Program-made: the position numbers and the translations under genes | Assembly: GCA_014905635.1 (NCBI GenBank) | Contig: JABVCE010000025.1 | Coordinates: 310,001 to 374,000 of the forward strand | DNA from: Scenedesmus sp. PABB004 | Lineage: Eukaryota | Reading direction: 5' to 3' | DNA: 64,000 nucleotides | The notes under the pieces: model-generated | Told to the model about the DNA's origin: nothing | Databases searched by the model: none | What the model saw: the letters and a program-made list of their open reading frames with translations, nothing else | In this document: piece by piece, positions 1 to 64,000 of the stretch | Layout of the letters: the number at the start of each line of letters is the position of its first letter | Numbering within the stretch: position 1 is the first letter of the stretch

Positions 1-2259
1 CTCGCCCGGCAGCGCCACGGGCAGCGCGACCGCGGCGTTGGCCGCGCCGAGGGACATCATGTCACCCAGGTGCTGGTACCTGCGCGCAGGGCGGCGCGCG
101 GCGCGGCGCGCGGGGCGCAGGCGTGTGGGCGCACGCGTGTGCGAGCGGCGTGCGCGCGCGAGAGAGAGAGAGAGAGAGAGGGAGGGAGGGAGGGAAGGAG
201 GGAGAGAGAGAAAAGCCAGAGCCTGGCGCGCGCCGCGCCGCGCCGCGCCGTGCGTCGCGTCGCGTCGCACCGGAACGGCAGCAGCGGGCGGCCGTTGATG
301 GCGGCCCACACGTTCCAGGCGGCGTAGTCGGCCTGCTGGAACGCGACCTGCGCCGTGGCGGGGTAGAAGCCACCGCCGCCGCCGTCGCTCGCTGCCGTGT
401 CGGGCCGGGCGACGTCGCCGAGCGCAAACACGGCCGCGTGGCCGGGCACGCGCAGCGTCGCGTCGGCCGCGAGCTGCCCCCGCGCATCGAGCGGCAGCGG
501 GCCGAGCGGCGCCGACGCGGCGCGCGACCCCGCGGTCCACAGCACCAGGTCCGCCGCGAGCGCGGCGTCATCGCTGCCCGCCTCGAACGCCGCGGCCGGC
601 TGCAGCCGCAGCGTGAAGCTCGGCTCGGCCTCCTGGGGCGGCGCCGCCGCCGACGCCGCGCCGGCCGCGGCCGCGGCGAGCACGGCGTCGTCGCCGGCGG
701 GGCGCCCCGGTGCGGGCGGCTCGACCACCAGGGGCTCCACCACGAGCGGCGCCTGCTCGACAGCGGTGACCTTGGTGCCCGTCATCATCTCCACGCCCAG
801 CTCGCGCAGCGCCTGCGCGGTGGGGAGCGGGGCGAGCGTGCCAACGGCGCGGCGGCCGGCGGTCGGCGGCGGCTGGCGCGCGGCGGCGGCCGGCCCGCGC
901 CGGTCCGGTCCGGTCACCTGCGCCGCCGCCTCGCGCTGCCCCGGCGGCGCGGCGTCGAGGATGCCCGCGCCCGGCGTGAGCAGCACCACGCGCGCCGCGC
1001 CGCGCAGCCGCTCCGCAACAACCGCGGCGAGCTCCACGCCCGCGTAGCCCGCGCCCACGACCGCGACGGTCGCCGGCGGCCGCCCCGCCGCGGCGCGGGC
1101 CTCAAAGCGCGCGAGCGCGCCCGCGACGTGCTCCGCGTCCTCCAGCCCCACAAACGGCCGCGCGTGCTCGCGTACGCCCGGCACGCCGCGCGGGTCGGCC
1201 GCCGCGCCGAGCGCACATACCAGGTAGTCGTACGGCAGGCTGCCGCCCGACGCGAGGCGCACGCGCCCGCCGCCCGCGCTGCCGCCGCCCGCGAGCGGCC
1301 GCTCCGGCAGCACCTCCAGCACCTTGTCCTGCGCGGCGGCGACGCGCGGCGGCGGTGCGCGGTCGCGGCGGGCGGCGCCGCGCGCCGGCGCGCCCTCCCG
1401 GCCGCCCGCGCCGCCGCGCCGCGCCGCCCGCCGGGCCCGCGCCGCCGCGGCCGCCGCGAGTTCGCCGGGGCGCGCCTGCACAAAGGTGATGGTGTAGGGC
1501 GCGAGCAGCTGCGCAAACGTGGGCGCGACCTCCCACGCGTCGGCGGTGCCGTTGAGCAGCTCGTAGAGCAGCGGCTTGAACACAAAGCGCTCGCCCTGGT
1601 CCACCAGCGTGATCTGGAGCGCACGCAGCACGCCCACAGGCCGCGGCGGGCGCAGGGGCCGTCGGCGCCGGCGCGCGGGCGGCGCGGGCGGCGCGGGCGG
1701 CGCGGCGCCCACGCCAACCCACCCTGGGCTTCTTGCCGTTGGGCCACATGAGCAGCTCGAGCTTGATGGCCGTGTAGAGCCCGCCAAAGCCGCCGCCCAG
1801 CACGCACACGCGCGGCCGGCCGTCGTCGGCGGCGTCCGCGGGCGCCGCCGCGCCTGCGGCGGCGGGGCGGCGCGGTGGGCGCGGCGCCGAGCGCCGCAGC
1901 GGGGCCCCGGCGGGCCGGCTGGGGCGGCGGTCACCTGCTGCAGAGGCGTCCGCGGCGGCCGGCGCGGCGGCGTGCAGCTGCTGCAGGCGGCCTGTGTGCC
2001 AGCGGCGGGGCGGTGCGGCGGTGGCGTCGGGGGTGCGCGCGGCGCCGGCGCGGCCCGGCGCGCGCGCAGCAGGGGCCGCCAGCGCACCCTGCTGGCGCCC
2101 GCCGGCGGCGGCGGCGAGGCGGCGCTGCAGCGCCGCGCCCGCGCGCAGCATCGTGCTGCGGGCCGCGGCGCGGGCGTGTGTGGCTGGCAGCAGTGGCGCG
2201 CGCTGCACCGGCCGCGGCGCAGGGCTGCTGCGCGGTGCCGCCGGGGCCAGGTATCGCAT
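1..2259 (-). CDS. NDC1: Type II (alternative) NAD(P)H:quinone oxidoreductase, NDC1/NdbB-like, plastid-targeted; multi-exon, 3' end runs off the window
   Basis: Exons encode RVCVLGGGFGGLYTA (FAD-binding), ITLVDQGERFVFKPLLYELL, YDYLVCALG, VAVVGAGYAGVELAA, LVLWTAG, VFALGD, PATAQVAFQQADYAAWN and YQHLGDMMSLG. The start is the ATG at 2259 or 2151, followed by an Ala/Arg-rich transit-like leader. Confidence 0.9.
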
Positions 2260-2763
2260 GGGGCCGCCGCCGGGGCGGGGCGGGACGGGGCGCGCGCGCC
2301 GCACGGCGACGGCGGGCGCGGCGGCGACGGGCGGGCGCGGCAGCGTGCCGCGGGACTGCGCGGCGGGCGCTGCGGCGCGGCGTGTGTGACGTGCCGGGGC
2401 GGGCCGCCGGCGGCCCGATCGGGCGGCCTGGGTTGAAACGCGAGCCAAACTCGCGACCGCCCCGCTCGACTCACGCCTACCGTCGCCGTCGTTCCGCGTG
2501 CGTGGCCAATCATCGATCACCCCGACCCGCGAGCGTCATCGCAGCGTCGTCCCCGACCCGCGCCGCGCACACACGCAAGGGCTCGGCCGCACCCCGCCCG
2601 CCGCAGCGCGCCAGACGCCTCGCTCGAGCGACAGAGCTGCGCAGCCGATGCTTACGGCGGCCCTGGGGGCGCGCTGGCGGCCCGGCGGCGGCTGCGCCGG
2701 CCGGCGGGAGCAGCAGCAGCACGGCTGCTGAGCGCTGCTAAGGGCGTTCCGGCGGCCTGTGCC

Positions 2764-5700
2764 ATGATGTGGCTCGCGTCAGCGCGGCTGGTGGTGCTGG
2801 TGGTGCTGGCGGTGCTCACGACGGCGCCGGGCGCGGCGCTCACGACGGCGCTGCGCGCGGAGGAGGGCTCGCTCTTCGATGCCTTCACAAACGACACCAT
2901 CACCGAGGTCCTGGTCAGCCTGGACAACTACAAGCTCAGCCGGAAGGCCTGGTGCGGCGGCGCGCGCGGCGGCAGCGACCGCGGCGGCGGCGGCAGCGGC
3001 GGCGGCGGCAGCGGCGCCGACGCGCCGCCGCCGCCGTGCCCGCGAACGCCGGCCAGGTCTGTCTACAACGAGACCCACCCCTATCGCCTCACGCGCGACC
3101 TGCTGCTGCGCTCGGCGGACGTGACGCTGGGGCAGCTCGACTTTGACTTCCTGTCCAACAAGGCGCGCCTTGTGTTGCGCGCCGCACACAGCACACAGCG
3201 CACAGCAGCGCCGCACAGCAGCGCCGCACAGCAGCGCGGCCGCGCGGCGCCCAAGGCCCCCGCGCGAGGCGCGCGCGGCGCGCGACCGCCGTCGTCCGCC
3301 GCCGCCGCTGCGGGGCGCCCCCGCGCAGGTGCTGATCGCGTCCAACGTCACCGTCACGCTCGAGAGCCTCGCGACGCGCAACGTCCGCAAGCTCGGCGGC
3401 TTTAGCGTCGACTTTTTCAGTGAGCGCCCGCGCGGACCGCCCCTGGAGCTGCTGCCCCGCCGCGGCAGCAGCGGCGCGGCGCGGCGCGCCCGGCGGCGGC
3501 GCCCGCCGGGCCGGCGGCCCGGCCCCACGCGCGCGCGCGCCCGCCCCCGCGCCCCGCCGCGCCGCAGTGGGCGAGCCCAACTCGACGGTCGTCATGCGCA
3601 ACGTCGTGCGCGTCAAGGCGGTGTGCAACCCCATCCAGGAGGCCTTCCGCGCGGCGAGCGCGCTGCGCTCGGCGCCGCCGTGGCCGCCGAACAACGTGTC
3701 GATCGTCGACAACGTCTGCTTGCCGTCGCCCGGCGGCGGCGCGCCGGTCTGCTACAACACGTCGCTGCGCTTCAACGACTTCAGCTTCCTCGTCCGCCCG
3801 ACCGACCCCGAGGCCGGCGTGTCGCAGGCGGGGTACGTGCTGTACATGCACAACACCAGCCGCGTGTGCGACCACTACATCACAGCGGCCTGCCTCGCCG
3901 CGGCGGGCCAGGACGCGTGCATCGCCGAGGCCCTCGACGCGATCATTAACGGGACGGCCGCCGCGGGGTTGAGCCCCGGCGCGATCGCGGGCGTCGCGGT
4001 CGCGGGTGCGCGGGCGCGCCGCCGACAGGGGAAGCGCGGGCGGGCGGCGTGCCCGCGCGGCGCGGCCGCAAGCGCCGCCGCTGGGCGCGGCCGCCGACGC
4101 GCGCGCGCGGCCGGCGCCGCCGCCGCCGCCGCGCAGGCGCGGCCGTGGTGCTGGTGCTCGTGCTGTGCGTGGTCTTCCGGCGCCGCGTCCTGGCGCTCCT
4201 CGTGCGCCTCGGCGGCAAGTCGCTGCAGGAGCTCGGCTCCGGCAGCAGCCCGTGAGTCGGCGGCCGCGCCGCGCGGGGGCGGGCGGAGCTCGCAGCGCCG
4301 GCGCGCGCCCGCGCTCACGCCCGCGCGCCCGCGCGCCCCCGCGCCCAACGCAGGAGCGACGACGACCCGACGCGCCGCGTGCTGCTGCCGTCGAGCGTCG
4401 TGACGCAGGGCAAGCAGTCGGCGACGCAGGCGGTGCGGCTCGGCCTGCTGCTCGGCTCGGGCTCCTTTGGTCGCGTGTACAGGTGCGCCCGGCCGGCGGC
4501 AACGCGGCGGCGGCGCGGGAGGTGGCGGCGCGGCCCTCGCGGCGCGGCCGTCGTGCGTGGCCTCCAAGGCCTGCCCGCGCGAGCGACCTGGACCGACCTG
4601 CGCGGCGTGGCGGCGGCAGCGAGGGAGCGGGGCGGAGGGAGGAGGCGCGGCGCGGCGCCGGCCCTTGCACCGACCGCCGCGCCGCCGCACGCGCACGCGC
4701 GCGCGCGCGCCAGGGGGCGTTGGCACGGCACCGACGTCGCGGTGAAGATCATTTCCTGCACGCCCGACGAGCTGCCAAAGGTGCTCAAGGAGGCCGAGGT
4801 CATGATGCAGGTGCGGCACGCCGCGCTGCCGGGAGCCCGCGCATTGGGCCTCGTCGCGCCGCGGCAGCCCAACCCAAACCGCCCGCCCGCCCGCGCCGCG
4901 CAGCTGAACCACCCCAACATCGTGCGCCTGTTCCAGTGCTCGCTGTGGAACCCGCTCGAGCACCAGCGCTACCAGGCAGCCAAGGCCGCGGCGGCGGCGG
5001 CGGCGCGCCCCGGCGGCGGCGGCGGCGCCGCGCCGCGCACCAGCGCGAGTTCCGGGCAGCCGACCACCGCGACAACGAGCAGCGGCGCGAGCGGCGCGGC
5101 GGCGCGGCCGCCGGGGGTGCGCGGCGCGACCGCCGCGGACAGCGTGGTCGTCAACGTAGCGATGCCCCACATCCTCCAGCGCCAGCACGCGCCACCGGCG
5201 GGCGGCCGCGGCAGCGGCAGCGCGGCCGGCAGCGGCAGCGGCAGCGGCGGGCCCGCGTCGGGCAGCGGCCACGCGAGCGGCGGCGGCGCCGCGGGCGGCG
5301 GCGGCGCGGCGGGCAGCGCGCGCTCGTCGCTGCCCGGCAGCGGCAGCACGAGCTCGTCCGAGGCTGCGCGCCGGCTGATGGCCAAGGTGCTGCAGCCGGT
5401 GCAGCAGCACCAGCAGGCGCAGGCGGCGCTCGCCAGCGGCGCGCCGCAGGGCCCGCCCACGCGGAGCCGCTCCCTCGAGGGCGCGCCGCCGCGGCTGAGC
5501 TCGACGCCGCTGTCCAGCGCGGTGGGCAGCAGCGGGCCGCCGCTGCCGCTGCACGTTGTTGGCAGCGCCGGTGTGGCGGGCCACCAGGGACCGCACAGCG
5601 ACCCGCTGGCGCGGCTGCCGCCGCCGCCGCCCGGCAGCGCCGGCGACACGGCCGGCAGCTCGGCCGTGCCGCTCTCGGGCACCGCCGGCAGCTCGCAGCT

Positions 5701-7311
5701 GGGCCACTTCAGCAGCGGCCCGCACGCCCTCGGCGAGGGGCGGGACCACCACAGCGGCCCGCTCGCGCTCGGGGAGGGCAAGGACGGCCCCGGCGGCGGC
5801 AACGTGTGGTCAGGCATCGGCCCCTGGCGCGCCGGCAGCAGCCGCGGCACCAACACGAGCAGCAGCCAGGACGCCGCCGCGGCGGCGGCCGCCGCCGCGC
5901 TGCGCGACTCGGGCACGCAGGCGGGCGTGAGCACGTCCAGCGCCGCCGCCGGGCGCCTGCCCGGCAGCCCCGGCGCCGAGATCCAGCCCGTCGCGCCGCC
6001 GGCGGGCCTGGGCTGGTGGCGCCGGCGCCGCGGCGGCGGCAGCGCCAGCAGCGGCAGCAGCAGCGCGGGCCGCACGGGGAGGGCGCCGCGGCGCGGCGGC
6101 GGCGGGCGCGGCGCTCGGCGCCGCGGGCGGCGGCGACAGCTCCAGCTCCGACGAGGGCCGCAAGGAGGTGCAGGTGTGGCTGGTGCTCGAGCTGTGCACG
6201 GCCGGGACGCTGAAGGACGCGGTGTCCCTCGGCCGCCTGCGCACCGACAGCCGCCTGGAGATGGTGCGCGCCGCGGCTGCGCCGCCGCGCCATGCCACCC
6301 GCGGGGCACGGCCGCCGCCGCGCCGCCGCCCGCGCCCAACGCCGCGCCGCCGCCTGCGACCCGTGCCCCCCGCCGTGCAGGCCAAGCTGCTGAGCCGGCT
6401 GCTGGACGCCGCCAACGGCATGAGCTACCTGCACAGCAAGGGCGTGCTGCACGGTGCGAGCGCCCGCCCCGCCCCGCCCCGCCCCGCCCGCAGCGCGCCG
6501 CGCACCGCGCCCCGCGCGCCCGCGCACACGCAGGCGAGCGCGCCGCCCACCGCCGCCGCCGCCGCCGCCCGCCGCCGCCGCGCCGCAGGCGACCTCAAGG
6601 CCGGCAACGTGCTGCTGCAGAGCAGCATCACCGGCAGCTACGGGCAGGTCGCCAAGATCAGCGACTTTGGCCTCGCGGCGACGCTGCTCGACGGCGCGAC
6701 GCACCGCAGCACGCAGAGCATGGTGCGCCGCGCGGCCACGCGCGCGGGGCGAGGCGCGCGCGGGGCGCGTGGCTCATGCTGCCGCCGCCGCCGCCGCCGC
6801 TGCGGCAGGGCACCATCACGCACATGGCGCCCGAGGTGCTGCGCAGCGGGCACATGTCGACCGCCGCCGACGTGTGAGTGGCGCGCGCGCGGCCGGCGGG
6901 GCCGGCGCCGCGCGGCCGGCCGGGCCGGCGCCGCGCGCCCGCCCACTGCTCCCTCCCTCCTCCCCGCCCGCCCGCGCCCCGTCTTGGCTGCCCGCCCCGC
7001 AGCTACTCCTATGGCATCATGAGTGAGCGCGCCGCGCCGCGCCGCGCCGCGCGCCGCGCGCGCGCGCCCGCCGCGCCGGCCCGCCCCGCCGCTCACCGCC
7101 GCGCTCGCGCCGCGCCGCGCGTCGCGTCGCAGTGTGGGAGGTGTTCACCAACCGCCAGGTGCACGCGGGGCTGCACTACGGCGCGGTCGTGGAGCGCGTC
7201 GTCGTGCGCGGCGAGCGCCCCGCCGTGCCGGAGGGCATGCCGGTGGAGTTTGCCCTGCTCATGAAGAGCTGCTGGGCCGCCGACCCCGCGCAGCGCCCGA
7301 CGTTCCAGCAG

Positions 7312-7342
<31 letters not shown>

Positions 7343-8179
7343 GCAGGGAGACAGACAGGGAGAGGGCCGCGCGGCGCCGAGTCGCTGCCCCGGCCGCGCG
7401 CCTGACGCCCGCGCGCCGCCCGCGCCGCCCGCGCCGCGCCACGCTGTGCGCCGCAGGTGATGCAGTGCCTCGAGCTGCTGCTTGACAACCTCACGAGCGA
7501 GAGCGAGGGCCGCATCAGCGAGGGCGTGGAGGAGGGGCGCACGAGCAGCTCCAGCAGCCTCAGCGCGGTGCCCTCCGCCGCGGCCGCGGCCGCGGCGGCG
7601 GCGGCGGCCAAGGCCGCGGCCGACGACGCGGCGGCCAAGGCCGCGGCGGCCGGCCCCGGCGGGGGCGGCGACTCGGCGCCGTCGCAGGGCGGCAGCAGCG
7701 CGCTCGCCGCGGCGACGCCCACGCCCAGCGGCCTCGGCGACCCCGGCGCGGGCAGCAGCAGCGCCGCCGCGCGCTGGCCCACCGTCGGCAGCGGCGGCCC
7801 CAGCTCGCGCCTGGCGGGCTGGCTGGCGTCGGGCGCGAGCGCGTCGGGCGCCGCGAGCACAACCACCCTGAGCTCGACCTCGGGCGTCGCGTCCGGCGCG
7901 CCGGCCGGCCTGGACGGCGGCTCGCCAGACGCCACCGGTGAGGGCTCGCCGCGCAAGCTCAGCGCCGGCCAGCTCCTGCAGGCGCCGCAGGCGGCCGCCA
8001 AGGCGCCGCCGGCGCGCGGCCTCGCCGCGACGGCGGGCTCGGCGGGCTCGTGGGGGTCGGGGCAGCCGGTGACGCCGCAGGGCGAGGTGCAGCGCCTCGT
8101 GCGCGCGCGCATGGCGAGCCGCGGCCGCGGCCGGCCGCCGGACGTCGTCGACAGCGAGGGCTTTGTGCAGGACCTCTGA
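2764..8179 (+). CDS. Receptor-like TKL Ser/Thr(/Tyr) kinase: signal peptide, Cys-containing ectodomain, one TM helix, kinase domain with a large low-complexity insert
   Basis: Signal peptide MMWLASARLVVLVVLAVL and a TM segment (AIAGVAVA..AVVLVLVLCVVFRRR). Kinase motifs in spliced exons: LLGSGSFGRVY, VAVKII, LNHPNIV, VWLVLELC, YLHSKGVLHGDLKAGNVLL, KISDFGLA, GTITHMAPE, DVYSYGI, CWAADPAQRPTF. Stop at 8177-8179. Confidence 0.9.
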
Positions 8180-9105
8180 GGCGGGCCCTGGGGGGTCGCG
8201 GGGGGTCGCGGAGGACAGGGGAAGGGATGGGATGGGATGGGAGGACAGCCGCCACGCCGCCAGGCCGCGGTCGCAGCCCTTCAACAGGGCGGCGCGCTCA
8301 ACGGGGGGCGGCGGGCGGCCCGCCGACACACCACCGCGCCTTATGAGCAGGCGGCGTGGGCGGTGACACGTGGCTGGGCGCGTGCGCCGTGTGGACGACG
8401 CTGGCGGCCGGCTCGTGGGCGCCAGGCCCACCGCCAGGGCCGCCTGCATCGCGGGCCCTGGGCTTCTCGTGGCTTCTCGTGGTGGCGGGAGTGTGCAGCC
8501 GGCCGGTCAGGCGCTCCTGGCCGACCTGGCCGGCCCCGCCGCCGCCCGCGACTCGACTGCATTGCGCACGGGCGCGCCGCCAGCGTTGGCGGCGCGCGCC
8601 CGCGCACACTGGCCCGGCCGCCCCTGCGGCTCAGGGGTGCTCCGCGCTTGCACGAAACATTGGCCGGGGCGCCGCGTCACTCGCTTACCAGGCGCAGGCC
8701 CTTGCGGGTGGGGGATCAGAACCTCAGCCCTCTCAACCCCAGCAGCACCAAGGGGCTTGTGCGTGCGCGCGCGGCCGCCGCGCGCAGATTGGTGGCTCGC
8801 TCGGTGGGATCGTTTCTCTTACAAGCCCGAGCGTGGCGCTCTCGGCTTGGATTTCGTCGCGCGCCGCGGAACCCTACACTCACTCCGCACTCACTCCACA
8901 CTCTCGGTCGGTCCTTCCAACTTTGCACTGCCGGCAAACCCACTCCCAGCGGCGTTTCACAAAAGAAATCAGGCGCGTCAGCGCCGCTGCACGCCAGGAC
9001 TGCCACTGTCCGCTGTGACCGCGTTGCGCGTGAACTTGGCGCACGCGGGGCGTCGCGGTCAGCGACGCTGTGTGACACGACGGCAGCGACGGCCCGCACC
9101 GCCCG

Positions 9106-10604
9106 TCAACGCCTCACCGCCGCCAGCAGCCGCTCCAGGCGCTCCCGCATGCTGCCCTCCACCGGCACGCACGTGATGCGGCGCTCCGCGTGGGAGTAGC
9201 GCGCCTGCAGCTGCTGCCCCGGGCGCCGCGCCGCCGCGTCGGTGAGCCACGCCAGCGCGGCGTCGCCAAACGCGAGCAGCAGCGACGGGTCCCACGCCTG
9301 CCCCGCGGTCGATGAGATGCCCGGCAGCGCCGTCACCGGCACCTCCTGCACCTGCGCGGCGCGGCGCGGCGCGGCGCGCGTGGCGCCGCCGCCCCCGCCC
9401 ACAACGCGGCGGGCGGCGCCGCGTCCGCCCGCCCGACCGCCCCCGTCCGCTCGCCCGCCTGCCCGCCCGCCCGCCCGCCCGCCCGCCCGCCCGCCCGCCC
9501 GCCCGCCCGCCGGCCGCGCCGCACCTTGAGCAGCTGGCCGGTGTGGTTGCGGCCGCCCAGCACAAGCGTGTCGACGCCCGCGAGGTACGACTGCACCCAC
9601 CAGCGCGGGTGCTTCTCCTTGTACAGCACGCCCACCGCCTTGGCGTGCAGCGGGACCCTGCGCCGCGACCGCCGGCGGACGCGGCGCGGCGGTCGCAGTC
9701 GCGCGGTCGCGCGGCGCGGCGCGGGCACGGCGCGGCGCCGCGGGGTCGCGGGCGCGGCGCGGCGCGGGCACGGCGCGGCGCCGCGGGGTCGCGGGCGCGG
9801 CGCGTGGGGCCCGCTCACTTGTAGGTCTTGAGCTCCACGTACGGCCGCCCGCCGGTGGGGCCGTCGCCCTCCGCCTTGGCCGCGTCGACCTCGGCCGCCA
9901 TGACCACGCTGTGCCGCCCGAGGCGGAGCTGCAGCACCACGCCAAACTCGCTCGTCGCGTCGACCGACGCCTGCCCTGCAGCGGCGCGCGGCGATGCGAG
10001 CGGCGGTCGGCCGCGGCGGTCGGCCGCGGCGGGCGGCGCGGCGCGGCGCGCCGCCCCCGTCGCCACGGCGCGCCGCCCGCCGCACCTGTGCAGAGCGCCT
10101 CAAACTTGTAGCCATAAAACACAAACCTGCGGCCACGCACGCGGTGGCATGAGGTGGCCACGCCGCGCGGCGCGGCGCCCGCGCGCGGCGGGCGCGCAGC
10201 GCGCCCACGCGCCGCCCGCGCCGCGCGGCCGCGGCGGCCGGCGCACCGGTCCTGGTTGGGGTAGTCGGCCTGCGGCGTCTTGTGGATGTCGAGGCAGAGC
10301 GTGCGGCCGAGCAGCACGGCGTCGATGACCCAGTCGCTGTCGGCGAGGGGCGTGAGCAGGAGCTTGTTCAGGTTGTTCCGGTACGTGACCACGCCCACGC
10401 CCGACCAGTCCACGCCCGCGTCGCCCGCCGCGCGCACGACGGTGTCGACCGGCGACGCCTCGCCGTCGTCGTCCTTGCGCGTGTACGCCGACTCGAAGCC
10501 CGCGTTGAGGTCGGCCGGCAGCGGCGGCGCCGCGTAGCGCAGCAGGCCTGCGCGGGCGCGCGCGCGGGCGGGTGTGGGTGGGTGGGTCGGGCCGCGCTGC
10601 CGCT

Positions 10605-10653
<49 letters not shown>

Positions 10654-10815
10654 ACCCGACTCGTCGCCGAGCAGGAACTCGCCGCCCTCGTGCTTGGACG
10701 TCTTGCTCCAGCAGTGCAGCTGCCGCGGCTTGCTCACGGTCACCCCGCCGGCGTCGCCGGGGCGGTGCGCGGCGACAAAGGCGGCGACGTCAAAGGCCGC
10801 CGGCGGCGCCTCCAT
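9106..10815 (-). CDS. DXO/RAI1-family decapping exoribonuclease
   Basis: Motifs DLNAGFE, VVTYRNNLNKLL, YGYKFE, AAEVDA, YVELKT and WWVQSYLAGV match the RAI1/DXO catalytic motifs; several introns. Confidence 0.85.
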
Positions 10816-11317
10816 CGCGCCGCCGCCGCTGCGTCAACGGCAGCGGCAGCGGCGGCAGCAGCGGCGCGCGGCGCGCGCCGGCCGCCCCGGCGGCGCCGCC
10901 GCCTCCCGCAGCTCGGGCCGTCGCTGGGGCTCCCCCTGCTGCTGCTGGCGTGTCTAGGGGGGCCCTGCTGGGGCGCGCGGCAGCGGCCGGAGGCCGGTGC
11001 AGCGCTGCTGGCAGCGGCGGCAGCGGCAGCGTCTGGCTGCCTGCGCTGGATGGTCACGAGTTGATCGCGGATGGGCGGGCTCCAGCTGGCGAGAGAGGCC
11101 TGCTCGGCAGCCCCAGTGTCAGCGTGGCCGCGCTTGAAGCGCCGTCGCGTGCCGCGGCCACGCGCGATGCGATCGGTCCTGCTTGCCCCTGGAGCGGCGC
11201 GGCGGCCTGGCCGTTACTGCGTACGACCGAACGCGCCGCCGCGCTCGCCCGCGCGCCGCGGCGCTGCGCGCGCTGGCCGCCGCCGCGCTCCCTCCGCCTC
11301 CGAGCCGCGCCACGCCT

Positions 11318-14300
11318 CTACACGCTCGCGCCGAGGATCATCTCCTGGCTGGACATGAGCTCGCTGTAGAGGCCGCTCGCGGCGAGCAGGCTCTCGTGCG
11401 TCCCGCGCTCCGCAATGCAGCCGTCGCGCATGACCACAATCTGGTCGGCGCGCTGCACCGTGCTCAGGCGGTGCGCGATGACGAGCACGGTGCGCCCCGC
11501 GACGAGGCGCTGGATCGCGCCCTGCGCGCCGCGGCGGCGCAGGGCGCGCGCGGTGCGCGCGGCGGGGACGTCGCGGCGTCGGCCACAGAGCGGGCGCGGC
11601 GGGACGCGGCGGACGCGGCGCCCGGCCCTTCACCCGCCCCCAGCTGCGTGCGCGGCGCGGGCACCCCCGGCCGCCGCCGCCGCGCCCTCTCGCCGCCCCG
11701 CCGCGCGCACCTGCACCAGCTTTTCGGACACCGCGTCGAGCGCGCTGGTGGCCTCGTCGAGGATGATGATGGGCGAGTCCTTCAGCAGCGCGCGCGCGAT
11801 CGCGATGCGCTGGCGCTGCCCGCCTGCGCGGCGCGGGGGCCGCCGGCGGCGGTCGGCGGCGGTCGGCGGCGGGCGCGGGGCGCGGCGCGGCGGGAGCGCT
11901 GGCAGCGCCCCGCAGCGAGCGGCCGGCGGCGCCGCCGCGCACCCGAGAGCAGCGTGCCGCGGTCGCCCACGAGCGTGGCGTAGCCGTCCGGCAGCTGGGT
12001 GATGAACTCGTGCGCGTTGGCCGCCTCGGCGGCGGCGCGGATCTCGGCCGCGCTGCAGCGCCCGAAGCGCCCGTACGCGATGTTGTCGGCGATGCTGCCG
12101 CTGAAGAGCACCGGCTCCTGGCTCACCATCGCGACCGCGCGCGCCCACTCGCCGCGCGTGAAGCTCGCCGCCGCGCGGCCGCCAAGGCGGATCGCGCCGA
12201 CCTGCGGCGCCGCCGGCGGCCGAGCGCGCGGGGCGTGGGCAGACGGCTGCGAGACGGCGCCGCGCGGCGCCGGCCGCCGTTGCCCCGCGCGCCGCCGTGC
12301 CCAGCGCCCAGCGGATGCGTGCGCGCCTGGGGCTCGTAGAAGCGCGACAGCAGCGCGGCGACGGTTGACTTGCCGGCGCCGCTGCGCCCGACCAGCGCGG
12401 TGACGGTGCCGTGCTTGAGCAGCAGGTTGACGTCACGCAGCACTGCGCGTGGCACGCGCGGCGGCCGCGGGCGGCATGTCGGCGTGCGTGGCCGGCAGCA
12501 AGGGCGCGCAGCGCAGCGCCTCCACCGCAGCCCGCCGCAGCCCGCCGCGCCGCGCCGCGCCGCGGGGGCGCACCCGCCATCTCCTTTCGCACTGGGTAGC
12601 TGAACGAGACCGCGACCAGCTCCAGGTCGCCCGTGCGCGCGGCCGAGACGGCCGCCTCGCCGGCCTTGTCGGCGTAGGGCTCGTTCACGGGCTCGGCGCC
12701 GTTGGCCACCTCCCACCACGCGCCCGGCGGCAGCGCGCCGTACATGCTGGGGTCGGGGTCGGACGTCTGCACGAGGCGGCGCACGCGGTCAAACGCGCCG
12801 CTCGCGCGCCTGCGGGCGGCGGGGCGGCGCGCGGAGAGGGGCGGGCGCGGCGCGCGGCGTGAGCGCGCACGGGCGGCGGCCGGTCGCGCGGGCGCGGCGC
12901 GCGGGCGGGCGGGCGGGCGGGCGGACGCACGCACCGCAGCTCTGAGAGCGTGTTGACCGCGCCCTGCGTCGCGTACATGAGGGAGAAGGTGAACCCGATG
13001 CCGCTGACGAGCACGCCGACGGGCATGACGCCGCGCGAGACGAGCCAGCCGCCCCAGGCGTAGAGCATGAGGAGGCTGGCGTGGATGGCGAGGCGGTTGG
13101 TCGCCTCGAAGCTCGCCTTGGCGCGGCCGAACTGGCGCCCCGCCGCAAAGCTTGCGACGACCTCGGCCTGGAAGCGCTCGCGCTCGAGCGCCTCGCCCGC
13201 GAAGCTGCGCACGGTGCGCATGTTCTGGAATGCCTGGTACGCGACGCCCGCCATGCGCTGCAGCGCGGCGCTCTGCGCCGCCTCGACCGGCCTCGTGCTG
13301 CGGCGGTAGAGCGCCGCGGCGGCCGCGGTGACGACGATGACGACCGACACGACCGGCGCGAGGCGCCAGCTGAGGCAGAAGAGGACAACCACCGCGCCCG
13401 CGGCCTCCAGGAACGCGCGCGGGCCGCGGTCGCGCGAGCAGTTGCTGCGGCGCGGGCGGGGCGGCGCGGCGCGGGCGGGCGGGCGGGCGCGCAGGTGGGC
13501 GGCGCGGGTCGGTCCCGCCTGCGGCTGCGGCGGCCGCGGCTGCGGCGGCCGCGGCGGCGGCGGCGGCGGGCGCCGAGCGCAGCTGTGCCCCCTGCTGCCC
13601 GTTGCCCGCTCAACCGCTGCCCCCTGCTGGCCGCTGGCCGCGCCGCACTTGAAGATGAAGGTTCGGATCGTGTCCAGCTCCACGCTGATGAGTCCCTGCA
13701 GCGCCGTCGCGCTGTGGCGGTCGAAGAACTCAATCTTCTGCATCAGCAGCGTGCGGAACAGCTCCATGCGCAGCGTCGCCAGCACCTTCTCGCCCGCTGC
13801 GCGGCCGCGGGCGGTGGCGGGGCGGCGGCCCGCGGCGTTGGACGGCGCGCGCAGGGCCGCGCCGCGCTGCTGCACGCCGCCGCGCGCTGCGCGGAGCGGC
13901 CGGCGCGGCGGGGGCGGGCCCGCGCCGTCGGCGCGGCGGCGGCCGGCGCCGGCGGCGGCGCACCGGCGATGATGTTGACCATGTACACGCGCGTGAGCAG
14001 CGGCTCCAGCAGGTAGCCCACCAGCAGCACGCTGAAGACCTTGGCGTAGCGCTCCATGGGGTGCTGCTGCACGAGGTGCTCGAACAGCATGCCCGACAGC
14101 ACCGGCGCCATGAGGTTGCTCGCCGTGCACAGCACGACGCTCACGCCCGCGGCGAGCAGGTGCTGCTTGTGCTGCAGCAGGATGCCCATGATGTACTCGT
14201 TGTCCAGCGGCGCGCGCCGCGGCGGCGTGTAGCTCCTGCGCGTCGCGGCGCCGCGGCGGCACGAGGCAGCAGGTGCGCGTCGGCAGCGGGGCGCGCCGCG

Positions 14301-14576
14301 GCGGCGTGCGGCGCCGCACGTGCCTGCCGGCGCGCGGGCGGGGGTCGCGGGCGCTCACCACTCTGGAGCCGCCTTGGCACCCACCACCGGCACCGCTGCT
14401 GCGAGCTTGTCCATACTTGATGAACCATCAAGGCCTGCTGCTCCCGCCTCGCACACCGGCCGCCCGGCGCGGCGCTGCCGCCTGCAGGCGGCAGGTCTGC
14501 TTCTACAGAGACGAACCAGCGCGGGCGCACGCGCCCCTGCGCGCCATGCGGGCGCCCCGAGCTGCTGCTGCTGCAT
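11318..14576 (-). CDS. ABCB half-transporter, ABCB28/NAP8-like (TMD plus NBD, transit-peptide-like N-terminus)
   Basis: TMD exons ([19 protein letters not shown]), Walker [11 protein letters not shown]-loop VSQEPVLF, signature [16 protein letters not shown], Walker [13 protein letters not shown] and [11 protein letters not shown] at 11318-11320. Confidence 0.9.
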
Positions 14577-14874
14577 CGCGTCCGGGATTCGCCCCGCCAG
14601 GCGGCGGTCGCGGGGGCGGCGTCACGGCCGAGAGCAGCAACGCATGCGCCGCCCGAGAACGCGGAGATCGACGAGATCGGCGCCGCCGCCGCTGCCCCCG
14701 CCGCTGCTGCCGGAGTCGCACGGCCTCTGCGCCCGACGCCGGCGAGGGGAGCGCGTTGCAGGGCTCTTGCAGTCACAGTGCATGCGATCAAATGCCAATG
14801 AAGCTGCCACCGTCGCCGAATCACGCTCAACCCCACGCCCGCTCAACCGCCCTCGTCACAACGCGCGCGCGCCG

Positions 14875-17800
14875 CTAGCGGCTCCCCGACGCAGGCGTGA
14901 GCGCGCTGAGCAGGGTGTCGTGCAGGCCGCGCATCTGCAGCGCCGCCGCGCGCGCGGCGTGCAGCTGCGCGCCCGCCTTCTCCGCCTCGGCGCGGTGCCG
15001 GTCCGCGTCGTCGCGCGCCTTGTCGGCCTGCGCGGCGAGCGCCGCCCTCTCGCTCACCAGCGCGGCGTGCGTCTGGCGCACCGCCTCCAGCTGCTGGCTG
15101 GTGTGGTCCAGCGTCTGCTGCGCGCTGTGCACGCGGCGCTGCGACTCGGCGAGCTCCTGCTTGAGGCTCTCGGCGCGCGCCGCCGCCTCGGCCGCCTGGC
15201 GCGCGCGCTCCTGCAGCTGCGCGTCGCGCGCCGCCGCCTCGGCGTGCAGCTGCGTCGTCGCGGCGTCGTGCTTGCGCCGCTCCTCGGCCATCTGGTCGTT
15301 CAGCCTGGGCGCGGTGGGCGGCGGGCGGCGGGCCGGGCGGCGGGTCGGGGCGCGGCACGCTGGGAGCTCGGGAGCCCCGAGCGGAGCCCTACGCCGCGGC
15401 CGTCAGCGCACGCCCCGCCAGCGCACGCCCGCCGCCCGCCCGCGCCGCGCCGCACCGGCACAGCTCGTTCTTGTTGGCCTCCAGGCACGCGCTCATCTCG
15501 AGCAGTGCCTGCGCCTGGCGCGTGCGCTCCGCCGCGGCGGCCTCGTCCGCGGCGCGGAGCTTGTCGGCGTGGTGGCCGAGCTGCTCCTGCAGGCCGCGCT
15601 TGTCGCGCTCCACCTCGGCCAGCTGCGCCTGGGCGCGCCGCAGGTCGCCCGTGAGCGCCTGCACCTGCGCGCGCGCCGCGTCGCGCTCCGCGCCGGCCTT
15701 GGCCGCCTGCGCCCGCGCGGCGTCGGCGCGCTGCGCGTGCATCGCCGCCTCCTCCTGCTCGCGCTGCTGCCGCACGAGCGCCTGCTCCGCCGCGAGCTTG
15801 TGCCGCATCGCCTCGCCCTGCGCGCCCTGGAGCGCCGCCTCGGCGGCCTGCTTGTCGTGCTTTAGCTCCATCAGCTGACTCCGCAGCTGCCGGTTCTCGC
15901 CCTCCAGGCAGCTCGTCTTGCTGTACTGCTGCTGCAGCAGGCCGCGCACGTGCTCCAGCTCCTGCATCTGCGCGCCGGGCGGCGTCGCGGCGAGCGGGGT
16001 CGGCCGAGGCACGCGGCGAGCGCAGGCGCGGGGCGCGGCGCGGCGCCGCACCTCCGCGTAGCTGGGCGAGGGCGGGCAGCTGCCAGCGGCCTTGGCCGCG
16101 GCGACCGCGGTGTACATCGCCGCTGTGGCCTGCTGCAGCGCCTGGTTGCTCGCGTCCAGGCCGGCCTGCTGCTGCGCCGCCACTGGCGCGGGCGCCTGCT
16201 GCTGCGGCGCGGCTGCCTGCGGCGGCTGCTGCGCCGCCGCCACTGCCGCCTGCACGCCGCCGGAGCCGCCGCCGGAGCCCAGCCCGCCCGCCGACTGGCC
16301 GCCGGAGCGCGAGCGCTTGGCGGTGCGCCAGCCGCCGCCGTCCGGCGCCGCTGCGGCCGTGGCGGTTGAGCCGGCGAGGGCGGACGCGCCGCCGCCGCCC
16401 GCCAGGCCCCGCACGGGTGACCGCCGGTCGGCGGCGCGCTTTGTGCCCCCGCCGCCGCCGGCCGGCGCAGGCAGCGCGGCGGACTGCGGCGCCGCGCCGC
16501 GCCGCGGGCTCGCGCGCGCCGTCTCCAGCAGCCAGCGCTCGTACGCGCCGGGCGCGAGCTGCAGGGTCCAGCAGTCGCGCGCGTACGCACGCCGTGTGGC
16601 GCCGTCGCCGGCGTAGCCACACAGCATCACCACCGAGTCGCCCACGAGCGTCATGCTGTGCGCGCTGCGCGCTGCGGGGCGGGGCGGGCGCGCAGCGGCG
16701 GCGGCGGCGGCACGGGCGTGGGCGCGGCGCGGGCGGCGCGGGTGCCGCAGGGCAGCGCGCCGGCTCGCGCGCCGCGGCCGCACCCGAGGGCACGGGGCCC
16801 TGCTCCGGCGCGGGGCTATCGCACGGGCTCCACACCAGGCTGTGCCCGCCCTGGGCGAGGCAGAGGGAGTGCACGTCGTTCATGCGCTCCTTGCCGCCCG
16901 TGCCCTCGCTCGCGCCGCCGTACACGATCACGCGCCCGCAGTACACCACCGCGCGGTGGCTGCTGCGCGGGCACGGGCCCACGCCGCTGACCGACGGCGC
17001 GACCCTGCCCGGTCCGCCCCCGGCGCCGGGGGCGCAGTCGGTGCCGGCCGCTGGCCGCCGGGCGCCGGCTGCGCTGCGCACGCGCCTGGCGGGGAGCGCG
17101 CCGGCGTGCGGCGCGGCGCAGCACGGCGTGTGAGCAGCAAGCAGCACGCACCAGACGTTGGCGGTGATGTCGTAGACGGCGAGGAGGCTGCCGTCGGCGA
17201 TGACGCCGCGCATGTCGCGGCCGCCAAACACGTACGCGCGGTCGCCGATGACCGCCATGCTGTGGTACGCGCGCGGCGACGGCGGCACGCTCTTGAAGCT
17301 CACCAGGCGCTCGACCTCGTGCCTGCGCGGCGCCGCGGCCGCGGCGCGGCGCGGGCGGGCGGCGCGGGTCGCACGCGGCGCCGCGGCGGCGCGGGCTGCT
17401 GCGTCCGCGGCTGCACGCGCCCGCCCGCGCCCGCGCCGCTGGCGGCGCGCACTTGTTGGTGTGCAGGAGCAGCAGGTCGCAGTTCATGTCGTACGGCTGC
17501 GCCGCCCCCGCCGCGGCCGGCGCGGCGGGCAGCGGCGCGTAGCCGCCCATTATCAGGATGCTGGCCGGCAGCCGCGGGTGCGCCTCGGCGGCGTGCGCGC
17601 AGCGCACCAGCAGCTTGCTCGGGTCGCTGCGTCGGCGCGGCGGCGGAGCGGAGCGGTCGTGTGAACGCGAACGCGCGAGCGCCGCCGGCGCGGCGCTTCG
17701 AGCGGCGGCGCGCTCGCGGCGGGCACGCGTGCGCCGCGGCTCACAGCACGAGGCTGCGGTTCCAGGTGTGCGTGTGGACTTCGAGGCTGAAGACGTCGCC

Positions 17801-18100
17801 GAAGACCTCGTCCACGTCGCTGCCGGCGACAAACCAGATGGTCGACCCGATGAGCGTCGCGGTGTGGTTGGCGCGCGGCTGGAAGGGGCACTTGGGCGCG
17901 GGCTGGCTCCACGTCGCGCTGGCGGTGTCGTAGACGAGGAGGTCGTTGTAGAACCGGCTGCCCTTGCGGCCGCCAAAGACGTAGAGCCGGCCGCCGACCG
18001 CCGTCGCACTGTGCCCCGCGCGTTCGAGCGCGAGCGCCGCCGCGTCGGGGCCCCACGGCACGTGCGCCCAGCGGGGCGCGCCGTCGACGGAGTTGGTCAT
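14875..18100 (-). CDS. Kelch-repeat beta-propeller protein with a long C-terminal coiled coil
   Basis: Kelch repeats RAGHSATAVGGRLYVFGG, PRANHTATLIG, PRAYHSMAVIGDRAYVFGG, PRSSHRAV..VIVYGG and RSAHSMTLVG. Exons at 14875-15970 are heptad-like and A/E/Q/R-rich. Confidence 0.8.
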
Positions 18101-19060
18101 GCTGGTGGGGCTGGGCGGGCTGGAGCCGCGAGCTGCGGGCCGGGCGCGGGGCATCACGCGAAAGACGAGGCCATGCTGCTGCTGCCGCTGTCCGCCGAGC
18201 TCCGGCGTGGGGCGGTCGTCGCCGGCGGCCGGGGGTGTGGCGCGGATCGACGGCAGTCCTGTGGCGAGCGGAGCGCGGCGGGGCTGGGCGGGGCGCGTCG
18301 CGCGGGCTGCTGCGAGCGGGGGCGAGCGAGGGCGCGCTGGAGCTGTGCGCCGCAAGGCGGACGAGACGGCCGGGCGGGTCACGGAGTGGTGGCGAGAGGG
18401 CCCGCGGGGCACGGGAAGCGGGCATGCGCGAGCGGAGGCGACATGTTATGCCGCCTCGCGCTGGGCGCGCTGTGTGCCGCCGCACTGAGCCGCGCGCCTC
18501 CCTTACTCGCCTGCGCCCTCGCAGCAGGAGGCCCCCAACCCCGCCGTCCGTCCCGCCGCCCCTGCCCCGCCGCCGCCCGAAAAATACACGCTGCGGCGCC
18601 GCAACGGCGCCGCTTGCCTGCGACGGCTCGGCCGTCGCCGCCGCCCGCACACCGCCATGCGAGCCCCTACCATGCAACGGCAACAGTGCCAGCCCGGCGC
18701 GGCGCAGCACGGCGCGCTGTCTGCGCGGCACCGCGGCGTCCGCGCGGAGACCGGCGCTGCTGCGCGCCGCTGGGCACGCGGGGCAGCGGCCACGCCGCTG
18801 CCCCGCGGCGGGCCGAGCTGCTCTCCAGCCGGAGCCTGCAGCGCATGCGCGCGCGGGCCTGCTCCGCTCCGCGCGCGCGCCAGCCGGCCGGCCGGCGCCG
18901 CCTCGCGACCGCCCCGCGCGGCGCGCGCCAGCCGCTGCTGGCGCGCGCCGGCGCGCGGCCGCGCGCCTCGCCTCGCCCCTCCCGCGGGCCCGCTGCTGCG
19001 GGCCCCCGCCGCCGCCGCCGCCGCAGCGGCCGCCGGGCCCCCCGGGGTGGGCGGGGGGCC

Positions 19061-19734
19061 TCACTTGGCCATGGGGTGGGAGGAGATGTAGTTGACCGCG
19101 TCCTCGACGCTGAAAATCTTGTCCGCGTCGGCGTCGGGGATCTCCACCGCAAACTCCTCCTCAAACGCCATGACCAGCTCCACCACGTCCAGGCTGTCCA
19201 GGCCCAGGTCCTTCTCAAAGTGCGCGGCCGGCACGACCTGGCGGGGGCAGCGGCAGCAGCGGCGGCGGCAGCAGCGGCGGCGGCAGCAGCGGCGGCGGGC
19301 GCGGCGCGCTCGGCGGCGCGGCGGCGGCCCACTGCGCGCGCCAGGGGGCGCCCCGCGGCGCGGCACGCCCTGGCGGCCCGGGGGCGGGCCGGCGGGGGCC
19401 GGCGGGGCCGGGCGGGGGAACCAGGGCGCCTGGAGTGCGGGTGTGGATCCCCTGCCGCCCCGCGGCGCCCTGGCGCCGCGCATGGGGCCGCGGCGCCGCG
19501 CCGCACCTTGGCGGGGTCGATCTTCTCAAAGTGCTTGGTCACCTCCAGCACGCGGCTGGTCACCTCGTCCTTGTCGAGGTAGCCACCGCCTGCGAAGCCC
19601 CGCGCCAGCGCCAGCGACAGCGCGCCGCCCGCCGCGCGGCCGCTGGTGGAGGCGGCGAACGCCGTCTGCTGCAGGGGCATGCGCACGCTGGCCAGCACGC
19701 CCTGCTTCAGCGCGGCGATGAGGGACGCGGCCAT
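19061..19734 (-). CDS. Mitochondrial acyl carrier protein (NDUFAB1/mtACP)
   Basis: Mitochondrial-type presequence, then [13 protein letters not shown]...[29 protein letters not shown] (phosphopantetheine DSL motif). One intron at about 19238-19506. Confidence 0.95.
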
Positions 19735-20137
19735 CGTGCTGCTCCCAGGGGTGCGCGTGCTCCTGCGCGCGGCTCGGCTGCGGCGGCGGCGCTGGGCTGG
19801 CGGGGCGGAGTGCGTTGGCGGCGCGTGGGTCTGAGGACACGCTGAGGGCGTCGCGGCGCGCCAGGCGCGGGCACAGGCGCATGACAGGCCTGCTCCTGCT
19901 CCCTCCAGGCGCGCCTCCCGTCGACAGCGCCAGTCCGGGCGATCAACCGCCGCTGGGACGTTCCCGGGCCGGCCAGGCCGCCTCGCCAGACCAGGCGCGC
20001 CCGGAAGCAGCAGGCGGGGCCGCCGTCGCGCCAGGCGGCGAGTCGGAGCGATCCCCGGCATGCTCATCACGAGCCACGGCCGGCGGGGCGGCGCCAACTC
20101 CGCGGCGTGAGGCGGGGGGCAGCAGCAGCGCGGCGCG

Positions 20138-21462
20138 ATGGCGGCGCCGGCGCCCCGCTCCGCGCAACCGGGCTCGGTGTCGTCGGCGGCGGAGGCGCTG
20201 TTCGAGACCAAGACCGTGGAGGAGATCAAACAGGCGCGCACCGGCGCGCGGCGCCGCGCGGACGCCGCGGCGCGGCCCGAAACGGCCGCCAACCGCCGCG
20301 CCGCGCTGCTGCCGCCGCGCTGCTGCCGCCGCGCTGCTCCGCCGCAGATCGAGGCGCGCACGCGGCAGGACATCGACGACAAGAACCAGGCGCTGCGCCA
20401 GCTCGTCGGCGACTCCTACAGGCGCGGCGCGGCGCGGGGGGGGGGGGGGGCAGGGCGCGCCGCGCCGCAGCAGCGCGCTCGCGAGCGCGGCAGCGCGGAC
20501 GGCGGCCGCGTCGCCGCCGCGCGCAGGGACCTGATCGAGGGCACGGACAAGGTGATCGACATCTCCACAAAGTGCCACGCCGTGCTGACCAACATCACGG
20601 CGATACAGGAGGGCTTCGGCGCGCTCGCGCGCAGCGTCAGCGCGGCGCCCGGCGGCGCGGAGGGGCGGGACTACGCGCGCAAGCACCAGGAGCTGCACGG
20701 TGCGGTCGGCCGCGGCGCGCCCGCTTGCTGGCGGCGGCGGCGGCGGCGGCCATGTACTCCGCGTGCGGGGCCGCGCCGCGCAGCGCGCGGCCCGACGTGC
20801 CGCGCCCGCGCCCCCCGCGCGCCGCGCGCGCGCAGCCGTGGGCGGGCGCGTCAAGTACCTGATGGACACCCCGGAGGCGCTGTGGGGCTGTCTCGACGCG
20901 GCGCAGCACCTCGAGGCGGCGCGCCGCCTGCTGCGCGCGCACGAGGTGCATGGCGCGCTCGGCGCCGGCTACGCGTCGGACGTGGCCGCCAAGTTCCCGC
21001 TGATCGCACACCAGTGGCCGGTCGTCGTCAAGTTCAGGTGCGGCGCCGCGCCACGCCGCCCCCGCCGCCGCTGCGAGCGGCTGCAGCTGCGCCTGCCCAC
21101 GCCTTGCGTCTGCAGCCGCGCGCTCGGGGGGCGGGCGCGCGCCGACGCGCCGCACGAACCGCCCGCCCGCCGCTTGCTGCGCGCCGCAGGGAGCAGATCC
21201 TGAGCATCGCCGGCGCCACGCTCAGCGGCCAGCCCGAGCTCACCGCCGCGCAGGCGGCCGACGCCGTGGCCGCGCTGGCGATGCTGGAGGGCCTGGGCAG
21301 CGCGGAGGCGCTGTCGCGCTTCCTGGCGGCGCGGCGCGCGTGGGCGCAGCAGCTGCTGGAGCAGGCGGCGGCCGCCGCGGCGGCCGAGCCGGGGCCGGTG
21401 CTGGCGCAGCTGGCGAGCGCGGTGCAGGCGTGCGTCGCGCAGGTCGGCGAGCTCTTTGCTGC

Positions 21463-21501
<39 letters not shown>

Positions 21502-24500
21502 GAGCCTGCTGCAGGCGGCGCTGCAGGAGGACGAGGCGGACGCGAGCGAGCTCTTCTTCGGCAGCTTGGACGCCGCGAGCGAGGGCAGCAACAGCCCCGA
21601 GGCGGTCGCCTGGCGCGCGCGCAGCGCGGCCATCGCGGCGCAGCTGGCGCCGCTGGAGCGCGCCGACGTCGCGGCGGCGTGCGGCGCGTGGCTGTCCGAG
21701 GTCGCGGCCGCCGCGGCGGGTCACGGCGCGCAGCTGCTCGAGCGCTGCGGCAGCGCGCACAGCCTGCTGGAGGCGGAGGCGGCGGTGCTGTCGGCGATCG
21801 CCGACTGGGCGCCGCGGCAGCCGGACGGCGACGGCGCCGCGGGCGAAAAGGACGCCGCGCGCTCCGACGGCGCGGGCAGCGACCAGGCGGCCGGCGGCAG
21901 CCCGCGCGTGAAGCAGCTGGCGCGCGCGGGCTCGAGCGGCGCCGCGCTGGCGAGCGGCAAGGCCGGCGCCGGGCTGCGCCGCGGCACGAGCGCGTGGGAC
22001 GCGACGTGCGAGGCCGTGCTGGGGGAGCGGCTGGACCTGTGGCAGGTGCGCAGCCAGCCCGCGTTGCCGGGGGCTCGCCGCGCCGCGCGCGGCGCACGCG
22101 CCTGCAGGCCGGCCGCGCGGCCCGGGCAGCCGCCCGACCCCCGCCGCCGCCGCCGCCGCCGCCGCGCCGCCGCCGCCGCCGCGCGCAGGTGCTGCTGCAC
22201 GGCCCCTTCATGCGTCGCGCCCAGGGCATCGTGCGCGGCGCGCTGGAGGACGCGTGCGGGTCGCTGCGCGAGCCGCTGCGCGCGGCGCTCGCGGCGGCCG
22301 AGGCGCACGCGCCCGAGGGCGCCGGCGCGCTGGCGCCGGGGTCGTGGCCGAGCATCGCCGGCCACGCGGTGCTGGGCGAGGGCGTCGCGCTCGACCGCAC
22401 CTACTCGCAGCTCGGCGGCCGCACCAGCAGCGGCGCGTGGGGCCAGGGCGGCGGGCGGGCGCTCGCGTACAGCGCGTCCGGCGCGCTCGTGGGCCTGGTC
22501 AGCAGCCTGTCGGCGCTCGGCGCCGCCGCCGCCGACGAGCCCGGGGGTGCGCGCGCGCGAGCGGGGGCCGCGGCAGCCAGCGGCGCGGCGCGGCGCGCGG
22601 CGCGCTCTCGCAGGGGCGCCCGGCTGCTCGGGCGCGGCCTGCCTGCCGCTGACCGCCGCCGCCCCGCCGCCCACGCGTGCGCGTGTGCCGCGCGCAGCCT
22701 TCCGCAACGAGGTGCTCAGCACCGTGCAGCTCTTCGACCGCCGCCTGCACAGCGCGCTGCAGGCCGTGCTGCTGCTCACCGCCGCGGCGGCGGCGGCCGA
22801 CGAAGGCGGCGCCGCGGCCCCGCCGCCCGGGCAGCTCGCCGGCGCCGCATCGCTCGGGCGCGGCGGCAGCACGGCCGCGACACTGGAGCGGGCGGGCAGC
22901 GTGGCGCCGGGCGCGGCGCCGCGCGCCGCCGGCGCCGCAGCCGCGGCGGCGGGCAAGGCGCGCGCGCCGGGGCTGCAGCAGCACGCGCAGACGCAGTGCG
23001 TGGAGCTGGTTCAGGCGCTGGCGGGGCAGCTGCAGGAGCAGCTGGAGCGGCTGCCGGCCGCCGCAGAGGGCGCGGCCGGCGCGCCGGCAGTCGAGCAGGC
23101 GCTGCTGCTGGCGCGCCTGTGCCACGCGCTCGCGACGGGCAGCACCATGCTCCCGGCGCTGCTGGGCGCGCCCGAGGCCTGGCCCGCGGCCGCGCGGGCG
23201 GGCCCCGACGCCGCGCCCGCCGGCGCGGCGGGCGGCGCCAACAGCCTGCCGGCGTCGCTGGCGCAGGGCGTGACGTCGCTGGGCCCCGCCGCCGCGGCGC
23301 TGCTGCGCATGCACCACCCGTCGCTCGTGGCCGGCGCCGGCGGCGCCTCGGCGGCGGCCGCGCAGCTCGCGGCCACGCAGCAGCAGCTGCAGGGCATCGC
23401 GTGCGCCGGCTTTGCGCGCTGGGCGCGCTGGGCGGCGGCCAGCCTCGTGACGGCGCTGGGCGCCGAGCTCGCGGCGGACGAGCTGCTGCGCAGCGCCGCG
23501 ACGCCGCTGTCGTGGGCCGACGTGCGCGTCGAGGGCGACGGGCTCGACGAAGGCGGCGGCGAGCTGCGCTTCGCGCTGCCCGCGTGCCCCTCGCCCGCGG
23601 TGCTGCAGATGCTGAGCCTCGCCTGCTGGGTGCGTGGGCACGCGCGCGGGGCGGTTGCACGGCTGCGCGGCCCGCGAGCTGCGGACGTCGCCTCGCCGGC
23701 GCCGCCCCGCGCGCGTGTGTGTTGCTGTGGCGCGCGCCGACCGCCGCGCGCGCCGCCGCCGCCGCCGCGCCGCGCGCGCGCGCGCCCGCAGGAGACGCGG
23801 CGCGCGGGCGAGCACCACATCAGCACCGACGCGCTGCAGCTCCTGCAGTGGGAGCTGCACGGCGCCGCGCTGGCCGCGCTGCAGCGCCTCGGCGCCGACG
23901 GCGCCGCCAGCGGCGTGAGCGAGAAGGGCGTGCTGCAGCTGCTCTTTGACCAGCGCCTGCTGCGCGACGTGCTCGGCGGCGGCAAGCCCCTCGGCGCCAC
24001 TGCCGCGGCGGCGAGCGCCGCGGCCGCGGGCGCGGCCAACGGCGGCGCCGCGGCCGGGGCGGCGCTCGCGGAGCGCAAGCGCGGTGCGGCAGCGCTGGAG
24101 CAGCAGCTGCAGGTGCGCCGGGCGCTGCGCCGGGCGCTGCGCCGGCGCCCCCTCTCCGCGCGCACGCGCGCGTGCGCGCCCACAGGGCGCCCCGCTCACG
24201 CCCCCCCCCCACACCCACCCACCCTTCCCCAGGAGCGGCTGGACCCCATCGACTGGGCGACCTACGAGCCGCACCTGTGGGCGGGCGTGGCGCGCTACTA
24301 CCACCGCACCAGCGTGCTGCTCGGCGTGCTCGCCCAGCTGCACCGCCCATACGGCGACGCGCCGCCGCGCGGCGGCGCCGGCGGCGCCGGCGGCGAGGCC
24401 AACGCGCTCAACCTGCTGCCCGTGCCGCCGCGCTTCCACTACCTGCCCGTCAGCACGCCCAGCGCGGCGCTGCACGGCGCGGCCGCGAAGCAGCGCGCCG

Positions 24501-24973
24501 CGGCGGCGCTTCCGGGCGGCGGCGGCGCGGGCGCGCCACTCGGCGCGCCTGCGGCGGCGCCGCTGGCGGGGCTCAGCGGCGCGAGCGACCTCGCCGCGCA
24601 GCTCGCGATGTCGGAGCTCGGCGCCACGGCGGCCGCGCGGTCGCAGGGCGGCGCCGACGCGCTCGGCGGCGGCGCCGCCGGCGCCGGCGGCGCGGGGCTG
24701 CAGCTCTCGGCCGACGCCGCGGCGGCCGCGGGCGCGAGCGCGCTGAGCGCGCTGCGCGCCGGCCTGCAGGGCAGCAGCTTCGGCGCGTTTGGCTCCATGC
24801 TCGGCGACCGCGCGGCCGAGGTGACGGCGATGGCGCAGAACTTTGGCGACCTGCTGCCCGGCGGCGGCCTCGGCGGCGGCCTGCTCTCGTCGTTCGCGCG
24901 CCGCGACGGCGCCGGCGCGGGCGGCGCGTCCGGCAGCGGCGGCGGCTCCGGCGGTGGGAGCGGGCGGCGGTGA
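20138..24973 (+). CDS. COG1: Conserved oligomeric Golgi complex subunit 1
   Basis: N-terminal Vps51/COG1 segment AEALFETKTVEEIKQIEARTR...LRQLVGDSYRDLIE and RVKYLMDTPEALWGCLD. C-terminal LPACPS, EKGVLQLLFD, LDPIDWATYEPHLW and PRFHYLPVS. Confidence 0.9.
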
Positions 24974-25194
24974 TCACGCCGGTGCGGCGCGTCGTGTCGT
25001 GATCCGGGCCGGTGACGCAGCGGTTCGGTGGCGCGCCCCGCCGCGCGCAACCGCCGCCGGAGCAGCGCCCGCAGCACCCGCCCCCCAGTTGCCCCACTGC
25101 TCTCCCCTCGGCTCGCTCCTCGGCTCGCCGCTCCAGCACCGCGCCGCGCCCCGCCAGCCCGCCAGGCCGCGGGAGGCGCCATCAGGCGGGCCTG

Positions 25195-25796
25195 ATGGTC
25201 TATATCGAGGACTTCGCCTCCTTCTACGCCCAGGCGGAGCAGCTGGCGCTGGCCCGGCCGCTGCAGACGCGGTACGTGGTCAAGTACAGCCACAAGCACG
25301 GCAAGCTGGTGCTCAAAGTCACGGATGATGTGCAGGTCCGCGCCCCGCCGCGCCCCGGGCGCCCGGGCGGGCCCGGCGTCGCGCCTTCACCGCCGGGGGC
25401 GAGCGCTACAGCCTGAGCCTGCGCTGGCGGCCCCAGCGCTGGCCCCGCGCGCGCGCGCGCGCCGACCGGCCGCCGCTGCCGCCGCTGCTGCCCGCGCGCA
25501 GTGCCTCAAGTTCAAAACGGACCAGCAGGTGGACGTGAAGAAGATGGAGCGCCTGAACAGCCTCTTCTTCGTGCTGACGGCGCGGGGCGAGCACCCGACG
25601 GGTGCGGCGCGCGGCGCGCGCCGCGGTGGCGGCGGCGCGAGCATGCTGCGCTCCGCGCGCGGATCCGCGGCTCGCAGTCGCTCACGCGGCGCACGCGCGC
25701 GCCGTCGCAGACGAGGAGCTGCAGGCCACCGCGGAGCAGCTGGGCACGCAGTCGATAGCAGCAGCGGGCAGCAGCAAGGGGCGCGGCGGCGCCGCT

Positions 25797-25827
<31 letters not shown>

Positions 25828-25847
25828 AGAACCGGCGAAAGGGCTGA
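25195..25847 (+). CDS. SRP9: Signal recognition particle 9 kDa subunit
   Basis: MVYIEDFASFYAQAEQL..PLQTRYVVKYSHKHGKLVLKVTDD/CLKFKTDQQVDVKKMERLN; two introns. Confidence 0.95.
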
Positions 25848-26171
25848 TCGCCTGCGGGAGGGCCGTCGGACAGCGCGCAGGCGCGCGCTGGTGGTGTGTT
25901 GGCGGCAGCGGAGCGCCGCTGCGGGGCTTGTGCGGGCGGGCGGTTGGGGCCTCGGGGACGCTGGCGGTTGCAACCGCGCAACGCGTGACGCGCAGCCGGT
26001 CCTTCCGTGCAGGGCTGCCGCCGCGCCGCCCCGCCACATGCAATGCGTCCCACGAAATGGAGCTGAACAACTGAACCCGAGGGCGAACCCGACGCCCACC
26101 AACCGAAGCGCGCTCGTTCCTTTCGCCGCCCGCCCCCGCCGCGCCCGCCCACGCCCGGCCGCGCGCCGAGC

Positions 26172-27330
26172 TCACTCCGTGCTCGCCGCCGCCGCGACGC
26201 GGCGGCGCGTGGCGGGGCCCGCGGGCGTGAGCTCCGCCTCGGCCGGCTCGGTCGAGTTGTCCTCGGCCTTGGCCTTGCCGCCGCCGCGGCCCTTCATGAA
26301 GCCCGGCAGGCTGCTCGTCAGGTCTGCACGCGGCGGGGCGGCCGGGCGCGCGCGTGGGCGCCGCGCCCAGCCGACGCGTCGCCGCCGCCCCGGCAGCCGC
26401 CGCCCCGGCCAGCCGGTCGCCCCGGCCGCCTGCGGCCGCCCGCGGCCGCGCCGGCCGCGCTCACTCGACATCTTGGGCAGCTTGCTGGCCGCCGGCTCGG
26501 GCGGCGGCACGCCGCGCAGCTCATCGAGCTCCGCCTGCACCGCGTCGAGGCGGTCGTGGATGCGCATCGCGTGCCCCACCTGGGCGTACAGCACCGTCAG
26601 CAGGCTGCGCGGCGCGGGCAGAGGCGGGGCGGCGGGCGCGGCGGGCGCGGCGGCGTCGGCGGGCCGGCGGGCCGGCGCGGCTGCGCGGCGGCGCTGACGG
26701 CGCAGGCCGGCGCGCTGCGCGGCAGGCGCTGGGGCCGGCGCTGCGGCCGGCGCTGCGCCGGCGCGCACCACCAGAGCGTGAAGGCCATGGCCGCGATCCA
26801 AAAGTTGCGCTCCTCGCGCCACTTCTTGGCGAGCACGGTGAGGCGCTGGTTGGGTGAGAGCTCCCGGTCCAGCGCGTCCTGCGCGCTCTTGAAGGTGCGG
26901 AAGCCGGAGTCTGGCGGCGCGCGGGAGCGGCGCGACGGCGGCGGTCGGTCGGGCGGTCGGCGGGGCGCGGGGCGTGTGGGCGGCGCGCCCCGCGCGGCCC
27001 GCGCGCGCGGGCTCACCGAACAGCGGCACGCCGGAGAGCACCAGCGCGAGGTGGACGAACTTCATGCCCCCGACTGCGGCGGGCGCGGCGCGGCGGTTGG
27101 CGGCAGCGCTCGCGCGCCGCTGCCGCCGCGCGATCGCCCGCGCGCGCGCACGCGATCGCCCGCCGGCGGCGGCACTCACGGACGGAGAAGTTGAGGACCT
27201 TCTGCGTGAACAGCAGGATGCCCTTGCGCACGTTGCGCGGGAACGGCAGCACGAGCAGGAAGGTGAGCAGCATCGGCGGCGGCAGCAGGAAGTTCACCAG
27301 CACCCGCCAGCCCGTGAATGAGGAGCTCAT
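26172..27330 (-). CDS. BAP29/BAP31-family ER membrane protein
   Basis: Three hydrophobic segments (LLTFLLVLPFP; FVHLALVLSGVPLF; FWIAAMAFTLW), the motif KKWREERNFWI (Bap31 QRNxY-like) and a short coiled coil; multi-exon. Confidence 0.7.
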
Positions 27331-27660
27331 GGTGCTGCTCTGTCCTGGGCGCGATCAGCGGCGCGTCGAGCAGCACCGAGGCGACTGCTGCCGCAGGTGA
27401 TGGTGCTGTTCGTCACCGCGGCCCTCGCAGCAGCGACGTGCCCCCGGGATCGCGGTGGAGCGAACGTGGGACGCGGCAGCTCGAGTGGGACCGCGAGCGG
27501 GCGCGTGGGCGCTGCGGTTCGGGCGGACTCGCGGCCGGCAAGCTGCCACGGGCTGCTGCCGCACGCAGAAAGCAGCCGCCCGCCCAGGGCCAGACCAACG
27601 CGTTTGCTGCAGTGCCTGCAACCACCTGCGCGCCCACGCTGGGCCCGCACGCGCAGCGGC

Positions 27661-28800
27661 ATGGAGCAGCAGCAGCGGCAGCAGCGGCCCGGCGCCGCGC
27701 GCAGCGGCATGGAGCAGCAGCAGCGGCAGCAGCGGCCCGGCGCCGCGCTGGCGCCGCCGCCGGCCGCCGCGGCCGCCGCGGCGCCCGAGCCGCCGGGCGC
27801 TGACGCGCTGGCGCTGGTGCTGTCGCTGTGCGAGCCCGCCGCGCTGGGGCGCTGCCGCGCGGTCTGCCGCGCCTGGCGCGCCGCCGCGAGCGAGCGGGAC
27901 GTCCGCCGCGCGGCCTTCCTGCGCCACTGGGGCCTCGCCGGCTGCACCGGGCAGCCCCGCCAGCCGGCGTTCTACGAGACGGCGGCGCCGCACAGCTTTG
28001 CGCGCGCGCACGCCGTGGCGCGGGGGGACAGCCTCGCCGCGCTCGCCGTCCGCTCTGGGCAGGACGTGCACTCGATCAAGCGGGCCAACAACCTCATGTC
28101 GGACCACTCCCTCCACTCGCGCACCCACATTTTCATCCCAGGCGCGTCGCGCAGCAGCGGGCTCAGGCGGCGCGGCGACGCCGGCGCGACGGCGCCGCAC
28201 CGCCGCCGCCGCCGCCGCTCGCAGTCACGGGGCGCGAGCAGCTGCAAGACCAGGTGGTGAGCTTCGCGTGGTGCCCCCTCTCCAAGCGCGAGTTCGCGGT
28301 CCTCCCGAGCGGCGCCGCCACCCCCGCCGCCGCCGGCGCCGCCGCCACGCCGGCGAGCGCGCACCACGCGCCGGCGCCGGCGGGCGAGGGCGGCGCCGCG
28401 TTCAAGGTCGGCGCGCTGCGCGGGCGCCGCCGCCGCCGCTGCCGCCGCGCACGGCGGGGCGAGCCGGCGGCCGCCCACGCCGCCGCGCACGCCCGCCACG
28501 CCGTGCAGCTCGAGGCGGACGCGGAGAAGCTCTGCGCGCTGCTGGGGCGCAGCCTGCGCGTGGACGCGGCGACCGCCAGCTACTACTTGCATGAGGCGGG
28601 GGGCGACGTCAAGGCGGCGATGGCAGCGGCGGGTGCGGCGTGACGCGTGACGCGGCGCGCTCCGCGCCGCGCGGCCGCTCACGCCCGCCGCGGCCGCCGC
28701 GCGCCGCGCAGCGCACGACCTCGCGTGGGAGGCCACGACCGCTGGCCCGATTCGCGCCGCGCCGGTGCAGCGCTGGATCAGGGGCGAGGCGGGGCTGTGA
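27661..28800 (+). CDS. F-box plus LysM domain protein (plant At1g55000-like) with a C-terminal UBA-like motif
   Basis: F-box-like DALALVLSLCEPAALGRCRAVCRAWR; LysM HAVARGDSLAALAVRSGQDVHSIKRANNLMSDHSL; VDAATASYYLHEAGGDVKAAM. The inferred last exon (HDLAWE...) ends at TGA 28798-28800. Confidence 0.8.
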
Positions 28801-29179
28801 GGGCCCTGCCGGGGCCCAACCGATCGGCGGCGGCGGCGGCCGCGTGTACCATCGACCCGCGAGCACCCTGCCCAGCTAGCTGGCGGCCGCGGCGGCTGTA
28901 TGATAGCGCTCCCCTGCCGCGCTAGGCGGCGGGGGCGGCTGTACCACCATTCGTTGCTCATGCCCATGCTGTGCGCGGGCCCCTCGGAGCGGCGGCTGCG
29001 TGGGGAGAGCGCCGGCTGGCGTGGGGAGCGGCGGCCGCGCGTGCGCGCGCGTGTGACGCGACTCTCTCTTACTCGGCCCGGCGCGCCCCGGTCACTGCCG
29101 CGCGCACGGCGTCGGGGCGTCGAGTCCGCGGCGCGCGCGCCGGCGCCGGCGACGCGGTCAGGCCGCGGTCAGGCCGCGG

Positions 29180-32100
29180 TCAGACCGCCTTTTGCCCGGC
29201 GCGCTTGATGTGAGACATACTGAAGAACTGCAGCGCGGCCATCGCCAGGCCCGAGGCGGCGAGGTAGCGGATCTCCTCGGACTGCGCCAGCAGCAGCGAC
29301 AGCACCGCGAGCGGGCCCAGCGCGACGAGCAGCCCCACCGGCGCGGGGCGGCGGTCCCACAGGTACCTGTCGCGGCGGCGGCGCCGTGGGCGAGCGCGCG
29401 GCCGGGGAGCAGGCGCTGGGCTGCGCGCGCGCCGCCGTGCCGCCGCGCGCACTTGCAGAACACGGCGTGCAGCGGCAGCGCGAGCAGCAGCATGGTGCCG
29501 TTGAGCGCGAGCGACGCCCAGTCGCGGTACTCGAGCGCCCAGCCGGTGACCTGCGCGGCGCGGCGTGCACGGCGCTCAGCAGCGGCCCCGCCGCCCGCCG
29601 GCGGCGCGCGCAGCTGCGCGTGGGCGTGCGCCGCGCGCGCTGGCTGCTGCGGCGCGGCCCGCGCGCCGCGGCGCGCCTGCAGCGCCGCGGCGACGGTGAG
29701 GTATCCGCTGAACGCCGCGACGGGCGGCAGGTAGCGCTGGCGCTCGCCGAGGCCGCGCAGCAGCAGCGGGTCCTGGCTGAGCAACAGCAGCAGCGGCGCG
29801 AGCATGAGCAGCGCCTCGGGCGCGCCGCCTGCACGTCACGCGGCGGGGCGGGGCGGCGCGGCGCGGGGTGTGAGCGAGGCGCGGGCGCCGCGGGCGCCGG
29901 CTGTCAACGCTCCAGGGTCTGGCCAGCAAGCAGCCCCTGGCCGTGGGCAGGCTCTGCGCCCTGGGCCCTGGGCCCTGCGCCACGCACCGGTCATGTATGC
30001 GTTGAGATAGACGGCGATCCCAAAGGCCAGCAGCGTGCACAGGTTGCCCGCGGTGGGCACCCAGCTCAGGCCCTCGCGCGCGAGCCGGCGCACCGCGAGC
30101 CCCGCGCCGCCCTCGAGCTGCATCGCGCGCCCGAGGCTGCCCAGCACCGCGCCGGGCACGACGCCGCAGAAAAAGTCAGACGGCGCGCCGCGCCCGTGCG
30201 CGTCGGCGCCGCCGGCGAGGCCTGCGCGGGCGGGGGAGCGGGCGTGGGCGGGCTGCAGACTGGGGGGCGGCGCCGCCGCGCGGCCGTCAGCCGCGACGCG
30301 CGCGCGCGCGCGCGCGACCGCACCTGGCGCGCGGCCGGCGCGGTCGGGTGCGTGCAGCGCGGCGCTCATGCGGAGCTTGAGCGCAAACGCGAGCAGCAGC
30401 GCCTGCGCGGCAAAGACGCCAAACAGGCTCGCGCGCGTCGCCTCGAGGCGCTCAGCCTCGATCTGCAGCGCCGAATCGGGGTAGAGCCGCCGGAAGCTGG
30501 GCGGGTACGCGGCGGGAGGGAGGGGGGCGCGAGGGCGGAGCGAGGGAGGTGAGGAGGGTGGCGGCGCGGCAGCGAGGCAGAGGCCCGCGCGGCGGCGGCG
30601 CGGCGCGCACCGCTGGATGTCTGGCAGCGGCATCGTCGACTGCAGGACGACCGCGCAGATGAACGCGCCCGCCCAGCCGACCGCGACGAGCGGCAGCCAC
30701 GAGGGGCTGCCGAGCAGCGGGTTCTGCAGCAGCGTCACAAACGCCACGACCGCCATCGACGTGCCGATGACAAGCAGCTGCACCGCGGCGGCGCCCGGCG
30801 CCCGGCGGTCGGCGGTGAGGGCGGCAGCAGGGCACGGCAGCGCGGCGCGGCGCGGGGGCCTGGCGGGACGCGGCGGCGCCGCCGCCGCGGCGCACCTGCA
30901 GCAGGGGCTGCCCCGGGACCACCTCCAGGGCCAGGTATTCCCCGACCAGCCAGCCCACGCCCGCGGCGACGGCGAGGCGCACGACCGGCGCGCGGCTGCC
31001 CGGCACCGCGCCGCTGAGGCCGAGCAGGCCGAGCGCGCCCGCGGCGACGAGCAGCCAGCGCGGCCAGTGCTCGCGGCGGCCGAGGCCGCTGCCCCAGACC
31101 GCCGCGTCGTCGGCGTCGTGCATCGGGACGTGCCGCTCGTCCCAGAGGCGCGGGCAGAGCGCAAACGGCAGCAGCGGGCACGCCGCGCCGCCCATGCGCG
31201 GCAGCGGCGGCTGCAGCACCGCGAGCAGCAGGCCGCAGAAGCCCAGCGCCAGCACCAGGCGCATCGCGGTCTGCGCACGACGCAGCGGCGGCGGCGGCGG
31301 CGGCGGCGCGGGCGGGGGCGCTCGGCCGCGAGCGGCGCGGCGCAGCGGTCCGCGCCGCGCGGCGTGCGCGCGCGCCTGGTTGTGCGCGTAGCACGTGGCC
31401 ACGAGCGGCATCAGCGCGGCCGCCGTCACGCCGAGCAGCGCGCCGAGCAGCAGGCCCTCGTGCGGCCGCCCCGCCGCGGCCCACTGCACGACGTCAAACA
31501 CGGCGAAGCGCGCGAGCGCCGCCGCGACCAGCGTCGCGCCCGCGTGCGCGAGGCCCTGCCACGGCCGCAGCCGCGCGCGGCGGCGGCCGTGGTCGGGCTC
31601 GTGCATGTACAGGGGCGCGCCCGCCGCGAGCAGGAGCGCCGCGGTCGGCAGCACCAGGTACGCCTCCGGCAGGACGAGCATGGAGAGCTTGGCGACGTAG
31701 AGCGTGCTCACGACCCAGTGCGCCCAGCGCGGGAGCGCCCAGATCGCGGCCAGCGCGGCGCACGCGCCGAGGCCCGCGGCGCTCGTCGCGAGCACGAGCC
31801 AGGGCGGGTACATGACCTCCGCGCCGCCGGCGTCCTCGTGGTGGTGCGCGCCGTACAGCTGCTCCTCGAGCACCGCCAGCAGCTCCGCCTGGGTGAGCAT
31901 GAGCACGCCGACGAGCTGGCGCCCGGCGCACGCGAGCACGAGGCCGGGCACGAGCAGCGCGGGCGCGAGCGCGGCGAGCGCGAGCTTGCAGAGCGTGTGG
32001 AGGTGGAGGAAGCCGACGCGGAGGTCGAGGAACCAGAAGTGCGCGGTCACGAGCCAGCCCGCGGTCAGCATCGCGCCCGCGACAAAGACGCCGTACTCGG

Positions 32101-33678
32101 TCAGCGCGCGGGAGTCGTAGTAGAGGGCCAGCCCCGCCGCCGCGACCATGGGCGCGGGGAGCCAGTGGAAGGGCACGCCGACCGCGAGGCTGCCGGCGGT
32201 GGTGCAGAGCAGCAGGCACGCGCCCGCGAGCGTCGAGTCGAGCGACGTCCCCAGCGCGCCCGTCGCGTGCGCGAGGCCGAGCAGGAGCAGGCCGAGCAGG
32301 ATGCCAGTGACCGCGGCGTAGCTCCAGGGCGGCGGGAGCTTGATGTAGGGCACGAAGGCGTGGAACACGACGCGCCCCTCAAAGCCTGCGCGGCGCGGCC
32401 GGCGCGGCCGACGCGGCCGAGGCGGCGGCGGAGGTTGGCGCGCGCGCATGGGCGGACGCGAGGGGGCGGAGAGCGGGGCGGGGGCGCGGCGCACGCCGCG
32501 CGCGGCGCGCGGCCCGGCGCCGGGGCGCGCCGCGCGGGCGCGGGCGCACCCGCGAGCAGGCCGAACGCGGCGAGCACGAGCAGCAGGCGCGATACGCCGC
32601 GGATGTGGCGCCGCGACATCGGCAGCCACCAGAGCCCGTCGGGCGCGGCCGCGAGGTACGCGAGCGGGCCGCAGCCCAGGATGAGCAGGCTCCAGAGGTG
32701 CAGCCAGCGGCGCAGCACGGCGGCGTGGATCGCGACGTACGAGACCCCCGGCAGCGTCACGACCGCGAGCGACAGCCAGAACGCGTCCACCTTGCTCTGC
32801 GGCGCAGCACGGCGGCCGGCGGCGGCGGGTCAGCGCGCGGCGGCGCCGCGAGGGACCCGGGCCGCCGCTGGCTGCTGGCCGCGGGCGGGCCGCGGGCCGC
32901 CCTGCGCCGCGGCGCGCCGCGCCGCGCCTGCACGACCGCGTCGGGCGGCGGCGGCGCGCCGCCGCCGCCGCCGATCGCGCGGCCGGCCTTGGCCGCGTGG
33001 AAGCTGCTCTCGAGGGGGCGGCCGAGCAGGTGGTAGGCGCCGCACAGCGCGGCGGAAAGGTAGTAGGGCACGTCGCTGAGCTCGGTCAGCGCGGCGATGC
33101 CGACGGCGTGCATGCCCGCCGCGACGGGCAGCGCCGCGGTGAGCACGAGGCGCTCAAAGGCGAGCACCACGGCGGGGTACTGCATCTGGATGAAGCGGAA
33201 CTGCAGCGTGAGCCACATGCCAGCGAGCGACAGCAGCGCGCCGCTCAGCAGCACGACGAGCAGCGTCAGCGCCGGCGGGCGCGCGCCGAGGCTGAGCAGC
33301 AGGTTGAGCGTGACGCCCGCCTGCGCCAGCACGAGCGTGCCCCAGCCCTGCGCGCGGCGGCGCGGCGGTGCAGCTGCTGGGCGCCGGGCGCGGCCGAGGC
33401 CGAGGCCCGCGGCGCGCGCCGCCGCCGCCCCGGGCGCCGCCGCCGGCGGCCGGCGGCCGGCCGGCCGCGCGGCGCACCACGGTGAACGCGCCCTCGCGGT
33501 ACTGCATGGCGTCCATGATGTACCAGAGCATCGCGCCGACGGTGAACACGCCGAGCACGCCGCGCCCGCCGAGGCCCGCCGCGACGAGCAGCGCCGGCCC
33601 CAGCACCGCCGCGAGGCGGAGGTTGTACTTGAACGGCCCCGGCGAGAAGCGCACGCCCGAGCCCGCGCCCGACGACAT
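29180..33678 (-). CDS. NEF1: NO EXINE FORMATION 1-like polytopic membrane protein
   Basis: RFSPGPFKYNLRLA, WLTLQFRFIQMQYPAVVLAFERL, FEGRVVFHAF, HFWFLD, YVAKLSML, PTAGNLCTL and LAPLLLLLSQD..RQRY match my recollection of plant NEF1; many TM segments. Confidence 0.8.
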
Positions 33679-34346
33679 GGCGCCGGCGCCGGCCCGGGGA
33701 GGGGCGGGAGCGCGCTGCGGTGCGCGGCGCTACCGCCAGCCGCTCACGCGCGCGCCGCCGCGCCGCGCGCTGCAACCGCCGCGTCCGCCGGCGCCCGCCG
33801 CGCCGCCGCCGGCATGCCGGGGCGGGGCCGATCGGGAAGCTAGTCTGCCCCGCGCGGCCTGGGGCGGCGAGGCGGGCGGCGCTGGCCGCAGGAGGCTCGA
33901 GTGCTGCTGCTGCTGATGCGCCGCACGCCACGCGGCCGGCCGACGCGATCGCGCGGCGCTGGGCCCGCCTGTCGTGCGTGAGGGGTGCCTGGAGGCTGCG
34001 GGAGGTGGCGCAACGATCGCGCCGGACGGCGGGGAGGTGGTGGCCGGCGGAGCAGCGAGCGAACGCCGGGCTCGGGGGCGATTCAGGAGGGCGCCCGTGC
34101 GTGCGTGCAGGCGGCCGGCAACGTCACGGTGGGGGAGGCGCCCTTGCGGCGGCGGGCGTGGCGGCGGCGCGGCGTGTTTGCGGGAGCGACGTGACGGTGC
34201 GGCGCGGACCTCGGCTTCGCCTCCCGCGGCCGCATGGCAGCAGGCGCGGGGCCAGCACAGCTCCAGACCCCGCAGCACCCGCCGGCGGCGGCACACAGAC
34301 CCCCGCGCGAGCAGCGGCACCCGGCGGCGGCGGAGGAGCGCCCGTC

Positions 34347-35708
34347 ATGCTGCGCACCCGGGCTCGCGGTGGCGCCGGGAGGGCGCCGGCGTCCGGGGCG
34401 GGCGCCGGCCGGCAGCAGGTGCGGGCGGCGCGGCGGAGCAGCAGCGCCGCGCGCCGGCGGCGCGCCGGCGCGCGGGCGGGCGTCCGCCGGGCGCGCCGCG
34501 CCGCCCGCGCGGTGGGCCGCCGACGCGCTCTCCATCGCCGCTGCACGGCGCCCCGTACCCCGCCCAGGCTTGCGCCCGCCCGTCGCCGCTGCTGGACCGC
34601 GCCGGCGGTCGACCTGGAGCCCGGCCCAGGGCGCTCTGGGGCCGCGCCGACGCCTGGGACGCAGCCTGGGAGGCCGAGGAGGCCGCACGCCGCGCCGCGG
34701 CCGCGCAGGTGCGCAGCCGCGCAGCACTCGCCCCCGAGCGCGCGCCCGCCGCCACGCTTGCAGCGGCGCCCTCTCACCCCTCTCCCCTCCCCTCCCCCCC
34801 CTCCCCCGATCCACTCCCGCCCGCGCAGGAGCAGGCGGCGCGCGCGTCGGCCGAGGAGTCGGCCTGGCGCGCGCAGGTCGACGCGGCGCACCAGGAGCTG
34901 CTCGGCCAGCAGAAGCACCGCGCCGCGCTGCGTGCGCGCGTCTCGCAGGACGCGGCGCGCGCCAAGGCGGACGCGCTGCGCCGCATCACGCCGGTCGCAC
35001 GGGCGCGCGCGCGCGCGCGCGGCGTGGCCAGCCTCGGCCTCGACCCAGACATCCTCGCGCTGTCGGAGAAGTTTGGCCGCATGTCCAGCATCGTCGACGA
35101 GGTCACCGCCCGCATGGAGGCGCAGTACGGCCTCGACGCCGGCGCGGCGGCGGCTCGCCCCGGTGCCGGCGCCGGCGCGGCGGGCGCGCTGCGCGGCAGC
35201 GCCGGCGCCGGCCTGCAGCAGGCCGCGCAGCAGGCGCAGGTGCAGGAGCAGCAGGCGCAGCGCCTGCGGCGCCTGCTGCGGGAGCCGCTGCAGCAGGCGC
35301 AGCAGCAGGCGCAGCCGGCGCAGGAGGCGCAGCGGCCGATGCAGCCGCCGCCGCCGGCCGCGCGGCCGGGCGCGCCACGCGCCGGGGCCGGTGCGAGTCC
35401 GGGCGCCGCTGCGTGGCCAGCCAGCGGCACGTCGAGCGGCAGCTGGCGAGGGGAGCAGCAGCAGCCGGGCCCGCAGCTGCCGGCGCAGTGGCAGCCGCAA
35501 GTGCCGCTGCCGTCGCCCGGCCAGCAGCAGCCAGCGCAGGAGTGGCGGCCGCAGGCGCAGCCCGAGGAGGGCCGGCGCTGGCGGGGGCGGCCGCAGCAGC
35601 CAGGCGCGGAGCAGCCGCAGTGGCAGCAGCCTGCTGGGCGACAGTGGCAGCCGCAGCAGCCGCAGTGGCAGCCGCAGTGGCAGCCGCAGTGGCAGCCGCA
35701 GCAGCCGC

Positions 35709-35760
<52 letters not shown>

Positions 35761-35812
35761 GCAGCAGCAGCCGCAGCAGCAGCAGCCGCAGCCGTGGCCG
35801 CCGGCGAGCTGA
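34347..35812 (+). CDS. Hypothetical protein with a coiled coil and a Gln/Pro/Trp-rich C-terminus (QWQP repeats, poly-Q)
   Basis: Plausible GT-AG spliced exons and codon-like usage in 34830-35812; no family recognised. Confidence 0.5.
35711..35757. repeat. (CAG)n microsatellite encoding poly-Gln
   Basis: About 15 uninterrupted CAG units. Other microsatellites: (GA)n at about 160-180 and 7324-7342, (CCGC)n at about 9460-9510, (GGC)n at about 10605-10650. Confidence 0.95.
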
Positions 35813-35878
35813 GCGAGGGCGGCGCGGGCTGGCCGTCAGGGGGGGGGGGGGCTGGTAAGTTGCAACACGGCAGCTGCT

Positions 35879-38800
35879 CTACGCGTGCTGCGAAAGCTGC
35901 GAGATTGCCAGCCCCGCGTCGGCCTGAGCGCGTAGCAGCTCCACCCAGCACTCGCTCAGCTCGCGCGGCAGCGCCCGGCCGTCCACGCGCACCAGGCCGC
36001 GCTCGCCGGCGCGCGCGCCGCCGCAGCGCGTCGCGCCCTCGGCCGCCGGCGCCGGCCGCTTCTGGGCGGCGCCGCCGGCAGCAGCCGAGGGGGGCACGTT
36101 CTCCGCGCCCCCGGCCGCCGCTGGCACGTGTGCGCCGCCCTCCGCGTCGTCGTCGTCGTCGTCGTCGAGCTCCTGGTCGTGCAGCTGCTGCAGCGTCGCC
36201 TCCACCACGCGGCACTGCAGCGCCACGGCCTGGCTGAGCGCGTCCAGCGCCGCGAGGTGGCCCGCGGCCGCCGCGGCGCTCAGGGGGCTCGGCTCGCAGG
36301 TCACGCCCTGCGGGCGTGCGGGCAGCAGCGGCGGGGCGTCGGCGGCCGCAGTGCGGCGCCCATCGGCCGCCCACAGCCGCGCAGCAGACACGCGCGCGCA
36401 CCTGGCACGCGCCGTGGGCCACGAGCAGCAGCAGCTCCTGCAGCGCGTCCAGCTCCTGCTCGCTCCCAGCCGCCAGCTCCGCGTGCACCTCTGAGTCGCT
36501 GAACCACGTCAACCTGAGACTGGTGCCGCCGCCGCCGCCGCCGGGCGCAAGCGACGCCACCGCGCGTGCGCCGCTGCCGCCGCTCCTTTCAGCACCCAGC
36601 TGCTGCAGCGCCTCCGCCGCGGCGCCCTGCCGCCCCTGCGCCACAAAGCCTGCGCGCTGCAGCGCGCCGAGCAGGCCGCCCAGGCCGCCGCCCTGGCGCC
36701 GCAGGAGGAGCTGCCGCCCGGGCTGCTGCGCCTGTGGCGCCCCGCTGCTGCTGCCGCCGCCGTCGGGCGCTGCTGCCGCGTCGGCGTCGTGTCGCGCGTC
36801 GGCGTCCTGCGTGGGGGCCGCGTCGCCGCCGTCCTCGCTGGCCTGCGAGTCCCTGATGACCAGGCCACCCTCGTCGTCCACGGCGCTGCAGGGCGTGGGC
36901 GGGACCATATCGATGCCGCCGGCGCTCGCGGCGCTCGCGGCGGCCGGGCCCGGCCAGCTGGCGCCGCCCGCTCGCGCCCCCGCCGGCGGCGGCCGCAGGG
37001 GCGTGCGCATCGCGTCGCCGGCAGCGGGCGCCGCGACGGCACCACAGCCGCCGCTCGCCGGCAGGCCTGCGTCCGCGCTGGCGCCGAGGCGCCGCGAGAG
37101 CAGCTGCTGCAGCGGCACCGCCACGGGCGGCAGGTGCAGCAGCGCTGTGGCGGGCGCCAGCAGCTGTGAGGCTTGCACCGCGCGTGTGGCCTCGCGGGGC
37201 GTGTCCGCCGCCGCGTCCGCCTCGAGCTGCACCGCCGCCTGCCTGCTGCAGCTGGCGGCCATCACTACCGCCGCCTGCAGCTGCAGGCCGGCGGCGGCGA
37301 CCGTGCCAGCTTGTGCGGCCGCAGCGGCAGCGGCTGCGATGGCCCTGGCGACGCCGACGTACGGCGCGCCGTCGCCAGCCGCGCCGCCAGCCTGCTGGGC
37401 GCCGCGGTCGCCGCCGCCCGCCGCGCTGCTGCTGGCCGCCGCGAGCGCCAGCAGGCCGTCGCTGGCGAGCTCGGCGTGCAGCGTGAGCTCACCGGCCAGG
37501 CCGTCCCAGCGCCAGCTGCTCTGGGAGGTCACCGGCGCTGCGCCCGCGTGCCACAGCGCGAGCTCGGCGTGGCAGGGCTGCAGGAGCGGGCCCCACCAGC
37601 TGACATCGCCGCGTGCGTCGGGCAGCTGCAGCTGCAGCTGGGGCTTGACCCGCACCTCCAGCTGCAGCGCGCCGCCACGCAGGGTCGTGGCGCAGGCGAG
37701 CAGCTCGAGCGACAGGCGCACGTCGCCCGGCTGAGGGCAGGGCGCGCCGCCGCCGGCCCGCCCCGGCGCCGCCTGCAGCCGCCGCAGCGCCGCCAGCTGC
37801 TGCTGCTGCGCCGCCGCGATGCGCCTGCCCAGCTGGTAGGCCGCCACCGGCGCGGTCGGGTCGTCCGCAGCCGCGAGCGGCAGCACGAGCTGCCGCGCCG
37901 TGCTGCCCTGCACACGGTCAGCCGCCAGCTGGCAGAGCTGCTGGTGCACCGCCATGGACACGCGATGCACCTCCTGCAGGCGGCCTTGCAGCGCCGAGAG
38001 CTCCAGGCTCTCTGCGGTGGGGCGCGACGGGCGGCGGCGGAGGCGCGGCGCGTCGGTGCGGGGCGCTGCGTGGCGTGCGGCGCGGGGCTGAGCACCTCGC
38101 CCGCGCATGGCCTCACTCACCCTGCTGCCAGCGCGCCTCCAGCACTGCGTGCATGGCCTGCAGCCCGCGCAGCTCGTTCGCCGCCGCCTGCTCCAGCTGC
38201 TCCGGCTGCTCCTGCGGCTGGCCCGGCGGCGGCTGCGCCAGCAGGCCCAGCAGTGGCCCCGGCGCGCCGCAGTCGGCCGCGCCCTGTGCCGGCAGGAGAG
38301 CCATGCAGTCGAGGCCCTCCGTGTCGGGCTCGTCGCCGGCACCGCCGTCCAGCAGCACGACCGCTGCGAGCTGCAGCGCGCCGCCTGCCACCGCCGCCGC
38401 CACGGTCGCCTGCTGCGCCGGCTGCCAGGGTGCCAGCATGGCGAGGCAGGACGCCGCCGGGCTGAGCAACCCGGCAGCGCCCCGCACCGCCGCCACGGGC
38501 TGCAGGCGCTGCCCCTGCTGGGCCAGCAGCGTCACCGTCAGCGTCGCGCACGCCCCGCCGGCGGCGTGCAGCACGGCGAGCGCGTCGCGCTGCACCGCGC
38601 CACCAGCGTGCACGCGCTGCAGGTGCTCGATGGCGCGGATGGGCCCGGGCAGCCCGTCGCACGTGGCCTGCAGGTCGCAGGCCGCGCCGCCGCCGCCGCC
38701 GGCGGCGGCGGTGGCTGCGGCACTCGTGACGAGCAGCAGCTGCACGGCGCCGCCTTCGCTGCCGACCGCCACCCGCTGCCCGGCCGTGCCGTCAGAGCAG

Positions 38801-39687
38801 CTGGCGACCGCGCACGCGCTCACGTCGCGCCAGCCGGTGGCGTGAAGGCAGGCCACGCGCGGCGGCGCGGCGCTGTCGTGCGCGCCCGCCGGCGGCTGCT
38901 CGCCGCCCAGTTGCACGTCGACCCGCACCAGCACCGTCTGCTGCTGCTGCTGCTGTTGTGCCGTGTCCGGGCTGCCGCCGACGCGCGCGAGAGGCAGGCT
39001 GACGAGCAAGCGGGTGGCGCCGCCGCCATCGCGCAGCGACGCGTGCAGCAGCCGCCAGGCGGGCGCCGCCGCGGCCGGCGCGCAGCCGAGCGCCGCGCCG
39101 GGGTGCGCCGCCGTCGCGCAGCGCAGCAGCTCCGCCGCGGACAGCTCCAGCTCCAGCAGCTCCCAGCCCGCGCCCGGGGCGCTACCGCGGGCGCCGCCGC
39201 CGCCGCCCGCCGGCGCGAGCAGCAGCAGCGACTGCGACTCCTCTGGCCGGAGCACCAGCAGAGGCCCCGGCGCGAGCCACGCCTGGTCCGGCGCCAGGCG
39301 CTGCAGCGCGGGGTGCTCCAGCTCCGCCAGCAGCTCCGGGCCTGGCGCCGCGCCGGCGCCAGCGGGCGGCTGCAGCGCGTGCAGGCCGAGCACGGCGCCG
39401 CGCTGCGTGAGCACCAGCCAGCTCGGCGCCCCGCCTCGCTGCTGCTCGCACGCCCCCAGCAGCGCGGCGCCGCCAGCCAGCAGCCGGTCGAGGCCGGCGG
39501 CGCGCGTCGCGGTCAGGCGCGCACCGCCCGGGCCCGCCTCCAGGGCCAGCAGCGCCGGGGGCCGCCCGCCGCCGTGCAGCACCAGCGACGCCGCCCCGCA
39601 CGCGCCGCGCGCGAGCTGCTGCTGCTGTGGAGTGGGCACCGGCCGCGCCGCCGGCAGCGGCGGCGGGAGGCCATCAAAGAGGTCCAT
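35879..39687 (-). CDS. Large hypothetical protein, possibly FANCB/FAAP100-like (propeller, coiled coil, beta-sandwich, helical C-terminus)
   Basis: Three long exons (about 39687-38121, 38011-36402, 36307-35879) bounded by GT-AG. The family assignment is a weak, eye-level inference. Confidence 0.55.
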
Positions 39688-40009
39688 GCGCCGAAGGCGG
39701 AGCGCGCGCTGGCGCGCGAGCAGCGGCCGCCCGCGCGCGGCGCGTGCGCGCCAACAACACCGCCGACGTGCGGGGCTGGGACGATCCGCACGTACTGGGA
39801 GTACAGCGCCCGTGCGAAGGGGCGGCGGCCGGCCCCGCGTCGTTCGAGCGCTGTCACGGCGTGCTGGTTCTGCGGCTGCTCTCCTGCGGCGCTGCGCACG
39901 GCGACGCCGCCTCCTGGATCCCGACACCCGCTCCCGAGCACGTTGCCACGCCGCCCACGAGCCCGCCACCGCCGCCCGCCGCGCCCTCGCTCAGCGGCGC
40001 CCTCGCGCC

Positions 40010-40996
40010 ATGGCGGCGCCCTCCCCGAGCCTGTGGCCGCGCCAGCAGGCCCGGCGCGTGCTGGGGCAGCGGGCAGCATTGCCGGCACTCGCTGGGGCCT
40101 GCCTGCTGCTGCTCTTCGTGCTCTGGCCCGCACCCAGCGCCCGCCCGGCGCTGCTGCAGCCGCCCGCGGACGCCACCGACGCAGCAGCGGCGGCCGGTGG
40201 CACCGGCGCGGCGCCGGCAGCAGCAGCAGACGCGGCGGAGCCGGTGCAGGTGCAGCTGTTCGTGATGTCGCAGTGCCCAGGTGCGCGCCGCGCCGGCCGC
40301 GGCGGCCGGCGAGTGCGGCAGCGGCCAGCGCCGCGCGGGCAACCGCCGCGCGCAACCGCCGCGCGCAACCGCCGCCTGCAGACGCGCGCTTCTGCGAGGA
40401 CGCGTTCCGGCCGATCCTTGAGCGCCTGGGGCCGGTCGCGGCGCTGCGCACGGACTACATCGCGGCGCTCAACGCCGAGGGCACGGCCGTGACATGCATG
40501 CACGGCGCGCGCGAGTGTGACGGCAACAAGGCGCAGCTCTGCCTGCAGCGCTACGTGCCGCCGGCGCAGAACGGCGCCTGGTTTGTGCCGGCGCTCAAGT
40601 GCCACATGGGCGGCGACGTGGCCAACACGACGCACCTGGCGGCGTGCATGGCCGAGGTGGGGATGCCCGCCGACCTGCAGGCCAAGGCCGCCGCGTGCGC
40701 GGCGGGCAGCGAGGGCGTGGACCTGCAGGTCAAGTCGGCGCAGGAGGTCAAGGCGCGCGGCGTGGTCAAGAGCTGCACCGTGTTCATCGCCGGCGCCAAG
40801 CGCTGCGTGCGCGACGGCGGGACCTGGTACGACTGCCCCGGCGGCAGCGCCGCCGACGACTTTGTGCGCGCCATCTGCGACGCCCACAAGGCGGCGTCGG
40901 GGCGCGTCGCGCCGCAGTGCGCCGGCGCCGCCGCCGCCGGCGGCGCCGCCCCGCCGCCGCGGCCGCCGGGGGCAGCCCGGCCGGCGGCGCGCCTGA
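40010..40996 (+). CDS. GILT-like (gamma-interferon-inducible lysosomal) thiol reductase; 3' end uncertain
   Basis: N-terminal signal anchor, VQLFVMSQCP|DARFC (CxxS/C-like site split by an intron) and VTCMHGARECDGNKAQLC (GILT CQHGxxECxxN motif). No in-frame stop lies near the expected end (see findings). Confidence 0.8.
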
Positions 40997-41040
40997 GCAC
41001 CGCGCGCGAGGAGGTGGGAGCGGCGGTTGCAGCGAGCGCG

Positions 41041-43278
41041 TCACGCCTCACGCCTCGTCGAACAGCACGGCCTGCAGCAGCGGCACCACCCGCAGCTCGC
41101 CGAGGTCGTCCAGCACGTCCAGCAGCTCGTCCGCCGACTTCGCTGCCAGCACCAGCTCGCGCCTGGGTGCGCGCGCGCGTGCGCGGCGGCGCGGGCAGCG
41201 TGACCGCGCTGCCACGTGCGCTGGGGGCGGCCGCCGGCGCCACAGGAACCCAACCCGTTTGTTTGTGCGCGGGCGCACGCCAGGCGCGCTCTGTAACGCG
41301 TTGCCCCGCGCGTGCGTGCGCCGCCTCCCTCACCTCCAGCTCATCACCGCCGCCGCGAGCACGGCGAGCGGCAGCAGCGAGTCAAACCCGACGACGCGGT
41401 CCCACAGCAGCAGCACCTCGCCCGGCGGGAGCGCGCCGACAAACGCGCCCACGATCCAGGGGAACGCCAGCTCCAGCGCCGAGCCGCCGAGCGCGGTCAG
41501 GTGCGCGGCGACCGCGGGGTCGACCTCCTGCGGGGCGGCGGGCCGAGTCGGCCTGCTCGCCCGTCACGCGCGGCACGGCCACCGCAGCATGCGAGCCCCG
41601 CACGCGCAGCGCGCGCGCCTGCAGCAGCGCCAGGTACGTCGCGGCCAGGACCGCCAGCCCCGCGGCGGGCGCGCGCTCCGCGTTGAGCGTGTGCAGGCGG
41701 CACCAGTGGCGGCAGTACAGCGCCGAGAAGAGGCGGTACACCGCGGCCGGGCGGTCCAGCCCCAGGAAGCACAGCGGCGCGAGGTAGTTGGCCAGGCCCT
41801 GGAACGGCAGCACGCCGCTGGCCGGGTAGGCCCGCAGCAGCCGCCCGCCGCCGGGCGCGGCGTGCTCGGCCGCGAGGCGCGGCGCCACCGGCACCGCCGC
41901 CGCGGCCGCCGCAGCGCCGTCGCGGCTGAACGCCAGCAGCACCGCCCTGCCCGCGGCGGCGGGCGTGGCGGGGGGAGTGTGCGCGAGGCGCGGCGGCGGC
42001 CGCCGCAGCGGCGGCGGGCGCGCGCGCGCGCGCGCGGCGCGCTGCGTGGGCTGCCAGCGACAAAGCGCGCACGCTGCGGCGCACCGCATCGTCTCGGCAA
42101 ATGGAAAGAAGTGTGCGCACTCGGCCACGCGCTGCACGTCGGCGCACGTGAGCACGTCCGTGAGGAGCGCCTGCTGCTCCACGCTGCCGCACAGCAGCTC
42201 CAGCAGCGCCCCGTCCCGCGCGCTGGGCAGGCGCCACCAGTCGGCACGCGCGCCCGCCGCGGCGGCGCCGTCGGCCGCCCCGCCCGGCTCGCCCCCTGGC
42301 GGGGCGCGCTCTGGCGGCGGCGCAGCGTGCAGGCCCAGCGCCGTCGCCCACACCCACGCGCGCTCGCTCGCCGGCACCCCGCAGCGCGCGACCACGCGGC
42401 AGGCCGCCGCGGAGCACGACGCCGCCGCCTGTCGCGCCTGCTGCGCCTGCTGCGTCGCAAACCAGGGGTGCAGCACGTCGTCCGCGCCGACCTGTCGCAC
42501 GCTCGGGCGCAGCTCGGCGAAGAAAGACTGCAGCCACGGCCGCGCCGGCGCCCGCACCACCTGCAGCAGGCTCAGCGGGGCCGCCGCCGGCTGCTGCACT
42601 GCCGCCTCTGCCGCCCCTGCCGCCGCCGGCTGCTCCGCGGTGGTGAGGGCGCGCAGCAGGTCCTCGCCGTCGTACAGCAGCTTGGCCACAGCGGACGCGT
42701 CAACCTGAAAGCCGGCTGCAAAGGCGCCGCTGCCGACGCGCTCCCACGCATGCTGCAGGTCGGGCGCTGCGCGGCGCGGCGGCGGCGGCGCGCAGGTCAG
42801 GTCAGCCGCCGGCCGGGGTGCGCGCGGGCGTTCTGGCGCCGCTGGCACAGTCAGCGCACGCTGGCTGTGCGCAGTGCTCACCCTGCGCGCGGAGCGTGGC
42901 CAGCTCTCGCGCCGAGCGCGGCGCGCCCGCGAGCGGCACGTCTGGCAGCAGCATCTGCGCCGCGGTCAGCCGCTCCAGCACGAGCGCCTGCCAGCGGCGG
43001 TGCGCCGCCGCCAGCACGGCGGCCGCGGCCGCGTCCGGCGGCTGCTGCTGCGGCGCCGACGGTGCGCGCGCGCCGCCCGCGCTGGGCGCCGCGAGGCCCT
43101 CGCGCTCCGAGAACGCCACGCTGGCTGTCAGCGTCGCCACCAGCTCGGCGCTGGGCACCGTGCCGCGCTGCGGCGCCGCGCCGCGGGCGCGCACGACTGC
43201 CTGCTCCGCCTCGCCCGCCAGCTGCGCCAGGCGCTCGTCGCGCGCCAGCACGGCGCTGATGGCGCCACAGGTCGCCAT
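41041..43278 (-). CDS. TBC1 domain family member 19-like Rab-GAP-fold protein
   Basis: DVQRVAECAHFFPF, VLLAFSRD, YPASGVLPFQGLANYLAPLCFL, YRLFSALYCRHWCRLH, AFPWIVGAFVG and VLLLWDRVVGFDS match the TBC1D19 C-terminal domain as I recall it. Confidence 0.8.
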
Positions 43279-43602
43279 CACTGCTGCCTCACCCGCTGCG
43301 GGGCCTCAGCGGGCTGGTGGCGCCGCCGCGGCGCCGCTGCACGTGCGCCGCTGCTGCTGCCGTCCAGCGGCGCCCGCCCGCACTGATCTCGGCCGCGCGT
43401 CCTGGCAAGACCTGGGTGCCGTGGCGCGCAAGCTCGACGAAGCTGGCGGGCTGGCGGCGTCTCGGCGCAAAACCGCCGCGACGCTCGAACGCTCGTTGTC
43501 AGATGGCGCCGCCGCCGGCTGCACGCCCCACTCCGCGGTCCACCGCCGCTCCCCCGCCCCTCTCTGCGGCCCCACAGCGCTCGCGCTCGCACGCCCACCA
43601 CC

Positions 43603-45186
43603 ATGGACCGCGCTGCGCTTGCCGCGGTGCTGCTCGGCCTGCTGCTCGCCGCCGGCCCACCTGCGGTCGCCGCCCGCCGCCTGGCCGACTGGGACGGCTG
43701 GGCCACCGCGCCGCCGTGTCCCAGCGCGCCGACGTGGGACAGCAAGGTCGACGCCAACGGCCGCCGCTGGGGCTGGGCGAGCGGCGCGTCGTGCGCGTTC
43801 AAGGTGCGCGCGCGCCCTCGGGCGCACAGGGCGCATGCGCCCTGTGCGCGCCCTCGCGCGCCGCCGGCGTGAGCGCGCGCACGCCGACTCGGACGGCGCA
43901 GCCCTGGCCTGGCCGCGCGCGCCGCCCGCTCACCGCCGCCGCGCATGCGCGCGCGCGCGCGCTTGCAGGACGACCAGCAGCAGGCGCTGCGCCCCGACGG
44001 GCCGACGCCGAGGCTGGACTGGCTCGCGGTGCAGGCCTGCGGCGAGGCGCCGTCCGCGCTCAACGCCCGCCCTGACGGCGAGGGCCGCCTCTGGGGCGTG
44101 TGGTGGGCCAAGTAAGTGCGCAGCGCCGGCGGCCGTTCGCTCGCCGGCGCGGCCCGCGCGCGAGCGCACGCGCACGCCGGCGCAGCCTCACGCCGCCGCC
44201 TCGCGCCGCCTCGCGTCGCCGCCGCCGCCGCCGATCAGGCCGTGCGCCTTCCGCTCCGCCGCTGGGGCGCCGCTCTATTACGCCACCTACTCCGGCAAGC
44301 GCTACGCCAGCCCGTCGCCGAGCCCCGCGCCGTCGCCGAGCCCCGCGCCGCGCAGCCCGTCGCCGAGCCCCGCGCCGTCGCCGTCGCCGAGCCCCGCGCC
44401 GCGCAGCCAGTCGCCAACCCCCGCGCCGTCGGCGTCGCCGAGCCCCGTGCCATCGCCGATGCGGAGCCCCGTACCGCCGGCGTCGCCAAGCCCCGCGCCG
44501 CCGGCGTCGCCGAGCCCCGCGCCCGCCACGCCGTCGGGGTGCAGCTGCCCCGCGCCGGTCGTGGCGGTCAACGCCTCGGCGCTGGCGGACGCCGTCGTCG
44601 ACCGGCTGTTTGCCCAGTTTGCCGCCGCCACCAAGTGAGCGCGCGCTGCGCTGCACGCCTGGCGAGCCGGCGGCGGCCGCGCGCGCCGTCCTGCGAGCCC
44701 CTCTGCTCACGCTGCCCGCCCGCCACCCCCGCCGCCGCACGCCCCTCATCCAGCGGCTACGAGGACGGCCAGATTGTCGCCGCCGAGGGCCCGTCTTCGC
44801 CGGCGCCGCGCCCCGCGCTGCCCAGCGGGGAGGAGCTGACGGCGGCGCTCCTGGCCGCGCTGGCCGCGGTGCGCGACGGCGGCGGCGGTGCCGCCCCGGC
44901 AGGCTCCGGCAGCCTGAAGCAGGCGAGCGACGACACGCGCGCGGTGCTGGAGCCGACGCGGCCGTCCGACGACGCGCGCGCCACCGACATGCAGCCCCCC
45001 ACGCCCTCGCCGGCGGCGCCCGCCAAGCCCGGCGCGGCAGGCGGCGAGGCCTGGGCCGGCGGCGCGGCCGAGGCGCGCAGCCAGGAGCCGCCCGCGGCGG
45101 CGAGCGTTGCCGGCCTGGCGCAGTCGCAGGTGCCCCTGACGCGCGCCGAGGACACGCCCCGGGCCGCGAGCGGCGGCGGCGCGTGA
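43603..45186 (+). CDS. Secreted Trp/Cys-module (CBM10/dockerin-like) protein A: 2 modules plus a Ser-Pro-rich linker
   Basis: Signal peptide MDRAALAAVLLGLLLA; WATAPPCPSAP..DANGRRWGWASGASCAFK; a second module DGEGRLWGVWWAKPCAFR; SPSPAP repeats. Exons at about 43603-43803, 43969-44111, 44239-44635 and 44754-45186. Confidence 0.75.
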
Positions 45187-45220
45187 GCGATGCTGTGCAC
45201 GGCAACCCGACGCCATGGCA

Positions 45221-45824
45221 CCGCGCTGCCCTACGCGGCGCTGCGCGCGTGACGGCGCGGCGCGCTGCCTGGCCCGCCCGCTCGCCTCGGCTGCAGAACG
45301 ATTTTGTGTCTGTGTGCGCGCGCGCTCGCTTATGCGCCCCTGGTGCGCTGGCCTGACTGCTGGCCTGCATTCCTGCCTCGAGTTCTTCTTCTGACCTTCC
45401 ACACCCCTGCACGCTGTTCACTGGCATCTGTCACCTCACGCACGCACGGCGCCATTTATTCCTGCCGCCGCGGCACTGCCATCGCCCTGTCCCGCATGCC
45501 CCGCTGCTGCGATCGCTCTGTAAACGCCCAGGCCCCGGCCCCGGGCGCGCACGAGAGAGTGGCCAGCGTGCGCGTCACACAGAGAAGGTTGCGCCGCCTG
45601 CCACCAACTCCCTGGTCAAGCCTCGCGCGCACGCAGACGTCCTGGCAGTGCCTCATGCAGCTGCGCCCGGCGGGCGCGCTGCGTCCGGGTCGTTATTCGC
45701 CCGCTCGCCCGCAGAGGTCCGCGGCGCGGCTGCGCGGTCAGGCGCGCGCAGAGGCGACCGCCTGCAGGCAGCCGGCGGGCGCGCGGCGGCGGGTGGGCGG
45801 TGGCGCGGCCGCACACAGCGGCGC
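45221..45824 (+). repeat. Left arm of a ~600-bp inverted repeat (partner 47776-48378)
   Basis: Reverse-complement match to 47776-48378 with only about 7 differences seen by eye; contains TGTAA at 45519-45523. Confidence 0.95.
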
Positions 45825-45847
45825 CGCCTGCCTGGCGCGTCCCTCAC

Positions 45848-47271
45848 CTCGGCAACCGCCTGAGCGGGAGCCTCGCCCCTGCTGACTGCCTGCGCCACGG
45901 CCTCGGCCACCGCCACCGCCTCGGCGGCAGACGAGGTGGGCCGGCTGGTGCTTGCAGGCGCGGCGGCAGCAGGCGTCGGCGACGCCTTGGGCGACGCGGC
46001 GGGCGAGGGCGACGGCGACGGCACAGCTGTGGCGCTGCCGCTCCCGCCGCCGCGCCACGCGCAGGAGGTGCCGTCGGGCAGCTGGCCCCAGGGCCGGCCG
46101 ACCGTGTCGCGCACCGCCGCCGTGCCCGCGGGCTGCGCGGTGCACGCGGGCGCCGTGTCCCAGGTGGGCCGCGGCGCGGGCGAGGGGCTGGGGCTGCGGG
46201 GTGCGCCGGGGGACGGCGGCACTGCGGCGTTGGCAGCGCAGCCAGAGCAGCCGGAGCGCACCGGCGGCCCGCCGCCGGCCTCCGCGTTGGCCCCGGCCTG
46301 GCGGGCGGGCGCGGCCGAGGCGGCGCCGGCCGTGAGTGCGGCCGGCGGCGGCAGGGCGGCAGGGCGGGCGGCTGCCTGGCAGCCCGAGCGGTACGCACCT
46401 GGGCTTTGCCGTCGCCGACAGCCTCGGCCTGCGCGGAGGCGTCCGCACTCGCCAGCAGGTGGCGCCAGTCGCCGCCGCTGGCGCCGCCGCCCGGCACGCG
46501 GCAGCTGGTGTTGGTGGCACGGTCCCAGCCCCAGCGCCGGCCCTTGCTGTCCAGGACGGTGGTGTTGGCGCTGGGCGCCATGCGGCACGCCGGCGCCCCC
46601 TCCCAGCTGGTGGTGTTGGCGTTGGGGGCCTGGCGACGGGCGTCAGGGCGGGGCGGCGTCGGCAGGCGCCAGCCCAGCGCGCACGCAGTGCTCCCCGCCG
46701 CGCCCAGCGCCGTGCCTTGAATGCACAGCTCGTGTTGCGACCCGAGTCCCAGCCCCAGAGCCGCCCCGCGGCGTCGCGCTGCGTGTTGTTGGCGGTGGGG
46801 AAGTAGGCGCACGGCGGCGCGGCGTCCCACGCGGCGTCCTGCGACGCCGCCGCCGTGGCGGCGCCCGCGTCGCCGGCGCGCACGATCAGGGTCTTGGTGC
46901 CGCCCGACGCCGACTGCGCGGCGGTCGCGTTGCGGCCGCCCGAGGCGATGGCGGTGGTGTCCACGGTCGCGCCGCCAGCGGCGTTGGAGGTCGCGGACGC
47001 GGCGCCGCCGGCGCTCTGCGCCGCTGCACGCGACGTCGTCTGCAGCAGCGAGCGCCCTGCGCCGGGATGGAAAGAGAGGTGCGGCGCTGCCGGCGTGAGT
47101 GCATGCGCACCGCGGCAGGAGGGGCGCGCGCGCATGAACTTGCAGGGCCGCAGGCGCGCGCGTGCTGCGCGCCAGCCGGGCGCAGCGCTCACCGTGCGGC
47201 GCGCGGGCGTCGGTGGCGGCGGCGGCCGCGAGCAGCACGGCGGCCAGCAGCAGGGGACAGGGGCGGGCCAT
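45848..47271 (-). pseudogene. Secreted Trp/Cys-module protein B: 3 modules, apparently 3'-truncated by the inverted repeat
   Basis: Signal peptide MARPCPLLLAAVLLAAAAA and modules GRLWGWDSGRNTSCAFK, GRRWGWDRATNTSCRVP, GRPWGQLPDGTSCAWR. The last exon ends at a GAG|GTGAGG donor (45847), about 23 bp from the IR arm, with no recognisable next exon. An unspliced read-through would stop at 45653. Confidence 0.6.
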
Positions 47272-47366
47272 CGTGACGGCGCTCGCAGCGCCGCGCGGCC
47301 GACGGCGCAGGTGGAGGCGGAGGCGACGCGCTGGAGGTGGAGGCGGGGGCCTGGGTGGGCTTGGGC
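46602..47366. repeat. Direct repeat copy 1 (partner 50795-51559): 5' half of genes B and C including introns
   Basis: Near-identical sequence at offset +4193; weaker similarity continues to about 47520/51700. Confidence 0.95.
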
Positions 47367-47775
47367 TTGGGCGCGGGGGGGGGGGGCTCGGGCAGGGGCT
47401 CGGACGTCCGCCTGCGCGGGCGCGGGAGCGTGCGGCGCGGCTTGAGGCGAGCGCGGCGGCGCGCGAGCAGGCGCGGCGCAGAGCGCAGCGGGCTGCACGG
47501 GCGCCGGCAGCGGCCCCTGCGGATGTCAGAGCGCGCATCCACGCTCGGCAGCGCAGATCTGGCCCCGTGGGTGCGCACCCAGCGCGCGCGGGGGGCGGCG
47601 GCAGCGCACCTCGGCGGTCGTCGCGGGGGAAAACCGGCAGCGTGCTCCGGCTCTGGACGTGTGCGTTGCAGCCGCCGCGGGCGGTGCCGGTTGGCGAGCG
47701 CAGCCGGCGGCCGTCACGGCGCAGAACCCGCGAGCACGCCCGGGCGCCCCCGCGCGCGCTCGGAGAGGCCAGACC

Positions 47776-48378
47776 GCGCCGCTGTGTGCGGCCGCGCCAC
47801 CGCCCACCCCCGCCGCGCGCCCGCCGGCTGCCTGCAGGCGGTCGCCTCTGCGCGCGCCTGACCGCGCAGCCGCGCCGCGGACCTCTGCGGGCGAGCGGGC
47901 GAATAACGACCCGGACGCAGCGCGCCCGCCGGGCGCAGCTGCATGAGGCACTGCCAGGACGTCTGCGTGCGCGCGAGGCTTGACCAGGGAGTTGGCGGCA
48001 GGCGGCGCAACCTTCTCTGTGTGACGCGCGCGCTGGCCACTCTCTCGTGCGCGCCCGGGGCCGGAGCCTGGGCGTTTACAGAGCGATCGCAGCAGCGGGG
48101 CATGTGGGACAGGGCGATGGCAGTGCCGCGGCGGCAGGAATAAATGGCGCCGCGCGTGCGTGAGGTGACAGATGCCAGTGAACAGCGTGCAGGGGTGTGG
48201 AAGGTCAGAAGAAGAACTCGAGGCAGGAATGCAGGCCAGCAGTCAGGCCAGCGCACCAGGGGCGCATAAGCCAGCGCGCGCGCACACAGACACAAAATCG
48301 TTCTGCAGCCGAGGCGAGCGGGCGGGCCAGGCAGCGCGCCGCGCCGTCACGCGCGCAGCGCCGCGTAGGGCAGCGCGG
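47776..48378 (-). repeat. Right arm of the ~600-bp inverted repeat; comprises the last codons and 3' flank of gene C
   Basis: Reverse complement of 45221-45824. It includes the coding end ALPYAALRA* and a minus-strand TGTAA (TTACA at 48076-48080). Confidence 0.95.
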
Positions 48379-51300
48379 CGCCGTCGGCGCCCAGGAACTT
48401 GCAGTTGGCCGCGTCGGCCTCGGCCCAGCCCCACGCGCGGCCGTCGCTGTCCGCCATCGCGTTGGTCGCGGTCGCGGCGTGCGCGCAGGCCGGCGCGGTG
48501 GCCCACTTGACCGGCACGTAGCCCTCGTACGCGTAGAAGCCACCGTCGGCCGCGCGGTACGCGCACGAGCGGCCCGCCTCAAACCACCAGAGCCGGCCGA
48601 GCGTGTCCTGCGAACCAGCGGCGCAAGAGGCGGCGGCGGCGGCGGAGGCGTGAGCTGCCCGGGCTGGTGGCGGCGGCACGCGGCCGCAGCGCGGGAAGCA
48701 GCCGGGCTGGCCCCGCCGGGCCCCACGCGCGCCTGCACGGCGGTGCGCTTGGTCGGGGCGCCGACGCAGACGGGCGCCGTCTCCCAGGTGGCGCCAAAGA
48801 AGGGCTGGCTGTCCACCGCGGCGGGCGGCGCGGGCGACGCGGCGGGCGGCGCCGGCGACGCGGCGGGCAGGCCGTCGGTGAAGGCGGGCTCCGCGAGGGC
48901 CGGCGGGGGCTGCTCCGCGGCAGGCGCCTCGGGCGCGGGCGAGTCGGCCGTGGCGGCCGCTGCCGCGGCAGGCGCGTCGGGTGCGTCGGGCGTGGCCGGC
49001 GTGGGCAGGTGGTCGGTGTCGATGTGCCCGACGTCGTAGTCGGCGCCCGCGGGGTGGCCGAGGTCGACGCCGGCCGTGCGCACGGGCTCGGCACCCGCCG
49101 CCGCCGGCGACGCGGGCTGCACCGGCGCGGTGTCGGTCGGCGGCGCCGCGGGCGGCGGCGCGGCGACCGTGCACTTGAGGCTCGACGCGCCGGCGCTGGT
49201 CGTCACGAGCTCGCACTTGACGCCGTTGTCGTAGGTCGTGTTGGCCGCGGTCACCTGCTCGCCGGCCGGCGCCGCCGCCGCGCCCTCGCCGCCGGGCGCG
49301 GGCGGCGCGCTCTGGCTGAGCACGACGGGCGCGGGCTGCGGCGCCGCGGAGCCGCGCAGGCTGCGGCGGTGCGCCGAGGGGCTCGGCTTGGGCGTCGTGA
49401 CGGCGGAGGCCTGCGGCGGGGTCGGGCGCGGCGGGGTCGGGCGCGTGCGGCGCCGGCACGTGCCGCGGCGCCGGCACGTGCCGCGGCGCGGCGCGGCGCG
49501 CGTCGTGCGGGGGCGCAACGCCCCCGCCGCGCGCGCCCCACACGCGCACCTGGGAGCCGGTGGGCGTGAGCACGGCCTCCGCGACCGCGGAGCGGCCGCT
49601 GGCGTCGTGCACCACGGCGATGGCGCGGCCCTCGTCCTTGCCGGCGACGCTCTCGGACTCTGCCTGTGGGGCGCCCTTGGCGGGCGGCTGCACAGGCGCG
49701 GGGCTCGGGCTTGCGCCGCCGCCCTGGCCGGCCTCCTTCTTGGAGCTGTACGCGCCGTGCTCCTGGGCGCCGCCGCCAGACGGGATCTCCGGCGGGCGGT
49801 CCTCGGCGGCGTCGGCGACGTCCGCGTCTTCGGCGGGCTTGGGCGAGGGGCTCGGCGAGGAGGCGCTCGGCGAGGAGGGGCTCGGCGAGGAGGGGCTCGG
49901 CGAGGGGCTGGCGGCCTTGTCGTCGCCGGCGTAGTCGTCGGCCTGCGGGGCGCCGGCCTGCGCGCGCGGCGCAGCATGAGCGCGCGGCGGCGCGCCGCGC
50001 CGCGCCGCGAGGGGCGGCAGCGCGGCCGCGCGACAGCGCGCGCCCTGTCGCACCGGCGAGGCGGCAGGCGTGGCATTGTGCTCGCTGTGGTTGCCGCCGT
50101 CGGGGTTGGCGCCGTCGTCGGTGCTGCGGTTGTCGGGGGCGCCGAGGAAGTGGCTCAGCCACGAGGGCGGCGCACCGGGGCCGTGCACGTTCTGCTCGTG
50201 GTCGGCGGCGGCAAAGCGCGGCAGGGCGCCCAGCCAGCCGCCGAGGAAGAGCAGCTTGCGGGACCGGCCCTGCGGCGGCGGCGGCGGCGGGAAGGGGGAA
50301 GGGGGCTCGGCGCGCGCGCGGCCGCGGGCCCAGGGGCGGGCGCAGCGGCCCGTGCGCGTGCGGGGGCGGCGGGGCGCAGGCGGGCTGCGCACCTTGGGCA
50401 TGGCGCAGCTCACGCCCTTCGCCGCGTCCCAGCCCCACAGGTGGCCGTCGGCGTCGGCCACGGCGCGCTCGGCGGCGACGGAGCCGGGGCAGGCGGGCGC
50501 GTTGTCCCAGGAGGGCGTGGCGGCAGGCGCCTGCGCGCGCGCGCCGCAGCGCGGCGGCGCCCAGGCGTGAGCGCCACGGTTGCGCGCGCGCGCGAGCGCC
50601 CATCCTGCAAGCCGGGCGCTGTCATGGCGCGCGCGCGCGCGCCCGTCCTGCAAGCTTGGCGCAGCCGCAGGGCCGCCCGCGCACCTTGAACGCGCAGCTG
50701 GCGCCGCGCGCCGAGTCCCAGCCCCAGAGGCGGCCGGCGGCGTCGACGACGGCGTTGTCCTTGGTGGGCGCGTAGGCGCACGCTGGCGCCGCCGCCCAGC
50801 TGGTGGTGTTGGCGTTGGGGGCCTGGCGACGGGCGGCAGGGCGGGGCGGCGTCGGCAGGCGCCAGCCCAGCGCGCACGCAGTGCTCCCCGCCGCGCCCAG
50901 CGCCGTGCCTTGAATGCACAGCTCGTGTTGCGACCCGAGTCCCAGCCCCAGAGCCGCCCCGCGGCGTCGCGCTGCGTGTTGTTGGCGGTGGGGAAGTAGG
51001 CGCACGGCGGCGCGGCGTCCCACGCGGCGTCCTGCGACGCCGCCGCCGTGGCGGCGCCCGCGTCGCCGGCGCGCACGATCAGGGTCTTGGTGCCGCCCGA
51101 CGCCGACTGCGCGGCGGTCGCGTTGCGGCCGCCCGAGGCGATGGCGGTGGTGTCCACGGTCGCGCCGCCAGCGGCGTTGGAGGTCGCGGACGCGGCGCCG
51201 CCGGCGCTCTGCGCCGCTGCACGCGACGTCGTCTGCAGCAGCGAGCGCCCTGCGCCGGGATGGAAAGAGAGGTGCGGCGCTGCCGGCGTGAGTGCATGCG

Positions 51301-51464
51301 CACCGCGGCAGGAGGGGCGCGCGCGCATGAACTTGCAGGGCCGCAGGCGCGCGCGTGCTGCGCGCCAGCCGGGCGCAGCGCTCACCGTGCGGCGCGCGGG
51401 CGTCGGTGGCGGCGGCGGCCGCGAGCAGCGCGGCGGCCAGCAGCAGGGGACAGGGGCGGGCCAT
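48347..51464 (-). CDS. Secreted Trp/Cys-module protein C: 5 modules with Ser/Pro/Ala-rich linkers
   Basis: Signal peptide and modules GRLWGWDSGRNTSCAFK, GRLWGWDSARGASCAFK, GHLWGWDAAKGVSCAMPK, GRLWWFEAGRSCAYR and GRAWGWAEADAANCKF. SPSPSSPSPSS linker; about 8 exons; TGA at 48347-48349. Confidence 0.8.
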
Positions 51465-51559
51465 CGTGACGGCGCTCGCAGCGCCGCGCGGCCGACGGCG
51501 GAGGTGGAGGTGGCGGCGACGCGCTGGAGGCGGAGGCGGGGGCCTGGGCGGGCTTGGGC
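50795..51559. repeat. Direct repeat copy 2 (partner 46602-47366)
   Basis: Near-identical to 46602-47366 across exons, introns and 5' UTR. Confidence 0.95.
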
Positions 51560-51964
51560 GCAGGGGTCGGCTCGGGCAGGGGCTCGGACGTCCGCCTGCG
51601 CGGGCGCGGGGGCGCGCGACGCAGCGTGAGGCGAGCGCGGCGGCGCGCTAGCAGCGGCGCGGCGCGGAGCGCAGCCGGCACGGGCGCCTGCAGCGGCCCC
51701 CGCGGCGCCCAGGGCGCGGCAAACAGTGCGAGCCGCGTGGGCCGCTCACCTGGGCGAGGCAGGCCGCGCGCGCGCGCGATCAGCGGCGGGCGCGGCGGGC
51801 GGCGGGGGGCCGGCTGGAGGGCCCGGGGTGCGGGGGAGGAAAGGGAGTGGGCGAAGTGGTCGTGGAGGCGGTGGGAGGGGGATTTATGGGCTGGGCGCGC
51901 GCGCGTTTGAACGCTGTGCGGCGGTTCAGCAAAAATGACAACCGTTAGACCGCGGTCAACAAGG

Positions 51965-52011
51965 TCACGCCGCGCTGACCCGTGCTCGACCCGGCCTGCC
52001 CACGCACGGCA

Positions 52012-52044
<33 letters not shown>

Positions 52045-52999
52045 CCGGGGCAGCGGGCGCGCCGGGCGGGGCCTGCACCGCCTGCACCGCCACCAGCAGC
52101 GCCTCGTCGCCGCCGCCCTCACTGGCGAGGCAGGCGGCGGGCGCGCGAGCGTGCGGCTCCGCCTGCGACGCGCCGTGCGCCGCCGAGGCGCGCCGGAACA
52201 GGGGGTTGGCGTGGGCGCCGTGCGCCGAGCCCGCCAGCTCAGGCAGCGCGCGCGCGGCGCTCGCCAGCGCTGCGCCGGCCCCATCCGCCGAGGCGCTCCG
52301 CTCAAGCGCCGCGCCCGGCGCGCCGGACGCGCTGGACGGCCGCGCGGCCGCGGCGCGCGACGCGCGCGCCTCGCCGGCCGCGGGCGGCGTCGCGGCCGCG
52401 ATCGGCGGGGCGCCGGGGGCGTCGCCGGCCCCGTCGCTGGCGCCGGCCTCGCCGCCGGGGCCGGCCGCCGCCGCCGCAAAGTGCTGAGCCAGCTGCGCCA
52501 CGTTGCCGGTGCGGCGCCGGAAGGGCGCCAAGGCTCCGCGGTGGGAGACGATCTGCGGGGCGCCGCCGTCCGCGCAGCCTTGCAGGAAGCCGCTGACCAG
52601 CTCGCGCACGTGCGCGCCGCCCGCGGGGCAGTCGTGCGGGGCGTGCGGTTGCGGGGCCGCGCCGCTGCCAGGGCCTTGCAGCCGCGCCACGAGCTCGCCC
52701 GCCAGCGCGGCGACGCGGCCCGGCCGCGGCGCGCCCGCGCGTTGGTCCGCGCGCGCGGCGCCGGCGCGCGGCGTGGCGGGGCCGCTGCCCGCCGTCAGCA
52801 GCGCGGCCGCCAGCTCCCGCACCACGTGGTGGTGGCCGTGCGGGCCCGGCGCAAAGGGCGAGTCGGCGGCCGCCGCGCACCCGCCGCCGCCGCGCGGGCT
52901 GGCGGCCCGCCGCGCGGCGGCCTTGTGGCTGCCGGCCAGCGCCGCGACGTGGCTGCTCGTCTGGACGGGCGAGCCAGGTTTGGGCTGCGCCTGGACCAT
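51965..52999 (-). CDS. Intronless low-complexity hypothetical protein with repeated HV(R/A)xL short motifs and a poly-Pro tail
   Basis: ORF from MVQAQPKPGSPV with motifs HVAALAG, HVVRELAAAL, HVRELVSGF and NVAQLAQHF. Confidence 0.45.
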
Positions 53000-53358
53000 G
53001 GCTGGCGGCGCGCAGGGGCGCAGGGGCGGTTCGGCGGCGCGTGAGCAGCGACGCGCAGCGCGAGAGGCCGCCCGCTCGCGGCCGCTCACCCAGCGGCTGC
53101 GGGCGCGCCTGAGTTAAATGAGAGCTCACCTGGCGCGGCCGGACGGCTGCAGGGCGCCCTCTGGCGGGGCTGCTGCGCGCAGACAAGGCGCGCGCACTGC
53201 TGCGCGCGCTGCCGGCGAGGTTGCTGCGGCCCAGAGGCGACGAAACGGCAAAGTTGGCGCGCGCTTTCACGGAGGAATTACAGTGCTCAGACGCCACCGC
53301 ACGCAGCGGACTGGGTGGGCGCGACGACGGCGCGCCCGGCTACAGCCGGCCGCAGCGC

Positions 53359-54182
53359 TCAAAACGCCGCCGCCGCAGCCGTCGCTGCCGCGTGCCGCTT
53401 GGTCGGCGACCCTGCCGCCCCGCAGCTGCCCGCGCCGCCGCCAGCGAGGCCGCCGCCGCCGCCGCCGCCGCCCGGCTGGTGCGCGGCGATCCACGCGCGC
53501 AGCGCCGCCGCCTGCGGCTTGTTGAGGCGCACGCGCGGCCGCGCCGTGCGCATGAGCGCAACCGCCTCTTCGGCGCTGCCGGCGCGCCCCGTCGCGATGA
53601 GCAGCGCGGCCATGACCGTCGCGCTGCGGCCGTGCCCGTGCGCGCAGTGGACGTACACGGGCCGGCCGTCGCCGAGCTCGCGCACCGCCCACTCGACGCC
53701 CTGCTGGATCTGCGCCGCGCTCGGCGCCTGCGTGTCCCACGTCGGCAGGCAGAGGTAGTGGTTGGTGTGCCGGCGCGGCAGCTCGCACGTCACGTCCACG
53801 ACCGACACCTTCGGCCCCGGCGGCAGCCAGTCCGCCTGCTCCGGCCAGCCGCCGATGTAGCTGCGCGCCCGCGCGCGGCGGGGCGGCAGGCGCGCAGGCG
53901 CGCTCGGCGGGGGCGGCGGGGCGTGGCGGGGGGCGGCGGGGCGTCCGGCGCGCGCGCGGATCCGGCCCGCGCGCCGCTGCCGCCGCAGCGCGCGCGGCGG
54001 CCGCAGCACGCGCGCGCTGCCCGCCCGCCGCTCACAGCTCCTTGGTGACCTGGTTGAGCAGCGGCTCGCTGCTCTTGCGGCGCTGGATGTAGAGCTTGGC
54101 GAAGAGCCCGGCGTGGTACGGCCAGAGCAGCACGCGGCTCCACGGCGCGACGCTGCCGTCGGCGCGCTTGCCCAGCAGCGCT

Positions 54183-54228
<46 letters not shown>

Positions 54229-54535
54229 AGCATTAATGCATCAACGGAGCGCGTGCCGCCGCTGCTGCTCCCGCGGGTGCCGCCGCTGCTGCTCCACTCG
54301 TGCCGCCGCTGCTGCTCCCGCGGGTGCCGCCGCTGCTCTCCCGCGGGTGCCGCCGCTGCTCACGCGTGGTGTAGGGGCTGGCGGCGTCGCTGGCCGCCAG
54401 GGCCACGCAAAAGCCGACTCCCGCAACGTGTGCCAGCCCCGCGGTGGCGGCGAGCGGCAGCCGACTGCGCAGGACGACAGCGAGCGTCGCCGGGACGAGC
54501 GACACCGCGCCCACGATGTACGTCAGCCCGCCCAT
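53359..54535 (-). CDS. Membrane-anchored dual-specificity phosphatase (YnbD-like)
   Basis: N-terminal TM helices, LLGKRADGSVAPWSRVLLWPY, YIGGWP, VVDVTCELPR, YLCLPTWD and the catalytic VYVHCAHGHGRS (HCx5R). Confidence 0.9.
54253..54362. repeat. Intronic minisatellite (~24-bp unit GTGCCGCCGCTGCTGCTCCCGCGG, about 4.5 copies) next to a (GGC)n tract at 54184-54228
   Basis: Visible tandem units inside the phosphatase intron 54181-54363. Confidence 0.85.
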
Positions 54536-55142
54536 CGCTCAAGCGCTGCCAGGGCCGCCGGGGCGCACGGGAGCCGCTGATGGAGGAGATGCAGGCGCTG
54601 CGCCTCCTCTCCTCTCCTGGCGCCCGGGGACGGCGCGCCGAGCAGCGCCGCTGTCTGCTGTCGGGCGGCGTGCCGGTGGCGCGCGGGAGCGCGACGGCAG
54701 CTGCCTGGGGCGGTCAGGGCGACTGGAGCGAGGTGCGGCGCGCCAATGGGTGCCGCGCGCGGCGGGGCGTCGCATGGCGCCGGGGCTCTGTGAGCCCTGG
54801 TCGGAGGCGGTGCAGGGTGCGGGCGCCCAGGCCACGCGGCGACGGTTGCCCGTCCAGCCCCTCCCGCCGCAGCGTTTCTCAGCTGCGGCGCGGCTTATTG
54901 GGCGCCCCGCACGCCCTTGCGGGCCACGCGGACCAGCGCGGCGCGGCGGCACGCGCGGCGAGAATTGCGCCGTGACGGCAGAGCAGTGCATCACGCAGAC
55001 CCGGGCCCAGAAAGGCCATCTAAGAGTGCCAGGCAGGAGTTCGACCGATCCCCCCCCCCCCCTGCGCGCACCAGCGCAGGCGTCGCGAGGTGCGCACACG
55101 GGCGCGCGCGGGTGCGCACACGCGACGCGTTATTGGCATGGC

Positions 55143-58097
55143 TCACGCGGCGCCGAGCTTGGCGCGCAGAACGCCGGACATCAGGGCCATCGCCCGCACG
55201 GCAGCGCCGGCGTCGGCGATCGCCGCCGGCGCCGACTCGCGCACCACGACCGCGGCGGCGGTGGCTGCGGCCGCGGCGGCCGCCGGCGCGGGCGCCGCCG
55301 CTACGGGCGGCGCCGCGGCGGCGGGCGCGGGCCCGCCCGCGGAGGGCGCGGGCACCGCGCCGGCGGCCGCCGGCGCCGGGTCGGCGGCGCGGGCCGCGCG
55401 CGGCGGTGGTGGCGGCGCCAAAGTATTCTGGGTAGTACACCGGCTGCCCGCGGGCGTCCTTGAAGGCACAGCTCGCGCCCCCGGCGCCCAGCCCCACAGG
55501 CGGCCGTCGCCGTCGCCCATGCTGCTGTCCGGCCCCGGCGCGCCCGCGCACGCGGGCGCGGCGTCCCACGCCGCCAGCGCAAAGCCGGCGTCCGCGAGCG
55601 GCGTGCCGTCGGCGGCCTTGAAGGCACAGCTCGCGTTGCCCTCAAAGCCCCAGAGACGGTGCATGGTGTCCTGCGCGGCGGCCGGGCGGCCAGCGGCGGC
55701 GGCGGCCGCCGCGCGTCAGCCGAGGGGAGGACGGCCAAAGCTGGCAGGCGCGCCCCTGCACCCGCGGCTGCAAGTGGCGCCGCTGAGCCCACCTGCACGG
55801 AGTTGGCCTCGCTGGGCGCGGCGGCGCACGGCAGCGCGGTGGCCCAGCTGGGCGCGAGCGCGTTGAGCGCGGGCGGCGCGGCGGAGCCCTCGGGCGTCAG
55901 CGGCGGCGCGGCCGGCTCGAGGGGCTTCAGCGTCGCGTTGGCGGGCGCGGTCGTGTTGACGGGGGCGGTCGCGTTGGCGGGGTCGGTTGCGTTGCCCAGC
56001 GGCTGCAGGGCAGTGACGTTGGTGGGGGCAGTCGCGTTGGCGGGCGGCTGCAGGGCGGTGGCGTTGGAGGGCGCGGTCGCGTTGCCAGGGGGCTGCAGGG
56101 TGCTGGCGCCGATGCCGCCTGCGAGCAGACGCAGCCGTGCACGCGTGAGCGCGGGGGTGGTGCGAGCCGCGCCGGCTGCGCCCGAGCAGGGTCTGCCAGC
56201 CAGCCCAGCAGCTGCGCACCGGTTGCCAGCGCGGACGAGGTGGCGGAGGCCAGGGCGGCGGCGGAGGAGTTGGCGCTGGCGGTGGCGTTGGAGGCCGCAG
56301 CAGCCGAGGCGCCGGCTGTGGCGGCGGCCTGCGACAGCGCCGTGGCGCGCCCGCCCGTGGAGGTGGCGAGCGCGCCAGCAGACGCCGCTGCCGCCGCGCC
56401 GCTGAGCGGGTCGGCGCCCTGCAGCAGCTTCCTGGGCAGGGCTTCCAGGGCTGCCTGCTGTGGGCTGGCCGCCGGCGCGGCACCTGGCTGATCCTGCGCC
56501 GGTAGCTGCGCGGCGGGCGTGAGCGTGCTGCTGAGCTGGCGCGCCTGGGGCACGGGCATCAGCTGCGCGCGGGTGGGCGGGCGGCGCGGCGAGGTCGGGG
56601 CGGTCGCTGCCAGCCCCAGGTGCGGTGCTCGCCTGCGCCGCAGGCGGCCGCACCGGGTCAAAGCTGTGCCCCGGCGCGGCGGCCTGGGCGGCCAGCGCGG
56701 CGAGGGCGGCCAGTGCGTCGGCGGCGCCGCCGCCGCGCAGGCCGGGCGCCGCCTCGGCCATGCGCATGAGCTGCTCCATGGAGCCCAGCCGGATGGCCCG
56801 GCCACCCTGCGAGCGGTGCGGGCGCCCGCGCCGGTCAGGCGCCTGCCTGCTCACTCGAAAACCGGCGCGCCCCCGCCGCCCGCGGTGTGTGTGTGTGTGC
56901 CCCGGCCCGCACGCCGGCCGGCGGCGCTCACCGTGCCCCTGGTGCCGGGCAGCGTGGGGCCGCCGGGGCCGTACTCCAGGCTGCGCTCGGGGATGGCGCT
57001 GAGGGGGACGGGCTTGTGGATGACGGCGTGGCTCTCGGAGATCGTAAACGAGGGCTGCGGGGTCTCCGGCAGCAGCGGCGACACCACGAGCGTCCCGCGC
57101 TGCAGGGCAGCGCGGCACGGCCGCGCGCGGCGTCAGGCGCGGCGGGGCCGGGCGGCGCCGGCGCATGCGCGCGGCGGCGGCCGGCGGCCCGTGCGGCGCC
57201 GCACGCCCGCGCACCGACGCGTGCTGCGGCGGCGCGATGCCGCCCGGGCCGCCGTCAGTCCAGTCGAGGGGGCGCGTGGCGGCGACGTCGTCTGACCAGT
57301 CCGGCACCGTGGGCGTCTTGGTCGCGAGCGGGGCCGCGTCCTGCGAGCAGGCGGCTCGCGCGGGTTGAGCTCGCGCGGTGCCCTGCCAGACGCGCGGCGC
57401 GCCGTGCGCGGCCGAGGCGTGCCTTGGGCGCCGCCGCGTCGCGGGTGGCGCCGTCCTGCGCCAGGCGGCGGCCGGCGGGCGCGCCCGGCGGCGCGTCGGG
57501 TGCCAGCGGCGCGAAGCGGGCGTTGCTGTTGTCGGGCAGCTCGCTGGCGTCAAAGGTCTCGTTGAAGCGCGCGGCGACCTCGTCCTGGGTGTAGTAGGGC
57601 TGGGCACGCTTCTGCGGCGGCGCGCGGCGGGGGAGCGCGTGAGCATGCGGCGCGAGGCTGGCGCCCACGCACGGCGCGCGGGCGGCGCGCGCACGTGGCC
57701 GATCGCGCCCACGCCGGTCACGACGGGCGGCGCCTGCAGGGACGAGTTCTGCGCGTGGGGGAGCGGCGGCCGGCGCGAGCTCAGACCCGTCACGGCGCGC
57801 AGCGGCGGGCCCGCGCCCGGCCGCCCGCCGCACCTTGCCCTGGGTGCCCCACGTCGGCGGCGGCGCCGCGGGCGCGGCGCCGGGGGCGCTGCCCGCGCCG
57901 ACCGCGGCGCCGTCGTCCGCGACGCCCGCCGCGGCGGCGCGCGGGCCCTCGTACGCGCCGTCGCCCTGCGCCGCGGCGCCGTTGATCGCCGCGGCGGGCG
58001 GCGGCGGCAGCGTGACGTTGCAGGTGCGGTTGTAGCCGTCGTAGGTCAGCGGCTCTGCGGTGGTCTCGTTCTTGAACGCGCAGTTCCTGCAAGCCCG

Positions 58098-58130
<33 letters not shown>

Positions 58131-59133
58131 ACGCGCGTGTGGGCGGTGTGGCGACGGCGCTTGCAGGACAGGCGCGCGCGCGCGCGGAGCTTGCACGGCA
58201 GGGGCGCCGCCGCCCCGCGAGGCGCGCGCGCGCGCGCGCGCGCGCGTGCGCACCTGTCGAGCTGCCACCCCCACAGGCAGCCCTGGGCGTCGGGGCGCGC
58301 GTTGTCGGGCGTCGGCCGCGCGTCGAGGCTGCACGCCGGCGCGTCGGCCCAGCCGAGCCGCACGTACGCGCGGTCGATGGGGATGGGCTGCTGCTGGTCG
58401 TCCTTGAAGGCGCAGAGGCGCTGGCCCTCCCAGCCCCAGACCTTGTAGCGCGAGTCGGCGACCGCCGAGTCGGGGAAGGGCGCGCTCGCGCACGGCGGCG
58501 TGGCAAGCCAGTCGCCGGGGAAGTACTCGACATACAGCAGCACCTGCGCGGCGCGGGCGCGCCGTGGGCGGCCGCGCTCGGCGCGCGGCGCGGAGGCGTC
58601 GCGCACAAGGCGCCGCGCGGCGCACGCCGTGGGGCCGGCAGGCGGCGGCGGCGGCCGGCGGCGGCGCGCGCACGTGGTCGCCGGCGTCCTTAAACGCGCA
58701 GGACCTGCCGCCGCGCCAGCCCCACAGCCGGCCCTCGCTGTCGGCGACCGACGTCGCGTTGGTCGGCAGCGCCAGGCAGGGCGGCGCGGCGGCAAAGCTG
58801 GGCGGCGCGGGCGCCGCGGCGGGCACGGCGGCGGGCGCCTTCACGGGCGTCGCGGCGGGCGGCGCCGGCGCGGGGGACTGGAGCAGGCGGCGGCCGGCCG
58901 CGCCGGACAGAGCCTCGGCGACGCCCTGCACGCGCGCGCAGCGCGGCGGGTGAGCAGCGGCCCCGCCCCCAGCGCGCGCCGCCCGGCGCGCCGCCGCCGC
59001 CGGCGCTCCGGGACCTCACCGTATCAGGCGCGCCGCGCGGCGGGCGCGCAGCGGCCAGGCCGGCGGCGGCGAGCAGGAGCAGCTCGGCCGCCGCGCGCGC
59101 GCAGGCGGCGCCCCGGCGGCTGGGGCGCGCCAT
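55143..59133 (-). CDS. Secreted Trp/Cys-module protein D: 5 modules, N-glycosylation-rich NATA repeats, many exons
   Basis: Signal-like MARPSRRGAACARAAAELLLLAAAGLAAA. Modules GRLWGWRGGRSCAFKD, YKVWGWEGQRLCAFKD, GCLWGWQLDR-NCAFK, HRLWGFEGNASCAFK and GRLWGWAPG[shift]SCAFKD. Exons chain through AG|GT/GC junctions; the repeat region reads NATAPSNATALQPPANATAPTNVT. Confidence 0.7.
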
Positions 59134-59542
59134 CCTGTGCGACGCAGCGGCACGGGTAGGGGGCGTGGGCGGCGCCGCGGGCGGAGGGGGGCCGCGGCTG
59201 CTCCGGGGCGGCGCCGGCGGCGGCTGCAGCGCCGTGCGCGCCCCTCGCGCAGCCGCAGCCCGCGCAAGCCCGCGTACCTGCTCGCGGGAGACGCGAGGTG
59301 TCGCTGACACGCGGAGCGGGCAGCCCGGAGCGCAGCGCGGGCCCGCGCGGGGGTGCGGCGCGCGCAAGCGGCGCCGGCGGTCGAGCGCGCCGCGAGAGCG
59401 GCGGCGGTGGTCACGGGCAATTTCAGACGAGCGAGAGGTGCGCGGGCGCCAAACTCGGGACCCCTCTTTGTTCGCAGGCGCGTGCGCGTCGTTTGAAAAC
59501 TGACGGCGCGGCGCGCGCGCAAAACCGCACTCGCACAACCGC

Positions 59543-60842
59543 TCACTTCGGCAGGCCGAGCAGGCGCGGCGTGTAGGCGGCGCCGTCGCCGCTGCGCCCC
59601 GGCAGCAGGTCGTCCGGCGCGGGCACGCCCGTGGCGGCGCTGATGCGGCGCTCCACCTGGCGCGCCTGGCGCGCGAGCGTGTCGCCCTGCGCGTCGCAGC
59701 CCGGCACGAGCAGGCCGGTGACCTCGGAGACGAACACCGGCGCGCAGGCGCCCGCCGGCAGCACGACGTTGCCGACCATGGTGCGCGACGCGCACGCCTT
59801 GGCCACGCACGTGACGCCCGCGCCGGGCGGGCAGGCGTTGCCCTTGCAGGGGTCGCGCGCGCACTTGGAGGGCCCCGGGCGCGCGGCGCCTGCGCGCGCG
59901 GCGGGCGCGGCGGCGGGCGCGGCGGCGGGCGCGCGGTCGCGCACGCAGCGCCGGGCGCGCGGCTGCCGCGGCCCACGCCGCCAGCTCGAGCTGCCGGCGC
60001 GCGCGTCGCCGCACCCAGGCACTGCTTGCCCAGCAGGCCGGCGAGGCCGGGCCCGTCGGCGTCGGTCCGCTGCGACGGCCAGGCCGGGTACGGCACGCAC
60101 GCGCGGCCCAGGTTGAGGTGCGGCTTGATCGAGTCGCCGACCGCAGCATGCTGCAGCACATACGCGCCGTCGCACGCGGCCGCGGGCTTGGCGGACAGCA
60201 GCATCATGTACCTGCGCGTGCGCGCGCAGCGACGGTTCAGGCGGCACGGCGGCGGCAGGACACTAGTGCCGCGTGCAGTGCCGCCAGCGCGCGCCGCGCG
60301 CACTTGAAGCCCACTGTGATGACGCACGGCGGCGCCGCGCCGGGCGCGCGCTGCGGCGGCGGCGGGGTCTTGACCGCGATGACGCAGCGCCCGAGCACGT
60401 CGACCGCCCCGCCGCCGCCGGGCGCGCCGGGGTCGTCGGCGTTCTGGCGGCACGCGACCGCGCCCTTGTGCACGCACGCCACGGCGACGAGCAGCAGCGT
60501 CGGCGCCGCGTCGCTGCTCCCGGGGGCATCGGCGGCGCTGAAGCTGGCGTCGAGGGTGCCGTTGCTGGCGCAGGTCAGCTCGCCCGCGCCGGCGGCGACG
60601 ACGATGCCCGTGAGAACAACGGCAGACTCCTCCGCAAGCCGCTTGGAGAGGGAGGAGGGCGTGCCGGGCGCCGCGCAATCGTTCAAAGCGGCGCCGGCGT
60701 CCGGGGCGGCGCCGGCGTCCGGGGCGGCGCCGGAGTTGGCGATGCCAGGCACGGGATCGCCAGCGCCGTCGTCGGCGGCCGCGCTTCGGCCGGCGGCGAG
60801 CACGAGCAGCGCGAGCAGCGTGGCGCGGCGGGTGCGCGGCAT
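59543..60842 (-). CDS. Secreted cysteine-rich protein, possibly with an NtA/TIMP-like OB-fold domain
   Basis: Signal peptide MPRTRRATLLALLVLAAG; C..SLSKRLAEESAVVLTGIV...VAVACVHKG...CVITVGFK|YMMLL; C-terminal CARDPCKGNACPPGAGVTCVAKAC..CAPVF. Three exons. Confidence 0.7.
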
Positions 60843-61280
60843 GGCGGCGGCGAGGCTCGTGCTGGAAGGGGGGTGGAGGGAGTGGCGCCGCGACCGGCGG
60901 CGCTGGCTTAAGTAGCCAGGCCACGGCGCGAGCGCTGCGCCGGAACCACGCCTCGGACGCGCGACGCGCGGAGCTGCGCAGCCGCGTCCCAGCGCACCGC
61001 TGCGAAGCTGCCACACCTGAGAGCGGGAGCTGAGGCGCCAACTGGAGAGGCGGGCTCGCGCAGCCGACGACGCGGCCGGGCCGCCTGGGGCGCTGCGTGC
61101 TGCACCCCGCTGGGCGCTGCGCCGCCGCGCCGCCGCGGCCGCACGTCGATCCGGCGCGACGTCGCGCCTGCCCGACTCCGATCGCACCGCTGGGAGCGCC
61201 GCCGCAGCCGGATCGCGTCGAGCGAGCGCAGGGCGCTGCTGCTGCCGGGATACCTTCGCGTCGCCCCGCGCCACGCCCGC

Positions 61281-61956
61281 ATGAGCGCGCTGCTGGCCGC
61301 CCGGCTGAGCCCCGCAGCCGGAGCAGCCCGGCGCCCAGCGCCAGCGGCGGCGCGGCCCCTGCACGCGCCGGCGGGCATGCGGGCGCAGCAGCAGCAGCGG
61401 CCGGCGCGCGGCGCGGCGCTGCGCGCGGCGGCCTCCGGCGACGGGCACGCGGGGCACGCCAAGCTGCACGACTTCTGCATGACCATCCCGTACGGCGGCC
61501 TCGCCCTGCTCAGCGGCGTGCTGGCGATGGCGCTGAAGGCGAGCGGCGTGGGGCTGCTGCTGCTCGGCGCGGGCGCGCTCATCTCGGCCGCCTCCGTGCT
61601 CAGCCTGCGCTCCTGGAAGGGCGGCGGCGGCTCGGCGCCCTACACGCTCGCGTGCGCGGGTGCGTCGCTGTCGAGCGCGCGCGCGCACGCGGCGGCGCCT
61701 GCCCGCGGCGGCGGGCGAGGCGGGCTGGCGGGTGGCGCGCGCGGCCCCGCCCAACCGCCAAACCAAACCGCCGCGCCAACCCCCGCCAGGCACGGCGGGC
61801 TGGGTCGCGCACCAGATGTGGCTGCGCGTGTCGGCGAGCGTCGCGCCGGTGCCGTCGGGCATCCTGCTCGCGCTCTCGGCGGCGCTCGCCGCGTTCTGCG
61901 TCTACAACGTCGCCGCCGGCGGCAACCCGCCGCCCGCGCGCAAGCCCGCCGCGTGA
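61281..61956 (+). CDS. FAX1: Chloroplast fatty acid export protein, TMEM14 family
   Basis: Transit peptide, AKLHDFCMTIPYGG, four TM helices and a terminal YNVAAGGNPPP; one intron at about 61660-61789. Confidence 0.9.
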
Positions 61957-62083
61957 GCGCGCTGCGGCGGGGGGGAACCCCATGCTCGCGAGCCGCGCAG
62001 CTGCGACACGCTGCGCGGGGGCGACAGACAACCGTGTGTTACAGTGAGCCTCCTCCAACCGTGCGGCGCGCGCAGCTCGGGCG

Positions 62084-63342
62084 TCAGGCCGGCGGCTCCA
62101 GCGGCCGCCGCTCCTTGGCCAGGATCAGGGTGATTGGCAGCACCACCGTCAGCGTCGCGGAGGCGTCGCTCTGCGCGGCGGCGGCGGCGGCGGCGGCGGC
62201 GTGGGCGCAAGCCGGCCCGGACAGCCGCGCCGAGCGCGAGCGGCTGGCAGCGGCCCGCCGACGCGGCGCCGTCGCCGCGCCGCCGCACCGCGCCCAGCGC
62301 GTCCATCAGCTGCTGCCGGACCGCGATGAGCGGGTCGGGCTGCTCCGGGTGGCGCTGCAGGAACGTCGCGTGCGCGGACCAGCTGCGAAGGTAGCCCACC
62401 TGCGAGCGGCCGGCCGCGCGCACGTGCGCGGCGACTGAGCGCGCCGCGCCGCGCGCCCCGCCCCGCCGCTCGCGCGGGCCGCGCGCCCCTGCGGCCCCGG
62501 CGGCCGCGCCACGCGCCAGCTCGTCGACGCTCTGCACGCGGCTCGACTCGAGCTCGCGCCGCGCGACGACGCCAAAGTCGCTCGGCGCCGGCTCAATCCC
62601 CCGGTACGCGCGCTCCACGTGCGCCCGCTCCGGCGCCCAGCAGCCCGCCAGCGTGTCGCCGTAGAAGCGCAGCAGCACCTCCTGCACGCGGCGCGCCGCG
62701 GCCCGAGCCTCGGCGCGGCGCACGGGCGCTGCGGCGGCGGGCGCGCCCGCGGGCCGAGCCTCGGCGCGGCGCGCGGGCGCTGCGGCGGCGAGCGGGGCGC
62801 CGCGCGCCTGCGCGGGGTGCTGCCGGTGGATCAGGATCGGCAGCCCATACGTCCACGCCGCCAGCACGCCGTCGGGCTTGAGCACGCGCCGCGCCTCGCG
62901 ATAGAAGCGGGGCGGGTCAAACCTGCGGCGCGGCAGGTTGGCGGGGCGCGCGCGCCGTGCCGCGCCCCGTGCCCCGCCCTGCCGCCGGCGCTGCATGCGC
63001 GCCGCACCAGTGCAGCGCCTGCGCGACGGTCACGAGGTCGGCGCAGGCGTCGGGCAGGCCGGTCGCGTGGGCGTCGCCGACCGCGTACTCGACGTTGCCG
63101 CGCGCGCCGCGATCCGCGCGCGCGAGCTGCGCGGCGCTGCCGTCGAGGCCGACCACGCGCTCGTACGCGTCCGCCAGCGCGACCGTGGCCTGGCCCGAGC
63201 CGCAGGCCACGTCCACGGCCAGCGCACGCGGCGCGCCGGCGCCGGCAAACTCGGCGATCGCGTCGTACAGCGCCGGCGGGTAGGCCGGGCGGTGCGCGGC
63301 GTAGCTCGCCGCCTGCTGCGCGTCGGCGAAGAGCTGCGCCAT
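62084..63342 (-). CDS. Class I SAM-dependent methyltransferase (Methyltransf_11, embryo-abundant-protein-like)
   Basis: QAASYAAHRPAYP, LAVDVACGSGQAT, VVGLDGSAAQL, ADLVTVAQALHW|F, FYREARRVLKPDGVLAAWTY and GYLRSWSA. Confidence 0.9.
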
Positions 63343-63363
63343 GGCGCAGCGGCGCGGACGCCC

Positions 63364-63480
63364 GGGCAGCGGGCTGCTGGTGCGCTGGTGGGCAGCGGCA
63401 GCGCGGGCTGCTGCTGCGCTGGTGGGCAGCGGCGCGGGCTGCTGGTGCGCTGGTGGGCAGCGGCGGCGCGCTGCTGCGCT
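63364..63480. repeat. Tandem repeat (~33-36-bp unit containing TGCGCTGGTGGGCAGCGGC, about 3 copies) just upstream of the methyltransferase start
   Basis: Visible tandem units. Confidence 0.75.
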
Positions 63481-63719
63481 GCTGCGGGCTGCGGCGGCGC
63501 CGGCGGGCGCTGCTGCGGCGCCGGCGGGCGGCTGCGGCTGGCGGTCGCCTCCCAGCGAGAGCACGGGGCGTGTGAGCGTGAATGACGGGCTCTGGGGCGC
63601 GGACGGGCTGCGTTCTCCGGTTTTGCACTGGCGTCACTCGTCACGCGCGCTGCTTCGCAAGGGCTTTGGGCGCTCCTCACTCTCGCGCGCCGCCTCCTCC
63701 GCCTGGCCTTGGGTGCTCC

Positions 63720-64000
63720 TCACTCGCGCGCGCCGCCGCCGCCGCCGCCACCGACCGCGTCCCAGATGTCGCGCCAGGCGTTGGTGTCGAGCGTGGCCTC
63801 GCCGTGAATGGCGACCGCGCGGCGCAGCACTGCGGCGGGCGCCGGCCGCGCGCGTGAGCGCACGCGCGCGCGCGCCGCCTCAGCCGCAGCCGCGCCTCAC
63901 CGGACGCCGTCAGCGCCGCCCAGTCGGGTGCTGCCAGCGGGTGCGGGTGGCCGGCGGCGGCGCCCGCCAGCGGGTCCTGCACGCCCGGCTCCAGCCCCGC
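63720..64000 (-). CDS. 3' end of an unidentified gene continuing beyond the window
   Basis: Exon-like ...APDWAALTASG, a short intron, then VLRRAVAIHGEATLDTNAWRDIWDAV...* ending at TGA 63720-63722. Confidence 0.5.

What the first reader, a model, noticed from the sequence alone, without database searches (positions are those of the whole stretch)
43603..59133. Cluster of four paralogous secreted proteins built from about 15 copies of a Trp/Cys module resembling CBM10/fungal dockerin
Seen: genes A (+43603-45186, 2 modules), B (-47271-45848, 3), C (-51464-48347, 5) and D (-59133-55143, 5) each have a signal peptide. They share a module with consensus W-(D/E/A)-x-A-P-x-C-x(2-4)-P-x(7)-D-x-x-G-R-L-W-G-W-x(3-5)-S-C-A-F-K, often followed by D-x-x-G-x-P-x-x-Y-x-x-Y. 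The modules are joined only by Ser-Pro, Ala-Pro or NATA linkers, and no catalytic domain is recognisable. Known: the D-x-x-G-x-W-G-W-E-x-x-x-S-C core is the hallmark of CBM10 (Cellvibrio) and of the related non-catalytic dockerins of anaerobic-fungal cellulosomes; Ser-Pro repeats typify green-algal hydroxyproline-rich wall glycoproteins. Inference: this is a lineage-expanded, non-catalytic, multivalent system for glycan binding or protein docking in the algal wall or mucilage (cross-linker, adhesin or scaffold). It is the best candidate here for an undescribed system.
Basis: partly seen in the sequence, partly recalled or inferred. Interest (0 to 1): 0.8.

Follow-up and report, generated by a model that had tools for sequence, protein, structure and literature searches.

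The report
Algal wall proteins with CBM10-like repeats
Four secreted proteins of a green alga carry repeats of a small sugar-binding-type module known from bacterial mannan-degrading enzymes; they look like part of an undescribed family of cell-surface polysaccharide-binding proteins shared by several green algae, including Chlamydomonas.

Summary
The four genes and 15 modules (2/3/5/5) are real. The module is a distant CBM10 relative, closest to the bacterial one-disulfide subgroup, which binds galactomannan, not to the fungal dockerins. Run over 9 bacterial genomes, the algal profile gave 20 matches, all in such repeats; profile-profile probability 96%. It keeps the W-G-W binding pair and one Cys pair, and adds a longer loop and an N-terminal Trp. 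No window module reaches Pfam CBM_10, and fold searches are not significant.

The family is not local: 33 more matches lie on 8 other contigs of this genome, and relatives occur in Chlamydomonas, Haematococcus and Tetradesmus. Forms include secreted multi-module proteins, membrane-anchored proteins, FN3 and CAP fusions, and one paralog where two modules follow an unclassified, glycoside-hydrolase-like domain with bacterial homologs.

Best reading: secreted, probably RxLL-processed, multivalent low-affinity binders of wall glycans, most likely beta-mannan-type. Binding, expression and secretion are inferred, not shown. I found no description in the searched literature. Verdict: new variant of a known kind.

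The parts
43603..45186 (+). Gene A, 4 exons (43603-43803, 43969-44111, 44239-44634, 44754-45186), 390 aa: signal peptide, RRLA motif, 2 modules, Ser-Pro rod, low-complexity tail
43699..43803 (+). Module A1
44020..44254 (+). Module A2 (split by intron 44112-44238; Val at the second Trp position)
45217..45830 (.). Left arm of a 614-nt inverted repeat (98.4% to 47770-48382); holds B's inferred last exon and a copy of C's last codons and 3' UTR with TGTAA at 45519, just downstream of A
45738..47271 (-). Gene B, 5 exons (47271-47193, 47056-46716, 46629-46399, 46297-45848, 45761-45738), 374 aa: signal peptide, RSLL, Ser/Ala/Thr segment, 3 modules
46716..46829 (-). Module B1 (identical to C1)
46492..46605 (-). 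Module B2
46052..46162 (-). Module B3 (Gln at the second Trp position)
47770..48382 (.). Right arm of the inverted repeat; holds C's stop codon and 3' UTR (TGTAA at 48080)
48347..51464 (-). Gene C, 8 exons, 752 aa: signal peptide, RSLL, 3 modules, RKLL, acidic Pro/Ala spacer of about 410 aa, 2 modules
50909..51022 (-). Module C1
50685..50798 (-). Module C2 (folded by AlphaFold2, mean pLDDT 88)
50396..50509 (-). Module C3
48554..48786 (-). Module C4 (split by a phase-0 intron at the same position as in D4)
48392..48505 (-). Module C5
55143..59133 (-). Gene D, 12 exons, 931 aa as read: signal peptide, RRLL, 3 modules, spacer of about 500 aa with RRLA, RKLL and NxT-rich repeats, 2 modules, Ala-Pro tail
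58689..58796 (-). Module D1
58403..58510 (-). Module D2
58071..58351 (-). Module D3 (split by intron 58253-58087)
55617..55846 (-). Module D4 (split by intron 55792-55671)
55459..55568 (-). Module D5, frameshifted near 55480 in a G run; sequencing error or real lesion, not resolved
46522..47535 (.). Direct duplication with 50715-51718 (93.7%); B and C exons 1-2 differ at 1 of 420 nt, exon 3 matches at only 102 of 139

Best explanation
The four genes encode secreted, non-catalytic glycan-binding proteins built from a chlorophycean variant of the one-disulfide CBM10 module. Shown by computation: signal-like N-terminus, 15 modules, independent folding of one module, kinship to bacterial one-disulfide CBM10. 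Inferred: the proteins enter the secretory path and are cut at RxLL-type sites by a subtilase. Their Ser/Ala-Pro stretches become glycosylated rods. Each 36-38-aa module closes one disulfide and presents a W-G-W aromatic face, possibly with the N-terminal Trp. Clusters of 2-3 weak modules then bind wall or mucilage glycans by avidity, most likely a beta-1,4-mannan-type chain (about 0.45 of this reading; cellulose or other beta-glucan 0.3; glycoprotein glycans 0.25). In that way they would organise or tether the wall.
For: Algal profile over 9 whole bacterial genomes: 20 matches at E<=0.1, all in D-x-D-G-D-G-W-G-W repeats. 16 were checked as loci; the other 4 lie in the same ORFs. Four of these genomes were not chosen by that motif, and 3 of the 4 gave 8 of the matches. 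hhalign with 40 such bacterial modules (40 of 40 hit Pfam CBM_10): probability 96, pairwise E 4e-9, 30 columns. Positions outside my scan pattern agree: Asp at -5 plus Gly at -2 in 92 of 117 bacterial two-Cys modules; Pro two before the first Cys in 94 of 117 against 264 of 329 algal modules. 150 bacterial modules score 20.9 bits on the algal HMM against 14.2 with shuffled flanks. 54 of 170 homologs hit CBM_10 at E<=0.01. 322 of 339 modules have exactly two Cys, and 288 of 329 have aromatics at both variable positions. AlphaFold2: pLDDT 88 with a small sheet; four tandem modules pTM 0.39. PMC8121702 and PMC4642672 describe the one-disulfide, insertion-bearing subgroup as galactomannan-binding and not Avicel-binding. 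Chlamydomonas has the family but a cellulose-lacking covering with mannose-rich glycans (PMC12223506). RxLL-like motif in 22 of 59 long homologs against 3.1 expected.
Against: None of the 12 window modules in alignment A3 hits CBM_10 even at E<=1 (7 of 42 own-genome modules do). The 21 of 170 homologs over the Pfam cut-off get there by summing repeats, and an unrelated family (GMC_oxred_C) passes the same way once. Fold searches are not significant: 1e8p E 4.9 and 1.7, 2j4m E 0.72. The sequence match covers mostly the C-terminal half; the first Cys lies 18 residues before the Trp (265 of 329) against 12 and 7 in bacteria, and hhalign does not pair the first cysteines. Internal RKLL/RRLA sites between the module clusters of C and D argue against a single-chain cross-linker. 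No binding, location or expression data exist.
Confidence: 0.6

Rival explanations
1. Protein-docking modules like the fungal dockerins: they attach these proteins to a wall scaffold protein or its glycans.
For: In the tandem-model Foldseek list the two highest probabilities among the rows shown are fungal dockerins (1e8p 0.38, 2j4m 0.20). The modules come in tandem pairs and triples on many partners (FN3, CAP, membrane-anchored forms). Fungal dockerins are classed as CBM10 (PMC12120621).
Against: Those rows are not significant (E 0.72-4.9). The module has two Cys and W-G-W, like bacterial carbohydrate binders. Pfam finds no glycoside hydrolase among 170 homologs, so there is no cellulosome-like set of cargo enzymes. 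No scaffold was identified.
Confidence: 0.15
2. Structural wall proteins in which the module is a disulfide-stabilised self-association or spacer domain with no glycan specificity left.
For: Long Ser-Pro, Ala-Pro and NxT stretches. The second Trp is Val or Gln in A2 and B3. D5 is frameshifted.
Against: First Trp of W-G-W 99% and aromatic at the second 89% over 339 modules. The same module ends a glycoside-hydrolase-like protein, where a CBM normally sits.
Confidence: 0.12
3. The repeats are blades of a tectonin/tachylectin-type beta-propeller lectin, or a convergent motif unrelated to CBM10.
For: The Atlas feature search lists tachylectin and tectonin clusters at 0.75-0.78. Propeller proteins head the tandem Foldseek list (E>=0.13). 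Reg_prop appears weakly for P0001 and P0002.
Against: The Atlas scores are under the tool's 0.9 bar. A single module folds alone and four do not pack. Module numbers run from 1 to about 10 with long spacers. All 20 whole-genome bacterial matches are CBM10-type repeats.
Confidence: 0.08
4. The proteins target foreign polysaccharide (plant debris, fungi, bacteria) for attachment, feeding or defence rather than the alga's own wall.
For: Bacterial CBM10s target external substrates (PMC8121702). Chlamydomonas uses cellulose (PMC6032398). There is a CAP fusion (P0008) and a hydrolase-like fusion (L041).
Against: The four proteins have no catalytic part, they have wall-glycoprotein-like rods, and many paralogs look membrane-anchored. 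The GH9 cellulases of these algae carry a different, 10-16-Cys module.
Confidence: 0.05

Closest known systems
One-disulfide, insertion-bearing CBM10 subgroup of bacterial mannanases (BaGH5CBM10, SdGH5CBM10-2; PMC4642672, PMC8121702)
   Same: Two Cys, P-x-C, D-x-x-G two before W-G-W, x-x-S-C ending, tandem copies, about 36-38 aa.
   Different: First Cys to Trp is 18 residues against 12. An aromatic six before the first Cys is almost invariant in algae but present in 3 of 117 bacterial modules. The algal core reads G-R-L-W-G-W, not D-G-D-G-W-G-W. Mostly found without a catalytic domain.
Canonical CBM10 (Cellvibrio japonicus Xyn10A, PDB 1E8R; Pfam PF02013)
   Same: The W22-G-W24 ... S-C segment aligns (E 1.1; hhalign probability 88 over 13 columns).
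   Different: One disulfide instead of two, Cys-to-Trp 18 against 7, no C-N-W-Y start. Whether the algal N-terminal Trp replaces Tyr8 is untested.
Fungal non-catalytic dockerin (Piromyces equi, PDB 1E8P, 2J4M)
   Same: Eukaryotic, tandem, secreted; three-stranded sheet with a short helix resembles the models; weak Foldseek rows.
   Different: No significant sequence or fold score, no cargo enzyme set, no scaffold. Dockerins have more cysteines and Trp-Cys at the end (recalled).
Chlorophycean hydroxyproline-rich wall glycoproteins and the Cys-rich CBMs of algal GH9 cellulases (PMC6032398)
   Same: Signal peptide, Ser-Pro rods, globular ends.
   Different: The globular domain here has 2 Cys and 3 aromatics; the GH9 CBMs have 10-16 Cys and were found unlike CBM10. 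No pherophorin or other wall family was hit in Pfam.

Membership tests
CBM10 / Pfam PF02013 | Score at or above the Pfam gathering cut-off (23 bits) | tested here: not met
   Window exons and modules: no hit. Homologs: 21 of 170 pass, by summed repeats.
CBM10 / Pfam PF02013 | Profile-level homology to members | tested here: met
   hhalign probability 96 over 30 columns; 20 of 20 whole-genome matches in CBM10-type repeats. The A5 set was found with a W-G-W-E-N pattern, so one search is partly circular.
CBM10 / Pfam PF02013 | Size 29-42 aa (PMC8121702) | tested here: met
   35-38 aa.
CBM10 / Pfam PF02013 | Trp22 and Trp24 binding pair | tested here: met
   W 99%, second position aromatic 89%. 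Of 14 window modules matched by the pattern: 10 Trp, 2 Phe, 1 Val, 1 Gln; D2 has W-G-W.
CBM10 / Pfam PF02013 | CBM10 fold | tested here: inconclusive
   Model pLDDT 88; 1e8p aligns over 38 columns, rmsd 3.1, E 4.9.
CBM10 / Pfam PF02013 | Binds polysaccharide | not testable with these tools
   Needs binding assays.
Canonical (cellulose-binding) CBM10 | Two disulfides and Cys-to-Trp22 spacing of 7 | tested here: not met
   322 of 339 modules have 2 Cys; spacing 18 in 265 of 329.
Canonical (cellulose-binding) CBM10 | Tyr8 coplanar with Trp22 and Trp24 | tested here: inconclusive
One-disulfide mannan-binding CBM10 subgroup | One Cys pair and an insertion before Trp22 | tested here: met
   Met, with an insertion about 6 residues longer.
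One-disulfide mannan-binding CBM10 subgroup | Appended to a mannanase | tested here: not met
   No hydrolase in the four genes or by Pfam in 170 homologs; one paralog has an unclassified hydrolase-like domain.
Fungal dockerin | Appended to cellulosome enzymes and binds a scaffold | tested here: inconclusive
   No enzyme cargo by Pfam; scaffold binding cannot be tested here.
Tectonin/tachylectin beta-propeller lectin | Repeats pack into a propeller | tested here: inconclusive
   Four-module model pTM 0.39; Atlas scores under 0.8.

The most novel reading that the evidence does not exclude
Chlorophyceae took a one-disulfide CBM10, perhaps attached to the unclassified hydrolase-like domain found both in this alga (L041) and in a bacterium (L173, with a CBM10-type tail), and turned it into a general wall-glycan reader. 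It now serves secreted multivalent binders, FN3 and CAP fusions, and membrane-anchored proteins with a cytosolic N-terminus that could tie the plasma membrane to the wall or sense it. This would be a wall-assembly and wall-sensing system not yet described in green algae, and testable in Chlamydomonas.
Probability: 0.2. Interest if true: 0.8.

Novelty: new variant of a known kind. Interest (0 to 1): 0.55.

Why it matters
How green-algal walls are organised, and which proteins hold their glycans together or link them to the membrane, is poorly known. A small, conserved glycan-binding-type module on many secreted and membrane proteins gives named candidates, and Chlamydomonas has an 860-aa protein with about ten copies (P0001) that can be knocked out and tagged. 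For the CBM field it extends CBM10-like modules to green algae, largely free of enzymes and mostly below annotation thresholds. The side finding of an unclassified hydrolase-like family may be a new enzyme family.

Full report
1. Observation. The window is about 80% GC throughout and intron-rich; homologs point to a chlorophycean green alga (inference). I built spliced models by hand: A 390 aa, B 374, C 752, D 931, with GT- or GC-AG introns and GC3 0.93-0.96. A profile of 339 homologous modules finds 15 modules, 2/3/5/5. In six frames it finds 16 pieces in the window and none in the reversed or 5 codon-shuffled windows. Each protein begins with a hydrophobic stretch and has no later membrane-strength segment (crude hydropathy). 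Homologs cross several of my splice junctions (P0053 with D 96-244 at 58%; P0142 with A 31-123). D5 is frameshifted near 55480 and the frame returns about 55400; no reads were available to tell error from lesion.

2. Local history. B and C share 1016 nt at 93.7%. Exons 1-2 differ at 1 of 420 nt and the introns at 0 of 136 and 1 of 86, but exon 3 matches at 102 of 139, which suggests a recent duplication or conversion tract. A 614-nt inverted repeat (98.4%) flanks B and has no other full copy in G000. It carries C's 3' end and B's inferred last exon, and places a copy of C's UTR behind A. An assembly artefact is not excluded. C4 and D4 share an intron position and are each other's best match, so C and D are older paralogs. 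A phosphatase gene separates them.

3. Distribution. One exon finds 46 matches in G000, 13 in the window and 33 on 8 other contigs (a lower bound). The profile finds 316 cluster representatives at E<=0.001, of which 150 were listed. Seven homologs named from other organisms are all Chlorophyceae: Chlamydomonas reinhardtii, Tetrabaena, Astrephomene, Haematococcus (2), Pleodorina and Tetradesmus. Most hits are unnamed, so the range is not established, and at least P0026, P0074 and P0094 appear to be G000's own proteins. Architectures seen: secreted multi-module proteins; proteins with an internal hydrophobic segment, a conserved stalk domain containing an RxLL-like loop, a Pro-rich stretch and 3-4 C-terminal modules (L031-L036, P0169); FN3 fusions (L039, L040); a CAP fusion (P0008). 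An RxLL-like motif occurs in 22 of 59 long homologs against 3.1 in shuffles, maximum 8 of 200 (my regex was tuned on these proteins). RRLL/RKLL is a subtilase processing motif in plant pectin methylesterases (PMC13477033, one passage); cleavage here is inferred.

4. Kinship to CBM10. Against: no window piece hits PF02013; the PDB match to 1E8R covers 12 residues at E 1.1; fold searches are not significant. For: 54 of 170 homologs hit CBM_10 at E<=0.01 and 21 pass the cut-off by summed repeats. Hand-picked subsets of 40 and 20 all hit CBM_10. The algal profile matches the two-Cys set over 30 columns (probability 96) and the four-Cys set over 13 (probability 88). Because the pattern fixed W-G-W-E-N-x-x-S-C, I tested the free positions: Asp -5 with Gly -2 in 92 of 117, Pro-x-Cys in 94 of 117, and 20.9 against 14.2 bits with flanks shuffled, 95th percentile 19.8. 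The least circular test ran the algal profile over 9 whole bacterial genomes: 20 matches at E<=0.1 in 7 genomes, best 2e-4, all in two-Cys repeats. Five of these genomes came from the pattern scan; of the four that did not, three gave 8 matches. Two of those proteins look like GH26 mannanases with four such repeats (motif recalled, not scanned). The Cellvibrio genome G001 gave none.

5. What CBM10s do. PMC8121702 (abstract, introduction, Table 1 and passages) and PMC4642672 (passages) define CBM10 as 29-42 aa with a Tyr8/Trp22/Trp24 face and two disulfides. They describe a subgroup with one disulfide, a 5-6-residue insertion and no Tyr8 that binds galactomannan (Kd 0.3-0.4 g/l) but not Avicel. 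The algal module has one Cys pair (322 of 339), a Cys-to-Trp distance of 18 against 12 and 7, and a new aromatic six residues before the first Cys. AlphaFold2 folds one module alone (pLDDT 88, pTM 0.62) and does not pack four (pTM 0.39). Scenedesmus obliquus walls have a cellulose layer (PMC11839794, passages), whereas Chlamydomonas coverings lack cellulose and carry mannose-rich glycans (PMC12223506, passages); a shared module therefore need not bind cellulose. That scenedesmacean and Haematococcus walls are mannose-rich is recalled, not checked.

6. An enzyme-linked copy. At L041 two modules end a protein with its own signal-like start, a domain of about 450 aa, a coiled segment and a Ser-Pro linker. 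One exon of that domain has 8 further matches in G000. A bacterial homolog, L173, aligns at 28% over 323 aa, E 2e-23, and its tail matches the two-Cys CBM10 profile (probability 95, 33 columns) far better than the algal one (36). Six of 131 genomes of another phylum hold homologs, one with a weak CBM_11 hit below the cut-off. Two conserved Glu in G-E-M and S-E-x-G motifs recall clan GH-A (recalled); no library names the domain. Of 10 bacterial homolog ORFs examined only L173 has such a tail, so shared ancestry of the fusion and independent fusion are both open.

7. Verdict. The feature is real and works most plausibly as a multivalent, low-affinity glycan binder at the cell surface. It is a CBM10 relative by profile but not a Pfam-level member, fails the canonical two-disulfide test, and has no direct support as a dockerin. 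I found no description in the searches listed under Tried and rejected; other papers seen only as passages were 10.1101/2023.01.17.521928, PMC6032398, PMC13315243 and PMC12120621. The function is inferred throughout. New variant of a known kind; interest 0.55.

Noticed in passing
L041 (G000:C13, about 1433.9-1437.1 kb, minus); L173; L180-L188: Unclassified domain of about 420-450 aa with two conserved Glu motifs that recall clan GH-A hydrolases; multi-copy in this alga, also in scattered bacteria; carries CBM10-type tails in L041 and L173 and a weak CBM_11 hit in L181. Possible new glycoside hydrolase family.
   Followed up: partly
L031:3953-4348, L032:478-903, L034:3894-4298, L035:4666-5067: Conserved stalk domain with an RxLL-like loop in apparently membrane-anchored, module-bearing proteins; no Pfam or PDB match.
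   Followed up: partly
window 45217-45830 and 47770-48382: 614-nt inverted repeat around gene B; flipping the enclosed segment would still give B a complete 3' end. Real rearrangement or assembly artefact.
   Followed up: partly
L035 and L036; L039 and L040: Further near-identical tandem duplicates of module-bearing genes elsewhere in G000.
   Followed up: no
window 46715, 50908, 57422, 48732: Several introns in these genes appear to use GC donors.
   Followed up: no
window 40369-40932 +: GILT thiol reductase gene (Pfam E 4.5e-9) two genes upstream of A; probably coincidental.
   Followed up: no
window 41333-43284 -: TBC-domain gene (weak RabGAP-TBC hit, E 1e-4), head to head with gene A.
   Followed up: no
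window 53443-53910 -: Dual-specificity phosphatase between genes C and D.
   Followed up: no
window 59546-60920 -: Secreted-looking Cys-rich protein just upstream of D with no Pfam hit in three exon pieces.
   Followed up: no
window 62962-63399 -; 27784-28212 +: SAM-dependent methyltransferase; F-box plus LysM protein.
   Followed up: no
P0094, P0010: Public gene models that fuse a module gene to a neighbour (RimM shown; RTE1 probable).
   Followed up: partly
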